DNA of 60,232 nt from Bdellovibrionales bacterium. Its GTDB lineage: Bacteria > Bdellovibrionota > Bdellovibrionia > Bdellovibrionales > UBA1609. A program made the position numbers and the translations under genes. Positions 1 through 60,232 of this stretch are shown piece after piece. The stretch is taken from positions 1 to 60,232 of the forward strand of contig JAYQON010000007.1 in the NCBI GenBank assembly GCA_038144835.1, written 5' to 3'. The notes beneath the pieces are model-generated. The model saw nothing but the letters and a program-made list of their open reading frames with translations, ran no database searches and had not been told where the DNA came from. The first letter of the stretch is position 1, and each line of letters opens with the position of its first letter.

Positions 1-1452
1 GAATCGAACTGTGAAATTCAAATTGAAAGCCCCCACATCAGCCGTCGTCATTTCGAACTCGTTCGCACTCAAGAAGGTTTTTTTATCACTGACCTTGGTA
101 GTTCCAACGGCACCTATATCAATGGCGGCAGAATTACTCCTCATGAACCCACGCGAGTCGAAAGTGGTGATGAAATCCGGGTGATGAATATCGAAATGCG
201 TTTTGAAATTCGCGACACTCAATTTGCCAATCATCTCGACAATCTGCCTGTGCCCATGTTTGATCCCATACTGGCCATGCCGCCTCAACCCTACTGGAAC
301 GATGCCCCAGTACTCATGCCCGGAGCAGATGCCCATGCCAACCAAGACTATCCTGAGCATTGGACGAAGCTCCGACCCAAGCATCTTAAAAAGGTCAACT
401 GGAAGAAAAATAAGGTCCGGATTGCACTGCTTGTTCTAGTGCCTATTCTGCTCATTTTGGTTCTTACCGAACCCAGAAAAAGCGAGGAACCGGTGCGCGA
501 CCCAGCCAACCAGGGAACAAGCTTGAGCTACGACAAACTCAACAAAGAACAGCAGAGCGTGGTCAAAGATACTTTTAAATTGGCCACAAGCCTCTACGTG
601 CAAGGCAAATATGCCCTATGTCTCACTGAACTGACAAAGCTTCATAACTTAATCCCCCAACACGAAAACTCAAAGGAACTGGAATCTTATTGTGAACAAG
701 GCCTGGAACTGGTTCGCCGACAGCAGGATTTGGAACATCGAGAACGCGAACGCCAACAGATCGAACAACAAATCTCTGGTTATGTCGAAACTTGTAAAGG
801 CAAGCTATCTGCCCAAGCCACCGTTGAAGACACGCGCCAATGCCTGGCTGAAGCTATGGTTTTATCACCCGAACACCCTTTAGTTATTGAACTGATTCAC
901 ACCGCTCAAATGCGCGAGGAGGAGGCTAAATTCCTAGCTGAACAAAGGCGCAAGGAGGATAGCCGTGCCGCCGCAGGCGACGCCCATTTTCGCCGGGCCA
1001 TAAATGTTTACAAAGAAGGCCGCTTGGCGGCCTCTCTCACAGAGCTACAAAAATTTCTTAACACCGATTATCCACGCGACGAGACAAATAAAAAAGAGGC
1101 TCGTCGTCAAATTGCCAACATAACAAAAGAACTAAAGGTTAAGGTCGATTTTCACCTTAATCAGTGCCGCTCATTGAGCGAAAAAAATCGGTTCAAAGAA
1201 GCTTGGGAGGCTTGTGATAAAGCTCTACAGGAGGAGCCCAAAAACAAGCAAGCTAAGGATATGCGTGAAAAAATGCACAACAACCTGCGCAAAGAAATGA
1301 AGGCTATCTATGAAGACAGCGTTCTCGAAGAGAGCTTAGGCAATGTAGAAAGCGCCATTGAGAAATGGAAAAAAATCATTTCTGAAAATCTACCTTTTGA
1401 TGAATATAGCAAAAAGGCAAAAAGTAAGATTCAAAAATATGAGGGGCTTTAA
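1..1452 (+). CDS. FHA-domain / single-TM / TPR-repeat protein (5' truncated by window edge)
   Basis: Frame 1 is open from base 1: ESNCEIQIESPHISRRHFEL...DLGSSNGTYING is an FHA signature. Then a hydrophobic segment (IALLVLVPILLILVL) and helical TPR-like repeats. Confidence 0.85.
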   Translation, partial: ESNCEIQIESPHISRRHFELVRTQEGFFITDLGSSNGTYINGGRITPHEPTRVESGDEIRVMNIEMRFEIRDTQFANHLDNLPVPMFDPILAMPPQPYWNDAPVLMPGADAHANQDYPEHWTKLRPKHLKKVNWKKNKVRIALLVLVPILLILVLTEPRKSEEPVRDPANQGTSLSYDKLNKEQQSVVKDTFKLATSLYVQGKYALCLTELTKLHNLIPQHENSKELESYCEQGLELVRRQQDLEHRERERQQIEQQISGYVETCKGKLSAQATVEDTRQCLAEAMVLSPEHPLVIELIHTAQMREEEAKFLAEQRRKEDSRAAAGDAHFRRAINVYKEGRLAASLTELQKFLNTDYPRDETNKKEARRQIANITKELKVKVDFHLNQCRSLSEKNRFKEAWEACDKALQEEPKNKQAKDMREKMHNNLRKEMKAIYEDSVLEESLGNVESAIEKWKKIISENLPFDEYSKKAKSKIQKYEGL

Positions 1453-2135
1453 TGGCGATTGACGAACGTTCTTACAGTGGCAAACTGTTCAGACCCTCTC
1501 CCGAAATACACATTGAAGAAGACGGCTCGTTCGGCGTAATTGCTACACCCTGGGGAAATCGATCGGCAGCAAGAAAAGTCATCGAGACTCTCATTGATTT
1601 CGTTATGTCGGCTCGTCAAGATGACGAAGTGACCTCTCCCTTTCAGAAGCTCACCTGCCTTTCTCCCCTGGCCAATAATTTGCGAGTGGCTGTAATGCTT
1701 GCCAACGACAAAATTTATCGTGAAGACAACAAAGCCGAATATGTGTCCGGTGTTGAGCTATTAGTATTTTCACATTCGCAGGGTGAGTTGGCCTACTCTC
1801 AAGTGGGAAGCCCACATCTTTATTTGGTACGTGCATCAATGCCATGGATTCCTTTAAGCATTCAAATCGATCTCTCTACCGAAATGAGTTTACCACCAAA
1901 TCTGCTACCACCATTGCCGCAAAATATGATTGGCTTGCACCCAACAACAAATATGAATATTGCCAGCTTTCGAACTCAACCTAACGACCGCCTCGTGATG
2001 TTGAGCCATTCGATGGCTTCCGACCCCGTTTTCTCGCATTCTTTTGAACAAGCAAATCTCGACAGCATTAGCCAAACTCTTGCTCGGCACCATCCAGAAA
2101 TTCCTTTTTGGCTGGGAGTCACGAAGCTGTCTTAG
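1452..2135 (+). CDS. PP2C/SpoIIE-fold protein lacking catalytic aspartates (putative pseudophosphatase)
   Basis: PP2C-like motif order (GVIATPWG, SGVELL, QVGSPHLY, DRLVMLSHS) but without the DG/DGL/DN acidic residues. TAATG coupling to the FHA gene. Confidence 0.6.
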   Translation: MAIDERSYSGKLFRPSPEIHIEEDGSFGVIATPWGNRSAARKVIETLIDFVMSARQDDEVTSPFQKLTCLSPLANNLRVAVMLANDKIYREDNKAEYVSGVELLVFSHSQGELAYSQVGSPHLYLVRASMPWIPLSIQIDLSTEMSLPPNLLPPLPQNMIGLHPTTNMNIASFRTQPNDRLVMLSHSMASDPVFSHSFEQANLDSISQTLARHHPEIPFWLGVTKLS

Positions 2136-2220
2136 ACGTCAATTTTAGACTGAAGGCCTCTAGACTCGACTTTTGAGCGGCATTGAAATCAGACTCGAGT
2201 GAGGGGATAATCATTAAGTT

Positions 2221-2997
2221 ATGGAAACTGTATACGGACCAGTCCAGTCATTGCGCTTTGGAAACACCCTCGGAATTAACCTCCTGGGAAAGGAAAAGGT
2301 TTGCTCTTACAACTGCATATATTGCGATTTAGGGCAGACGGCCATGACTATGAACAAAATCCGCAAGGACTACCTGTTTCCAAACCTGGAGCAAGTCAAA
2401 GTCGCCTTCAAGGAGTATATTCGTAAGCCCATTCCCATTGATGCCATTGTCATTTCTGGCAACGGCGAGCCCACACTTTACCCTGAATTTGAAGAGGCAA
2501 TGAAGACCGTCTGTGAATTGCGCGACGAACATCTTCCGCAAAAGAGAATCATCGTTTTGTCAAACGGCGCACATCTAGATAATAAAAAAGTTATATCAGG
2601 TCTAAATCTCGCAGACGAAAGAGTCCTCAAGCTTGACGTGGGAAATGACATCCTACTGCAAAAGGTCAATGACCCCTCAATTCGCATCAATATGACAAAA
2701 TTAATTGCTGGTTTAAAAAAACTCAAAGATTTTACAATCCAGTCTTTGTTCTTCAGCGGTGACGCAAGCAACACGCAAAACGATGCGATCGAAGAATGGA
2801 TAGAGGTTGTTGGAATGCTGAAGCCAAAGGCGATTCAGCTATGCACCCTCTCTCGTGCCTCTCGCGTCAATACGAGCCTTACGGCGGTAGATGAAGATAC
2901 TCTATATTCAATTGCATTTAAGCTCAAAAAACGAACCGCGCTGGAGGCTAATGTTTTTATAGACAGCGTTGACATCGCCACAGCTTCAGAAGCGTAA
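2221..2997 (+). CDS. Radical SAM Fe-S oxidoreductase (COG0731 / TYW1-like family)
   Basis: YGPVQSLRFG, CSYNCIYC (CxxxCxxC), SGNGEPTLYP. Confidence 0.88.
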   Translation: METVYGPVQSLRFGNTLGINLLGKEKVCSYNCIYCDLGQTAMTMNKIRKDYLFPNLEQVKVAFKEYIRKPIPIDAIVISGNGEPTLYPEFEEAMKTVCELRDEHLPQKRIIVLSNGAHLDNKKVISGLNLADERVLKLDVGNDILLQKVNDPSIRINMTKLIAGLKKLKDFTIQSLFFSGDASNTQNDAIEEWIEVVGMLKPKAIQLCTLSRASRVNTSLTAVDEDTLYSIAFKLKKRTALEANVFIDSVDIATASEA

Positions 2998-4782
2998 TTC
3001 CTTACCGGCTAGGATAGAAACTAGTCTCTTGGCAAAAGGCTCAAACTCCTTCAGCGTTAACAAGTAGTCGACAATCGACGGAGACTCAGGCCACGAGCGA
3101 TCCACGTCCCAGCGCAAATCATTAAGAAAGTTGGCTCGCCCAATTTGCTGATCTAGCCACTGCTGAATATAGAGCCGTAAAAAGCGATCCTGTGCCTGAA
3201 TTTTTTCTTCATCGCTTCTAGCCACTCGCCAAGCGTACAACGCCAGCAAGCGTTCATCCTCACATTCTGACTGAAAAGTCTTTTTGTCTCCCTTGGTTGC
3301 AAGCAGCAAGCGAACACAAGCATGACGCGGTAATGGCAAATGCTCACCGAGATGTCTAGCTGCCACGTAAGTTCCAACTGGATCGCCCGCTTCACGAGAC
3401 AAGCGTTTAACTTCACTCCAGTTTCGATCCGTCAACCTTTGACTGAGCACCCACTTTGCCCAAGGCTCGTTGCCCTGAACTTTGGCCGGGGCTTGTCCAT
3501 GTATCCATAACTCACGCGCCACCGAAAGCTGCTCTGGCCAATGAGCCTGCATTCCACGAAACATGGGCGTTTGAGCAGACTCCAGCATTCCCAAAATGCT
3601 GGCATTCAATGAAGTCCACAAAGGATCGTTCACCTTCAAGGGATAGTTTTCTAATCGATCGGTCAGCGTGTTGAAAATCAATGGATTTTGATCATGAATG
3701 TAGAGAAAATGTTTTTGTCGTATCGCCCACCGAACGCCAGTTCCTTCGAGCCAATCGGGCCACCCGGTTTCAGTCAAAACAAGTCGATCTTCATTCCAAT
3801 TGGGTTCAGGCTGATTAATGGCTTCCAACAGACTCTTTGGCTGTAATGCTGGAAGTGAGGACACAGGAGGCTCCAAACCCAGAATCTGAAAAAGTGTATG
3901 CCCCACGTCAACCAAACTTACATTGCGATCAACTCCCCACTGAATAATGTTGTCGCGCTCCTTACGCGCAGGTTTTATAAATAAAGTCACCTGCACACTC
4001 GCTGACTTAAGATTGAGAGAAGAAACCTCACCGCCGTTTGGTGGGCTAACAGAATTCAAACCAGCAAGAATAATACTGGTCGAATTCCAACGTTTACGCA
4101 CACGCAACCATCGAAAGAAATCGCCCATCGACTCATCCAGCTCAGCAATCTGAGCTTCCAAGCTTTTTTCGCGAAATTCACCCTCCTTTGTGCGTGTTTC
4201 TATTTGAGGAAACTGCATGTCTCCCAAATACAACACGCCTAGGAACGGACTGGCGTGGACCTCCTGCTGAATCCAATTCTCAGCAATACGAAATACTTCC
4301 CCAGCAGGACGGTAGTAAACGCCTGGATTAATATCTACGTTGTCTTCAAAGATCTCAAAGCCCTGCGCAAGTCCTGACTTGCGCCAGATCGGCGGGCCCC
4401 CGGATATGAAAAAAGTGCGGTAATGATTGGCTAAAGCTCCTTCTGCCAAAGTGCGCATACGGGCACTCAGAAAATCACTACCATTGTGGCGTACCCCGTG
4501 ATCAAAGGGGTAAAGACCAGTCAACAAGGAAGCTAGAGTGGCCTGACTCATGGTTGACGGCGCGTAAGCGTGCGAAAAGCGCACAGACTCTTGACAGAGA
4601 GTCTGAAAAGCCCCCGCGTCAGGACCTGCAGGATTTTCTTCATTTTCGCAACTTACTTTTTCAAAGGCTAAACCCTCAACGGCCACGACAAGGACTGAAG
4701 GCCGGTTCTCCCGTGGCAAATCACAACTCACCAAAAACAACACTAATAGGGCGCCTATACTGTAAAAGACAGCTCGCTTCAT
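2986..4782 (-). CDS. Sulfatase-like / alkaline phosphatase superfamily lipoprotein with degenerate active site
   Basis: Lipobox LVSC; F-x-x-AYAPSTMSQATLASLLTGLYPFDHGV, GLAQGF, VSLVDVGHT are sulfatase-fold motifs; helical C-terminal extension. Confidence 0.75.
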   Translation of the reverse strand: MKRAVFYSIGALLVLFLVSCDLPRENRPSVLVVAVEGLAFEKVSCENEENPAGPDAGAFQTLCQESVRFSHAYAPSTMSQATLASLLTGLYPFDHGVRHNGSDFLSARMRTLAEGALANHYRTFFISGGPPIWRKSGLAQGFEIFEDNVDINPGVYYRPAGEVFRIAENWIQQEVHASPFLGVLYLGDMQFPQIETRTKEGEFREKSLEAQIAELDESMGDFFRWLRVRKRWNSTSIILAGLNSVSPPNGGEVSSLNLKSASVQVTLFIKPARKERDNIIQWGVDRNVSLVDVGHTLFQILGLEPPVSSLPALQPKSLLEAINQPEPNWNEDRLVLTETGWPDWLEGTGVRWAIRQKHFLYIHDQNPLIFNTLTDRLENYPLKVNDPLWTSLNASILGMLESAQTPMFRGMQAHWPEQLSVARELWIHGQAPAKVQGNEPWAKWVLSQRLTDRNWSEVKRLSREAGDPVGTYVAARHLGEHLPLPRHACVRLLLATKGDKKTFQSECEDERLLALYAWRVARSDEEKIQAQDRFLRLYIQQWLDQQIGRANFLNDLRWDVDRSWPESPSIVDYLLTLKEFEPFAKRLVSILAGKELRF

Positions 4783-4848
4783 TCTGTCATCCTACCTTGA
4801 CCGCGTCAGGACCCTCCAGAGATAATTTGCTATTGGAGGCCTTCGTCA

Positions 4849-5478
4849 ATGACTCAAAACTTCTTTGCTATTGCGCAAGTCGCGCATGAAGTCACCTTGT
4901 GGTTGCTGATCGCACTGAGCGTGCTTTCGCTGGCATTTATTTTAGAACGTTTTTTTACTCTCGGACGCGTTCGCAGAGAGAGTGCCAAAATCAATGAACG
5001 GCTACGAGAAGTGATGCAGTCTAATAATCTCGCAGAGCTTGAAGAAATCGGCCGTGAACGCGGCTCTGTTGAAAGTCGCGCAATCGCCTATGGATTACGC
5101 CATGTGCGAGAAAAAGGTCTGAATGGTATGGAAGAAATTTTTAGCTCATTCGCATCCATGGAACGCCCAAATCTCGAACGTTACTTGGGATTTCTTGCGA
5201 CGGTAGGCTCCAACGCACCGTTTATCGGGCTTTTGGGCACAGTCTTTGGAATTATGGACGCGTTTCGTGGTCTCGCTCAATCGCAAGGAGACGCGACAGC
5301 CGTGATGATCGGAATTTCGCAAGCCCTGGTAGCCACAGCTGTCGGTCTAATGGTGGCTATTCCTGCTGTCATCTCCTACAACTATTTCCAGAAGCAAGTA
5401 AAAGGCACCATGCTCAATCTTGAGAGCGTCAAAGATTTATGTCTGGCATATGCAAAAAGTGGAATAAGGAAAGGCTAA
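4849..5478 (+). CDS. exbB: MotA/TolQ/ExbB proton channel protein
   Basis: LATVGSNAPFIGLLGTVFGIM and GISQALVATAVGLMVAIPA. Confidence 0.9.
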   Translation: MTQNFFAIAQVAHEVTLWLLIALSVLSLAFILERFFTLGRVRRESAKINERLREVMQSNNLAELEEIGRERGSVESRAIAYGLRHVREKGLNGMEEIFSSFASMERPNLERYLGFLATVGSNAPFIGLLGTVFGIMDAFRGLAQSQGDATAVMIGISQALVATAVGLMVAIPAVISYNYFQKQVKGTMLNLESVKDLCLAYAKSGIRKG

Positions 5479-5482
5479 CGGA

Positions 5483-5890
5483 GTGGCTGGTAAAATTTCA
5501 GGCGACAACGAAGAACCTATTGCCGACATCAATATCGTACCCTTCGTTGACATTATTCTTGTCGTTCTCATTATTTTTATGGTGACCACTCCTCTCATTA
5601 TGAAACCGTCGATCAACGTCAACTTACCCAAAGCAGGAAGCGGCGATGAGACGACACCTTCTGAACTTTCGATCACTATTGCCGCTGATGGATCATTGTT
5701 GCTCAACGGCCAGTCCAGTAGCGAGGCGGCGATCGGCACCTATGCAAACCAACTCGCCGGCAAACGACCAGACGTTCAGGCGATTATCTCTGCTGATAAA
5801 GAAGTCCCACATGGACGTGTGGTTTCGATTATCGATGCGGTCAAAGGTGGTGGTGTTAAAAAATTCGCAATCACCATCGATAAGAAGTGA
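5483..5890 (+). CDS. exbD: ExbD/TolR biopolymer transport protein
   Basis: INIVPFVDIILVVLIIFMV, ADKEVPHGRVV; GTG start 4 nt after exbB. Confidence 0.9.
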   Translation: MAGKISGDNEEPIADINIVPFVDIILVVLIIFMVTTPLIMKPSINVNLPKAGSGDETTPSELSITIAADGSLLLNGQSSSEAAIGTYANQLAGKRPDVQAIISADKEVPHGRVVSIIDAVKGGGVKKFAITIDKK

Positions 5891-5940
5891 ACTACTAAGT
5901 TCTCATCTTGATTTAAGCCTCGGCTTTGGGCGAGTGGACT

Positions 5941-5967
5941 TCAGCGTGTCTCATAAATAGCCGATAA
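5941..5967 (+). promoter_or_regulatory. Putative sigma28 (FliA) promoter
   Basis: TCAG-N15-GCCGATAA; the -10 is a perfect match and ends 7 nt before ATG 5975. Confidence 0.55.
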
Positions 5968-5974
5968 TTACTCA

Positions 5975-6661
5975 ATGAAAATAGTAGCACTTATTTTTGC
6001 TAGTCAGTTATTTTTAGGACAAATTGCTTTTGCCCAAGTGCGTGGAGTGCCCAGCTTACCGTCGCGAGGAACGGTAGGTCTACAAGGCAGCGTTGGTGCC
6101 GGTTTCGCAGATTTTTCAATCAAAGACCCACAAGATGATTTACGAGTGGATCGCGGCATTTTTGCGGCAGCTGCCATCGAACGCGGATTTAATGTTTTGA
6201 ATCTTTATTTAACTCTGACCTTGAGCAATTTGAATGCAGAAGGACTTGCTAATTACTCCTACCGAAATTTGAGTAGTGCCACGACCTACACAGCTACAGA
6301 TATAAAATTTACGGCGAATATATTAGATCTTGGCTTAGGCTTAAAAATGAAATTGATCGATAAATACTGGTTTCGCCCTTACATCGAAGGGGGTGGTCTA
6401 GGGGGCTATCACACTATCAATTACTCCTCAAAAATGGATACCTTGGCCGCGCAAGGTAGCGACTACAAAAGTAAAGACGTGGTCATGGGTTCTGGAGTAT
6501 ATGGTGAAGCCGGTCTCGAGGCCATGTTTGCACAAAGTTTTGGTGTTAAACTCGCGGCTCGCCAGTCAACCTACCAAACAAAAAAGTTAGAAACCTTACA
6601 AGATCGCACGTTACGTTTTGTAGTTGAAACGTATTATTTTTCACTGCTCTTTGGCATGTGA
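5975..6661 (+). CDS. Outer-membrane beta-barrel protein (small, OmpA/OmpW-like)
   Basis: Signal peptide (AFA-Q), amphipathic strands, FRPYIEGGGLGG, aromatic C-terminal strand YYFSLLFGM. Confidence 0.7.
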   Translation: MKIVALIFASQLFLGQIAFAQVRGVPSLPSRGTVGLQGSVGAGFADFSIKDPQDDLRVDRGIFAAAAIERGFNVLNLYLTLTLSNLNAEGLANYSYRNLSSATTYTATDIKFTANILDLGLGLKMKLIDKYWFRPYIEGGGLGGYHTINYSSKMDTLAAQGSDYKSKDVVMGSGVYGEAGLEAMFAQSFGVKLAARQSTYQTKKLETLQDRTLRFVVETYYFSLLFGM

Positions 6662-7288
6662 AAATGCTGATAGAAAACTACGAGCAAAAACAGCCTTGGC
6701 CTCTGCCATCTCGATCCGACCAATTTCAGACTCAACATTTGTCATGACGTCGGTCGAAAAACCACATGGTTTTATTCCGCGGAAGGCCTCGGGATCTCTT
6801 AAAATATTAATAGCAACTCCATGATATGTGACCCACCTGCGCACGGCGATTCCGATCGAGGCAATTTTACGGCTGCCAACCCAAACGCCAGTTAATGATA
6901 GTTCTCCCAAGGGAGTTGTACGTGCCTGAGCACCAATGAGCCCCAATTCTCTCAGCGCGGTCACTGTGGCAGATTCCAAAACTCGCAAATACCCATGCAC
7001 GTCTCTTTGTCGTAAATGCGAATGCGGACGACGCAAGTCAATCAAAGGGTAAATTACGATTTGGCTGGGTCCATGATAAGTGACTCGACCTCCGCGGCTA
7101 GAATCAAATGTAGCGCCGGTCCAGCCATTTAAGTCCTCTGGAGTGGTTGCTCTCCCTTTAGTCACTACCGACGGATGCGTGCACAACACAATTCGTTCAT
7201 CTGAACCGCTCGCAATCTCGTCCACAAGCTCCACTTGGCGTGCGGAAGAGAGCCCATAATCAATGAGCCCCCAATCCTCAATTCTCAT
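6641..7288 (-). CDS. lipB: Lipoyl(octanoyl) transferase
   Basis: HPSVVTKG, RGGRVTYHGPSQ, KIASIGI, HGVAIN, IKPCG. Confidence 0.95.
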   Translation of the reverse strand: MRIEDWGLIDYGLSSARQVELVDEIASGSDERIVLCTHPSVVTKGRATTPEDLNGWTGATFDSSRGGRVTYHGPSQIVIYPLIDLRRPHSHLRQRDVHGYLRVLESATVTALRELGLIGAQARTTPLGELSLTGVWVGSRKIASIGIAVRRWVTYHGVAINILRDPEAFRGIKPCGFSTDVMTNVESEIGRIEMAEAKAVFARSFLSAFSHAKEQ

Positions 7289-8739
7289 GCGTGCGGCCTA
7301 TGCCCGTTGCTCGTCCGTTGCGTGAGCGGTCGCTGGATGATGTGAATGGCGTGTCCCATAGCGGCTTCGGCAGCTTCCATCATGGTTTCCCCTAAAGTGG
7401 GATGCGGATGAATTGTTAAGGCCAAATCCTCAAGACGCGCCCCCATCTCAATAGCGAGAGCCGCCTCCGAAATCAAATTGCTGGCCTCCGGGCCAACAAT
7501 GTGTACACCTAAAACCAAGTTTGTCTTTGCGTCTGCAATGACCTTAACAAAACCATCTGCTTCCATCATAGATACGGCACGGCCGTTCGCACCAAATGGA
7601 AATTTGCCAACCTTAAGGTCGTTGTAACCTTTTGCTTTGCACTCACTTTCAAGCATGCCCGCCGAAGCAATTTCAGGATCTACAAAAATCACAGCTGGAA
7701 CTGTTTTGGCGTCATAGGCTCGGTTTTGACCAGCAATCACCTCAGCAACCATAACTCCTTCATGACTCGCTTTATGGGCCAGCATGGGCTGGCAAGCAAT
7801 GTCACCAATGGCATAAATCCCAGAGATATTCGTTTTGCGTTGAGGAGTGGTTTTAATAAAACCCTTTTCATCAATGGCCACCCCAATATTCTTTAGACCC
7901 AACTGGTCAGAATTGGGTTTACGGCCAACAGTCAGCAGGATCTTTTGCGCCCGCAAAACTTTCTGTTCTCCACCCACATCAACAGTGACTTCAACCCCAG
8001 CCTTCGTTTTTTTCCAACTTTTGGCTTTGGCATTAGTGAGAACTTCCACACCATTGCGCTTAAGCCGACGAGCAACAACTTGCACGCAATCCGGATCAGC
8101 AACACCGTTAAGCAAAGTAGGCCCAGCTTCCACCACGGTGACTTGAGTGCCGAACTTAGCCATGTAGGAGCCTATTTCCAAACCGATATAACCGCCTCCG
8201 ATCACCACCAAACTGGATAGCCCTTCCTCGAGCGCTAAGGCTCCCGTGGAGGTGAGCACATCTTTTTCGTCGGCCGCAAAACCCGGAATCTCAATGGGTC
8301 TAGAACCCGTCGCAACAACGTAGTTGGCAGCTTCAATATTTGTGGTCCCCGCCTGACCTTTCACAATCAAAGATTTAGAGGAGCTGAAAGTGGCGTCACC
8401 CATAAAAACGACCACCCCGTTACCTTTCAGCAGCTGAGCAACACCGCCAGACATCTTAGCGGTCACCGACTGCTTCCAAGACTGTAATTGTTTGAAATCA
8501 ATCTTAACATTGGAGGAAATCTTAAATCCCATCTCAGGCGCATCGTGCTGTATACGGTGGTAAAAATGAGCGGCGGTGATCATAGCCTTTGAGGGTATGC
8601 AACCAACATTCAGACAAACGCCCCCCATATGCTCCCGCTCAACAATACAGGTCTTCTTGCCCAACTGAGCCGCCCGAATTGCGGTTACATACCCACCGGG
8701 TCCTGCGCCAATCACACAAACGTCAAATTTCTCAGCCAC
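7285..8739 (-). CDS. lpdA: Dihydrolipoyl dehydrogenase (E3)
   Basis: GAGPGG, GGVCLNVGCIPSK, GGGYIGLE, HPHPTLGE. Confidence 0.97.
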   Translation of the reverse strand: MAEKFDVCVIGAGPGGYVTAIRAAQLGKKTCIVEREHMGGVCLNVGCIPSKAMITAAHFYHRIQHDAPEMGFKISSNVKIDFKQLQSWKQSVTAKMSGGVAQLLKGNGVVVFMGDATFSSSKSLIVKGQAGTTNIEAANYVVATGSRPIEIPGFAADEKDVLTSTGALALEEGLSSLVVIGGGYIGLEIGSYMAKFGTQVTVVEAGPTLLNGVADPDCVQVVARRLKRNGVEVLTNAKAKSWKKTKAGVEVTVDVGGEQKVLRAQKILLTVGRKPNSDQLGLKNIGVAIDEKGFIKTTPQRKTNISGIYAIGDIACQPMLAHKASHEGVMVAEVIAGQNRAYDAKTVPAVIFVDPEIASAGMLESECKAKGYNDLKVGKFPFGANGRAVSMMEADGFVKVIADAKTNLVLGVHIVGPEASNLISEAALAIEMGARLEDLALTIHPHPTLGETMMEAAEAAMGHAIHIIQRPLTQRTSNGHRPHA

Positions 8740-8748
8740 GATTCACCT

Positions 8749-10056
8749 CTAAATCATGTCCAGCATGAGCTGGCTTGGGTTCTCAATACGCGACACAAAC
8801 GACTTCATAAAATTGGCCGCCACAGCACCGTCAATCAAACGGTGATCACAAGTGATTGTGAAGTTCATGACCTGACTGCGCACAAATTCAGTACCATTCC
8901 AAAGCGGTTTGTCCTGAAGCTTATAAACACCCAGAATCGCCACCTCAGGATGATTAATAATCGGCGTTGCGTATACGCCGCCGACACTTCCAATGTTGGT
9001 GATGGTGATAGTGGCGCCACGCATTTCTTCAAGCGCCAGCTTGCCCTCTCGCGCTTTCACTGCAAGTTGGTTGATCTCCTGAGAGATCTGTAAAACTGTC
9101 TTGAAATCCGCATTTTTGACAACGGGAACAACCAGGCCATTCGGCGTATCAGCCGCAAAGCCAACATTGAAGTAGCGCTTGTGCACAATTTCGCCAGCCT
9201 GATCATCAATACTCGCGTTGAACATCGGAAATTCACGGCAAGTTGCAATCAGTGCTTTCATGATAAAAGGCAAATAGGTCACTTTAACGCCATACTTTTC
9301 AGCCGCGTCTTTAGCCTGTGCACGCAAACGAACGAGGTCATCGACACGTGCTTCTTCCATCAATGTGAAATGCGGAATAATTTGTTTTGCCATTTGAAGA
9401 TTTTCGGCAATTTTCTTACGCACACCTCTCAGCGGAATCCGTTCCTCCATTGCACCCGACGGCGACACCACTGCCGGACGTGGAATCTCTTTCGTTAGTG
9501 CGCGCAAGGACTGGTCTACAGGAGCAGAGATCTTAAGGCTCTTGGCTTTAACGACATCTTCACGGGTCACTCGCCCAGAGAGCCCCGATCCTTGCAATTG
9601 ATTGATATCAACGCCCGTTTCACGTGCTAACCGACGAGTGGCAGGAGTTGCCAGAACTTGGCTCTCTGCCGCCGGTGGATAAAAGTCCATGCCTGCTCCG
9701 CCCGTCGCGCTCGTCTCCACCGCAGAAGATGCAATCGCAGCCACTGGCTTCGCCGCTGACATCGAAACATCTGCTGGTTTGGGTGATGTGGGAGCAGCCT
9801 TGGCTGCGGTTGCTCCCTCCGTTTCAAGCACTGCGATAACAGTTTCAATTGGAATTACATCACCTTCTTTGAATTTGAATTCTTTCACGGTACCAGCAAA
9901 AGGGGTCGGGACCTCCACCGTGGCCTTATCGGTCATAAGCTCGGCGATGGGTTGATCAGCCTTAACTTTGTCGCCAATATTAACGAGCCACTTGACCAGC
10001 TCGCCTTCGGTCACGCCTTCACCAACATCGGGAAGTTTTACATTCTGAGTTGCCAT
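8749..10056 (-). CDS. pdhC: Dihydrolipoamide acyltransferase E2 (single lipoyl domain)
   Basis: Lipoyl motif MTDKATVE, E3-binding ATPATRRLARE, catalytic DHRLIDG; start placed at MATQNV. Confidence 0.92.
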   Translation of the reverse strand: MATQNVKLPDVGEGVTEGELVKWLVNIGDKVKADQPIAELMTDKATVEVPTPFAGTVKEFKFKEGDVIPIETVIAVLETEGATAAKAAPTSPKPADVSMSAAKPVAAIASSAVETSATGGAGMDFYPPAAESQVLATPATRRLARETGVDINQLQGSGLSGRVTREDVVKAKSLKISAPVDQSLRALTKEIPRPAVVSPSGAMEERIPLRGVRKKIAENLQMAKQIIPHFTLMEEARVDDLVRLRAQAKDAAEKYGVKVTYLPFIMKALIATCREFPMFNASIDDQAGEIVHKRYFNVGFAADTPNGLVVPVVKNADFKTVLQISQEINQLAVKAREGKLALEEMRGATITITNIGSVGGVYATPIINHPEVAILGVYKLQDKPLWNGTEFVRSQVMNFTITCDHRLIDGAVAANFMKSFVSRIENPSQLMLDMI

Positions 10057-10057
10057 T

Positions 10058-10981
10058 TTATATGCCCCCTTCGGCTTTACGTTTTTCAATTACACCTTTC
10101 ATAAAAAACTCTCCGGCACGATAAGAACTGCGGACTAGAGGCCCGCTAGCCACATACAAAAAGCCCATGCCCTCAGCTTCGGCCTGCCACTCTTTGAAAC
10201 GCTCCGGAGTAATGAACGACTCCACAGGCAAATGCCGCTTTTGTGGCTGTAAGTATTGACCAAAAGTCACTACATCACAATCAACCGATCTTAGATCGCG
10301 CAGACATTGGCGGACTTCTTCATCCGTTTCACCTAAGCCCAACATGATTGATGATTTAGTGTACCGAGTGTTGTCTCTTGCCTTCACAAATTCTAAAACG
10401 TCCAAGGACTGCCGATAACCCGCGCGTGGATCTCGCACTTTCGAAGTTAATCTTTCTACAGTCTCCACGTTATGCGCAAAAACATCGGGCCCAGCATCCA
10501 CGACTTGCGCAATACATTCGCGCTCACCTTTGAAATCAGGAGTGAGAACTTCAATGATCAACTTGCTATCCAGATTTTTCAACAAACGCACCGTCTGCGC
10601 AAAATGTTGGGAACCCTGATCTGGCAAATCATCGCGGTCGACGCTGGTGAGAACGAGATAATCAAGACCCATTTGGCTGACCGCATGCGCCACCTTGCTC
10701 GGCTCTTCCGGATCAAGAACACCCTTTGGATTTCCAGTTTTAACATTGCAAAAACGGCAACCCCGTGTGCAAACCTCACCCATCAGCATGATCGTGGCCG
10801 TGCCCCCACCCCAGCACTCACCAATGTTGGGGCATTGAGCCTCCTGACAAACTGTGGCCAGGTTCAGATCTTTGAACATTTCTTTCAACTGCATATAGCG
10901 TTCACCGGCTGGCGCGCGCATCTTGATCCAAGTAGGTTTCGGCAGCCTTTTGCGAGGAGCCTTAACTACAACCTCAGACAT
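10058..10981 (-). CDS. lipA: Lipoyl synthase
   Basis: CQEAQCPNIGEC plus CTRGCRFC, VRSSYRA; start MSEVVV follows a TAGGAG RBS. Confidence 0.96.
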   Translation of the reverse strand: MSEVVVKAPRKRLPKPTWIKMRAPAGERYMQLKEMFKDLNLATVCQEAQCPNIGECWGGGTATIMLMGEVCTRGCRFCNVKTGNPKGVLDPEEPSKVAHAVSQMGLDYLVLTSVDRDDLPDQGSQHFAQTVRLLKNLDSKLIIEVLTPDFKGERECIAQVVDAGPDVFAHNVETVERLTSKVRDPRAGYRQSLDVLEFVKARDNTRYTKSSIMLGLGETDEEVRQCLRDLRSVDCDVVTFGQYLQPQKRHLPVESFITPERFKEWQAEAEGMGFLYVASGPLVRSSYRAGEFFMKGVIEKRKAEGGI

Positions 10982-11089
10982 GGGGACTCCTAAAGAATTA
11001 TTGATTATGTTTTTAGTCATTCGAGTTGGAAAAGTCATTGGCGCAATGCAGAATGAGACATCCAAAACAATAGTTTAACTTTTCCTCCG

Positions 11090-11809
11090 ATGCAATTCCA
11101 AGATCCTCCAAAGTCAGCCGAATTTTTGAAGCGCTACAAACGTTTTTTCGCTGATGTAAGGCTTAAAAACGAAGTCATAGTCGCCCATGTTCCCAACACC
11201 GGTAGCCTAAAAGGTTGTCTGCTTGAGGGGGCCGACTGTGTTGTGACTGAGTCTTGCGACCCTGCTCGCAAGCTGAAAGCCACGCTGCAACTGGTGCGAA
11301 CCCCCACGTCCTGGGTGGGAGTGAACACGAACCTACCCAACCTCCTCGCGCAAGAAGCCTGGGAGTCTGGTCTAATTGAGGACTGGCGACCATTCAAAGC
11401 CTTGCGCCGTGAATACAAAATATCTGCTGAGAGCCGAATTGACCTAGCACTGGCTCCTTCGTCCGAGCAACTCACCAACAAAAAGGACCTTTATTTTGTG
11501 GAAATAAAGAATGTGACTTATGCTGATCAAGGTACGGCATTGTTCCCTGATGCGGTGACCACGCGGGGACAAAAGCATTTGTCCGATTTGATTCACTTAC
11601 GCCAATCAGGCTTTGGAGCCGAAATTCTATTTGTGATTCAACGTCAAGATTGCAGCCGATTCGCTCCTGCTGACGATATTGATCCAGAGTATGGCCGTCG
11701 CCTACGCGCGGCCCACTCCGCAGGGGTTCGCTTACGGGCATTGGTCTGCGATATTCAACCCGAATCTGGAATTTGTCTCACATCCACCGAATTACCTATC
11801 GAGCTCTAA
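11090..11809 (+). CDS. sfsA: DNA/RNA nuclease SfsA
   Basis: KRYKRFFAD, AHVPNTGSL, SRID, VEIKNVT, FPDAVTTRGQKHL. Confidence 0.95.
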   Translation: MQFQDPPKSAEFLKRYKRFFADVRLKNEVIVAHVPNTGSLKGCLLEGADCVVTESCDPARKLKATLQLVRTPTSWVGVNTNLPNLLAQEAWESGLIEDWRPFKALRREYKISAESRIDLALAPSSEQLTNKKDLYFVEIKNVTYADQGTALFPDAVTTRGQKHLSDLIHLRQSGFGAEILFVIQRQDCSRFAPADDIDPEYGRRLRAAHSAGVRLRALVCDIQPESGICLTSTELPIEL

Positions 11810-11871
11810 GCTCGAAATTTGAGCCAGACTCACTGGCTTTAGAGTATTTGACAACTAGTCTAGATAACCCC

Positions 11872-11900
11872 AAAAAAAAACGGCCCGGTTACCCGGGCCG
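11872..11900 (-). terminator. Intrinsic terminator of the dsbA-like gene
   Basis: Stem CGGCCCGG-ttac-CCGGGCCG with an A9 run on the + strand (U-tract on -). Confidence 0.85.
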
Positions 11901-11934
11901 TCTGAAAACAGCATTGTTGGGAAAAGCGTTGTCA

Positions 11935-12714
11935 CTAACCGCCCTTATTGAGGTGGCGATCAATGATCTTTTTGAATTCCGGAGGCGGATAAGCGCCCTT
12001 CAACGACACACCGTTGATCAGGAAGCCGGGAGTTCCGGAAAATTCGAATTTCTTCGCTTCTTCCATGTCCGCGGCAATGCGCTTTTGCACATCCTCGGAA
12101 TTCATATCCTTTTCAACTCTCTTTAGGTCCGCACCGACCTTTTTGGCGATATCTTTAAGAAACTTTTCACCGCCCTGATTTAGTCCCTGTTGATTATTGA
12201 AAATCTCATCGTGAAACTTCTCAGCTTTTTTATGGTCCTGCTTGGCGATAGCCTCAAAGTACTTAGCTGCAGGCATTGCCATCGGGTGAAAATCCAAGGG
12301 TAAGTGTTTGAATACTACCCGGACTTTATCACCATAATCCTGCATAATAGTTTTTACCGTCTGGTAACCGCGAGCACAGTAAGGACACTGAAAATCAGAA
12401 TATTCGATAATTGTAACTGGTGCATTTTTACTACCAAAAATCACGCGACCTTCTTCAACAACCGGCTGCTTAGGGCTCTTAAACTCTTCCTCTAAGCGAG
12501 TTTGTTCTTCTTTGGCTTCATCTTCGCGAGCCGTCTCTTGTGCCGTGCGCACAGCCTCGTTAACGACTTCAACAAACTTCTTCGGATTGTTCTTTATCGC
12601 ATTAAAAACAATATCAGGATTTTCTTGTATCGTTTTTTCAAGTTGCTGCTTCGAAGTGCAACCGGCCGCCGAGAGCAGGGCCACCAACATCAACAGTAGG
12701 GAAGGCTTTTTCAA
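11935..12714 (-). CDS. DsbA/BdbD-family thiol-disulfide oxidoreductase lipoprotein
   Basis: Lipobox AAGC, EYSDFQCPYC, GTPGF. Confidence 0.92.
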   Translation of the reverse strand: MKKPSLLLMLVALLSAAGCTSKQQLEKTIQENPDIVFNAIKNNPKKFVEVVNEAVRTAQETAREDEAKEEQTRLEEEFKSPKQPVVEEGRVIFGSKNAPVTIIEYSDFQCPYCARGYQTVKTIMQDYGDKVRVVFKHLPLDFHPMAMPAAKYFEAIAKQDHKKAEKFHDEIFNNQQGLNQGGEKFLKDIAKKVGADLKRVEKDMNSEDVQKRIAADMEEAKKFEFSGTPGFLINGVSLKGAYPPPEFKKIIDRHLNKGG

Positions 12715-12825
12715 GGGGAACTCCTTTTTAATTCGTTAACTAACCGCCATTCTGACACAGAGAAATTCAAGAGAGAAGCCATCTTATCGAAATTTAAAAG
12801 AGTTTATAGCTAGGTTTACGCGGCG

Positions 12826-12853
12826 TGGACAAAAGCCAAAGGTCGTGTAAAAT
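12826..12853 (+). promoter_or_regulatory. Putative sigma70 promoter (leaderless geometry)
   Basis: TGGACA-N16-TAAAAT, ending 7 nt before ATG 12861. Confidence 0.45.
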
Positions 12854-12860
12854 TTCAAAT

Positions 12861-13472
12861 ATGAAAAACCATTATCTTCAGCTCGCCCTATGTGTGGCCC
12901 TAATAATTCTTAGTTCCTCAGTTCATGCAGCGAACTACAAATATAGCGAGCTTATGATCAAAGACTACGATGAAATGCTCGCAATGGTTCAAGTATTTAC
13001 GCAAAAGGCCCAAAACATCCTCTCTAACTCAGAAAACAGTGGCGAGTCTGAAGCCATAGAACATCTACGGGAAGCCATGCGGCTCATCTATTCACGCCCA
13101 GATTCAGACAATATGGTCGCCAAGCTCATCCCCGAGATTCGTCGTGAGTTGGTCAATTTCTCAGCCTTTGAAGACTCTGTCTCCATCATCTCGTCAGAAG
13201 CTCTCGCGAATGTTAAGAACACCAAAGCGGCACTCAGCGTTCAAGCAACATCCCTGTTTATTCTGGAAAATATTCTTGCGCAGATTCAACCAGAAATAGG
13301 TACTAAACCAGCGCTGCGCCGAATCGCCGAGTCCATTCGTGATGCTAATATTCAAGTTTCCCTTGATATAATCAAAGAACGTAAGACGCGCGGGATGTTC
13401 AAAACCCCTAATCCTTCAGAAATCGCCCAAAGTATGCTCAAGAAGGTCACACCTTCAAAATCTAAAAAGTAG
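12861..13472 (+). CDS. Exported helical hypothetical protein
   Basis: Signal peptide MKNHYLQLALCVALIILSSSVHA; no recognisable family. Confidence 0.75.
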   Translation: MKNHYLQLALCVALIILSSSVHAANYKYSELMIKDYDEMLAMVQVFTQKAQNILSNSENSGESEAIEHLREAMRLIYSRPDSDNMVAKLIPEIRRELVNFSAFEDSVSIISSEALANVKNTKAALSVQATSLFILENILAQIQPEIGTKPALRRIAESIRDANIQVSLDIIKERKTRGMFKTPNPSEIAQSMLKKVTPSKSKK

Positions 13473-13986
13473 ACTCTGCCTCTCTCTGCAGAATGAACTT
13501 GTACTCAAGCGCGACCCCAGGACTCTCTTGCATGCGGATCAGGATCTCATTTTGACCTGGTTGCAAAGGGATGTAATCGGTCGTCAGATTCTCCGATGAC
13601 ATTGCACTAAAAACCGTGGCGGTGTGACCGTTGGCCAGATTACGGACGGAAATTTTCTCTGCATCACGTTTTCCCAAACACGGGCGGCCAGAGAGACGCA
13701 CCCAGCGACTTCTGACTCGACGTTCAGGAGCATCGCGCAAATCCCAACACCGCATTTCCAAAGTATCCATACGGATGGGCTCAGTGATCCGTGTTTCTCC
13801 ACCAAAAACATTGTGCGGAAGTTCTGACGGCAAACTCGCGGGCAAACGCACTAACGAAGTCAGCGGATCAATGACAGGGGCATCGGGCCGGGTAGCAAAC
13901 AAAAAGCTAATAAAGACCCAAGAAGTGCCCATGAGCACCACTAAGGTTATCTTTAAAAGTGCCAATTGCACCTGGTTTCGATCCAT
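13462..13986 (-). CDS. Membrane-anchored hypothetical protein with C-terminal beta-sandwich-like domain
   Basis: N-terminal TM; two Cys; DYIPLQPGQNEILI is Ig-like; GCCGATGA sigma28-like -10 lies just upstream. Confidence 0.65.
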   Translation of the reverse strand: MDRNQVQLALLKITLVVLMGTSWVFISFLFATRPDAPVIDPLTSLVRLPASLPSELPHNVFGGETRITEPIRMDTLEMRCWDLRDAPERRVRSRWVRLSGRPCLGKRDAEKISVRNLANGHTATVFSAMSSENLTTDYIPLQPGQNEILIRMQESPGVALEYKFILQREAESTF

Positions 13987-14086
13987 ACGAGCTCATCGGC
14001 AAAATCGCGTCGAGAGCGAATGAGCGAAAATCCAGTTTTGTCTTAAGGTCTAAAATTGAAACGTCTTGCTTTGAGACATACGCCGC

Positions 14087-14908
14087 TCAATTGGTCCAAG
14101 AAAAACCTAAGAGTAGCAAATCCTGCTGAACCGTCGGCCCCGCCTTCAGTGTGTCTTTGGATGCTGTAACGGAAGCGCTCAAACTTTGCGACATACGCCG
14201 CGAAAAAACCAGTTGATAAATTCCATCTTCACTTTTGTGAACAAAACTTCCGCGAACTCGAGGCGTAAAACCATAGCCGAATGTATAAATCACTTCCTCA
14301 GGTTTAGAAATAACGCCATTCATCTGAACGCGCACTCGAGATTCAACTTCATAGGGGTTATCTAAACGAATATCCATGCTTGGGCCTGCAAAATTGTATT
14401 TCCAATGGATCTTATAGCCTTTGCGCACTTCCATATTGAGATTACTTACTTTGTCTTTAAATTCATACACGGGGCGGATATCGGGATCATTTTTGGCCCA
14501 ATTATCGATGTGATACTCAGTCAATCGACGACCCATATACTCGGCAAATTGACGCTGATAGGTCTGGTACTGTTGAAGCGTGACGTTACGATCGGTGAAA
14601 TACTTGTATTCGTCGTACTGACCGGGAGAGTTGATCACTTGCTCTGCTTGAGTCTGTCCAAAGCGATACTGATACTGCTGTTGAAATTCGCGCGTGAGTT
14701 TTTCATTGACGATGATTTCACTCAGCGGCTTGCGCGGATCTTTAGGTCGCTCCAGCATGACCATTTCTATATCGCGTCGGTTTTTTTCTTCCTGCACATC
14801 AAAAACATAGCCATAATGCGCTCCAAAAGGTTGCGCCTCGTCGGGAGCTTCGGCGAGGCTAAAATGCGGCAACAAGGTGACTAATATGGCAGCGCGCCAA
14901 GGGCCCAT
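14087..14908 (-). CDS. Exported hypothetical protein, probable outer-membrane beta-barrel C-terminus
   Basis: Signal peptide (SLA-E); alternating beta-strand pattern ending LLLGFSWTN. Confidence 0.7.
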   Translation of the reverse strand: MGPWRAAILVTLLPHFSLAEAPDEAQPFGAHYGYVFDVQEEKNRRDIEMVMLERPKDPRKPLSEIIVNEKLTREFQQQYQYRFGQTQAEQVINSPGQYDEYKYFTDRNVTLQQYQTYQRQFAEYMGRRLTEYHIDNWAKNDPDIRPVYEFKDKVSNLNMEVRKGYKIHWKYNFAGPSMDIRLDNPYEVESRVRVQMNGVISKPEEVIYTFGYGFTPRVRGSFVHKSEDGIYQLVFSRRMSQSLSASVTASKDTLKAGPTVQQDLLLLGFSWTN

Positions 14909-14931
14909 AGAGTCCTTTCAAGAACTCATTT

Positions 14932-14940
14932 ATTATAACA
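14932..14940 (-). promoter_or_regulatory. Extended -10 sigma70 promoter
   Basis: Minus strand TGTTATAAT (TGn-TATAAT), 23 nt upstream of ATG 14908. Confidence 0.55.
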
Positions 14941-14992
14941 TAAATATCTGAAATCCTTTGACTGTGTCTTAACTTGAGACATTTATAGAGCC

Positions 14993-15619
14993 ATGTCCTT
15001 AAGAGCTCGCAATGAGGCCCACCTGATCCGCCGCATTTGGCATTTTTGCGGTGTCATGGCGATGTTCGCCTTTTACTGTTTTGTATCTCAAAAACAGGCG
15101 TTGACCACGGCGCTCGTAGTTTCCTCTGTCATGATTTCACTCGACGTGGTCAGGCTTTATATCCCTAAATTTAATCGCTTTTTTATTTGGCTTTTTCGCC
15201 GCATTATTCGTGATAGCGAGACCCACAGAATTTCGGGCATCTCGTTTATGCTCGTGGGTGTGACTCTCATCGTGTTTGCCTTTCCCAAAAACGTAGTACT
15301 CCTCACGCTGCTTTTCGTGGCGTTGGCCGATCCTATGGCCAGCGAAATCGGTATTCGCTTCGGCAAAGACAAATTGATAGGTCAAAAATCCCTACAAGGC
15401 AGTCTTGCAGCGTTTTGCACATGCTTTGTGCTCGCTTTGGGTTTTTTTATTTATTTCGATCTCATGCGGGAACGCTTGTTCATCGTTTCTCTTTTGGCGG
15501 GAATAATAGGTGCATTTTCAGAACTTGTGCCTATCGGCAAACTAGATGATAACTTTGTATTCCCGGTGTTGAGTGCAATTTTGTTGACCGGGTTAATGAT
15601 TATTTTTGGAGGTCTGTAA
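14993..15619 (+). CDS. Diacylglycerol/polyprenol (dolichol) kinase / CTP-transferase family membrane protein
   Basis: RRIWHF, ADPMASEIG, KSLQGSLA, LDDN; multiple TMs. Confidence 0.85.
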   Translation: MSLRARNEAHLIRRIWHFCGVMAMFAFYCFVSQKQALTTALVVSSVMISLDVVRLYIPKFNRFFIWLFRRIIRDSETHRISGISFMLVGVTLIVFAFPKNVVLLTLLFVALADPMASEIGIRFGKDKLIGQKSLQGSLAAFCTCFVLALGFFIYFDLMRERLFIVSLLAGIIGAFSELVPIGKLDDNFVFPVLSAILLTGLMIIFGGL

Positions 15620-15621
15620 AA

Positions 15622-16434
15622 ATGCAGGCACCTGTTGACTCTCTTCCGACTCGACGCCGCGTGGGTATGTACATCTACGTATTGCCGAACCTGCTCACCA
15701 CGGTGAATATGTTCTTCGGCTTTTTCGCAATCATTTACTCAATCAACGGAAACTTTACCTGGGCCGCCTACGCGATCGTGATTGCTGCTATCTTCGATCA
15801 ACTCGATGGCCGAGTGGCACGTATCACCAACGCCACTAGCCGCTTTGGCGCCGAATATGATTCGCTGAGCGATTTGGTCAGCTTCGGACTGGCTCCGGGT
15901 CTCATGCTTTTTTTGTGGTCACTAGAACCTTTCGGCCGCATCGGCTGGCTCGCCAGCTTTTTCTACGTGGCTTGTGGAGCTTTGCGTTTAGCCCGTTTTA
16001 ACGTGCAAAGTAGTTCGGTCGAAAAAGCCTATTTCCAAGGTTTGCCTATTCCCATGGCTGCGGGCATCGTGGCCTCTTCCGTTTTGGCTTTCCAGGATCT
16101 TGAGCTCGATGCCACCCGATCCTGGGGCTTGCTCACCATGACTTTTCTGTTGGGCTTTGTGATGGTGTCTAATTTTCGTTACCGCAGTTTTAAGGATATT
16201 GATTTCCGCCATCGCTTACCCTTCAAATATCTCGTGGGTGGAGTTTTTCTTCTGATCATGGTAGCCATTCGCCCCGAAGCCACACTCTTCGTTCTATTTT
16301 TGAGTTATGCAACTCTGGGCGCCGTATTCGGAATTTGGCGCCTCGGTAGCCGTCATCCACGCAACATTAAACCTTACTCCCCCGATAACGGGGATTTGCA
16401 TGAAGTTGTAGAAGAACATGAATCGCAGTCTTAA
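15622..16434 (+). CDS. pssA: CDP-diacylglycerol--serine O-phosphatidyltransferase
   Basis: LPNLLT, DQLDGRVAR, GAEYDSLSDLVSFG, LRLARFN, FQGLP. Confidence 0.95.
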   Translation: MQAPVDSLPTRRRVGMYIYVLPNLLTTVNMFFGFFAIIYSINGNFTWAAYAIVIAAIFDQLDGRVARITNATSRFGAEYDSLSDLVSFGLAPGLMLFLWSLEPFGRIGWLASFFYVACGALRLARFNVQSSSVEKAYFQGLPIPMAAGIVASSVLAFQDLELDATRSWGLLTMTFLLGFVMVSNFRYRSFKDIDFRHRLPFKYLVGGVFLLIMVAIRPEATLFVLFLSYATLGAVFGIWRLGSRHPRNIKPYSPDNGDLHEVVEEHESQS

Positions 16435-17440
16435 TGTTGGCGTTGTCGGCGCTACAGGAATGGTCGGCGAGATTTTCCTGAAACTTCTCGAAGAACGCTT
16501 TTTTCCTGTCCATCAGCTTAAGCTTTTCGCCAGTGAGCGCTCCCAAGGACAAAAGCTTGAGTTCTCAGGCCGCCAGGTTCCTATTTCTGGCTTAGAGTCC
16601 GGTTGCTTCCGGGGTCTCGATCTTGTTTTTTTCTCAAGTGGAGACGAGATTTCCGCGGAGTGGGCACCCAGGGCCGTAAATGAGGGAGCGGTGGCAGTTG
16701 ATAACTCAGCAGCTTTTCGCACGGATGCGAGCAAATTATTGATCGTTCCCGAGGTCAATGGACACTTAATCCCCAAAGGAAATGATCCCATTCTGATTGC
16801 CAATCCGAATTGCTCCACGATCCAGCTAGTTGTAGCTCTAAACCCCCTCATGAAAGACTTTGGTCTAGAATCTGTCCACGTCGCAACCTATCAGGCCGTC
16901 AGTGGCGCCGGCCGTGGTGGACAAGAGGAGCTTTCTGCTCAACTGCAAAATTGGCTCGAAAAAAAGCAACTCCACAATCCACAAGTCTTTCCACACTTAA
17001 TCGCCATGAACGCGATTCCTCAAATCGGATCATTCAATGAGAACGGATTTTGTTCAGAAGAATTAAAGATCATGCGTGAAACTAAAAAAATTTTGGGACA
17101 AACCAGTTTACGTGTGAGTGCTGTGACTGTTCGAATTCCCGCATGGAACGCTCATTCCGAGGCCGTTTGGGTAAGGCTCAAGACAGTGGCTACTAGGGAA
17201 CAAATCATCAGCAGCCTAGGCCGTCAGGCTGGACTCACAGTTCACGAATCCGCCCAAAGCTACCCCACAGCTCTTAATTGCAGTGGCAAGAATGCCGTGG
17301 CAATCGGGCGCATCCATCAGGACCTCGACGATCCACAATCGTGGATTTTCTGGGTCGTGGCAGACAATTTACGCAAAGGGGCTGCTTTAAATGGTATCCA
17401 AATCGCCGAGAGGATTTTTGACATAAACTCTACCCCATGA
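16418..17440 (+). CDS. asd: Aspartate-semialdehyde dehydrogenase
   Basis: GATGMVG, DNSAAFR, ANPNCST, TYQAVSGAG, DNLRKGAALN. Confidence 0.96.
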   Translation: MNRSLNVGVVGATGMVGEIFLKLLEERFFPVHQLKLFASERSQGQKLEFSGRQVPISGLESGCFRGLDLVFFSSGDEISAEWAPRAVNEGAVAVDNSAAFRTDASKLLIVPEVNGHLIPKGNDPILIANPNCSTIQLVVALNPLMKDFGLESVHVATYQAVSGAGRGGQEELSAQLQNWLEKKQLHNPQVFPHLIAMNAIPQIGSFNENGFCSEELKIMRETKKILGQTSLRVSAVTVRIPAWNAHSEAVWVRLKTVATREQIISSLGRQAGLTVHESAQSYPTALNCSGKNAVAIGRIHQDLDDPQSWIFWVVADNLRKGAALNGIQIAERIFDINSTP

Positions 17441-17451
17441 TGTCATGGGGT

Positions 17452-18789
17452 ATGCGGCGATTTTTTTTCTTAAACACTGTACCTCTTTTGTTATGGACGT
17501 CGTCAGCTTTAGGGTTAAGTGTCACTGGTGTTTCAGGCGCATCAGCCTACACAACGACGGGCACCGTCACTATTTATGGTGGGGCTGCAGGAAACGATTG
17601 TTCAGCTACCGCCGCCACGACCAGTTCGACCTGCAATAGCTGTGAACCCTCACTCATGAACTGTGATACGGCTCCTTTGTGCGCATGCAATCAAACCCGC
17701 ATTTACGACAATCTCGTGCTAACCCTTGCCCTAAATAAGAACGAAAGCAACACGGCAAATGCGATTGTTACAAAGGCACAAGACAACTCAGTTCTCGCAC
17801 TGACCAACAGCATTAACGGCGGCAATTCCGTCAGTCTAACCTGGAACACCTTGTGCGTCGCCATGGGTAACTCCAGTTGCTCCTCAGTTACGGGAACTAC
17901 CACTAACACAATCACTTTGCGCATCGTCATCGATAAGGACGGCAACAACGCCAACACCACCAATGAGGAAAGCGTGGATGTCGTGATTAAAATCTATGAC
18001 CCAGGCGCAACCGATTTTAACGTCTACGGAGTAGGGGCTGGAACCGCGGGTATCAGTCAATTCACTCCCTACCCTGGCGATGAAAAAATATTTTTGGAGG
18101 ACATCTCTGGTGAGAGCGGCTTTCCAATCATGGGTTATTCGGGAGCCAAAGCTAAAGCCGTACGAGTTTTTATGTCAGACACAAAAATGGCTGACGCGGC
18201 ACCGGGCTCAGGCCTCGAAAGTGAAGATCTAAGTGTTGTGGATGACGGCGCCAATTTACTTAATAACGTTGTCGACGGATTAACCAACGGCACAACCTAT
18301 GCCTTTCGCATCGCTCTCGTCGACGAAGCCAACAACATCGTTCAATTTTTCCCTCCCGCCAACAGCGGAACTTGTGACAATACACCCTGGGATACATCGG
18401 ACTGTCGATACATCGCCACTCCCGATCAAGTACTTGGACTTCTAACTGAAGATATGAATTGCTTTATCGCCACTGCGGCCGTTGGCAGCTCGCTTGAGCC
18501 GCGACTTAAACTTTTGCGTCTGTTCCGCAATAAAATTCTTCTACGTTATCGATGGGGCGTCGATTTTGTTAACAGCTATTACAAGTATGGGCCGCTCGCC
18601 GCACGCTACATTCAAGAACATGAGTGGCTGAAGCCCGCGGTTCGCGCAGCTCTTTGGCCCATTCTCGCTTTGAGTTGGCTGGCATTGCAAATTGGCCTAA
18701 TGCCCTCAATTCTTGTAACTCTTTTGTTGTTAGGAGTTTGTTGGGTCCCCGCATTCTGCTGGTTGAGGAGAAGATCCGCACGTGCTTAA
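17452..18789 (+). CDS. Cys-rich, FN3-like surface protein with CFI-box-CTERM sorting domain
   Basis: Signal peptide; Cys/Thr-rich N-terminus; PGDEKI...DGLTNGTTYAFRIALVD (FN3-like); CFIATAAVGS...FRNKIL...FVNSYYKYGP, then TM and basic tail. Confidence 0.8.
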   Translation: MRRFFFLNTVPLLLWTSSALGLSVTGVSGASAYTTTGTVTIYGGAAGNDCSATAATTSSTCNSCEPSLMNCDTAPLCACNQTRIYDNLVLTLALNKNESNTANAIVTKAQDNSVLALTNSINGGNSVSLTWNTLCVAMGNSSCSSVTGTTTNTITLRIVIDKDGNNANTTNEESVDVVIKIYDPGATDFNVYGVGAGTAGISQFTPYPGDEKIFLEDISGESGFPIMGYSGAKAKAVRVFMSDTKMADAAPGSGLESEDLSVVDDGANLLNNVVDGLTNGTTYAFRIALVDEANNIVQFFPPANSGTCDNTPWDTSDCRYIATPDQVLGLLTEDMNCFIATAAVGSSLEPRLKLLRLFRNKILLRYRWGVDFVNSYYKYGPLAARYIQEHEWLKPAVRAALWPILALSWLALQIGLMPSILVTLLLLGVCWVPAFCWLRRRSARA

Positions 18790-19822
18790 AGGATATTTTA
18801 TTATTCCTGCGTTTTTTTGCTTCTGTCTGACGCTTTCAGCGTCAGCACTCACATCCACCACGAGCAACATTTCAGTTCCAGCCCGTCTGGCACAAAACAC
18901 ATTCGATCCGCAGATCGAAGACAATGGTTTTTTAGAAGAAGATGATGGGAGCTTAACCGGCGATGAATTCACGACCACCGAGCAAGAATCAGAACCCGCA
19001 TCCGAAACACAAGAACCTGCGCCCACAGGAACAAAACACTCATTCACAAAAGACAATGGTCGCCAACAACTCGGCCCCAGCCGCAAGATTTTCGATTGGG
19101 AAAGACACTCGAATCAGTCGCTCGTACCTCACCCCTTTGCCGAAAAGGGCCTAGTTCGAATCAACCGCGACCGACACTATTTTTACCGCGTCGAGCTGAG
19201 TGAACAAAGACACGCGGCCTCCCTCCGCTTCGGTAAATTCAGTCCGGAAAATCTCGAAAACCCAGACCAGGCCGGGCAGGTCAGCGGTAGCTTTGAGCAA
19301 AACTACGATCAGACCGAAAATCCCATGGTACTTTTCGACTATGAATGGCAGTACTGGCGATCACCCATCGGTAAAGTTGGCGTCAAGGCTGGCACCGGAG
19401 TCTACTTAGCTCAAGGCAACGGTCACTTTGTGAGCTCCACTAACTCCGGCTTAGTTCCACGCGAGCTGTTTACTTTTGTCGCTTTTCCCATTAGTGCGGG
19501 CGCTATTTACAGGATGCACCTAGGGAAAGATAAGCAATTGTTCGTTCCCTACGCCGAAGGTGGCGGTTCGATGTTCGCCTTTGCCGAACTTCGTGATGAC
19601 GACAAACCGCCAAAATTCGGGGCTTCGCCAGCACTTTATTTTGGTGGTGGGTTAGCCATAGATCTGACTTACTTCGATTATCTGTCGCGCGTTCAACTTG
19701 ATCGGGAGTACGGCATTAATGCCGTTTACCTCAACCTCGAGTACCGCAATGTCATAGCACTGAATCAAAAATTTGATTTTAGTGCTGACCTCATGAATGC
19801 TGGCTTTACGCTTGAGTTTTGA
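18782..19822 (+). CDS. Outer-membrane beta-barrel resembling the MXAN_2562 family
   Basis: Signal peptide, acidic linker, FPISAGAIYR, FVPYAEGG, LDREYGINAVYLNLEY, terminal GFTLEF. Confidence 0.7.
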   Translation: MLKGYFIIPAFFCFCLTLSASALTSTTSNISVPARLAQNTFDPQIEDNGFLEEDDGSLTGDEFTTTEQESEPASETQEPAPTGTKHSFTKDNGRQQLGPSRKIFDWERHSNQSLVPHPFAEKGLVRINRDRHYFYRVELSEQRHAASLRFGKFSPENLENPDQAGQVSGSFEQNYDQTENPMVLFDYEWQYWRSPIGKVGVKAGTGVYLAQGNGHFVSSTNSGLVPRELFTFVAFPISAGAIYRMHLGKDKQLFVPYAEGGGSMFAFAELRDDDKPPKFGASPALYFGGGLAIDLTYFDYLSRVQLDREYGINAVYLNLEYRNVIALNQKFDFSADLMNAGFTLEF

Positions 19823-19898
19823 AGCCGCCTAGATATTCCCGTTATCTGAGTCCTTATTGTGGCCACGCCGACCATGATGTAGAGTCTCACCCAATCTT

Positions 19899-20669
19899 AT
19901 GCGCATTCGATTACTGATTTCATATGATGGTTCTCAATTTCAGGGCTGGCAAAAACAGCCGGGACGAACAACAGTCCAAGGAACATTAGAAAATGTTCTC
20001 AGGCAAATTTACTCCACACCCATTCGCGTTGTGGGTTCGGGACGCACAGACGCGGGTACGCATGCTATCGGCCAGGTCGCTCACTACGAGGCCCCCAAAA
20101 GACTGGGTCATCAAACTAAGCTTTTACGCAGCCTCAACGCTTTGCTCCCCGAAACTGCAGTTGTAAAAGCAGTCTGGGAAGCTCCAGATGATTTTCATGC
20201 TCTAGCTTCAGCGCGTCGAAAAACTTACATCTACAGAATTTGGAACCATCCTGTGCGGTCGGCAATTTGGCGGCAGCGAGCACTCCACATCCCTCATCGT
20301 TTAAACTTGTCATTGCTGAACTGTCTGAGTGAGGAAGTGTTGGGGAGTAAAGATTTCAAAAGCTTTCAGAACGAAGGAACTCCAGTAAAATCAACAGTTA
20401 GGAACATCGATACCTGTTTTTGGCATAGTCGCTCGGTCAACCTTGTGGAATTGCGGATACGCGGCAACGGTTTTTTAAAGCAAATGGTTAGGAATCTCGT
20501 GGGAACCATGCTGTATTTGGAGCGTCATGGCGGGGATCGTGAGCAGATGCGCCAGATTTTTGCTGCCCTGAACCGCCAGGCGGCCAAGTCAACTGCCCCT
20601 GCGCACGGACTATATCTTTACTCCGTTGAATACCCGCGGACGCTTGACAATAGGTGCCTAAAACTCTAA
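19899..20669 (+). CDS. truA: tRNA pseudouridine(38-40) synthase
   Basis: YDGSQFQGWQ, GSGRTDAGTHA, GFLKQMVR, APAHGLYL. Confidence 0.96.
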   Translation: MRIRLLISYDGSQFQGWQKQPGRTTVQGTLENVLRQIYSTPIRVVGSGRTDAGTHAIGQVAHYEAPKRLGHQTKLLRSLNALLPETAVVKAVWEAPDDFHALASARRKTYIYRIWNHPVRSAIWRQRALHIPHRLNLSLLNCLSEEVLGSKDFKSFQNEGTPVKSTVRNIDTCFWHSRSVNLVELRIRGNGFLKQMVRNLVGTMLYLERHGGDREQMRQIFAALNRQAAKSTAPAHGLYLYSVEYPRTLDNRCLKL

Positions 20670-20672
20670 ACC
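20644..20672 (+). promoter_or_regulatory. Putative sigma70 promoter for rplM-rpsI embedded in the truA 3' end
   Basis: TTGACA-N17-TAAACC. Confidence 0.5.
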
Positions 20673-20707
20673 TTCTGATTTCTAATCTGTCCAGAAGGAT
20701 AACGCTC

Positions 20708-21136
20708 ATGAAAACGTGGAACGCTCAGCCCGGTGCGGTTCAACAAAAATGGTACGTCGTGGATGCCGCCGGAAAAACCCTCGGCCGTATGGCCACTGAG
20801 ATCGCGAAAATCATCCGCGGCAAAAACAAGCCGACATTCACTCCTCACGTAGACACCGGAGACTTCGTCATCGTGGTTAATTCGGAAAAAGTCGAAATGT
20901 CGGGGAACAAATGGAATGATGAAAAGTTCTACACTCACTCGCGCTACTTTGGTTCTCTAAAAGAGCTCTCCGCAGCGCAAATGCGCGAAAAAGACCCAAC
21001 TCAGGTCGTTCGTGAAGCGGTTGCAGGTATGCTGCCCAAGAACAAGCTGTCTAAACGACTGATCCAGAAACTGAAGGTGTTCAAGGGTCCAAATCACACC
21101 CACGCCTCACAACGTCCTGAAGCTTTGAATATTTAA
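20708..21136 (+). CDS. rplM: 50S ribosomal protein L13
   Basis: WYVVDAAGKTLGR, KPTFTPHVDTGD, GMLPKN; start MKTW after AGAAGGA. Confidence 0.97.
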   Translation: MKTWNAQPGAVQQKWYVVDAAGKTLGRMATEIAKIIRGKNKPTFTPHVDTGDFVIVVNSEKVEMSGNKWNDEKFYTHSRYFGSLKELSAAQMREKDPTQVVREAVAGMLPKNKLSKRLIQKLKVFKGPNHTHASQRPEALNI

Positions 21137-21146
21137 GGGAGAAGAA

Positions 21147-21542
21147 ATGGCTAAAGCTCAAGTTTTTTACGCCACCGGTCGCCGCAAAACGAGTGCGGCT
21201 CGTGTATTTTTAACTGCCGGTTCTGGCAAAATGACTGTCAATGGTCGCGATCTAGATACTTACATGCCCACTTCAATTTCGCGCAATACGTGCATTTCTC
21301 CTTTTTCTCTAACCGACACACGCAACCAATTTGATGCTCGCGTAACTGTGTCGGGTGGTGGCGTGACTGGACAAGCTGAAGCTATCCGTCACGGAGTAGC
21401 TCGCGCTCTGGTCGCTTTGAATCCAGAACTGCGATCGACTCTTAAGAAAGCCGGACTGTTAACGCGTGATTCCCGAATGGTCGAGCGGAAAAAGTACGGT
21501 AAACATAAAGCTCGTCGCAGTACACAGTTCTCAAAGCGCTAA
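21147..21542 (+). CDS. rpsI: 30S ribosomal protein S9
   Basis: TGRRKTS, GGGVTGQAEAIRHG, ERKKYG...QFSKR. Confidence 0.97.
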   Translation: MAKAQVFYATGRRKTSAARVFLTAGSGKMTVNGRDLDTYMPTSISRNTCISPFSLTDTRNQFDARVTVSGGGVTGQAEAIRHGVARALVALNPELRSTLKKAGLLTRDSRMVERKKYGKHKARRSTQFSKR

Positions 21543-21573
21543 TCCACGCTTTGTATTTGGGAACTTTTCCCAC

Positions 21574-21609
21574 AAAAAAACCCAGGCTTATCAGTCTGGG
21601 TTTTTTTTT
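21574..21609. terminator. Bidirectional intrinsic terminator
   Basis: A7-CCCAGGCT-tatc-AGTCTGGG-T9 between convergent rpsI and the M23 gene. Confidence 0.9.
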
Positions 21610-21627
21610 GATTAAAAAATAAGCCGA

Positions 21628-22635
21628 TTATTCTGTGAGGATGTAGTTGAAGGGATCAACAGCTATACCATGAATACGAACTTCATAATGTAAGTGGGCT
21701 CCCGTCGATCGGCCAGTATTTCCAACCGCTGAAATCACATCCCAGCGGCGAACCCGTTGCCCTTGCTCTACAAAGACTCGAGAATTGTGGCCATAGCGAG
21801 TCACAACGCCGTATCCGTGATCAATTGAAACCAGTTTTCCATACCCTGCTTCGTAGCCCACATAAGAAACAATACCGTCGGCGGGAGCGTAAACGGGAGT
21901 ACCCGGTGGAGCAGCCATATCCAGACCCGCGTGCATTTCTGCGCGGTTAGTGAATGGGTCCGCCCGATATCCAAACCGTGAGGTGAACCAACCACGTGTT
22001 GGCTTGATCGAAGGAGTTGCGGCCAAAAGACTTTGCCGTTCAGAAAGGGTGTCCCACAGCTGAAGCACCCCTTGCTCACGCAGTTGGGACTGGCGCATAG
22101 CGCGATCGATGCGTACGGAAAGTGAAGAATAATCGCGAGCGACTTCACGCGTACCGCTCAACTCCCCTGACTTTTCGTCGGCGAATGGTCGCTCCAAAGG
22201 CAGAGGTTCTCGAATCATAAACTCACTGGAAGGCAAGCGGGTTACAGTTCCAGAAATAGGTTCAACCTGCCCTCCATCTCTTGAAATCGGACTCAGCGAA
22301 AGCTTAAGTGCCCGCTCGTCGTCATCGATGTTGGTAATGAGATTCAGCTTTTTTGTGAAATTTTGAATTCGTTCAATACTGGCTTCAAGGCTTGATAACC
22401 TCTCCTCTGCAACTTGAAACTCCTTTTTGAGCATTGAATTTTCAGCGTGCAGAAACCGATTTTCATTGGCTTTAAGCAGTAAACCAAAATAGTCCAGGGT
22501 TGCGGTTGCGGCTAGCAAGGCTACGCAAAACCCCAAAAAACTCAATACTTTGAGCCAGCTTGCACGAATTGTAAATTTAAGCGTCTCACCGTGCCGGTTG
22601 CTGGCTATTAGAATCGTGTAGCTTTTGTTATCCAT
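21628..22635 (-). CDS. M23 family metallopeptidase (TM + coiled coil + LytM domain)
   Basis: HAGLD (HxxxD), GYGKLVSIDHG, STGAHLHYEV (HxH). Confidence 0.93.
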   Translation of the reverse strand: MDNKSYTILIASNRHGETLKFTIRASWLKVLSFLGFCVALLAATATLDYFGLLLKANENRFLHAENSMLKKEFQVAEERLSSLEASIERIQNFTKKLNLITNIDDDERALKLSLSPISRDGGQVEPISGTVTRLPSSEFMIREPLPLERPFADEKSGELSGTREVARDYSSLSVRIDRAMRQSQLREQGVLQLWDTLSERQSLLAATPSIKPTRGWFTSRFGYRADPFTNRAEMHAGLDMAAPPGTPVYAPADGIVSYVGYEAGYGKLVSIDHGYGVVTRYGHNSRVFVEQGQRVRRWDVISAVGNTGRSTGAHLHYEVRIHGIAVDPFNYILTE

Positions 22636-22700
22636 TGCCCCTCGATAATCTCAATATTTAAGACCCGGACGGAACAATTTAGGGTTCATAGCTATATGCG

Positions 22701-23435
22701 TCAACCACCAATTTTCGGGCAGATGACTATGACTGAGATATTGTCATCACCACCAGCAGCCTTAGCTTCTTTAATGCATTGAGCTACAATTTCTTCTGGG
22801 GGCGTACTGTCAAGAATCGCAGCCAAGCGTTCTGATGGAACCAACCCGCTTAATCCGTCTGAGCACAACAAATAACGTTCGCCTGCCTGTGGCTCTCTCT
22901 CAAGCACATCCACCATGACGTCTTTTTCAAATCCAACACTTCGCGTAATTACATTGCGACCAACTACATGAGGCGCGTCTTCTTCTGAAATCATGCCGGC
23001 ACGAACTTGTTCGTTTATGAGTGAATGATCCTCGGTAAGTTGCCACATTTTGCGGTTCGAAATTAAGTAGGCCCGCGAGTCTCCGACATTGCCAATGTAG
23101 ATTCGACCTCGATGTTCCCAAAATAAAACCATCGTTGTGCCCATTCCCATCAACTCTGGGGACTCAAAAGTGCTTTTGTGGTGGATTCGGCTAGAGGCCT
23201 CACGATAGGCCTCTGCGAGCACCTTTCTTGGAGAGAGTTTTGCCTCTTTCACTCGCCGCTGAAGCATCTCCTGGACTGTCTCTACGGCTATGGCTGAGGC
23301 GACTTCACCACCTTTGTGACCACCCATTCCATCGGCAACGACGAAGAGGTTCAAATCATGGTCGACCAGAATAGCATCCTGATTGATATCGCGCTTTAGA
23401 CCGACGTCTGTCTGTGCCCACACATCAAATCGCAT
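22701..23435 (-). CDS. Stp1/PrpC-type PP2C Ser/Thr phosphatase
   Basis: RDINQD, VADGMGGH, MGTT, VGDSRAY, LLCSDGL, GDDNIS are all intact. Confidence 0.95.
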   Translation of the reverse strand: MRFDVWAQTDVGLKRDINQDAILVDHDLNLFVVADGMGGHKGGEVASAIAVETVQEMLQRRVKEAKLSPRKVLAEAYREASSRIHHKSTFESPELMGMGTTMVLFWEHRGRIYIGNVGDSRAYLISNRKMWQLTEDHSLINEQVRAGMISEEDAPHVVGRNVITRSVGFEKDVMVDVLEREPQAGERYLLCSDGLSGLVPSERLAAILDSTPPEEIVAQCIKEAKAAGGDDNISVIVICPKIGG

Positions 23436-23520
23436 AGTCGAGATTTTGACACGTCCAAATCATGTCTGTCGAGGGAAATGGACTCTCAAGAGACAGCCGC
23501 AAAACGCCGATCTAATCCTT

Positions 23521-24438
23521 GTGAGAGCGACACCACCCACCCCGCAATCCAATGCACGACGCCGCACCAAGATTTTCTTGTTACTCTCCGCTCTTACTCA
23601 TGGCCTTATTCTGCTGGCTTCAAGAGGCTGGACTCCACCGCCATTCACGCCCCCGACGTCTAAAGTCGAGGTGACTTACCTAGACCCCGACGCCCAGAAA
23701 GACCCCAAGGACGCTTCCAGGCGCAATCAGAGAACACAACAAATCGTTGAGCAACAAAAGCAAATCAACGACGAGGTCGACAAAAAAACACGTTTGCTTA
23801 GCGCTTTTAATCAAAAAGTGATCCAAGAAACTCGGGCCGAACGCTCCGGCAAATTTACCAACACGGCTAGCGGCGGAAAGCCGACTGAAGGATCAAAAAA
23901 TTTTAAGAAGCAAGCTAATGACAAATCTAGGGCAAAAATTCTTCCTTCAGATAGAGGAGAATTGCCGGCTCTCAAAGATCTGACACCAAAATTTTCTCTT
24001 GAACAAGGCCTCCAAGGTCCTCAAGCGGATATCAACGGCAATCCTTCACAAAGCGATGACTATCTTCAAGATGTACAGCCGGGCCTACAGACTCTTCTCA
24101 GCACTCGAGAGTTCGTTTACTATGCCTACTATGCACGGATTAAAGATGCCCTGAGGCAACACTGGGAACCAACAGTGCGCGAAAAAGTCAAAATCATTTA
24201 CCGACAAGGGCGCAACATCGCCTCTGCCAAAGACCGCGTGACTCAGGTTTTAGTCACTCTCAATTCCCAAGGGGAATTGATCCGCGTCGATGTTCTCTCC
24301 GCTAGTGGAGTTGAAGACCTCGATTCTGCCGCTATAGAAGCTTTTCAAAACGCCTCGCCCTTTCCGAACCCTCCCAAGGGAATGGTCGAATCTGATGGCA
24401 CCGTTAAAATTCGTTGGGATTTTGTCTTGGAAGCCTAA
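23521..24438 (+). CDS. TonB family energy transducer
   Basis: TM with SxxxH (LSALTHG), Pro/charged linker, C-terminal SASGVEDLDSAAIEAFQNASPFPNPP. Start uncertain; GTG 23521 chosen. Confidence 0.8.
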   Translation: MRATPPTPQSNARRRTKIFLLLSALTHGLILLASRGWTPPPFTPPTSKVEVTYLDPDAQKDPKDASRRNQRTQQIVEQQKQINDEVDKKTRLLSAFNQKVIQETRAERSGKFTNTASGGKPTEGSKNFKKQANDKSRAKILPSDRGELPALKDLTPKFSLEQGLQGPQADINGNPSQSDDYLQDVQPGLQTLLSTREFVYYAYYARIKDALRQHWEPTVREKVKIIYRQGRNIASAKDRVTQVLVTLNSQGELIRVDVLSASGVEDLDSAAIEAFQNASPFPNPPKGMVESDGTVKIRWDFVLEA

Positions 24439-25010
24439 TGAAAGTACTTTTACTCTGCGGTTACCGCACCAGTGACGAACAGGAAACTCCCCTCGGGCTC
24501 GAGCGTGATTCTGATGGCATAACCTTGATCGATCAGCGCATCCAACAACTGCAAGAGATGGGTTTAGAAGTGATTTGCATTGTCGCGGGTAACATTGCCG
24601 AAGCCCAGCTTCGCCAATGCAGCCGCATCGCCAATGTGGAACTCGTCTATGATGATGAACAACACCCCAGCTTATTAACCAACATTCGCTTTGGCTTAGA
24701 AGCCGTTGACGATGATGGGTGCTTTGTTTTGCCAGTTGAGCTTCCCAGCCCTCCGGCTGAATATTGGGCGCGACTCAAGGAGGAATGGCGAAAGGTTCGC
24801 TTCGATAGCGATTATTCTTTCCTTCAGGGGGTAGATACCACAACAGGAGCACCGTGCCACCTTGGCTTTCCCTTGATCGTCACTCGGGCCGGCAATAAGC
24901 AAATTGTCTCGACCCCAGAGATTCGCCAGATGCTTGACGCTCGCCTGAAGTACCTCTGTCTAAATTTTTCACCGCAAGCAGGTCTTGCCCCATCGGCAAA
25001 GCCCATCTAA
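24438..25010 (+). CDS. MobA/MocA-like NTP transferase domain protein, degenerate
   Basis: N-terminal MKVLLLCG, TLIDQRIQQL, SLLTNIRFGL, FVLPVELP, GFPLIV follow the MocA-like layout. Confidence 0.55.
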   Translation: MKVLLLCGYRTSDEQETPLGLERDSDGITLIDQRIQQLQEMGLEVICIVAGNIAEAQLRQCSRIANVELVYDDEQHPSLLTNIRFGLEAVDDDGCFVLPVELPSPPAEYWARLKEEWRKVRFDSDYSFLQGVDTTTGAPCHLGFPLIVTRAGNKQIVSTPEIRQMLDARLKYLCLNFSPQAGLAPSAKPI

Positions 25011-25042
25011 ATTGAGCCATTATTCTTTTCACGGAGAAGCAC

Positions 25043-27838
25043 ATGTCCAAAGGCTTGGATCTAGAAGTTTTGAACTCCATTGCTCGCCGCGCCCATTATT
25101 TGGCGAACAAGATGATCTATGTCGCCAATAACCGCGAAAACGTCGAGAAGGGTGACCCGAAAATCGGAGGCCATTCGTCAGCAAGCTCCAGCGCTCTACA
25201 TATTCTAGGCGCTTTACATTTGGTGACCCGAACGGGTTACGACTGGATTGCCAATAAGCCACATGCTGCACCAGCTGATCATTCCTACAATTACCTCTTG
25301 GATCTTCTTGTCAATCAAGACCTACAGCGGCTGAGCTTGGACGAGGCGAACGTGGCGATGCGTTCCCTCCGGGCTTTCCCACAGGGAGATGAGTGGGTCT
25401 TTCAGTCCTATCACTCCGCTTACGATCCGGATCATCACAACTTTTTCCCCTCAGGCACGGTTGGAATTCCACCTGTTAATGCTGGTTATTTAGCTCTGGC
25501 GTACCGGTATGCCGCCCGCCACGGATATAACGTACCTCCTGCGCATTTCTGGGCTGTCATGGGCGACTCCGAATTCCGCGAGGGGTCGCTGTCCGAGGCC
25601 ATCCCTGACTTCTCCGAACGCGAACTTGGCAATCTAACATGGATCGTCGACTTCAATCGCCAAAGTTTGGATGGCCACCGGATCACCAATAACAAGATTT
25701 ATGGTACGGATGCCCACCGTATTCAGCTCATGATGGAGGCCAACGGTTGGCAAGTACTGCATGCCCGTCACGGCAAAAAACGTGAAGGGCTTTTCAAGCG
25801 GGATGGCGGCAAGCTGTTCCGTGAGCTTTTCGAAGGCGGACTTGCCGATTATGAATTGCAAGTGCTTTTGCTTTTACACGAAGGCAAATCGGCGCGTGAT
25901 TTCATCCTTGAAAAAATGCCCAAGCTCGAAAAATTTATCAAAAGCCTAACTGACACAGAACTGCTGGGAGCGATTGCGGATTTCGGGGGGCATGATTTTG
26001 AAACCCTTATTGAATGTTTCAATCTCAGCAAACAAGAAACCCACCGCCCCACAATGATCATCGCTCACACCGTCAAAGGTTGGGGACTGCGTATGGCCGC
26101 CAACCCGGGCAATCACTCAGCACTCCCCGAGTCCGAAGAGCTGGATGCATTGGCCGAGCGTAGCCATATGCCGAAAGACCTTGATTTTGCGCGGTTCGAC
26201 GCCAACTCCGCTGAGGGTAAATTTCTTAAAGCCCGAGGGGAGAAACTTTTTTCAGACATGAAAATGCAACATGAGCTCAAGGCTAAAAATAAAGCGTTTT
26301 TTGCGAAGATGGCCAATGAGCTTGGTGAAATGGGTGATTCATTGGAGATCAACTACAAAATGGCCAACTATCCGCACACTCAATGGATGTTGGGGCAGTT
26401 GACCGCCAAACTCACCCGAATTGCAAATACGCCTTTAGACACCAATGCCCTCAAGGCAAAGCAAAAACCTCTCATGTCTGCTGAAAAAGCCTTTAAGTTA
26501 GCTGGTGAGATGATGGTGTCAATGGCCCCGGATGTCGGTACCAGTACAAACCTTAACCCAGCGATGGACGGCAAAATCTACAGCGCCAACGATGTCGAAG
26601 ACGTAGAGTCCGAAATGGGCGTGAAAGACAAAACCGTGCCTGACTTGGTGCCAGGTGAAGACGTCACAGACCGGTTCCTTCGCTTTGACATTACTGAAGC
26701 TAACGTCATGTCCTGCGTAGGATCTTTTGGCAAAATACGCGAAACATTGGGTATTCCTTTAATACCATTGATGACGGTTTACGACTTCTTCATCAAGCGG
26801 GCTCTCGATCAACTTTTCTATAATCTTTATTGGAAATCCTCATTCGTACTCGTGGGAACTCCCTCAGGCGTGACCCTCTCACCAGAAGGTGCACAGCACG
26901 GTTGGAAATCAGACTTTCAGATTCCAAATCAGATCACTTGGGAACCCTTCTTTGTAGCCGAGTTAGACTGGATTTTTACAGATTCCATTCGCCGCCTGCT
27001 CAACTGGAATGACGAAGGTCGCAGCGGTGTCATTATCCGGGGAGTAACTCGTGGCATAGACCAGAAGACTTTGCCTCAGCTACTCAAGACCCAGAGACGG
27101 TTCAAGATAGGACTCAACGAGGACACTTATCTGTCCCCCGCCGGAATGGAAGTGCCCGGGGCCATTGATGAATCTGCGGTTGAGGCGCTGAATGATGCCG
27201 AGCTCATGTCACACGTCCGCGCAGATGTTCTTGAAGGGGCCTATTACCTGATCGACTACCGCGGCTATGTAGGTTACGAGCCGGGCGACAACGTCGTGCA
27301 TATCTTCTCGATGGGATCACCCACCACCGAAGCCATCAAAGCCTCGCAAACACTTCTGGCTAAAGGTATCTATGCTAATGTGATCGTCGTCACCAGCCCA
27401 GATTTGCTTTTGGGCAATTTGGCTTACCAAAATGACTACCGGCATCTTCGCGAAACTTTGCAAATCAATGCTCACCTTTATCTCAAAACAATCGATGCTA
27501 AAGACTCAGGCGAATTACGCACTATTTCTGGTCGCAGAATTCCAATCGTCAGTGTGCACGATGGTGAAATTGGACTATTAGACAACATTGGTTCGATTGT
27601 GGGAGTGCGTCAAGAAACGTTGGCTGTGCGTAAACACTCCAAATGCGGACGACCCGTTGATGTTTTTCGTTATCATCACCTAGATGCCAGCTCAATTGTC
27701 GAAGCTTGCGGCAAGGTGCTGGCCGAGACAGCTTTAGAAAATACCTATCTTCCTGGTGAAAGCCATTCGAGTCAGAGATCACCCGACTCGACGGCGATTG
27801 GTTCTTGGCGGCAACTTTGGCCAGATATAGGCAATTGA
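25043..27838 (+). CDS. aceE: Pyruvate dehydrogenase E1, homodimeric AceE/transketolase-like type
   Basis: KIGGHSSAS, TPP motif GDSEFREG...NRQSLDG, HTVKGWG, TLSPEGAQH. Confidence 0.85.
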   Translation: MSKGLDLEVLNSIARRAHYLANKMIYVANNRENVEKGDPKIGGHSSASSSALHILGALHLVTRTGYDWIANKPHAAPADHSYNYLLDLLVNQDLQRLSLDEANVAMRSLRAFPQGDEWVFQSYHSAYDPDHHNFFPSGTVGIPPVNAGYLALAYRYAARHGYNVPPAHFWAVMGDSEFREGSLSEAIPDFSERELGNLTWIVDFNRQSLDGHRITNNKIYGTDAHRIQLMMEANGWQVLHARHGKKREGLFKRDGGKLFRELFEGGLADYELQVLLLLHEGKSARDFILEKMPKLEKFIKSLTDTELLGAIADFGGHDFETLIECFNLSKQETHRPTMIIAHTVKGWGLRMAANPGNHSALPESEELDALAERSHMPKDLDFARFDANSAEGKFLKARGEKLFSDMKMQHELKAKNKAFFAKMANELGEMGDSLEINYKMANYPHTQWMLGQLTAKLTRIANTPLDTNALKAKQKPLMSAEKAFKLAGEMMVSMAPDVGTSTNLNPAMDGKIYSANDVEDVESEMGVKDKTVPDLVPGEDVTDRFLRFDITEANVMSCVGSFGKIRETLGIPLIPLMTVYDFFIKRALDQLFYNLYWKSSFVLVGTPSGVTLSPEGAQHGWKSDFQIPNQITWEPFFVAELDWIFTDSIRRLLNWNDEGRSGVIIRGVTRGIDQKTLPQLLKTQRRFKIGLNEDTYLSPAGMEVPGAIDESAVEALNDAELMSHVRADVLEGAYYLIDYRGYVGYEPGDNVVHIFSMGSPTTEAIKASQTLLAKGIYANVIVVTSPDLLLGNLAYQNDYRHLRETLQINAHLYLKTIDAKDSGELRTISGRRIPIVSVHDGEIGLLDNIGSIVGVRQETLAVRKHSKCGRPVDVFRYHHLDASSIVEACGKVLAETALENTYLPGESHSSQRSPDSTAIGSWRQLWPDIGN

Positions 27839-28476
27839 GCAATCGTCATCCCCTCGCTTGTGGGGATGATGATCGAATTGTATTTTGAGGGATCGGCAAG
27901 GCGCTGATTAAACTCCCTCATCACTTGAATTTGCTTGGGACCAGCCTCACGGTCGTCCGACTGCCCCCACATGGCCCCAAAAAGAAAGGTGTTATCACCT
28001 ACGATCAAACCGCCGGGTCGAACATTTTTTTCGGCCCAGTTCAAGTAAGTGATATAGCCAGACTTATTAGCATCAATGAAAACCATATCAAAGGGGCCTT
28101 CCTTCTCAATTTCAGCAAGTATCTCCTCGCCCCCGCCACAACGAGCATCAATGCGTTCAGCCACTGAAGAAGAATCAAAAAATTTTTGGGCGATTGCAAA
28201 ATTCTGCGGATTTTTTTCAATCGTTATCAGTCGACCATCCTCGGGTAAAACTTTAGCCATAGCTAACGCTGAGTAACCAAATAAAGTGCCAACTTCAACA
28301 ATCTTACGAACACAAAACCCGCGAATTAAAAACTGCAGTAATCGAGCTTCGTGACCCGAGATAGACATAAATCCCAACTTATGGGCCTCTAGCTCGGCTT
28401 TTACCGACAGCAATTCTTCATCATCCAGTTTAAAAATTTCGTTGATATACTTTTCTTCTGATCTTTGAGCACGCAT
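27772..28476 (-). CDS. SAM-dependent O-methyltransferase (caffeoyl-CoA OMT / Methyltransf_3 family)
   Basis: VEVGTLFGYSAL, FDMVFIDANK, GGLIVGDN. Confidence 0.92.
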   Translation of the reverse strand: MRAQRSEEKYINEIFKLDDEELLSVKAELEAHKLGFMSISGHEARLLQFLIRGFCVRKIVEVGTLFGYSALAMAKVLPEDGRLITIEKNPQNFAIAQKFFDSSSVAERIDARCGGGEEILAEIEKEGPFDMVFIDANKSGYITYLNWAEKNVRPGGLIVGDNTFLFGAMWGQSDDREAGPKQIQVMREFNQRLADPSKYNSIIIPTSEGMTIAQLPISGQSCRQEPIAVESGDL

Positions 28477-28515
28477 AGGTGATCAGATACCAGCTTTGTG
28501 TTAGACTGACAAAAT

Positions 28516-29187
28516 ATGTTCCAATCACGCACACCCATAGATTTAGTCATTTTTGACTTTGATGGCACTCTTGTCGATACGGCTCCCGACCTTATCCGCG
28601 CCACCAACTTGTATTTGGAGTCTCAAGGTTTTGACAGTCTGCCGGAAGAGCGCATTCGTTCCGAGATCGGCATGGGTCTGCGCAAACTGATTATCGATCT
28701 GTATCCGGAAGAGCATAAAGACGACCACTTTCGTCGCAGAATTGAGGGCGAATTTTTAGCTGTCTACGAACGCGAGTTTCTCACCAAGCCTCAGCTTTTT
28801 CCGGGAGTTCGCGAATTTCTGAGCGAATGGGATGGTCAGGTGGCCATCGTTTCCAATAAACGTGTTCGCTTTATACTCCCCATTCTTAAAAAACTGACTC
28901 TTCACACTCATCCATGGTCAGCTGTTGTTGGGGGGGATAGCTATGCGAATATGAAACCCCACCCTGAACCTCTTCTGGGAGCTATGGCCGCAGCTGGTGC
29001 AACTCCCGAAACCACTCTGATCGTAGGCGATGGATTACCTGATGTGCACGGCGCTCTTGCCGTAGGCTCTCGCTGTGTCGCCGTTAATTTTGGATACACG
29101 GAGAGTGCTTTGCTGATGGCCCAAGGGGCCTCACAAACAATTGATTCCTTTCACGAACTTTTGCCACTTATCCGCTCTCTAACATAG
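28516..29187 (+). CDS. HAD-family hydrolase, phosphoglycolate phosphatase-like
   Basis: FDFDGTLVDT, VSNK, KPHPEP, VGDGLPD. Confidence 0.9.
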   Translation: MFQSRTPIDLVIFDFDGTLVDTAPDLIRATNLYLESQGFDSLPEERIRSEIGMGLRKLIIDLYPEEHKDDHFRRRIEGEFLAVYEREFLTKPQLFPGVREFLSEWDGQVAIVSNKRVRFILPILKKLTLHTHPWSAVVGGDSYANMKPHPEPLLGAMAAAGATPETTLIVGDGLPDVHGALAVGSRCVAVNFGYTESALLMAQGASQTIDSFHELLPLIRSLT

Positions 29188-29263
29188 TGCGTCTTGAATC
29201 CTCTCCTTTTGACTTCAGTAACCCGATAACGCTATCCAACAAAGTTCTGTCCAGGAGGCTTAA

Positions 29264-31021
29264 ATGTTACGCAATCTCGCCCTGATTGTAGCCCTTTCAT
29301 CGACATTAATGAGCTGCACCAAACACTCGGATGTTCCCGAGAATGCCGTGCAATACCCGCTTCGGGTTAACCTCAGCAGCCTCGATCCTGCTCAATCCTC
29401 CAACGAAGCCACTAACGAGGTGGTGCCAAATATGTTTGAAGGGCTGCTTCAGTACCATTACTTGAAGCGCCCTTTGGTTGTGATTCCTCTTCTCGCTGAG
29501 GCCCTGCCTCAAGTCTCTAAAGATGGATTAACTCATACCTTCAAAATTAAAAAAGGTGTGCGCTTTCACGACTCAACTGCCTTTCCTAACGGCAAAGGGC
29601 GCGAAGTGACGGCACAAGACTTTGTTTATTCATGGAAACGTTTGGCCGATCCTGCGTCTAAATCCGAAGGCTGGTGGATTTTTGATGGCAAAATTAAAGG
29701 TCTTAATGAGTGGCGTGATCGTTTATCTAAAGGTGAGGCCACATACGACACTCCTGTCGAGGGTCTATCCGCGCCCGACACACACACACTGGTTGTGAAG
29801 CTGGCAAAACCTTACTACCAGTTGCACTACGTTCTCACCATGGCTTATGCGTCGGTTGTGCCCAGAGAGGCGATAGAAAAATTTGGTGCTGAGTTCATGA
29901 ACAACCCGGTAGGCACTGGCCCCTACCTCTTTGAAAGTTGGATCCGCGGCAACAAAGTCACTTTGAATAAAAATCCCAACTGGCACGGCGAATCCTATCC
30001 AACCGAGGGTGAACCGGGAGACAAAGAAGCTGGACTGTTAGTTGACGCAGGTAAAGCCTTACCTTTTATTGACCGCTTAGTGTTTCACGAAATGCCTGAA
30101 GATCAGCCCCGCTGGCTTAATCTGATGAAGGGTGCCGTCGATTTTTCTGGCATTCCTAAAGACAGTTTCGATGCGGCTGTACAGAATCAAAAAGAACTGA
30201 AGCCAGAACTAGGTGCTAAGGGAATTCGCCTTTTTATTTATCCGTGGCCAGATGTTGTTTACATGGGTTTTAACATGGAGGATTCGCTTGTTGGCAAAAA
30301 TCCCGAGCTGCGCAAAGCACTGTGCTACGCCTATGATCAGAAGACTGCGAGCCAAAAATTTTACAATGATCGTGTTCTGACAGCTCACTCCCCAATTGCA
30401 CCTGACATGGATGGCTACGATCCTGAATTTAAACTTCCATGCAAAGAATATAGCTTATCGAAAGCCAAAGAGGCGTTGAAGAAGGCCGGCTTTCCTGAAG
30501 GTAAAGGTTTACCTCCTATTGAGTACTCCACCAATGCGTCCACAACTGGTCGTCAGTTCGCTGAATATACGGCTCAGCAGTTGGAAAAAATTGGTGTCAA
30601 ACTCAACATTGTGACTAACTCTTGGCCGCAATTCCAAGATCGACTGCGCAATAAAAAGGCACAGATGTTTGGTCTTGCATGGGGCGCTGACTACCCAGAT
30701 GCAGAAAATATGTTGCAGCTTTTTTACGGACGTAACGTAAGCCCAGGTCCCAACAATACAAATTTCAAGAACAAAGATTTTGATAGCTTATATGAACAAG
30801 CACAAAAACTACCGAGCGGACCCGAGCGCACCAGGCTTTACAAGAAAATGCGTGATATCTTTGCGCGTGAACTCCCATGGATTCCGACGGTTCACCGCTT
30901 AGGCTATATGCTCGCTCATGGCTGGGTTTTGAATCTCAAACCTCATGAAATTATTGATGGGCATTATAAATACCTTCGTATCGATACCACTAAGAAGAAG
31001 GAACTAAAGGCGAAACTCTGA
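29264..31021 (+). CDS. oppA: Peptide ABC transporter substrate-binding lipoprotein (family 5)
   Basis: Lipobox LMSC, SLDPA, PVGTGPY, WGADYPDAEN; AGGAGG RBS. Confidence 0.92.
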   Translation: MLRNLALIVALSSTLMSCTKHSDVPENAVQYPLRVNLSSLDPAQSSNEATNEVVPNMFEGLLQYHYLKRPLVVIPLLAEALPQVSKDGLTHTFKIKKGVRFHDSTAFPNGKGREVTAQDFVYSWKRLADPASKSEGWWIFDGKIKGLNEWRDRLSKGEATYDTPVEGLSAPDTHTLVVKLAKPYYQLHYVLTMAYASVVPREAIEKFGAEFMNNPVGTGPYLFESWIRGNKVTLNKNPNWHGESYPTEGEPGDKEAGLLVDAGKALPFIDRLVFHEMPEDQPRWLNLMKGAVDFSGIPKDSFDAAVQNQKELKPELGAKGIRLFIYPWPDVVYMGFNMEDSLVGKNPELRKALCYAYDQKTASQKFYNDRVLTAHSPIAPDMDGYDPEFKLPCKEYSLSKAKEALKKAGFPEGKGLPPIEYSTNASTTGRQFAEYTAQQLEKIGVKLNIVTNSWPQFQDRLRNKKAQMFGLAWGADYPDAENMLQLFYGRNVSPGPNNTNFKNKDFDSLYEQAQKLPSGPERTRLYKKMRDIFARELPWIPTVHRLGYMLAHGWVLNLKPHEIIDGHYKYLRIDTTKKKELKAKL

Positions 31022-31956
31022 TGATCAAATACCTTCTACGCCGTCTGCTTTACATGATCCCGATTATGTTCGGGATCACTCTTGTCACTTTTTTACTCTT
31101 TAACGTTGCCGGTGGTGATCCGGCAGCTCAGGCGGCAGGTCGTTACGCAACTCCCGAACAAATTCAAGTGATGCGCACTCAGATGGGTTTAGATAAGCCT
31201 ATCTATTACCAATACTTGGACTTGGTTAAGTCGATTTTCACTTTGAACTTTGGACGTTCTTGGTCCTCCAAACAAGAAATTACCCGAATGATTCTCAATG
31301 GGATTGGGCCTTCTTTAACCGTGACGCTACCCGGTTTTTTACTGTCACTGCTGATCACCATACCTTTGGCTTTGCTGCTAGCGCATCGTCGAGGAAGCCT
31401 CATAGACAAAGGGGCCCTAGTGATCTGCCTTGCTTTAACCTCAATCAGCTCTGTTGTTTATGTGCTCGCGGGTCAGTACTTACTGAGTTACAAAATTGGT
31501 ATTTTTCCAATTTCAGGTTGGGATCCCTCCTGGGACGGCCGCTGGCAATATGCAATTTTGCCCATCCTGATCATGGTCATACTCTCGCTCGGCAGCTATA
31601 TTCTTTTTTTTCGCACGGTATTTTTAGATGAAATTTACCAAGACTACGTGCGCACCGCGCGCTCAAAGGGATTGGCGAATCGGACTATCTTACTGAAACA
31701 TGTTTTGCGCAATGCCATGGTGCCCATCATCACCCTGGTGGTTCTACAAATACCTTTTTTAATCGTCGGTTCTCTATTGATTGAATCTTTTTTCTCCATT
31801 CCGGGCCTAGGTGGCTTAATTTTTCAAGCGATCCAAGAAGCCGATTTTCCAGTTATAAAAGCAATGACGATTATGAGTGCGTTTCTTTATATGGCCTTTC
31901 AGCTCATCAGCGACCTTCTTTACGCACTAGTTGATCCAAAAATTAGGTTGGGGTGA
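31021..31956 (+). CDS. oppB: Peptide ABC transporter permease
   Basis: GGDPA, DYVRTARSKGL, HVLRNA, FSIPGLG. Confidence 0.93.
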   Translation: MIKYLLRRLLYMIPIMFGITLVTFLLFNVAGGDPAAQAAGRYATPEQIQVMRTQMGLDKPIYYQYLDLVKSIFTLNFGRSWSSKQEITRMILNGIGPSLTVTLPGFLLSLLITIPLALLLAHRRGSLIDKGALVICLALTSISSVVYVLAGQYLLSYKIGIFPISGWDPSWDGRWQYAILPILIMVILSLGSYILFFRTVFLDEIYQDYVRTARSKGLANRTILLKHVLRNAMVPIITLVVLQIPFLIVGSLLIESFFSIPGLGGLIFQAIQEADFPVIKAMTIMSAFLYMAFQLISDLLYALVDPKIRLG

Positions 31957-31959
31957 GAA

Positions 31960-32871
31960 ATGGCGCAACCGGCAGTTGAAAATATTGTAACTCCTGCGGC
32001 AACATCGGCTCCCGCACAGGGCCGCAGCCTTTGGTCGGATGCCTTTATTCGACTGAGACGCGACAAAATGGCCATGATCTCTTTGGCAATCATTGCAATT
32101 TACCTGTTGATGGCTTTGCTGTGCGCTACCAACCTTATCTTCACTGGATATGCCGCGACTGATAACTCCTTGGCTTATCAAGGACCCTCATTTCAATTCT
32201 GGTTAGGAACCGATATCTTTGGCAGAGATGTTTTGGCGCGAGCCGTTCACGGCACAGTAACCTCACTTGTAGTTGGTTTTTTTGGCGCAGCTCTGGCCGT
32301 AATGGTGGGTACCGTGCTTGGTGCACTAGCAGGTTACTTCGGTGGGTGGATCGATGAACTCATTGTTTGGTTTTACACGACCGTGGACACGATTCCTTAT
32401 ATTTTGCTAGTTGTGGCCTTTTCATTTGTGGTGGGCCCAGGCCTAAGCACCTTATGTCTGGCTATCGGGCTTACCTCTTGGATTAGCCACTGCCGGATTG
32501 TGCGCAGTGAGTTTATGAAGCATCGGGAACGTGAATATGTACAAGGCGCCGCAGCACTAGGAGCCGGCCATTTTCGGCGAATTTTTCTTCACATTCTGCC
32601 CAATACATTTCACTTGGTGTTGATTAACTTTAGCCTCTTGTTCGTCACGGCTGTAAAGTCGGAAGTTATTCTGAGCTATCTGGGCTTAGGCGTTGCTCCC
32701 GGCACACCGAGTTGGGGAATGATGATAAGCGACGCCAAACTCGAATTGTTCCGCGGTGTCTGGTGGGGCTTAGCAGCGGCCACTATCTTTATGTTTTTCT
32801 TAGTGTTAGCGTTTACACTTTTCAACGATGCCTTACGCGATGCCCTTGATCCAAAACTCAAAGGTCGTTAG
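31960..32871 (+). CDS. oppC: Peptide ABC transporter permease
   Basis: LGTDIFGRD, EYVQGAAALGA, HILPN, PSWGMMI, DALRDALDP. Confidence 0.93.
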   Translation: MAQPAVENIVTPAATSAPAQGRSLWSDAFIRLRRDKMAMISLAIIAIYLLMALLCATNLIFTGYAATDNSLAYQGPSFQFWLGTDIFGRDVLARAVHGTVTSLVVGFFGAALAVMVGTVLGALAGYFGGWIDELIVWFYTTVDTIPYILLVVAFSFVVGPGLSTLCLAIGLTSWISHCRIVRSEFMKHREREYVQGAAALGAGHFRRIFLHILPNTFHLVLINFSLLFVTAVKSEVILSYLGLGVAPGTPSWGMMISDAKLELFRGVWWGLAAATIFMFFLVLAFTLFNDALRDALDPKLKGR

Positions 32872-32912
32872 GTAGAAGTTTAGCTTAGGACGGATTGAAG
32901 GAGTGAGAATTC

Positions 32913-34628
32913 ATGTCTGAGTCGATCATTCAGGTGCGTAACCTTTCGGTGGAATTTCGAACGGATGACGGTACCATCAAAGCAGTAAAAAACATCTCCT
33001 TTGATATCCCTCGTGGCAAAACTGTCGGTCTGGTTGGTGAATCTGGCTCAGGCAAAAGTGTGACCTCATTGGCAGTGATGCGCCTGATACCGAATCCGCC
33101 GGGCAAGGTGACATCGGGAGAAATTCTTCTCAACGGCAGTGACCTTTTAAAACTCAGCGAATCGCAAATGCGCACCGTGCGCGGCAACAAAGTTTCGATG
33201 ATCTTTCAAGAACCTATGACCAGCTTGAACCCCGTGTTCACCGTAGGCGATCAGATTGCTGAAACTCTTATGTTACATCAAAAACTATCCAAACCTCAGG
33301 CATTGGAAAAAACCCTCGATTTACTCAGACAAGTCGGCATTCCCAATCCCACCGAACGTATCAAGAGCTATCCTCATGAAATGTCCGGAGGCCAACGTCA
33401 GCGAGTGATGATCGCTATGGCGATCGCTTGCGAGCCCGATGTTTTGATAGCCGATGAGCCAACAACCGCTCTCGATGTCACTATTCAAAAACAAATTCTC
33501 GAGCTCTTAGCTGATCTACAAAAAAAATACGGAATGTCGATTTTATTCATCACTCACGATCTTGGCGTCATTGCTGATATCGCTGATGAAGTGGTCGTGA
33601 TGTACCGGGGCGATATTGTTGAAAAGGGTCCATCTGATCAAATTTTTTTAAACCCCAAGCACCCCTACACAAAAGGACTCCTCGCCTGTCGGCCCTCGCT
33701 TGATAAAAATCCTCGCCGTCTACCTGTAGTCAGCGATTTTATGACACCTGATGGTCGCGAAAAGACCTTGGATATCGAAGTTTTAAAGCAGCAAAAAACG
33801 ACACGCGACATTTCATCGCAGCAATCGATCCTGCTTGAAATCAAAAATGTGAAGAAACATTTTCCCTTGAAAAAAGGATTTTTCGGAGATGTTAAAAGCT
33901 GGGTAAAGGCTGTAGACGATGTGACTTTAAATGTTCGTCGGGGTCGCACCCTCGGACTCGTTGGCGAATCTGGCTGCGGCAAAACTACCCTAGGTAGAAC
34001 CATCTTGCGACTTGTTGAACCCACCGACGGCAGTATTATTTATAGTGGCACGGACATAACTAAGCTTAATCGCGAGCAAATGCGAGCTATGCGTCGCAAA
34101 ATGCAGATTATCTTCCAAGACCCCTACGCTTCGCTAAATCCTCGCATGACCATTGGCGCCGCGTTGATGGAACCAATGATTATTCATAACCTTGGCTCCG
34201 ATCGCAGCGAGCGCCTTGAGATGGCAGGCGAACTAATGAAAAAAGTTGGCCTCGATCGAGCCATGCTCAATCGCTATCCGCATGAATTTTCTGGCGGGCA
34301 AAGGCAAAGAATCTGCATTGCGAGGGCCCTTGCTGTTAAGCCCGAGTTCATCATTTGCGACGAATCGGTTTCAGCCCTGGACGTGTCGATTCAAGCTCAA
34401 ATTCTCAACCTTCTTCTCGATCTCCAAGAAGAGATGAACCTAACCTACGTATTCATTTCACATGATTTAGCTGTAGTGAAATTTATCTCAGACGAGGTGG
34501 CCGTTATGTACAACGGTCAGGTGGTCGAGATGAACGATGCCGTCGGCATATACGAAAATCCTCAACACGACTACACAAAGAAACTACTCAGTGCCATCCC
34601 CAAAGGGATGCCGAAGCATCTGCTCTAG
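32913..34628 (+). CDS. Peptide ABC transporter ATP-binding protein (fused OppD/OppF)
   Basis: Two Walker A motifs ([16 protein letters not shown]) and two SGGQRQR signatures. Confidence 0.95.
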
Positions 34629-34657
34629 GCGCTGTTTAAAGAAGCGCCTAACTTTTG
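34626..34657 (+). terminator. Putative terminator after the opp operon
   Basis: TAGGCGCT-N9-AGCGCCTA followed by ACTTTTG. Confidence 0.6.
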
Positions 34658-34738
34658 TTCGCTCACTGAAAAAAATTTAAATGTAACACAATCATTCTGA
34701 AGCAAAACATCCTTAGTTTGATAGAGCGATCCATTCGT

Positions 34739-34754
34739 AGGCACATTTTTTGTA
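34739..34754 (+). promoter_or_regulatory. sigma54-like promoter (GT variant at -12)
   Basis: AGGCACATTTTTTGTA: GG-N10-GT. Confidence 0.4.
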
Positions 34755-34791
34755 AAACATGCTTTGACTGAACAACCTACACGAGAAGCAT

Positions 34792-36429
34792 GTGAGCCGA
34801 GCAAACATATTGCGATATATAAATAGCTCCGATACCCGATTTAAAAATAATGGACTATTTTACAAACCAAATAGATGTTTGCTGCTGACTTATAGAATCT
34901 TTCGCAACGATTTTCTCTTTACGTTATTTTTTTTTGCTTTTTTATCATTTAACCAAGCGTCATCAGTTAAGGCGTTTGCTGATTCGAATAAATCCTCTTT
35001 TCGTGTAGGCGTTTATTCAATTTCAAAAAGTTTTGATCCAGCGTCAATTCTTGATTTGAGCAATGCCCTCTTGTCTAGGCAGATTTTTTACTACCTCTAT
35101 CGCTTTAATCACACGAATGATCTTCAGCCAGAAGCGGTGTTATCTCACTCAATCCAGAATGAAGGAAGAAAATATACAATCAATTTGCGCAGGGGCTTAT
35201 ACTTTGCTGATGGTTCGGAGATAACTGCTGCTGATGTTGTTTACACTGTTAATAGAGTTTTAAGAAAAAACGGCGCCTCTATGGCCTGGGCACTTGGCTC
35301 AATTATTGGATACGAAGATTCTGTTAAATCCATACATAAGGCATTTATCGAGCTTCGTGGCGTTCGAATTGTCGGTCAGTTTTCTTTTGAAATAAACTTA
35401 AAAGAACCTTTTCGCGACATACTTCAGACAATGGCAACTCCCTATTTTGGCATCGTTAAAAAGGGCACTGCTTTGGCAGTCGATGTTATGCCTAATGATC
35501 AGTATCTAATAAAACGGCACTCCCCCGATCGAATAGTTCTCATACCTCACGGCACAAACAGACTCGCAAATTTGGGGTTAAAACTTGAGTTTGTCAAAAT
35601 TGGCTCTCCTTTTGTTGCCTATAACCTTGCATCACAGGGTCTCTTGGATTTTATTTTTCCTGTAATAGAAACTCACGTACCTGAAGGATTTCAAAAGCTA
35701 AGCATCGACTCACTAAATATAGTGATTGTGCAATTCAACACAAAGAAGGCCGCTTTCAATACCAAAGAGAAACGCTGTGATTTTGCGAAAAAATTTAATC
35801 AGACCGTCAAAAATATACCCCAAATTGGACAACGGATACGCGTTGGATTGCCATTTACTACCGGCATTTTCAATGACAATACCAATTCCGAGAAGATTTA
35901 TAAGGTATTGCCCAACAACCAAAAATTGAAATCAACGCACACTCTGAGTCTGGACTACATTGACTCTGTCGCTGTCTTTGGTCCAAACGATCTAAAAGCT
36001 ATTGAAAAACAGATGAATATCTACGGCTACAAAATAAAATTTAAGAAGAGGCCTTTGTCAGATTTTTTGAATAGGGGCAAAAAAGGCGACTTCGATTTAG
36101 CTCTTTGGGGCTATGGATTAGACTATTTTTCACCAGATGCTCTTCTGACTCCCCTTTTAGGCTCAGATCAACAGTATAATTTTTCGCGCTTCTCTGATGA
36201 CAAGTACGATGAACGCATTAAGCGCGTTCGCCTAGCTCAAAGCGATGATGACCGCGCAGTTATTTACAGCGCTCTTTTTCGCCAGGTGGACGAGATGTGT
36301 CCAGTCATTTTTTTAGGAACTCAGAAGCATAGTCTGTTGGTCGCTAAAGAGTTTAGCCTGATAACACCCCCATCTTCAATCGGCGTACATACCTATATAT
36401 TTTCTGAAACTATCAGGAGAACGCATTGA
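34792..36429 (+). CDS. Orphan family-5 (peptide/nickel) substrate-binding protein
   Basis: SFDPA, LYFADGSEITAADVVYT, GDFDLAL, YNFSRFSD. True start may be TTG 34879, just before the signal-like segment. Confidence 0.8.
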   Translation: MSRANILRYINSSDTRFKNNGLFYKPNRCLLLTYRIFRNDFLFTLFFFAFLSFNQASSVKAFADSNKSSFRVGVYSISKSFDPASILDLSNALLSRQIFYYLYRFNHTNDLQPEAVLSHSIQNEGRKYTINLRRGLYFADGSEITAADVVYTVNRVLRKNGASMAWALGSIIGYEDSVKSIHKAFIELRGVRIVGQFSFEINLKEPFRDILQTMATPYFGIVKKGTALAVDVMPNDQYLIKRHSPDRIVLIPHGTNRLANLGLKLEFVKIGSPFVAYNLASQGLLDFIFPVIETHVPEGFQKLSIDSLNIVIVQFNTKKAAFNTKEKRCDFAKKFNQTVKNIPQIGQRIRVGLPFTTGIFNDNTNSEKIYKVLPNNQKLKSTHTLSLDYIDSVAVFGPNDLKAIEKQMNIYGYKIKFKKRPLSDFLNRGKKGDFDLALWGYGLDYFSPDALLTPLLGSDQQYNFSRFSDDKYDERIKRVRLAQSDDDRAVIYSALFRQVDEMCPVIFLGTQKHSLLVAKEFSLITPPSSIGVHTYIFSETIRRTH

Positions 36430-37769
36430 AGCTGGCAAATAAGCTTCTTCGTTCAGTATTATGGACGTCTTTGGCATTTGGATGCGCCGGGATTATGGTT
36501 GGACTTGCGTACAATCGCAACGTGTTCTTGGATTCCATTCGCATACGCTTGGATCGAGAGCTGCAAACCACGGGTGCGACAATTATACGGTATTATCTTT
36601 ATGGAGATCTAATTGGTCTCAGGTCTACTTTAGATGCACTGGCATCGGTTAATGATTGGTGCAATGGCAAATTCAAGGATCAGAACGATGAGGTGATTTG
36701 GATCTATAGATCCGAAAAATCTGAGCTCTGCAAAAGCCAGTTTGCATTGTTTTGGGGAGCCGATCAAATATCCGATTCAATTATGGTTCGAAGAATAAAC
36801 AATCAGGCGATCGGCGAACTTTCGATTTCAGTTCCGGTAATTTCAGAGTCGCATTTAATGTATGATCTTCTCATCTCTTTTTTTGTTCCATTTCTGATTT
36901 TTTGGATTCTCTTTCTTGTAGTCATTAAATACTCGATGAAAAATCTTCTTATTCCCTTGAACGCCTTTGCCCAACAACTAAAGCAATATGGCGCGGAGCT
37001 CAACTTTCAATTGAGCTCCGATAAATCTAGCGATGAAATCGGTCAGATCAAAGGAATGTTCGAAGAACTAAGGCTTCGATGGCACCAATCCATCGAGCAA
37101 GTAAGACAGGCTGAGGCCGATATTGCTGTTGCTCGGATTTCTGCTCAAGTTGCCCATGACATTAGGTCACCTCTTACGGCCTTGAATATGATTCAAGACC
37201 GTCTACCTGGAATTAGTGTAGAGCAGAGGGATCTCTTGCGTTCGGCAATAAAGCGCATCAGTGACATATCGGATAACCTAAGGGATACAGAGGCAAAAGA
37301 TAAGACTGAATCGGTCGATCTAATTCCACTAATTCAGCGTGCAATTGCAGAAAAACAGATCGAATGGGAGCAAAAACGTCGGTCAAAAATAACATTTCGC
37401 CTTTTGGGTGCAGAAAAAAACGTTACGGTATTGGGTCTCGGTAGAGACTTAGAGAGAATTATTTCCAACCTTTTGAATAATTCAATCGAAGCTGTACCTC
37501 TTGACCGGGCACCGATCTGCGAGATTGTGGTGAGTACTGAGCGAGATTACGCCAGAATTGAAATTCGTGACAATGGAGATGGAATTCCTAAAGAAATTTT
37601 AAATCATTTAGGCCAGCGTGGATTAACCTTCGGGAAGCCGACGGGCACTGGACTGGGGCTATGGTACGCTCTCAACCGCATATACGCTTGGAAAGGCACA
37701 GTACAAATTTCTTCTCAAGAAAACGTTGGCACTTCTATTGTTTTTTGTTTGCGCCGTTGCTTTTTATGA
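36426..37769 (+). CDS. Membrane sensor histidine kinase
   Basis: Two TMs; H-box QVAHDIRSPL, N-box NLLNNSIEA, DNGDGI, GTGLGL; 4-nt overlap with the SBP gene. Confidence 0.92.
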   Translation: MKLANKLLRSVLWTSLAFGCAGIMVGLAYNRNVFLDSIRIRLDRELQTTGATIIRYYLYGDLIGLRSTLDALASVNDWCNGKFKDQNDEVIWIYRSEKSELCKSQFALFWGADQISDSIMVRRINNQAIGELSISVPVISESHLMYDLLISFFVPFLIFWILFLVVIKYSMKNLLIPLNAFAQQLKQYGAELNFQLSSDKSSDEIGQIKGMFEELRLRWHQSIEQVRQAEADIAVARISAQVAHDIRSPLTALNMIQDRLPGISVEQRDLLRSAIKRISDISDNLRDTEAKDKTESVDLIPLIQRAIAEKQIEWEQKRRSKITFRLLGAEKNVTVLGLGRDLERIISNLLNNSIEAVPLDRAPICEIVVSTERDYARIEIRDNGDGIPKEILNHLGQRGLTFGKPTGTGLGLWYALNRIYAWKGTVQISSQENVGTSIVFCLRRCFL

Positions 37770-40700
37770 CTCTTACTGAGCCTGATGCTCTGAATAGTTG
37801 TTCCAACTTTTGACGATCTTCTTCTTTAATTAATAATTCTTTGTCATCCAAGCGCTGTAATTGCAGGAGAATTAATTCATCTGGTCGCTCGACCCTTACC
37901 TTGAAGCCTCTTATTTGGATTTTATTGCCAATTGGATTTTGCTGAGTGGCTTCGATAACTAGCGAGCCGTCGATTAAACCTGGCCGACGCTTGCCACCGA
38001 CGTGATCACCTTCACAGTCGTTTTCAATTTCTGACGTGATTGACCAGTGACTATAAGCCAGGCGTTTAGCTAATTCTAAGCCCGCAAAAGGACCAATTTC
38101 TATGGACTCACCGATAGTGCATTTTGCACTAGAGAGTGCAGCAAAATCTTGCTCAGACCTTTGAATTATTTTAACAGTAGGCTTTGAAAAGGTTTGCTTA
38201 CCCAAATTCATTTTCGAGCTCACATAACCTGCAACAGTGGGTGGCAATTTGTGAAGAGGCTTAAATTCATTACCTAAGATCGTTTCGCCATGGGCTCGGC
38301 TAAACTCTCTCCAGGCTCTACCATATCCACCGAAACTCCATTGGGGAATCATCACCGTCGGTCCATTTTTCCAAAGTTCTAAATAATTTCGGTAGCCGAT
38401 TGAAGAATCAGTCCAATAATTTTCAAAGGAAGCTTGAGCCTGGGATGTCCACCAGACGAATGCAGCAAGCTGCACTGCTGGGTGCCTTAAAACAGGTAGT
38501 GGCTGAGCCATGAGTAAGTGAACCAATGTGTCTGTGCGAACATCGAACCTATTTTGCCTATAGGATGATTTTGCTGAAGGGAATTCCGCTTTCACATTTG
38601 GGTTTGAGTGCTCAGCTGAATTCTCCATTGTTACCACAGAAACCTCAATCATCGTCAATGGTGGGCGTGCCTTTGACGTTTTGTCTAATTCATAATTCAC
38701 AATCAGAGAGTTCAAAAGTGGCAGCAAAGGAAACGAACTGCCGTGATATTTATCAGCTGACTGTTGACAGAGGAAACGAGTATCATTTCCAAAGTCCAAT
38801 CCTTCGATCAATTCAATCATAGTCCGTGTCTGCAAAGCCACTGTTTGTGGTATGAGCGACTCTAGCCAAGATATGTAGCTCTGAGGTTGCGCCACTCCTG
38901 CACGATAGAGGTTCGCCAATTTTTCTTTCATTGAGCAGTAACCATTTTTTTCTAAAACTTCTGATACGTCAGAAAGACCAATGAGATTAATCTCCGCTAA
39001 ACTTAAATTGGCGGACACAAAATCAAAGATTCGACGTACACGTCTTAGCCAATTGAGATCTTGCAGTACTTGTGAATAGTCTTCGTTAATTTTTCGTTCA
39101 GTAAAATTAGAAACAAACTGGACAAGCGCTCGCATATTTCGTCCGTCGCGCTTTAATGACGACAATGCCTGTAAAAGTTCGTCTCTCAGGTATTTAGGCA
39201 GATGCGGAAACGACTTATAGCCCTCCGGAATAGCCAACTTCAAGTCAGCAAGATTACGAAAAACCACTTCCTGCCGTATATCCTGAAAAATGACCTCAAC
39301 CCCTTTTATCTGACTCTTTCGTGAGGATGGAGCCCAGTAACTCTTGATCAGAAAGGGCAAGTCGAGGTCGAACTCTTCGATCTCCTGTGGCTTGGCCAAA
39401 CGAATAAATGGAATGGGAGTGACTTTGAATACCTTCTTTTCAGCTTTGGGCAAAAACACGATCTGACGACGAGTGAGATGCAATTGCATTGCTTTTGATG
39501 GTCTTTGGTCGGCGGGCACATTGGCCCAAACACTTGCATTATATATTTTTGCTATGACCTCCCGCTCATCGCTAGGATTGTCATTGCCACCTGGCTCTTC
39601 GTCATTGTCGGAAGCTTGAGGCGCTTGGTTGATGCTCTCAAGAGTTTGATGATTGCGGCTTCCAAATTCAACAAAGGGTTGTCGTGCATTAACAACGGTC
39701 TTACCGGTGAGGTCAAAAAGTGAAAATGCACTTCCGAAGCGTAGGTAGGGAGAGTGGCCTCCCGCCGTACCTTCATTTTTAAAGCCAACAGCGTATTGAA
39801 GAACTAATTTCGGATCGGCAAATTTAGCACTCATGCCTCTGATTTTTAAATAATACTCGCGTTCTTGATGTACTGCCCGACGGGCGGCATTGGCTAAAGC
39901 CCAAGTCACCAATTCGGGGTTGTAGATAGGAGCACGCAAAGACTCAACCGATCCACTGACCAGAGCCACTAGTTTGTCTGTTTTTTTATACCAAATCACC
40001 GGCTGCACATGATCTTGAAAGAGTTGTATTGCGAAAACATGATCTGGCCCAAGATTCAAGTCTGCATCGACAAACAAGGCCGTATATAATGATGTCGAAG
40101 CTACGCAATTACCTTTGTGCGGATAGTCCAACAAACCGCTAAGATGATTGTTATGCAGAAAGTAATTTTCTACATACGGGCTCAGGTACTTGCGCACACG
40201 ATCTATTCGCGATTCAAACGCGATATTTGAACTCTGCTCCCATATCTCGCGCACTCGTGCCACTAGCCCCGCGTAGATCCTTTTATATTTGTCAGCTTCG
40301 AGTTCAAAGCCAGAAGGTCCAAACCTAAGTAAGGCCTCAGTTTCAAGTAGTAAGTCACCCATGCCTAAGATAGAAGCCCGTCGAAGATAAAAATCATCTA
40401 ATCGTCGACGAGCTTTTTCACCAAGTCTTATGTGAAAATAAGCTTGAGTCATTAGTCGAGAGCGACCCGAACAAGACGGCAAGTTGTGGAACTGATTTGC
40501 AATTTCGACGTATTCATCAAGTTTCCCATCCTTAAGGGCTACAAATAGCGTGGGTCTCAGGTACAAGCCAGCTGGCAAAATAGCCAAATCACCCAATTCT
40601 CGCTTAGTTCCCTGCCAAGCCTTATCAGCGATCAAGTCAAAGCCCTTGTCTAAGAGGAGCTTTCGCACATTGGGTGAGTCGAATTTGGAGTGTAAAAATA

Positions 40701-40788
40701 GGCGACAGGGTTCCGCAAAAGCGGCTCTAGAGAGGACCAAAATCGTAAGACAAAAGATGCTATTCACCAAACCCGAAAACATTCGCAA
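37735..40788 (-). CDS. Large exported hypothetical protein with transglutaminase-like Cys/His motif
   Basis: 1017-aa ORF, signal peptide (AFA-E), KGNCVASTSLY...FQDHVQPV. Confidence 0.7.
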   Translation of the reverse strand: MRMFSGLVNSIFCLTILVLSRAAFAEPCRLFLHSKFDSPNVRKLLLDKGFDLIADKAWQGTKRELGDLAILPAGLYLRPTLFVALKDGKLDEYVEIANQFHNLPSCSGRSRLMTQAYFHIRLGEKARRRLDDFYLRRASILGMGDLLLETEALLRFGPSGFELEADKYKRIYAGLVARVREIWEQSSNIAFESRIDRVRKYLSPYVENYFLHNNHLSGLLDYPHKGNCVASTSLYTALFVDADLNLGPDHVFAIQLFQDHVQPVIWYKKTDKLVALVSGSVESLRAPIYNPELVTWALANAARRAVHQEREYYLKIRGMSAKFADPKLVLQYAVGFKNEGTAGGHSPYLRFGSAFSLFDLTGKTVVNARQPFVEFGSRNHQTLESINQAPQASDNDEEPGGNDNPSDEREVIAKIYNASVWANVPADQRPSKAMQLHLTRRQIVFLPKAEKKVFKVTPIPFIRLAKPQEIEEFDLDLPFLIKSYWAPSSRKSQIKGVEVIFQDIRQEVVFRNLADLKLAIPEGYKSFPHLPKYLRDELLQALSSLKRDGRNMRALVQFVSNFTERKINEDYSQVLQDLNWLRRVRRIFDFVSANLSLAEINLIGLSDVSEVLEKNGYCSMKEKLANLYRAGVAQPQSYISWLESLIPQTVALQTRTMIELIEGLDFGNDTRFLCQQSADKYHGSSFPLLPLLNSLIVNYELDKTSKARPPLTMIEVSVVTMENSAEHSNPNVKAEFPSAKSSYRQNRFDVRTDTLVHLLMAQPLPVLRHPAVQLAAFVWWTSQAQASFENYWTDSSIGYRNYLELWKNGPTVMIPQWSFGGYGRAWREFSRAHGETILGNEFKPLHKLPPTVAGYVSSKMNLGKQTFSKPTVKIIQRSEQDFAALSSAKCTIGESIEIGPFAGLELAKRLAYSHWSITSEIENDCEGDHVGGKRRPGLIDGSLVIEATQQNPIGNKIQIRGFKVRVERPDELILLQLQRLDDKELLIKEEDRQKLEQLFRASGSVRVIKSNGANKKQ

Positions 40789-40832
40789 TAACTCCTCAAA
40801 ACTATACCATTCGACTTTAGCAATCGATATGC

Positions 40833-40848
40833 AGCAATCTATGTGCCT
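40833..40848 (-). promoter_or_regulatory. sigma54 promoter
   Basis: Minus strand AGGCACATAGATTGCT (GG-N10-GC), 44 nt upstream of the start; GAGGAG RBS downstream. Confidence 0.7.
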
Positions 40849-40965
40849 AATAGAGTGACCGAGTCTCGCTAAAGGTCGCGCCCCAAAGCCCGCTTAAAGG
40901 CAAGACGAGATAAAAACCACAATCTTTTTTTGAATCCCTTACTGAACAATGTTTTGCTTAAAAAT

Positions 40966-41778
40966 ATGAGCAGAAAAATTTTTCTTCTAAGCTTAATCTT
41001 TTGGGGTCTGATCCCTTGGCTTGCAAATGCCAATACGGCTATGCGTTTTGGCCATAATCTTTCTGCCACTTCCTCGGTATTACGTTCCGGCGAGTGTACC
41101 TTTGGTTTGCAACTCATCGGTTGCGGCTTGAATGATCGGCTCACCCTAGGTACGAGCACTTGGATGCTTCAAGGTTATAAACTGGCCAATGTTGGATTAC
41201 GCCATATTTTTAAAAAAGATGACCAAGGAAATGTCTGGGCTGCCGAAATTGCTTACTTTAAAAACTACGGAAAAATATCAAATCGTGAGTACTCAAAACG
41301 CCCTTATGAAATGGAAGCGTGGTGGCTGCGTTGGATACGCACGTATCAAGTTACCCCACACTATCGTCTCCACCTCAATCTTCACACCAATTATTATGCC
41401 GATGATGAAATGCCATTTTCTTTGCGTAGGCCGATCCCTAATCGCAACAATGGGCAAATTAACGTAAGCACCCTGCATGAAGTTGAGCTCTTGGATCGTT
41501 GGTTTTTATCCTCTGAGATGGGATTTTTAGACCTTGTTCAACCCGCCCAATATATCCATGTAGGGACAGCCATAGGACGCACGGGAGAAAATTATCACTG
41601 GCATATTGGCTATTCGATGAGCGCAACCATTAGGTCACTTTTTGCACCCACCAAAAGAGCCGACTATCAGCAAGAATTACGGGAAACAACTCAAGGCTAC
41701 AATACCGATATGAATCGCGACAAAGCTAGACGCGACTACAGTATACATCCCGAATTTGCTCTACAGTATTTCTTTTAA
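40966..41778 (+). CDS. Exported hypothetical protein, probable outer-membrane beta-barrel
   Basis: Signal peptide (ANA-N), aromatic-rich strands, terminal LQYFF. Confidence 0.65.
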   Translation: MSRKIFLLSLIFWGLIPWLANANTAMRFGHNLSATSSVLRSGECTFGLQLIGCGLNDRLTLGTSTWMLQGYKLANVGLRHIFKKDDQGNVWAAEIAYFKNYGKISNREYSKRPYEMEAWWLRWIRTYQVTPHYRLHLNLHTNYYADDEMPFSLRRPIPNRNNGQINVSTLHEVELLDRWFLSSEMGFLDLVQPAQYIHVGTAIGRTGENYHWHIGYSMSATIRSLFAPTKRADYQQELRETTQGYNTDMNRDKARRDYSIHPEFALQYFF

Positions 41779-42276
41779 TTATTCGCGCACCAAATGGATT
41801 AGTGTGCGTACCGTTTGTTTAACAACTTCCAGATCAAATGGCTTTTTTATATAATCATCGGCGCCCACAGCAAAACCGCGCTTGATATCTGAATCGGTCG
41901 TCCGTGCGCTTAGAAAAATAAGTGGAATTTCTTTGAGGTCGCTTTGACCTTTCATCATTTCCGCCAGCTCAAATCCGTTGACCCATGGCAAGCCCACATC
42001 AAGCATAATTAAATCTAGGGCATTGCCATCAAGTACATTTGAGAGCTGGGTGCCATCGGCTACAGCCAGCACCCGATACCCTTCTCCCTTCAGCATACGC
42101 TCGAGAGCAGCACGAATAGTTTCATCATCTTCAATTAATAAAATTGTAGGTGGAACTTGGCGCTCCTTGAGTTTACGAATATCACCAAGATTGACAATAT
42201 CCCTCTTCGCCATTCGCTCCTTGGTCAATTTTTCGATCTTTTGCACCAGATCCTTGGTGTTGATCTTGCGACTCAC
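41779..42276 (-). CDS. Single-domain response regulator with N-terminal helical extension
   Basis: LLIEDD, MLDVGLP, LSA, KKPF; GTG start 1 nt after the trxB stop. Confidence 0.88.
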   Translation of the reverse strand: MSRKINTKDLVQKIEKLTKERMAKRDIVNLGDIRKLKERQVPPTILLIEDDETIRAALERMLKGEGYRVLAVADGTQLSNVLDGNALDLIMLDVGLPWVNGFELAEMMKGQSDLKEIPLIFLSARTTDSDIKRGFAVGADDYIKKPFDLEVVKQTVRTLIHLVRE

Positions 42277-42277
42277 G

Positions 42278-43216
42278 TCACTTATGACCTTGATTTTCCA
42301 ACCAGCGTTCAGCATCAATCGCAGCCATGCAGCCAGTGCCTGCGGCTGTGATTGCCTGGCGATAATGCGGATCTTGTACATCTCCAGCCGCAAATACTCC
42401 CTCAACTGAGGTGTATGTACTTTTGGGCTTGGTATTCAAGTAGCCAACTTCATTCATTTCCAAAACGCCTTTGAAAAGATCCGTGTTAGGCTTATGCCCT
42501 ATCGCAATAAAGACGCCATCAAGATCTAAACTACGTTCCTCACTTGTTTGTAGATTTCTCAAACGAACACCCTGGACGGTTTTTTCGCCCAAAACATCAG
42601 CCAGTTCGGTATTCCAAATGACTTCAATTTTTGGATGATTGAGCACCCGTTCCGCCATAATTTTTGAGGCCCTAAATTCACCCCGACGATGAATGACGTA
42701 GACCTTATTCGCAAAGCGTGTAAGGAAGACTGACTCTTCCATTGCGGTATCGCCACCACCAACAACACATACAGTTTGGTTTTTAAAAAAGGCCCCATCA
42801 CAAGTGGCACAAGCGGATACCCCCCGCCCCAAAAGTCGACGCTCATTTTCAAGTCCTAAATACTTGGCGGAAGCCCCTGTGCTAATGATCACGGAATGTG
42901 CATGAAACAGATCTTTGTCGACCCAGACCTTAAACGGTCGTTGACTGAAATCAACTTTAGTCACGTTCTTGGTTATGAAGCGGGTTCCAAAACGCTCCGC
43001 CTGCTGACGGGTCACGCCCATAAGCTCGGGCCCCTGAATACCATGAGCAAATCCCGGATAGTTTTCAACTTCCGATGTAGTCATTAACTGACCACCGGCC
43101 TCATAGCCTTCGATCATAAGAGGTTGCAGATTGGCTCGGGCTGCATAAATCGCAGCTGTCAGGCCAGCCGGCCCCGAACCGATTATTATAACGTTTTCTA
43201 TTTTTTCTGAATTCAT
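42278..43216 (-). CDS. trxB: Thioredoxin-disulfide reductase
   Basis: GSGPAG, CATCDG, GGGDTAMEE, AAGDV...QAITAAG. Confidence 0.97.
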   Translation of the reverse strand: MNSEKIENVIIIGSGPAGLTAAIYAARANLQPLMIEGYEAGGQLMTTSEVENYPGFAHGIQGPELMGVTRQQAERFGTRFITKNVTKVDFSQRPFKVWVDKDLFHAHSVIISTGASAKYLGLENERRLLGRGVSACATCDGAFFKNQTVCVVGGGDTAMEESVFLTRFANKVYVIHRRGEFRASKIMAERVLNHPKIEVIWNTELADVLGEKTVQGVRLRNLQTSEERSLDLDGVFIAIGHKPNTDLFKGVLEMNEVGYLNTKPKSTYTSVEGVFAAGDVQDPHYRQAITAAGTGCMAAIDAERWLENQGHK

Positions 43217-43229
43217 GCGCGCAAGCTTA

Positions 43230-43871
43230 TCAGGCTGGGTGCCTTTGGTACACCCTATGACCGCCTTTGTCAGGACCCAAAGCCCATTCCCATAGGTCCT
43301 CGGCCACTTGCTCTGGAGCCCAAACCCCCACAGACCGAACTGCAGCATTTCGCGGCAGCAAGGTCGTGTCCATATAGCCCGGAGAAAAAAGTCGGAGATC
43401 CCATTCTGGGTTTTCCAATCGCAACGAACTATGCAGACCATGCAAGGCATGCTTAGCCGAGGCGTAACTAGCCGCACCGGGATCCCCATGGCTTTCCGCA
43501 ACCGAGCTGCCCGTCAAAATAATCTGGCAAGACCTGCCCGTCGCCATCAAGGCATGCACAACTCGGGCGGGAAATAGAAATGTCACTTGCCAAGCCCACA
43601 AGTGGTCCTTGAATTCCCTCTGCCCATAGGGACCGAAAGGACCTCCTCCAACCGTAATAAAAACTCGTTCGACTGGGTGGCTGAGCAAATTTTCAAGAAC
43701 CGCACATTGACCTTCTTCATTAGAAAAATCAGCCAAATGATAAGTAACCCGATCGTAGGCTGGACCGGCTTTGCGCGCAAAACCCCGCACGTCTGACCCA
43801 GCCATAGCTGCGACTTTTGCTAAACAAGAACCTAACCCCCGACTCGCGCCTAAAATCGCCACTTTTTGCAT
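43230..43871 (-). CDS. Short-chain dehydrogenase/reductase
   Basis: GASRGLG, GSS, YASAK (YxxxK), SPGYMDT. Confidence 0.88.
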   Translation of the reverse strand: MQKVAILGASRGLGSCLAKVAAMAGSDVRGFARKAGPAYDRVTYHLADFSNEEGQCAVLENLLSHPVERVFITVGGGPFGPYGQREFKDHLWAWQVTFLFPARVVHALMATGRSCQIILTGSSVAESHGDPGAASYASAKHALHGLHSSLRLENPEWDLRLFSPGYMDTTLLPRNAAVRSVGVWAPEQVAEDLWEWALGPDKGGHRVYQRHPA

Positions 43872-43916
43872 TTGCCCAATTTGCCTAAGAGTGCAAATCG
43901 CTGCAATATGATTCCT

Positions 43917-44204
43917 ATGCCCTTGATTCGTTTCGTAAAAGCTTACCCAGAAATTCAAGTTGAACGCGGGGCCTTGCTTATGCCCAGCTTGCTTCAGGCA
44001 GGACTTCCAGTGGCAAGTTCTTGCAACGGGGATGGAGTCTGTGCCAAGTGCCGCGTCAATGTCGTCGAAGGCTCTGAAAATCTTTCCTCACCAAACATAA
44101 TCGAGCAAGGATTGCGGGACCGTTTGAAAATACCCAAGGAACAACGGATTTCTTGCCAAACGCAGGTCCTCGGCGACATTCGTATAGACACTAGCTATTG
44201 GTAG
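43917..44204 (+). CDS. 2Fe-2S ferredoxin
   Basis: CNGDGVCAKC...RISCQ. Confidence 0.92.
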   Translation: MPLIRFVKAYPEIQVERGALLMPSLLQAGLPVASSCNGDGVCAKCRVNVVEGSENLSSPNIIEQGLRDRLKIPKEQRISCQTQVLGDIRIDTSYW

Positions 44205-44218
44205 GCACGCCCTTTGCG
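44203..44218 (+). promoter_or_regulatory. sigma54 promoter
   Basis: AGGCACGCCCTTTGCG (GG-N10-GC), then AAGGAGG RBS and ATG 44247. Confidence 0.72.
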
Positions 44219-44246
44219 AAGTTCCTCCAGCTTTTAAGGAGGACCC

Positions 44247-45653
44247 ATGTTATCTTTGAATCGCTACGTTTTAAGTCCGGTTTTAGTGTCCGGATTCTTT
44301 AGTTTTGGACTCGCTTCTTGCAGCCCAGAAAATAAAAAATTCTCTCAAGATGTATTTAAAGTTCCCTCTCCAAAAATTGTCCGGGCTTCTGGAGAAATCA
44401 GTGACGTGCGGAGTTTGGACTTGGCCGAGAAAAGAAATTTAGATCTCCATGACTCTATTGATTTCGGCGCGGGCGCCCCATCAAAAATCGAAGTCATCTC
44501 TAGATGCCGCACTGCTGGCGAAGAATATAGAAGTCGTCCGAAATTTCGTGTTCACAAAATATTTCTGATGCAACTACTTCCCCCCGAAATACTTGCCGTT
44601 GACTTGATGCAGACTCCTTCTGAATGCAGTATTGAGTTCGCCATTTACAACGCCAGCGGCTCAAATCACATTTTTAAAATTCTAAATGTCAATCTCACCG
44701 ACAGCCAGCCAGCACAAGTCCGCGTAGAACGAGAAAACATGGGCTCTCCAACCAGACCTTCGCGGATTGTATTTGGAGACTTAAAAGACATTCGCATTCG
44801 CTGGACAAATCAAGAACCCTCAGTGGCTCAGATCATTTGCCAAGATCTGTTTTACAGAGCTAGGCCCTTTTCAGAGGTTATGAACATTGCAGATTTTGAT
44901 CTACGCTTTCATGAACTTTACTCACGCCGACCAATTGGAACCTTAGAGCGCCACCCGATTCAAAAGTGCCGATTGGTTATACGACAAAATTCGAAACCCG
45001 TGGCCATTAGCCCACTTTTTGAACTGTTATTACCTCGTCAACCACTACAAATTACTAGTGACATGCCGCTGAACACTTCGGCGCCAAAAGAAACTGCCAA
45101 AACAACGAAAGCCACGGACGACTTTTTTCAAAAACGAAGCTCTATCGTTTTCGCTCAGTTCAAAATTTACAATCCAGAGCCCGCGCGCCGATGGATCAGA
45201 ATCAGCAAAAAAGCAGCCAAGCTAAATGTGGAAGTTTTTTTGACTGCGCACCGACGCGAATGGCTCACGATTCCATATTCTTTGAATTGGTATCACCTCT
45301 CGACGGCGGATCAACAGCCAACGACCGAAGACAAGGATTCGTCCACATATTTAATTGAACCGCACGCCTCTCTCACCGTAAATGCCACCTTGATGCCCAA
45401 AGCTAAATATGTGTGTTTCGTACGTGTTAGCCCTTACTTCCATGCGGCAGGAATACGTATTCATGCTCCTCAGATAAGCCCCGAAATCGCCGAAATCGAC
45501 ATGAGCAAAAATACCATTGAAAGGCTCTCGCTCAACTTTACTGCCCCGTTGACGATCAGCAAATACGGGGAGGTGCATGGAAACTCGGAATTATGGCTCA
45601 AAAAATCTGCCCTGCAGAACGTGACTCCTAGTTTTCCCTGCGAGTGGCACTAA
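44247..45653 (+). CDS. Hypothetical beta-rich lipoprotein
   Basis: Lipobox LASC; strong RBS; several Cys. Confidence 0.75.
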   Translation: MLSLNRYVLSPVLVSGFFSFGLASCSPENKKFSQDVFKVPSPKIVRASGEISDVRSLDLAEKRNLDLHDSIDFGAGAPSKIEVISRCRTAGEEYRSRPKFRVHKIFLMQLLPPEILAVDLMQTPSECSIEFAIYNASGSNHIFKILNVNLTDSQPAQVRVERENMGSPTRPSRIVFGDLKDIRIRWTNQEPSVAQIICQDLFYRARPFSEVMNIADFDLRFHELYSRRPIGTLERHPIQKCRLVIRQNSKPVAISPLFELLLPRQPLQITSDMPLNTSAPKETAKTTKATDDFFQKRSSIVFAQFKIYNPEPARRWIRISKKAAKLNVEVFLTAHRREWLTIPYSLNWYHLSTADQQPTTEDKDSSTYLIEPHASLTVNATLMPKAKYVCFVRVSPYFHAAGIRIHAPQISPEIAEIDMSKNTIERLSLNFTAPLTISKYGEVHGNSELWLKKSALQNVTPSFPCEWH

Positions 45654-46345
45654 GTGCGCTCAAGAAGAGCATAGCCAATTTTCAAACCCTGACGCATAAA
45701 AATACTTTCAAACTGGGTTACAAAATTAGTCGATGCAAACTCTGAGGTATGCAGGTCAAAAGTATGGCCTGCAATCCTGTAAGGGCTTCTTTTAAAGCGT
45801 TCTAAAGCCCATTCAAAATAGTCGCGACTATCAGTTTTGAAAATCAAATGTGAGCCAGGACGCTGGACCTCAAACAGTTGCATCAGAAATGCATCCTGAA
45901 TCAAACGATGTTTGTGCTGGCGCAACTTTTCCCACGGATCGGGAAAAAATATGAAAACGTCATTGAGCTCACCAGGCTCGAAAAGCTGCGAGACTAAGTA
46001 CGCATTGTAGCGAGCCATGCGTGCATTTTCCATCCCCACTCGGCGAACCCGTCGAATGGATTGGATCAACGGCTTATATTTGAGCTCAATGCCGAGCAGG
46101 CAGCGATTAGGATGATCGACCGCTCTGTGGGCAAAATGAAGTCCATTGCCCGTGCCAATCTCCAAATCCAAAGGCGTTTCTTTTGAAACAGCAAAAACTC
46201 GATCACGCCAATGACCTTTTTGCAAAGGTGCACGCTCTTCATCAAATGTCCACGATGCGTACTCGCCCTGCAGAGCCAATATGTACTCATTAGGAAAAGG
46301 AATGCTGGCGGTCTTCGAAACTCGTAATTGATTGCTTCTTGACAT
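45650..46345 (-). CDS. trmB: tRNA (guanine-N7)-methyltransferase
   Basis: LEIGTGNG, FPDPWEK...HRL, KTD...Y, TQFE. Confidence 0.95.
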   Translation of the reverse strand: MSRSNQLRVSKTASIPFPNEYILALQGEYASWTFDEERAPLQKGHWRDRVFAVSKETPLDLEIGTGNGLHFAHRAVDHPNRCLLGIELKYKPLIQSIRRVRRVGMENARMARYNAYLVSQLFEPGELNDVFIFFPDPWEKLRQHKHRLIQDAFLMQLFEVQRPGSHLIFKTDSRDYFEWALERFKRSPYRIAGHTFDLHTSEFASTNFVTQFESIFMRQGLKIGYALLERT

Positions 46346-46420
46346 AGGTGGTCGTGGATACCACAGATTGCCCATGCCTGTCATTTTTGAGATGAAAAGA
46401 ATGATCATTGGAGGTCATCC

Positions 46421-48070
46421 GTGAGTATTAACTTCCGTGTTTTCGCGGCCTTAGTATTTTTCATTTACTTGCCTGTTTTAGCGATTCCCGTTGAAGGTCA
46501 TAAAATTTTGATCTCCGCCCCCAATCGCCATGCGGTGGAAGTCGGCCGCAACATCGCTGCTCGTGGGGGCAACGTGGTTGATGTCGCCGTGGCCATTGGA
46601 ATATCTTTGAGCGTAACGGCACCTTATTATGCAGCTCTTGGCGGCGGTGGCTTCGCTCTGGTGAAGATGAATGACGTCGTAGACGCCCTTGATTTCCGTG
46701 AAACCGCACCTAAGGCAACCTCTCGCGGTTACTACCTGAACCTGCCCAAAGACTCTTCTCAAAATGGTGGACATGCGGTAGCAGTTCCCGGATTTCCGGC
46801 AGGCCTTTGGGAGCTCCACAAAAAATATGGCAAACTAAAGTGGTCGCAACTTTTTGATGATTCCCTCACCCTAGGCCGCAAAGGCTTTCCAGTATCAGGA
46901 GAATGGACCACCAAAACATCTAGCGTACGCGAGTTTTTCAATACGCACGGTCAAAATCTTTTTTTTAAACAGGGAGGAGCCGCTTACAAGCCCGGTGAAC
47001 TATTTATTCAACCAGGATTGGTGAAGGCCCTGATAGAATTCAAAACAAAAAACGTAAAAGGTTTTTATGAGGGCCCTGTTGCTCGCGATATTGTGGAGTC
47101 CGTTCAAGAAAGTGGAGGCAAATTAGATCTCGAGGATTTAAAAAGCTATAAAGTGCGCTGGTTGTCGCCACTGACAACGAATTATGAGGGACACAAGCTT
47201 TACTTAATGCCTCCACCAAGTTCTGGAGGCGTTGTTATTCTTTCTGCTCTTAGACTCATTGAGGATCTCAAGGTTAAAAATAAGCCGGCACTTTCCGCGG
47301 AGGAGCTCCATCTTTTGGCCGAAATTCATGCTCGTGCGTTTCGCGGCAGAGCTTTGCTGGGGGACCCAGACTTTCATCGCAATCCACTCAAATTTTTGAC
47401 TTCAGATAAATATTTGAGCCAACTCGGTCAATCTGTTGAAAGTAAAAAAGCAACAGCTTTAGCGCCGCTAAGCTTGATTGATGTAAAAGAGAGCTCAGAA
47501 ACAACGCATTTTTCAGTGCTCGATAATGAGGGGCATGCTGTTTCATTAACTGTAACTTTAAACGGCAATTACGGTTCAGGTGTGGTGAGCAGACGCTTTG
47601 GGATCGCTTTAAATAATGAAATGGACGACTTTACCACTCGCCCCGGTGAGCCGAATATGTATGGCCTCATTCAAGGTGAAGGCAATGAAGTTCAGCCCGG
47701 CAAACGACCTTTGAGCAGCATGAGCCCAACCCTCGTGGAAAAACATGGAAAAATCATTATGGCTATTGGAGCTCCCGGTGGTCCTCGCATCATTAGTGGA
47801 GTTTTGCAGGTACTTTACCGCTTTTTGGGGCGAGGTATGGATATAGATATGGCTATTCAGGCCCCGCGCATTCACCATCAATTTCAACCCAATATTCTCT
47901 ACGTCGACCGTCAACGTCTTTCTCCCGAAGTCACTCAAGCCCTAAAAAAATTTGGCCACAATATAGAGGAAGGTTGGATGGCTAAGGTTTATGGAGTGCG
48001 CCTGCGGCCAGATGGAATTTTAGAAGCTGCCTACGATTCTCGCGGTGAAGGTGCGGCTGGAGGCATTTAA
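46421..48070 (+). CDS. ggt: Gamma-glutamyltransferase
   Basis: GGNVVD, LDFRETAP, ETTHFSV, NNEMDDF, PGKRPLSSMSP, GAPGGPRI. Confidence 0.96.
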   Translation: MSINFRVFAALVFFIYLPVLAIPVEGHKILISAPNRHAVEVGRNIAARGGNVVDVAVAIGISLSVTAPYYAALGGGGFALVKMNDVVDALDFRETAPKATSRGYYLNLPKDSSQNGGHAVAVPGFPAGLWELHKKYGKLKWSQLFDDSLTLGRKGFPVSGEWTTKTSSVREFFNTHGQNLFFKQGGAAYKPGELFIQPGLVKALIEFKTKNVKGFYEGPVARDIVESVQESGGKLDLEDLKSYKVRWLSPLTTNYEGHKLYLMPPPSSGGVVILSALRLIEDLKVKNKPALSAEELHLLAEIHARAFRGRALLGDPDFHRNPLKFLTSDKYLSQLGQSVESKKATALAPLSLIDVKESSETTHFSVLDNEGHAVSLTVTLNGNYGSGVVSRRFGIALNNEMDDFTTRPGEPNMYGLIQGEGNEVQPGKRPLSSMSPTLVEKHGKIIMAIGAPGGPRIISGVLQVLYRFLGRGMDIDMAIQAPRIHHQFQPNILYVDRQRLSPEVTQALKKFGHNIEEGWMAKVYGVRLRPDGILEAAYDSRGEGAAGGI

Positions 48071-48999
48071 TAGGCTTCCACCCGATTGCGGCCATTTTCT
48101 TTAGCTTTGTAGAGTGCTCGATCCGCATAGCGAACCAACGCTCGCGCATCGATTTCACTCTCGTTTGGATTGGCGAGAGAAAGCCCCATACTCGCCGTCA
48201 GTTGGATCGAGAAATGGTCATTTTTAAAAGTTTGATCTGCAATCTTTTGACGAAGGCGATTGGCAAAAGTCATAGCTCCTTCCAGGTTAATTTCCGTTAG
48301 AACTAGCAAAAACTCATCGCCTCCATAACGAGCTGCAAAATCTACCTTACGTATGTTTTCTCGGATCATCTTTCCGATTTGGGTGAGAACAAAACTACCA
48401 AACAAATGGTCGTGTTGATCGTTGACTCGCTTAAAATAGTCGAGGTCCATCATAATCACACACACCGAACGGTTGTGACGGCGAGCACGATCAAGCTCAA
48501 AATCCAAACGCTTGTAAAGCGAGCGCATATTGAATAAACCCGTCAAATCGTCAATATCAACCAGTTCTCTCAAACGCTCATTGGCGCGCTTAAGGTCATC
48601 GCGTAAATCCTTAATTCGCAGTTGCGCCCTCACTCGCGCCATCAACTCTAAAATGTCGAAGGGTTTGCAAACATAGTCATCCGCGCCCGCATCAAGACCC
48701 GTAAGAATGTCTTCGCGTTTGGAATTAGCTGAAACAAAAACGACAGACACATACTCTTCTCGAGTTCGCAGTTTTGCCAAAGTCTCCAAACCATTTAGAC
48801 CAGGCATATTGACATCCAATAGAACCAAATGCGGCCGCCATTCACGAATTTTATCTAGCCCCGACTGGCCATCTTCGGCTCTTTCAACCTGATAACCCTC
48901 GTGTTCCAAGGCTTTTCCAACCAAATCTCGATTCGTCTCGTCATCATCCACGACCAAAATTTTGCGTTTTTGATTTTCTATTGGACTAAAAACACTCAT
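48067..48999 (-). CDS. dgcA: REC-GGDEF dinucleotide cyclase, Hypr type (predicted 3',3'-cGAMP synthase)
   Basis: Receiver DD/D62/K; DLDYFKRVNDQHDHLFGS (Ser202 at the guanine-reading Asp position); I-site RKVD; GGDEF. Confidence 0.9.
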   Translation of the reverse strand: MSVFSPIENQKRKILVVDDDETNRDLVGKALEHEGYQVERAEDGQSGLDKIREWRPHLVLLDVNMPGLNGLETLAKLRTREEYVSVVFVSANSKREDILTGLDAGADDYVCKPFDILELMARVRAQLRIKDLRDDLKRANERLRELVDIDDLTGLFNMRSLYKRLDFELDRARRHNRSVCVIMMDLDYFKRVNDQHDHLFGSFVLTQIGKMIRENIRKVDFAARYGGDEFLLVLTEINLEGAMTFANRLRQKIADQTFKNDHFSIQLTASMGLSLANPNESEIDARALVRYADRALYKAKENGRNRVEAY

Positions 49000-51110
49000 T
49001 CACTGATTCCTTCCAACATAAGCATAAAGGCAAAAATCTTGCTAACCACTTTCAAAGCTTCAAAACGTCCAGAAGCACCCGAATGACCCGCATCCATCTC
49101 AGTATACAACAAAAGGAGGTTGCTATTGGTCTTCAACTCTCGGAGTTTCGCTATCCATTTAGCAGCCTCCCAGTACTGGACTTGAGAATCATGATAGCCG
49201 TTAATCGCTAGGAGATGCGGATAGGCCTTAGCTTCGACGTTATCGTAGGGCGAGTACTGCCTCATATAAAGGTAGTCTTCTTTTTTTCGAGGATCACCCC
49301 ACTCATTGTATTCACCAGTCGTCAGAGGGATATTCTCGTCGAGCATTGTAGTTAAAACATCCACAAATGGCACTTGGGCGATAGCGCTGCGAAAAAGGTC
49401 TGGACGCATATTGACCACTGCACCAACTAAAAGACCACCGGCACTGCCTCCCATAATATGCAAATGATCTTTCGATGTGTAATTTTGAGCAATCAAGGAT
49501 TCAGCACTGTCGATAAAATCATAAAAAGTGTTCATCTTATGTTGCAGACGACCGTTTTCATACCACAACCGCCCCATTTCCGATCCGCCACGAACATGAG
49601 CCTGCGCAAAAATAAAACCACGATCAATCAAGCTAAAAACTGAACTCCAAAAGGCATGATCCAAACTCAAACCGTAAGAACCATAGCCATAAAGCAATAA
49701 CGGAGCCGTGCCATCCAAAGCTATGCCCTTTTTCATGACCAGGCTGACTGGAACCTCGGCTCCATCTCGAGCCGTGATAAAGAGTCGACGAGTTTCATAA
49801 AGATCTTGATTGTAATTGGGAATTTCCTTTTGCTTACGCAAGATACGCTGATGCGTGCGAAAATTTTCCTCAAAAGTGGCCGGTGGATGTACGAGCGACT
49901 GGTAGTGAAAACGCATCACAGGGCTACTATAATCAGGTAAAGGAAAATTACTTACCTCATAAGCCTCTTCATCAAAAGTGAGATAACGTTGACGACCATC
50001 CGCTCGATCGATCACCCTCAAGCGCGACAACCCACGCGACTTCTCATTCAACACAAGATGACTATTATAAACATCCAAGCCTTCTAGAAAAACTTGACTA
50101 TCATGAGCTAAAATTTCTTTCCACTGATCCTTACCGCGAGCTTGATGGGGAGCTTCCATCAAGCGAAAGTTGATGGCTTGCCAATTTGTCAAAATAAAAA
50201 AACGATCACCGCCATCTTCAAGGGCGTACTCGTGTTTGTTTTCTCGAGGCAAAAAGATGTCTCCCGAACCAATTGGATTTCGGGCATTCAAAATACGCCA
50301 TTCGGCAGAATCACGCTTACTGCTTACAATAAATAAATAAGCTCGTGTTTTGGATTTATGCAAACCAACTTCGAATGTGGTATCTTTCTCCTCGAATACA
50401 AGTTGTGGTTCTTGCATCGAACCGATCTCATAGCGGTAAATCTGATATGAACGCAGCGTTTCGGGATCTTGTTTGGCAAAAAACAAGGTTTTGCCATCCT
50501 CAGCCCAAACGAAGTATGGCGTCGCCGCCTGAATGCGATCTGGCAACAATTTGCCTGTGCGCAAATCTTTGAAATGAATGTCGTAAATGCGTCTGCCTCG
50601 GTAGTCGACTGCAAAGGCCAAAAGATTTTGATCGGTTGTCAGCTCTCTCTCTGCCAGTTCAAAGTAAGCTTGTCCGACAGCCAGTTGGTTCTCATCTAAA
50701 ATCACCTCCTCCGTCGCCTCCAAGGAGCCCTTTTTGCGGCAATGGAGGCGATACTCCTGCCCGGCCTGGTAGCGGGAATAATAAAAGTACCCAGAATCAT
50801 AGACCGGAACGCTGTCATCAGTTTCTTTGATCCTCGAGCGCATTTCCAAGTTGAGATTTTTCTCGAGGTCAACCACGGGAGCCAGCTCAGCCGCCGTACG
50901 AGCATTTTCCAAATGGAGATAATCAAGAACACCTTGGGTGTCGCGCTCACGCATCCAGTAGTAATTGTCTACCCGCACATCCCCGTGACTTTCCAGGCGC
51001 TGGGGACTTTTATGAGCGGCTTTGAATTCCATCGGCGTAACACCTTTCGTTAGAGTCAAAAATAATCCGGCAAAAAAAACCAAAAAGTAGAGCAAAACTG
51101 AAATGACCAT
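48996..51110 (-). CDS. ptrB: Oligopeptidase B (S9A)
   Basis: DNYYWMR, YGYGSYG, GGSAGG, DSQVQYWE, AGHSG; alternative start at 51032. Confidence 0.95.
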   Translation of the reverse strand: MVISVLLYFLVFFAGLFLTLTKGVTPMEFKAAHKSPQRLESHGDVRVDNYYWMRERDTQGVLDYLHLENARTAAELAPVVDLEKNLNLEMRSRIKETDDSVPVYDSGYFYYSRYQAGQEYRLHCRKKGSLEATEEVILDENQLAVGQAYFELAERELTTDQNLLAFAVDYRGRRIYDIHFKDLRTGKLLPDRIQAATPYFVWAEDGKTLFFAKQDPETLRSYQIYRYEIGSMQEPQLVFEEKDTTFEVGLHKSKTRAYLFIVSSKRDSAEWRILNARNPIGSGDIFLPRENKHEYALEDGGDRFFILTNWQAINFRLMEAPHQARGKDQWKEILAHDSQVFLEGLDVYNSHLVLNEKSRGLSRLRVIDRADGRQRYLTFDEEAYEVSNFPLPDYSSPVMRFHYQSLVHPPATFEENFRTHQRILRKQKEIPNYNQDLYETRRLFITARDGAEVPVSLVMKKGIALDGTAPLLLYGYGSYGLSLDHAFWSSVFSLIDRGFIFAQAHVRGGSEMGRLWYENGRLQHKMNTFYDFIDSAESLIAQNYTSKDHLHIMGGSAGGLLVGAVVNMRPDLFRSAIAQVPFVDVLTTMLDENIPLTTGEYNEWGDPRKKEDYLYMRQYSPYDNVEAKAYPHLLAINGYHDSQVQYWEAAKWIAKLRELKTNSNLLLLYTEMDAGHSGASGRFEALKVVSKIFAFMLMLEGISE

Positions 51111-51189
51111 GACCGAATCCTAATATTTCACCATAAGTAGCGTCCATCTAGTTGACTCTCAGCGGCACCTAATCTATTCCGACGCCCTA

Positions 51190-53610
51190 ATGTCTTATCC
51201 ACACACTGAAATCGAGCAAAAATGGCAGCAGGCTTGGGAAAAAGCCGGCATATTCAAATCGGTCGAACAGCCGGGCAAACCCAAATTTTATGCACTGGAC
51301 ATGTTTCCATACCCTTCTGGGGCAGGCTTGCATGTAGGTCACTTGGCTTCATATACACCCACAGATATTGTGGCTCGCTTCAAGCGCACCCGCGGGTTCC
51401 AAGTTCTGCATCCGATGGGATATGACGCCTTTGGTTTGCCCGCTGAACAATATGCAATACAGACAGGTATTCATCCGGCAGAAACCACACGTAAGGCCAT
51501 TGAAAATTTTCGCCGCCAACTGAAATCCTTCGGTTACAGCTTTGATTGGGACAGAGAGATCTCCACGTGTGAACCCGAATACTACAAGTGGACACAATTT
51601 ATTTTTCTGAAGCTTTATGAAAAAGGGCTCGCGTACCAAAAAGAAGTTCCTGTGAATTGGTGTCCGGCTCTCCGCACGGTTTTAGCCAATGAGGAAGTCG
51701 TTGACGGTAAGAGTGAACGTGGCGGTCATCCCGTTGTGCGTGTACCCATGAAACAATGGATGCTTAAAATCACCGATTACGCCGAGCGCCTGCTCGAGGG
51801 TCTAGAGCGTATCGACTGGCCAGAACGCACCAAGGAAGGCCAGCGCCATTGGATTGGCAAAAGTGCGGGTGCTCGCATTCACTTTCAACTTGAATCCCAC
51901 GATTTCGGATTCGAAATTTTCACCACTCGACCCGATACGATTTTTGGCGCTACCTTTATGGTGCTCGCTCCTGAGCATCCTTTGATAAAAAGGATCACGA
52001 CTTCAGCCCAAAAACTGGCAGTTGAAAGCTACATTGAGCAATCAGCACACAAGAGCGAGCTTGACCGCAAAGCCGCCATTGAGAAGACGGGAGTTTTTAC
52101 TGGCGCCTACGCATTAAACCCGCTACTTGACGCCAATAATCCAAGCGCCCGTATACCCGTCTGGATTGCTGACTATGTACTCATGGATTACGGGACCGGA
52201 GCTATCATGGCGGTTCCTGGCCATGATGAGCGCGATTATGAGTTTGCTGCCAAATTCTCATTGCCCATTAAGCGTGTGCTGGTTAGTGACCAAGAATTGC
52301 CATTTTCGGGCGATGGTCAGCTCACAAACTCAGAATTTCTCGATGGATTAAATAAAAGTGAAGCCATCCAAAAAGTGATTTCTGAGATTGAAAAACGGGG
52401 CGTAGGCGCTCGCCAAGTTCAATATAAACTTCGTGACTGGCTCTTCTCACGCCAACGCTATTGGGGCGAGCCTTTTCCAATAGTTCACCTAGAAAACAGC
52501 GGCACACAAGGGGTGCCGGCTGACGAACTGCCTGTCCTTCTGCCACCCGTGGCCGACTACGAGCCGACTGAAAAGGGTGAGCCGCCATTGGCTCGTGTGG
52601 AAGATTTTGTGAACTATATGGATAAAAAGTCTGGAGAACACGGCCGACGCGAAACCGATACAATGCCTGGTTCAGCCGGCTCAAGCTGGTATTTCTTGCG
52701 TTACACAGACCCTAAAAATAACGAGGCTCCGTTCTCTTTTACGCGTCAACAATACTGGATGCCCGTCGACTTGTACGTTGGGGGCGCGGAGCACACCGTA
52801 GGGCATTTGCTCTATGCACGCTTCTGGCAAAAGGTGCTTTTTGACGCTGGCCTGGTGAGCCACGATGAACCAATTCAAAAACTTGCCCATCAGGGTGTGA
52901 TCATGGGGCCAGACGGCGCGCGCATGTCCAAATCGCGCGGCAATGTGGTGAACCCAGATGAAGTTCGTGAAACTTATGGCGCTGATGCCACCCGCATGTA
53001 CATCAGCTTCCTTGGCCCCTTTGATAAAGACAAACCCTGGGCTACAAACGGCATTGAGGGTGTCCGCCGGTTTTTAGATAGAGTTTGGCGGCTGATTGTG
53101 GCCGATGATGGCACCAATCTTCCTTTAGACAATGAACCCCCGTCTGAAAGCCTTAATAAGCTGTTGCACAAAACCATCAAAAAGGTGGGCGAGGACCTAG
53201 AGGGCTTAAATTTCAATACAGCCATCAGCGCTATGATGATTCTGGTCAACGAGGTTTACTCTCTTGGCGTACGCCCAGCACCCGTACTAAGAACACTGAT
53301 TCAACTCTTATCACCATTAGCTCCACACATTGCTGAAGAGCTTTGGCACCGCCTTGGTGGTGAGGGTTTCGTCAGTGTGGCTCCCTGGCCTCAGTTTGAT
53401 GCCAAGTTGGTCACTGATGACGTGGTGACTATGGCGGTCCAAGTTAACGGTAAGACACGCGGCACAGTTGAAATTGGCGTACAAGCCAGTGAAGACGCGG
53501 CCGTGGCTGCAGCGCACACAGTTAATGCCGTGAAAAATGCCCTTGATGGAAAAAATATTGCCAAAGTCATTTACAAGCCCGGTAAGATTCTCAACATTAT
53601 CGTGAAGTGA
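51190..53610 (+). CDS. leuS: Leucine--tRNA ligase
   Basis: MFPYPSGAGLHVGH, RDWLFSRQRYWG, RMSKS, VQVNGK. Confidence 0.98.
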   Translation: MSYPHTEIEQKWQQAWEKAGIFKSVEQPGKPKFYALDMFPYPSGAGLHVGHLASYTPTDIVARFKRTRGFQVLHPMGYDAFGLPAEQYAIQTGIHPAETTRKAIENFRRQLKSFGYSFDWDREISTCEPEYYKWTQFIFLKLYEKGLAYQKEVPVNWCPALRTVLANEEVVDGKSERGGHPVVRVPMKQWMLKITDYAERLLEGLERIDWPERTKEGQRHWIGKSAGARIHFQLESHDFGFEIFTTRPDTIFGATFMVLAPEHPLIKRITTSAQKLAVESYIEQSAHKSELDRKAAIEKTGVFTGAYALNPLLDANNPSARIPVWIADYVLMDYGTGAIMAVPGHDERDYEFAAKFSLPIKRVLVSDQELPFSGDGQLTNSEFLDGLNKSEAIQKVISEIEKRGVGARQVQYKLRDWLFSRQRYWGEPFPIVHLENSGTQGVPADELPVLLPPVADYEPTEKGEPPLARVEDFVNYMDKKSGEHGRRETDTMPGSAGSSWYFLRYTDPKNNEAPFSFTRQQYWMPVDLYVGGAEHTVGHLLYARFWQKVLFDAGLVSHDEPIQKLAHQGVIMGPDGARMSKSRGNVVNPDEVRETYGADATRMYISFLGPFDKDKPWATNGIEGVRRFLDRVWRLIVADDGTNLPLDNEPPSESLNKLLHKTIKKVGEDLEGLNFNTAISAMMILVNEVYSLGVRPAPVLRTLIQLLSPLAPHIAEELWHRLGGEGFVSVAPWPQFDAKLVTDDVVTMAVQVNGKTRGTVEIGVQASEDAAVAAAHTVNAVKNALDGKNIAKVIYKPGKILNIIVK

Positions 53611-53642
53611 CCCTTTAAACGGGTGAGAGGTTTTAAAATAAG

Positions 53643-55658
53643 ATGAGCGACTGGACTGTTAAAAAATCATCTGATCTTTACGGGATCAATTACTGGGGTG
53701 CAGATTTCTTTCGCATTAACACCCAAGGCAATGTTGAGATTACTCCAGCCGGCAGTAACGGCCCTGGTCTTGATCTACACAACCTTGTGCTCGATTTGCA
53801 GGAACGCGGTATCCGTATGCCCATCCTGCTGCGTTTTCCAGATATCATAAAAACACGCATAGAACTTTTAGCGGGGTGCTTTGCTCGTGCCATTGAAGAA
53901 GCAAAGTATGGTGGCGTATATCGCGGCGTTTACCCTATCAAGGTCAACCAACAAAAACATCTCGTTGAAGAGATTCTTGAGTTTGGACAGTTCCACCGCT
54001 TTGGACTTGAGGCGGGATCTAAACCTGAACTTCTGATCTCACTCGCGCAAATGGATACTCCAGGGGCGCTGATCATCTGCAACGGTTTTAAAGATCAAGA
54101 ATACATAGAAATGGCTCTGATCTCCCAGCGCCTTGGACGTAATACTTTCATCGTTGTCGACCGCTTCTCTGAGCTCCCGATGATTATTGCAGCATCCAAA
54201 CGCTTGAATATACGGCCTAACATTGGGTTGCGGGTCAAGCTTAACACTCCTGGATCGGGCCGTTGGTCGGAAACCTCTGGCGCAAAATCAAAATTTGGAC
54301 TTACCCCCTCAGAGATTGTTCGAGGAGTCGAAATTCTGCGGTCAGAAAATATGTTGGACTGCCTTCAACTCATGCATTTCCACATCGGTTCCCAGATTCC
54401 CTCAATTCACGCGATCAAAGCCGCCATGAAAGAAGGTGCACGTTTCTTTGCGGAAATTTATGCGATGGGTGCAAACCTCAAATACATCGATGTGGGCGGT
54501 GGTTTGGGAGTCGATTATGATGGTTCAGGCCGCTCTGACAGCTCAACCAACTACTCCGAGCAAGAGTACGCAAACGATATCGTTGCCACATTGCAGTCTA
54601 TCTGTGACGAAAAAAAGGTGCCCCACCCAGATATTATTTCTGAATCAGGCCGAGCTTTAGTAGCCCACTCCACATTGCTTGTCTTTGATGTGTTGGGGCA
54701 TAATGAAAACACTCTGCGCGACTACATTCTTGTAAACCCAGACAAAGAATCTCGACTAGTACAAGATCTCTGGGACATCTATCGCTCCGTGAGTAAAGAA
54801 AACGTCAATGAGTACTATAATGATTTGGTCGAGAAAAAACGCGATACTCTTCAATTATTTACGTACGGGGTTCTAAGTCTCGAACAAAGAGCTAAGGCCG
54901 AAGATCTTTTCCGTGCTATTGCCACTAAGATAGTGAATATCTGCAGAGAAAATTCTGAGCTGGAAGACATACGTTACGCCCTGGAACAAGAGTTATCCGA
55001 TTCTTATTTCTGTAATTTCTCCGTCTTTCAGTCTCTCCCCGATTCCTGGGCTCTAGACCAACTCTTTCCAATAATGCCTATTCACCGGCTGCAGGAGCGC
55101 CCCGATCGGCGAGCCGTCCTAGTAGATATCACTTGTGACTCTGACGGAAATATAACAAATTTTATCGATGCTGAGTCGGGCGGCGAACAAAAATATTTAG
55201 AGGTTCATACTCTCTACCAGGGCCAGCCGTACTACCTTTGCGCCTTCTTAACCGGCGCTTACCAAGAAATTTTGGGCGATTTGCACAACCTCTTTGGCGA
55301 TACAGATGCAGTGCATGTCTCCCTGACTGAGAATGGCTATCAAATTGATCATGTCGTTGAAGGCGACGATATCAAAGAGGTCTTACAGTACGTGGAATAC
55401 AACAGAGCTGATTTGTTGGAAAGAGTACGCAAAGCAACTGAAAGCAGCATTCTGAAAGGCACGATTTCGCGCTCAGAAGCTCGCCTCTTGCTTGAACATT
55501 ATGAACGTGGTTTATCCAGTTATACATATTTGACGGAAGAAACGACTATGCCGTTTATTCCGCAACGGAAGGAGTTCTCGCAAAATGGCTCAAACTCAGG
55601 GACCGATCAGTCAGTTCATAACCAAGAATTACAGACACTTCAACGCAGCCACTCTTAG
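53643..55658 (+). CDS. speA: Biosynthetic arginine decarboxylase
   Basis: VYPIKVNQ (PLP Lys), GLEAGSKPEL, HFHIGSQ, DITCDSDG, GDLHNLFG. Confidence 0.96.
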   Translation: MSDWTVKKSSDLYGINYWGADFFRINTQGNVEITPAGSNGPGLDLHNLVLDLQERGIRMPILLRFPDIIKTRIELLAGCFARAIEEAKYGGVYRGVYPIKVNQQKHLVEEILEFGQFHRFGLEAGSKPELLISLAQMDTPGALIICNGFKDQEYIEMALISQRLGRNTFIVVDRFSELPMIIAASKRLNIRPNIGLRVKLNTPGSGRWSETSGAKSKFGLTPSEIVRGVEILRSENMLDCLQLMHFHIGSQIPSIHAIKAAMKEGARFFAEIYAMGANLKYIDVGGGLGVDYDGSGRSDSSTNYSEQEYANDIVATLQSICDEKKVPHPDIISESGRALVAHSTLLVFDVLGHNENTLRDYILVNPDKESRLVQDLWDIYRSVSKENVNEYYNDLVEKKRDTLQLFTYGVLSLEQRAKAEDLFRAIATKIVNICRENSELEDIRYALEQELSDSYFCNFSVFQSLPDSWALDQLFPIMPIHRLQERPDRRAVLVDITCDSDGNITNFIDAESGGEQKYLEVHTLYQGQPYYLCAFLTGAYQEILGDLHNLFGDTDAVHVSLTENGYQIDHVVEGDDIKEVLQYVEYNRADLLERVRKATESSILKGTISRSEARLLLEHYERGLSSYTYLTEETTMPFIPQRKEFSQNGSNSGTDQSVHNQELQTLQRSHS

Positions 55659-56562
55659 GGACGCCGCTGAAGGTTATCGCCAGCATATTGACGGTGGCGG
55701 AAAAATGCTCGTAACTTTGGCGGGAGCCATGTCGACCGCCGAGCTTGGAATCTCGTTGGCTGAAATGATTCGCCAAGAAAAGGTCCATGCGATTTCGTGC
55801 ACAGGCGCCAACCTAGAAGAAGACGTCTTTAATCTTGTAGCTCATGAGGACTATCTGCGCATTCCTCACTGGCGTGAGCTTACCTGCGATGATGAAATGG
55901 CATTGCTAGACAAGCATCTTAATCGCGTAACTGATACTTGTATCCCCGAAGAGCAGGCCATTCGAAAAATTGAAAAATTCGTGCTCAACAAATGGGAGCA
56001 AGCCTCTGCCGAGGGCAAAGCATACTTCCCACATGAGTACTTTTATCAAATTTTACGGGATGGTTCCTTGAAGCAAGCCTATCAAATAGATCCCAAGCAC
56101 TCTTGGCTTCTTGCTGCTTGCGAGAAAAACTTGCCTATTTTCGTTCCAGGCTGGGAGGATTCTACTCTCGGCAATATTTTTGCCGGTCGCTTGATGCAGG
56201 GAAAAGTAAAACGAGAATGTCTCAAATCGGGCCCTGACTATATGGTCGAGTTGGCCAATTGGTATATGAAGTCTGAAAACTCAAAAGGCATTGGTTTCTT
56301 CCAAATTGGTGGCGGTATTGCCGGTGATTTTCCAATTTGTGTAGTCCCTATGCTTGAGCAAGATATGGAGCGCAACACTGCAAAATGGTCCTACTTTTGC
56401 CAAATCAGTGATTCCACGACGTCTTATGGGTCCTATTCAGGAGCAACGCCAAATGAAAAAATCACTTGGGGTAAACTTGATAAGAACTCACAAAGATTTA
56501 TCGTAGAATCTGACGCTACAATTGTCGCGCCTCTCATGTTTGCTTACATCATGGGATGGTAA
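55585..56562 (+). CDS. Deoxyhypusine synthase-like protein (SpeY-type aminobutyl transferase)
   Basis: AGAMST, CTGANLEED, GGGIAGDF, SYSGATPNEKITWGK, SDATI; AAGGAG RBS. Confidence 0.92.
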   Translation: MAQTQGPISQFITKNYRHFNAATLRDAAEGYRQHIDGGGKMLVTLAGAMSTAELGISLAEMIRQEKVHAISCTGANLEEDVFNLVAHEDYLRIPHWRELTCDDEMALLDKHLNRVTDTCIPEEQAIRKIEKFVLNKWEQASAEGKAYFPHEYFYQILRDGSLKQAYQIDPKHSWLLAACEKNLPIFVPGWEDSTLGNIFAGRLMQGKVKRECLKSGPDYMVELANWYMKSENSKGIGFFQIGGGIAGDFPICVVPMLEQDMERNTAKWSYFCQISDSTTSYGSYSGATPNEKITWGKLDKNSQRFIVESDATIVAPLMFAYIMGW

Positions 56563-56587
56563 GGTCGGAAGCGACATTACCGACCTT
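56561..56587. terminator. Hairpin between convergent genes (possible terminator)
   Basis: AAGGTCGG-N11-CCGACCTT with no long U-tract. Confidence 0.4.
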
Positions 56588-56604
56588 GAACACCAAGAAT
56601 TGAG

Positions 56605-57468
56605 TTACCAGTTCCTTGCTGGATAACCTGGCCCATTCACTCGAGGAGGAATGGGTCGAGAGGAATAATAAGGGTCATCCTGCCACTGCCTTCGCCAATA
56701 TTCCTCGGCCTCACGCCGTCGACGAGCATTTTCAATCTGCCGCCGTTCACGCTCTTCAAATGCATCAGTTTCTGTTAGTGGACCAAAACGCCCACTATTC
56801 ACTGGCGGAGGTAGAGGACGACGTACCTGCTGATTTCCTCGGGCCGCAGGAGGAACCAACTGTAAAGGTTCTCCTGGCCGTTTTGAATCTCCAGCTCTAC
56901 GACTATCAGCTGCCCCCCCCTGACCAGGGACAGGGACGCGATTGACTTGCTCAATCAGTCGCTGTTGGCCATTTTCAAGGCCATCAGCAAACGAGTAAAG
57001 ATCTGTTTTCGGATTTTGATTAAAGTGATGAACCAGCGCACGCATCACCAAGGACGTGTCATTGCCTTTAACTTTGCGTAAGCCTTTTAGAGCGTCCTCG
57101 AGATCTACCGATAAACTGGAGGCCTTCCCTGTGATTGATTTCTCATTCACCAAAATATAATTGGAATTCTGGCGTTCAAGTATAAAGACGTAACCAACCT
57201 GATTTCCGTCTTCGGTTACCGCTACAGAAAAAAACGGATGATCTGCATAACGGACAATATCTGCGTTCAAGGAACCTGACCGCCCTTGCAACTTATCACC
57301 AGGCCGAATTATTCCCTTAAAGACTGCGGAGCCCCGGCTCCCATTAATTTGAACTTCAACTGTGTTATCTGCTCGGTCAGTAAGCTTTTCAAAAGAAATC
57401 TGAGCCTGAACGGAGGCAACAGACAAACTCACAAACACAAGAATCAAGTAAGCAATTAGACGTCGCAC
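56605..57468 (-). CDS. Exported hypothetical protein with low-complexity Pro/Arg/Gly C-terminus
   Basis: Signal peptide (VQA-Q), GGGAG RBS, GTG start. Confidence 0.75.
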   Translation of the reverse strand: MRRLIAYLILVFVSLSVASVQAQISFEKLTDRADNTVEVQINGSRGSAVFKGIIRPGDKLQGRSGSLNADIVRYADHPFFSVAVTEDGNQVGYVFILERQNSNYILVNEKSITGKASSLSVDLEDALKGLRKVKGNDTSLVMRALVHHFNQNPKTDLYSFADGLENGQQRLIEQVNRVPVPGQGGAADSRRAGDSKRPGEPLQLVPPAARGNQQVRRPLPPPVNSGRFGPLTETDAFEERERRQIENARRRREAEEYWRRQWQDDPYYSSRPIPPRVNGPGYPARNW

Positions 57469-57576
57469 TCCCTACTCCCTTTAGCCATGAATTTTCCACA
57501 CACTATGTCCAAATGCTAACCGCTCGTTCGCTATTAGAACTAATAAGTGCGCTCTGAATGACCGAATTCACAGTGA

Positions 57577-57592
57577 GGCAAGTTAAGTGCCA
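57577..57592 (-). promoter_or_regulatory. sigma54 promoter
   Basis: Minus strand TGGCACTTAACTTGCC (TGGCAC-N5-TTGC). Confidence 0.72.
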
Positions 57593-57602
57593 GATTCCCG
57601 CT

Positions 57603-58292
57603 TTAATGCTCTCCATCGACAATCGCCGCACTCATTGCAGATCGTATTTGGCCTAACATTTCTTCAAGGCCCTTTAGCGTAGCCTTTTCTCTAAAATCAA
57701 ACGCTGACTTGCTTTTGAGAACATTCAAGTTGTTCTCAATAACCTGAATCCGACTGACAGCCCGTGCAAGATAGTTCCTTGAGATGATGTGCAAAGCCAT
57801 CGGCCTAGAAGCTACAGCAACTAGAATCTGATCCTCGACAGCAATTTCCCTTAATACCCGGTATATTTGCGCCTCAATTAGTGCAATTTTTCCCGCCGAA
57901 GAATTTCGGTTCATAGCAGAAGTAAAGTCCAGCATGCGAAAATTCAAAGCCGACCTCCTTGTAGCGATAGACTTTTCGCCCAATGCCAAAAACGTATTTG
58001 TGGATGATGGAGGATTTTTAAGTAGAGATTCACTTTGGCTAAGGTAGCGTACAATCTCAACAACTTGTTGATACCTTTCTATCTCCGAATAAGTGGGCTG
58101 GCAGATTAATCTCATTGTATCTGATTTAAAAAATACACAACCTTGTGAGCGTAGACCTTTTTCAGACAAGAGCTTAGGTGACTGATCAGCGTCCGAAGTG
58201 GGCTTTTTCAAACCCAAGTCAGGTTGACCGCAAGCCGTGAGTGCCATAATGGCAAAGACCGAACCTGCAAGTGCGTAATTAGTTAGTTTCAT
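57603..58292 (-). CDS. Hypothetical helical lipoprotein
   Basis: Lipobox LTAC; AAGGGA RBS. Confidence 0.75.
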   Translation of the reverse strand: MKLTNYALAGSVFAIMALTACGQPDLGLKKPTSDADQSPKLLSEKGLRSQGCVFFKSDTMRLICQPTYSEIERYQQVVEIVRYLSQSESLLKNPPSSTNTFLALGEKSIATRRSALNFRMLDFTSAMNRNSSAGKIALIEAQIYRVLREIAVEDQILVAVASRPMALHIISRNYLARAVSRIQVIENNLNVLKSKSAFDFREKATLKGLEEMLGQIRSAMSAAIVDGEH

Positions 58293-58379
58293 ATTTTATT
58301 TCCCTTCCTGACTTATTTCCGAAAAATGGTCTTTTTATTTTTCTAATTTTTCTCGACTTAACTTAGCGATGGCGAGCAA

Positions 58380-58422
58380 TGCAAGCTGCAGTCCGCTGCG
58401 ATCAATCTCTAAGTTACTGATT
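58380..58422 (-). promoter_or_regulatory. sigma54 promoter with IHF-like site
   Basis: Minus strand CGGACTGCAGCTTGCA (GG-N10-GC) at 58380-58395; AATCAGTAACTTA (WATCAR-N4-TTR) at 58410-58422. Confidence 0.6.
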
Positions 58423-58507
58423 TTATTTAGTTAAATAATCCTCAAATTACATTTCTTTCCGGCTTTGCGGACGTCGATTCCTAGGAATCGGATACCAGAG
58501 CTGCGGG

Positions 58508-58523
58508 TGGCACTGTTATTGGA
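58508..58523 (+). promoter_or_regulatory. sigma54-like promoter (GG variant at -12)
   Basis: TGGCACTGTTATTGGA; AGGAGG RBS downstream. Confidence 0.4.
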
Positions 58524-58569
58524 CCACTCTAATGAGTTCGACTTACAAGCCAATCAGGAGGTCGATTAA

Positions 58570-59604
58570 GTGATAGAAATGCATACCTTAGAAACGCATA
58601 AGGGCTCATTGTCTAAACTTTTGACAGCCTTGGTGGTGTCCGCCCAGCTATCAATCGCCCAGCTTGCGGAAGCTCAGCCAAGTTGTCAGATTGGCCAACC
58701 TGAGGCCCATGAGCCTCTCGCAGACCGGCGTCTTTTTGTTAATTTTCCGGACGGACACAACATCACCATTGTGGGACACTTCCACGGAGAAACCTCAAAA
58801 ACCTCGAAGCTAGGTCTTTTGGCTACAGATAGGGACTCTTCAAACGAGTACCTCTTGGGGTCTGCACGCAAACGCCTGGATGAACAAAAGGCCGTGCTCA
58901 AGGATTTCAGAGAAGAGGTTTCGTATATTGTAGAGGAAAGCAAGAAGGGTTCGATAAAATTTATAGCGCTCGAAAATGGTACCCGGACATTTTCTAGCCT
59001 CAACAAAATTAGCAAAGTCTTTGAGGTGATGGCTCTAGCAAATTTCAATCGTCGTGGAATATCTGACCTTCAGCTCTTAAATGACGCGTTTTTAGTCTTT
59101 ATCGGCCCCACCCGATTTATTAAAATGCGTTCTCCGCAAACTTTGAGGGCCATTCGAATTATCCCTATCGAAGATGATCATCTTATGAAGAAGAGTCTAA
59201 ACAGCATTGATGAGTTTTTAGAGACCATGGAAAATTTTAAAAAAAGCCTTCCCGCTGGTCATTCTTTACATAAAACCATTGAGCATCTGGCTGATAGTGG
59301 CTTTTATAGTTATCACGAGACGTTAAAGACTCCATCGGACCAATTGATCAGTAGCGCTCTGGCCGCGACTCCCGTTGAATTTCGCGAAAAAATGGAGGTA
59401 TTGGTAAAAAAACTTATAAGAGTGATGAACGAACTCAATCAGCGTGATTTAGCTAAAAGCCAAAAGCTTATACAGCAAGCTACCTCTGGAGTTTACTTTG
59501 TTGGCCTTTCACACCTTAGATCTTTAGCCAGTAAGCTTGCAGAGGCTTGCCAAAGCATACACGCACCAAAAGCCGAACAAAGTCAGCCAACTACGGTTCA
59601 GTAG
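58570..59604 (+). CDS. Exported protein, putative EreA/ChaN/TraB (Tiki) superfamily fold
   Basis: Signal-like segment (AEA-Q); IVGHFHG, FIALE, QRDLAKS, VYFVGLSH occur in superfamily order. Confidence 0.6.
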   Translation: MIEMHTLETHKGSLSKLLTALVVSAQLSIAQLAEAQPSCQIGQPEAHEPLADRRLFVNFPDGHNITIVGHFHGETSKTSKLGLLATDRDSSNEYLLGSARKRLDEQKAVLKDFREEVSYIVEESKKGSIKFIALENGTRTFSSLNKISKVFEVMALANFNRRGISDLQLLNDAFLVFIGPTRFIKMRSPQTLRAIRIIPIEDDHLMKKSLNSIDEFLETMENFKKSLPAGHSLHKTIEHLADSGFYSYHETLKTPSDQLISSALAATPVEFREKMEVLVKKLIRVMNELNQRDLAKSQKLIQQATSGVYFVGLSHLRSLASKLAEACQSIHAPKAEQSQPTTVQ

Positions 59605-59606
59605 GG

Positions 59607-60232
59607 CTAATTAGAAAGTGCCTTGCGTGGATCGTAAGCCTCACGTATGCCCTCGCCTATAAATGTAAGAGCAGTCAAAGAAATCACCATCGCGAGAGAT
59701 GGGTATACGGCCAACCACCAAGCGATCGTAAAGTAATTCTGTGCCTGTTGCAGTAACTCACCCCAGCTGGGAGTGGGTGGCGGAAGCCCCATGCCCAAGT
59801 AATCCAAAATGGCCAGCATCGATATGTATCCAGCTATTTCAGCTGGCGAAAAAGTAATGAGGGGGCCAAGGCCATTTGGTAATATATGACGAAAAAGAAT
59901 CCGAAACGTACCCACGCCCTGAGCTTTAGCCGCTTCTACAAACTCGCGCTTACGTAACTTTAAAAACTCCGCGCGCATAAAAGTTGAAATTCGCATCCAA
60001 CCTAACAACACAGAAAAGGCGACCAGCAACCAAAGAGAAGATCCCAGAAAAGCAATCAGGGTCAATAGCATTAACAGATAAGGGAGAGAATCAAAAATCT
60101 CGACTAGTCTTTGACCGAAGAGGTCCAAGCGACCACCCCAGTATCCCATAACAGCGCCAGCCAGGGTGCCAACTAAAAAAGAGAAAAACCAAACTAAAAC
60201 CGCAAACCCAAACGAGTACCTAAATCCATAAG
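59607..60232 (-). CDS. yejE: Peptide ABC transporter permease, YejE-like (5' truncated by window edge)
   Basis: Frame open to the edge (YGFRYSFGFA...); MRAEFLKLR, EFVEAAKAQG, HILPN, PSWGELL, GEGIREAYDP. Confidence 0.88.
   Translation of the reverse strand, partial: YGFRYSFGFAVLVWFFSFLVGTLAGAVMGYWGGRLDLFGQRLVEIFDSLPYLLMLLTLIAFLGSSLWLLVAFSVLLGWMRISTFMRAEFLKLRKREFVEAAKAQGVGTFRILFRHILPNGLGPLITFSPAEIAGYISMLAILDYLGMGLPPPTPSWGELLQQAQNYFTIAWWLAVYPSLAMVISLTALTFIGEGIREAYDPRKALSN

Follow-up and report, generated by a model that had tools for sequence, protein, structure and literature searches.

A GGDEF enzyme is classed as Hypr when it has Ser or Thr where PleD has D344 and GacA has S348 (PMC9140294, PMC6456294). 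In the available sections of PMC6456294, natural enzymes with Ser or Thr at this site carry GGDE[F/Y] exclusively and the Ser/GGEEF combination is inactive, a pattern referred to as the 'Goldilocks' rule; the same sections identify GacA Y304 as the cross-dimer residue and give Tyr, Ser, Ala or Gln at this position in cGAMP-preferring enzymes and Arg in those leaning towards c-di-GMP. The closest described enzyme is Bd0367 (DgcA) of Bdellovibrio bacteriovorus HD100, presented as a Hypr GGDEF by Lowry et al. 2022 (PMC9140294), citing Hallberg et al. 2016. According to the accessible text of that paper Bd0367 makes cGAMP both in vitro and in vivo and also produces c-di-GMP, the S214D substitution abolishes cGAMP, the S214D strain retains c-di-GMP yet copies the deletion phenotype, and the phosphomimic D74E shifts the product towards c-di-GMP; its partner Bd1971 is described there as c-di-GMP-degrading. 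For the removal and the sensing of cGAMP two further signatures have been published: RxxN is the signature of the cGAMP-preferring HD-GYP (GAP) enzyme Bd2325, Rxx(Q/N) replacing Rxx(K/R) past GYP (available part of bioRxiv 10.1101/600031), and GEMM-Ib riboswitches have an adenine where Vc2 has G20 (PMC6140456).

The specificity serine and its surroundings

The window, i.e. the whole analysed stretch of 60,232 nucleotides, belongs to a Bdellovibrionales MAG and encodes the cyclase described here, whose features are collected in Table 1. The open reading frame starts with ATG, the stop-to-stop frame opening at the same codon, and Pfam recognises a Response_reg domain (E 1.1e-31) followed by a GGDEF domain (E 4e-41). 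The cyclase start shares bases with the stop codon of the S9 oligopeptidase gene upstream, so the two genes are probably co-transcribed; an S9 oligopeptidase gene lies immediately upstream in 17 of the 80 related species loci.

Table 1. Positions of the cyclase gene, its domains and diagnostic residues, and the neighbouring gene in the window
Feature	Position	Strand	Basis
S9 oligopeptidase (ptrB-like), upstream gene	48996..51110	-	ORF; stop overlaps cyclase start (ATGA)
REC-GGDEF response regulator, predicted Bd0367-type Hypr GGDEF, 310 aa	48067..48999	-	ORF, Pfam, reciprocal best hit
Receiver domain, residues 14-124	48628..48960	-	Pfam
Helical linker, residues 125-147, receiver to cyclase domain	48559..48627	-	Alignments to solved structures
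GGDEF catalytic domain, residues 148-306	48082..48558	-	Pfam
M158, position of cross-dimer residue GacA Y304, 44 residues ahead of the Ser	48526..48528	-	Ungapped alignment, own count
N193, position of base-contacting GacA Asn339	48421..48423	-	Alignments to PleD and GacA
Specificity residue S202, codon AGT; position of PleD D344, GacA S348, Bd0367 S214	48394..48396	-	Ungapped alignments
Primary I-site R217-K-V-D220 (RxxD)	48340..48351	-	Translation
GGDEF motif, residues 226-230, third place Asp, not Glu	48310..48324	-	Translation
R248, second I-site Arg, 46 residues past the Ser, like Bd0367 R260 and GacA R393	48256..48258	-	Residue reading

In the receiver the acidic pocket D18-D20, the phospho-acceptor D62 (codon 48814-48816), S90 and K112 are all intact, and the same residues are invariant in our 16-sequence alignment (A1). 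The linker aligns with that of the REC-GGDEF enzymes PleD and 6zxm and may form a coiled coil. The preliminary description had claimed a phosphorylatable receiver, an intact GGDEF motif and an intact RxxD, and each of these residues can be read in the translation; D185, N193 and S202 are likewise found where it had put them, with the AGT codon on the minus strand, and the peptide DLDYFKRVNDQHDHLFGS is present in the translated cyclase.

It had also been proposed that the serine be checked by alignment, and here S202 matches both PleD D344 and the specificity Ser of GacA without gaps. With HMMER, S202 is placed opposite the Asp of 'ghdigd' in four PleD entries, the stretch from D185 to S202 being ungapped. 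By count this Asp is residue 344 of the chains 2wb4_A and 9g85_A. In 6d9m, the structure of the GacA Hypr GGDEF, the aligned residue is the Ser of 'ghlvgs', and the alignments to solved structures are free of gaps around each of the diagnostic residues. The Asp that enforces GTP specificity in canonical diguanylate cyclases at PleD 344 is thus replaced by the Ser of the Hypr definition. N193, D228 and E229 match the corresponding GacA residues and do not vary within alignment A1, which supplies the Asn and the catalytic Asp/Glu of Hypr enzymes; the PleD counterpart of N193 is presumably N335. The second Hypr feature, GGDE[F/Y] instead of GGEEF, is present in the cyclase, in all 120 best homologues (85 GGDEF, 35 GGDEY) and in each of the 37 Ser/Thr representatives. 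M158 at the cross-dimer position is neither the canonical Arg nor Asp and does not appear among Tyr, Ser, Ala and Gln in the accessible list of PMC6456294. Met at this place counts rather against the prediction, being covered only indirectly, through the Bd0367-type proteins of the genus g39, which likewise have it. When the GGDEF domain is searched alone its best solved relative is GacA 6d9m (E 2.5e-37, 131.3 bits versus 114.6 for the next), while the best solved relatives of the full-length protein are PleD (E 5.7e-57) and DgcR (6zxm, E 4e-45).

The serine is found in 120/120 best database homologues, in 80/80 species-genome loci and in 30/30 loci of another genus. With no exception among the 230 relatives inspected, neither a sequencing error nor a chance substitution can account for it. 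The motifs DHLFGS and LTGL[FY]NMR are identical throughout the compared set. Of the 280 near-complete genomes of the order 244 contain a close homologue, its Ser being read only in the subsets that were fetched.

Cyclic dinucleotides in this genome

There are five full GGDEF domains in the genome: Ser occurs only in this cyclase, three have Asp together with GGEEF, and one, the C48 protein, is degenerate. The preliminary description had suggested searching the genome for HD-GYP cGAMP phosphodiesterases and for GEMM-Ib riboswitches. The former search gave one candidate with RxxN, at G000:C87:3350-4336, and the latter found no GEMM-Ib in the genome, where the single GEMM-I aptamer carries G20. 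The companion HD-GYP has HHE..GYP and RSYN, which aligns to RPYK of the c-di-GMP enzyme PmGH (4mcw) and to RPYR of 5z7c and conforms to the Rxx(Q/N) of cGAMP-preferring HD-GYP enzymes. Its best matches in five of five g39 genomes are 49-51% identical and have RSYN in each. RxxN is common to it and Bd2325, and through these g39 counterparts it is a putative match to Bd2325 itself.

The GEMM-I aptamer, located at G000:C140:2137-2230, has, in our own reading of the alignment, G at position 20, A at 47 and C at 92, with the Vc2 numbers placed on the Rfam consensus partly where we take them to lie. Rfam clan competition assigned it to c-di-GMP-I-GGC (59.5 bits, cut-off 59); we rejected this label because the position that distinguishes the models has A and not G and because the aptamer scores 66.8 bits on RF01051. 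Since the genome has no GEMM-Ib, the effector would not be a riboswitch of the Geobacter type. No EAL domain was found in the genome, so if Bd1971, the partner of Bd0367, is an EAL enzyme, as we presume, it is without a detectable counterpart here. The SMODS model PF18144, whose controls worked, detected no CD-NTase in the genome. PF21654, the DncV-like Pfam model, gave no match, but neither did it in its control genomes, so this second outcome carries no information.

These data bear on a reading in which the enzyme is essentially a diguanylate cyclase, whose Ser permits the use of ATP in vitro while in the cell, or in the phosphorylated state, c-di-GMP is the relevant product. Bd0367 does make c-di-GMP too, with the D74E mimic shifting towards it (accessible text of PMC9140294), the genome's sole riboswitch of this class is of the c-di-GMP type by its G20 (rule of PMC6140456), and no cGAMP effector is known. 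We nevertheless consider this reading unlikely. Asp would suffice for such a function and three Asp-type GGDEF enzymes are already in the genome, yet every one of the 230 relatives inspected (120 + 80 + 30) has Ser; S214D in B. bacteriovorus keeps c-di-GMP but mimics the deletion (PMC9140294, same text); and a conserved RxxN HD-GYP is encoded in the genome.

Orthology to Bd0367 and the predicted mechanism

A forward search of the genus g39, represented mostly by complete genomes, gave exactly one match at E <= 1e-60 in 42 of 44 genomes, with 54-57% identity. When this genome was searched in turn with a g39 protein, the cyclase was found at E 3.5e-105 and the next match at 5.4e-27, which makes the cyclase and the Bd0367-type gene of g39 reciprocal best hits, at 55% identity. 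The peptide HDHLFGSYVLSEVG, encoded in 25 of 30 fetched g39 loci, equals the peptide translated from the Bd0367 mutagenesis primers in the accessible part of PMC9140294. Six of these loci have an upstream ATG from which the count arrives exactly at S214/R260 as published, and between D62, S202 and R248 of our cyclase and D74, S214 and R260 as given in that part of PMC9140294 the difference is 12 throughout. The landmarks are therefore co-linear, and the neighbourhood is also conserved as in the Bd0367 group, trmB being its neighbour at 34 of the 38 loci from g37 and g39, both genera, and at 44 of the 80 species loci. At the DNA level the primers themselves, up to two mismatches being allowed, had 0 matches in 384 genomes of the order; they probably target a recoded expression construct, and for this reason only the encoded peptide was used. 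From this peptide, together with the numbering of the residues and the position in the genome, we infer that g39 holds Bd0367.

It could be argued that the cyclase is a separate paralogue which gained its Ser independently, so that the function of Bd0367 is not transferable to it. It is indeed no more than 54-57% identical to the g39 proteins, and some genomes of the same family have two matches at E <= 1e-60, which indicates that duplications do occur in the group. This explanation is very improbable given that the reciprocal best hit is about 78 orders of magnitude ahead of the next match, that there is a single match in this genome as in 42/44 g39 genomes, that trmB synteny is common to both, and that DHLFGS and LTGL[FY]NMR are identical over the whole set. 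More improbable still, and practically to be dismissed, is a catalytically dead GGDEF domain serving purely as a cyclic-dinucleotide receptor, for although a degenerate GGDEF receptor exists in the genome (the C48 protein), the mappable catalytic and substrate positions of the cyclase (N193, S202, G226-F230, D185) are intact and invariant among relatives.

We are therefore confident, from sequence comparison, that the cyclase is the orthologue of Bd0367 in an uncultured member of Bdellovibrionales and a predicted cGAMP/c-di-GMP synthase. The initial suggestion of a cGAMP synthase gains support from the alignment of S202, the GGDEF motif and the orthology and synteny with Bd0367. The products would probably be cGAMP plus c-di-GMP, as with Bd0367, and since the D74E mimic shifts that enzyme to c-di-GMP, the phosphorylated form might favour c-di-GMP.

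The sequence features, the orthology and the conservation across the order are read directly from the genomes, and onto them a mechanism, a mode of regulation and a downstream role can be projected by homology. The receiver would be phosphorylated on D62 by a kinase, and the helical linker would pair two GGDEF domains, each with one NTP bound. With Ser202 where canonical enzymes have Asp, and with Asn193, the site would admit adenine or guanine, so the dimer is expected to make mainly 3',3'-cGAMP from ATP and GTP, with c-di-GMP as second product; Asp228 would hold Mg2+, and the 3'-OH would be activated by Glu229 from the other subunit. Negative feedback could come from a cyclic dinucleotide occupying the I-site formed by R217xxD220 and R248, and cGAMP would probably be removed by the RxxN HD-GYP phosphodiesterase, whose gene lies in another part of the genome. 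The downstream role would by analogy be that in B. bacteriovorus, i.e. gliding motility and exit from prey.

The preliminary description had spoken of a relative of Bd0367; orthology goes beyond this and removes most of the novelty, and the cyclase extends a known enzyme to another family within the same order, which is nothing of a new kind. The only one of these enzymes to have been characterised governs the exit from prey and is its organism's main source of cGAMP synthesis. It had been foreseen that annotation would miscall the gene, and database sources do name the homologues 'diguanylate cyclase', while NCBIfam gives only the generic GGDEF domain model above cut-off, with no cGAMP-synthase model among the best 25 of 98 families. 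The cyclase and several hundred orthologues are thus labelled plain diguanylate cyclases by public sources and NCBIfam. More tentatively, with the chances slightly against it, the Bd0367-type cyclase (Ser, Met and GGDE[F/Y]) could go back to the ancestor of Bdellovibrionales as a cGAMP module kept nearly throughout the order, in many lineages paired with an RxxN HD-GYP and seemingly lost only in small-genome genera. In lineages such as the present one, which have neither an EAL enzyme nor GEMM-Ib, cGAMP would then have to act via an undiscovered class of protein effectors. If so, the many orthologues and the clean pattern of presence and absence mean that phylogenetic profiling could find the cGAMP effector.

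Comparison with described REC-GGDEF and Hypr enzymes

The canonical REC-GGDEF enzymes PleD (Caulobacter) and DgcR (Leptospira, 6zxm) resemble the cyclase in fold, linker, I-site and the logic of the receiver. They differ from it in having Asp at the specificity position, GGEEF and c-di-GMP as sole product, and PleD, in addition, has two receiver domains. GacA (GSU1658 / Gmet_1914; 6d9m, and 5VS9 in the table of the paper) shares the Ser, the Asn, the GGDEF motif, the I-site Arg and an N-terminal receiver. Its cross-dimer residue is Tyr, as opposed to Met here, it works with GEMM-Ib riboswitches, of which none was found in this genome, and the molecule name of 6d9m also lists a GAF domain, which the present cyclase is without. 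Compared with Bd0367, the cyclase is only 54-57% identical to Bd0367-type proteins and comes from a different family of the order (f1 versus f3); its start is overlapped by the S9 peptidase gene, and GGT lies between the cyclase gene and trmB. It is alike in the combination of REC and GGDEF, in the equal spacing of the phospho-acceptor Asp, the specificity Ser and the I-site Arg, in HDHLFGS, the cross-dimer Met and the GGDEF motif, and in the synteny with trmB.

The receiver-GGDEF cyclase and its signature residues

The cyclase is a protein of 310 residues whose frame starts with ATG and is directly preceded by an in-frame stop. It contains the peptide DLDYFKRVNDQHDHLFGS with D185, N193 and S202, and the sequence features that the preliminary description had listed for it, these three residues together with an intact GGDEF motif, RxxD and receiver, were all read there.

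Coordinates of the cyclase, its domains and residues, and of other features of the window and the genome (G000)
Feature	Position	Strand	Remark
Cyclase gene	window 48067..48999	-	310-aa ORF
Receiver domain	residues 14-124	-	Pfam E 1.1e-31
GGDEF domain	residues 148-306	-	Pfam E 4e-41
Ser202 codon AGT	48396-48394	-	
GGDEF motif	residues 226-230	-	intact
RxxD	R217-D220	-	intact
Second I-site arginine	R248	-	intact
Receiver residues	D18-D20, D62, S90, K112	-	intact
S9 oligopeptidase stop/cyclase start overlap	window 48996-48999		ATGA
Window ORF	37735-40788	-	1017 aa
Window ORF	40930-41778	+	282 aa
Window ORF	44247-45653	+	468 aa
GGDEF fragment ORF	G000:C21:15043-15207 (locus L087 1516-1764)	+	RYGGDEF part only
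RSYN HD-GYP	G000:C87:3350-4336 (locus L089 1030-2016)	+	HD_5 match; HHE..GYP, then RSYN
GEMM-I aptamer	G000:C140:2137-2230 (locus L001 1500-1593)	-	RF01051, 66.8 bits; outside the window

By every sequence test applied, the cyclase is a predicted member of the Hypr family, i.e. the hybrid promiscuous GGDEF enzymes with Ser or Thr at the specificity position. In HMMER alignments with four entries of PleD, S202 faces the Asp of 'ghdigd', gap-free from D185 on, and this Asp, by manual count, has the number 344 in chains 2wb4_A and 9g85_A, as the preliminary description had expected. At the position where canonical diguanylate cyclases have Asp344, the cyclase thus has Ser202. With the catalytic domain as sole query the closest solved structure was 6d9m (E 2.5e-37, 131.3 bits; runner-up 3.5e-32, 114.6 bits), a T4-lysozyme fusion of the Hypr GGDEF domain of Geobacter metallireducens GacA, in which the Ser of 'ghlvgs' faces S202. 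It had also been foreseen that automated annotation would miscall the enzyme, and this is right because in NCBIfam the sole model above cut-off is the generic one for the GGDEF 'diguanylate cyclase' domain (160.1 vs 37.4 bits), with no cGAMP-synthase model among the 25 best of 98 families. The best 120 homologues, where named, bear the name of diguanylate cyclases of Bdellovibrionales/Pseudomonadota MAGs or 'cell cycle response regulator'.

The gene upstream encodes an S9 oligopeptidase whose stop overlaps the cyclase start, an arrangement that 17 of the 80 related species loci share; the overlap suggests translational coupling of a protease and a signalling enzyme. Three further ORFs of the window (table) match no Pfam family at E <= 1e-5, and the annotated window stretch 40000-57000 holds no kinase gene.

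Conservation and orthology with Bd0367

All of the best 120 homologues in the database (67-100% identity) have DHLFGS, accompanied by LTGLFNMR in 116 and LTGLYNMR in four, and by GGDEF in 85 and GGDEY in 35. When a single genome was scanned for each species, 434 stretches proved to encode a relative, and the best 80 of these, which were inspected, all have Ser (DHLFGS 79, DHLYGS 1); all but one, which is titled Proteobacteria, are labelled as Bdellovibrionales, Pseudobdellovibrionaceae, Bdellovibrionaceae, Bdellovibrionia or Bdellovibrio sp. MAGs. The catalytic domain was also the sole query of an exhaustive HMMER search of 1.84 billion cluster representatives, and the best 150 matches were motif-scanned: 36 have Ser, one Thr and one Glu, three are unreadable, 38 carry one Asp-type domain and 71 carry two. 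The high ranking of the Asp-type proteins comes mainly from the summed scores of two domains, which most of them hold. All single-domain matches of at least 44% identity among these 150 have Ser or Thr, and GGDE[F/Y] is found in 37/37 Ser/Thr proteins. The cyclase domain therefore falls in a coherent Ser-type subfamily, and Ser202, judged from these alignments, is a subfamily trait and no isolated substitution.

The primary cGAMP producer of Bdellovibrio bacteriovorus is Bd0367 (DgcA), with phospho-acceptor D74, specificity residue S214 and I-site R260; the S214D exchange converts it to a c-di-GMP synthase, and the S214D strain, like the deletion strain, loses gliding and prey exit (PMC9140294, Lowry et al. 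2022). D62, S202 and R248 of the cyclase differ from these positions by a constant 12. The mutagenesis primers of the same paper translate to HDHLFG, then the mutated codon, then YVLSEVG; the printed primer pattern itself gave 0 matches in 384 genomes. The genus g39 (44 genomes of the same order, many consisting of one contig of 3.3-4.2 Mb) is very probably that of Bd0367. Exactly one cyclase match at E <= 1e-60 occurs in 42/44 of its genomes, with 54-57% identity, and all of the 30 fetched loci have Ser, 25 of them encoding the exact HDHLFGSYVLSEVG; in six of the fetched loci an upstream ATG restores the S214/R260 numbering. A reverse search of G000 with a g39 protein returned the cyclase at E 3.5e-105 and a second match at 5.4e-27. 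The gene trmB adjoins the cyclase gene in 34 of the 38 loci of g37 and g39 and in 44/80 species loci; in the window GGT lies between the two. The cyclase is thereby assigned, on sequence grounds, to the Bd0367 orthologous group, a further member of a known Hypr GGDEF family and as such of low novelty.

A cyclase match at E <= 1e-60 is present in 244 of the 280 genomes of the order that are at least 90% complete, and in 240/274 when contamination is limited too. By family these are f1, the family of G000 (57/82), f3, which includes g39 (128/131), f8 (21/21) and f10 (19/20), as well as smaller families. Gaps are concentrated in f1 genera with genomes of 1.2-2.3 Mb (g18 0/4, g29 0/14, g30 0/4), and several f1 genomes have two matches at the same threshold, so within f1 the orthologue has been both lost and duplicated. 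These counts are purely descriptive and test nothing, because relatives are non-independent samples.

Other cyclic-dinucleotide genes and the riboswitch

The assembly of G000 (3.14 Mb, 188 contigs, marker completeness 100%) has six GGDEF matches, of which five are full domains and one is a fragment, and only the cyclase has Ser. The proteins of contigs C6 (also REC-GGDEF), C162 and C21 have Asp and GGEEF, and that of C48 is degenerate. The fragment ORF looks like a truncated remnant; it measures 106 aa from stop to stop and 82 aa when counted from its first start. The C21 Asp-type protein, whose N-terminal part looks FHA-like by eye, has its GGDEF domain ~1.8 kb downstream of this ORF. No SMODS-type CD-NTase was found in G000, nor was an EAL domain (PF00563) found in this assembly, in which case its c-di-GMP turnover would rest on HD-GYP enzymes only.

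Four HD_5 matches were found in G000: one with canonical RPYR on C54, two degenerate, and one with RSYN on C87. In the alignment this RSYN faces RPYK of the c-di-GMP enzyme PmGH (4mcw) and RPYR of V-cGAP3 (5z7c). HD-GYPs that prefer cGAMP are reported to have the signature Rxx(Q/N), and the cGAMP-preferring phosphodiesterase Bd2325 of B. bacteriovorus has RxxN (Wright et al., bioRxiv 10.1101/600031). The search for an HD-GYP cGAMP phosphodiesterase proposed in the preliminary description has yielded a protein with the Bd2325-type signature. Within the genus of G000 the motif is RSYN in 11/12 loci (own included) and RSYS in one, and the best match in 5/5 g39 genomes also has RSYN, at 49-51% identity. 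Of the other 82 f1 genomes, 43 have an orthologue, which at genus level in f1 occurs only where the cyclase is also present; g3, g14, g26, g27 and g28 have the cyclase and no C87-type HD-GYP at E <= 1e-50.

In the sole GEMM-I aptamer of G000 the base directly 5' of the P1b G-C pair (Vc2 position 20) is G, and positions 47 and 92 are A and C, on the presumption that Vc2 numbers map onto the Rfam consensus in this way. This sequence reads as the canonical c-di-GMP arrangement. Position 20 is A in aptamers of the cGAMP-sensing GEMM-Ib type, and the affinity of wild-type Vc2 is ~10 uM for cGAMP vs picomolar for c-di-GMP (PMC6140456). The suggested search for GEMM-Ib riboswitches was therefore negative, because the only GEMM-I aptamer has the c-di-GMP arrangement; their absence would be expected for a Bdellovibrio-type system. 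About 40 nt downstream of the aptamer there is a G+C-rich hairpin with a T run, and an aldolase/dehydrogenase-like ORF begins ~165 nt downstream. The aptamer may act as a classical terminator riboswitch, or else as a stand-alone RNA comparable to Bdellovibrio merRNA, which the authors of PMC3627812 did not find outside Bdellovibrio.

Predicted mechanism and comparison with GacA

With its observed architecture, signature residues, orthology and conservation across the order, the cyclase is predicted to work like Hypr GGDEF enzymes. By analogy with GacA and Bd0367, phosphorylation of the receiver at D62 by a kinase would promote a productive dimer, in which Ser202 and Asn193 would accept A or G, giving cGAMP as main product and c-di-GMP as second product. 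A cyclic dinucleotide bound at RxxD/R248 would inhibit the enzyme, and the RxxN HD-GYP would degrade cGAMP. It is speculative to suppose that the cyclase controls gliding and prey exit in the source organism.

In GacA the base is contacted by Ser348 at its Watson-Crick face and by Asn339 at its sugar face, Mg2+ is held by Asp374 of the GGDEF motif, Glu375 is a cross-dimer general base, and Tyr304, a cross-dimer residue, tunes the product ratio; GGDE[F/Y] is described as the exclusive motif of natural Ser/Thr enzymes (PMC6456294, Hallberg et al. 2019). The position of Tyr304, counted manually in the ungapped 6d9m alignment, is M158 in the cyclase, which differs from the canonical Asp/Arg and from the cross-dimer residues given in the available text of PMC6456294. 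The 37 Ser/Thr proteins among the best 150 matches have at this position 34 Met, two Gln and one Tyr. The cyclase has the other features of the Hypr signature: GacA and the cyclase have in common the specificity Ser, the Asn, and the Asp and Glu of the GGDEF motif (S202, N193, D228 and E229 in the cyclase), whereas they differ in the cross-dimer residue, Tyr304 in GacA and M158 in the cyclase.
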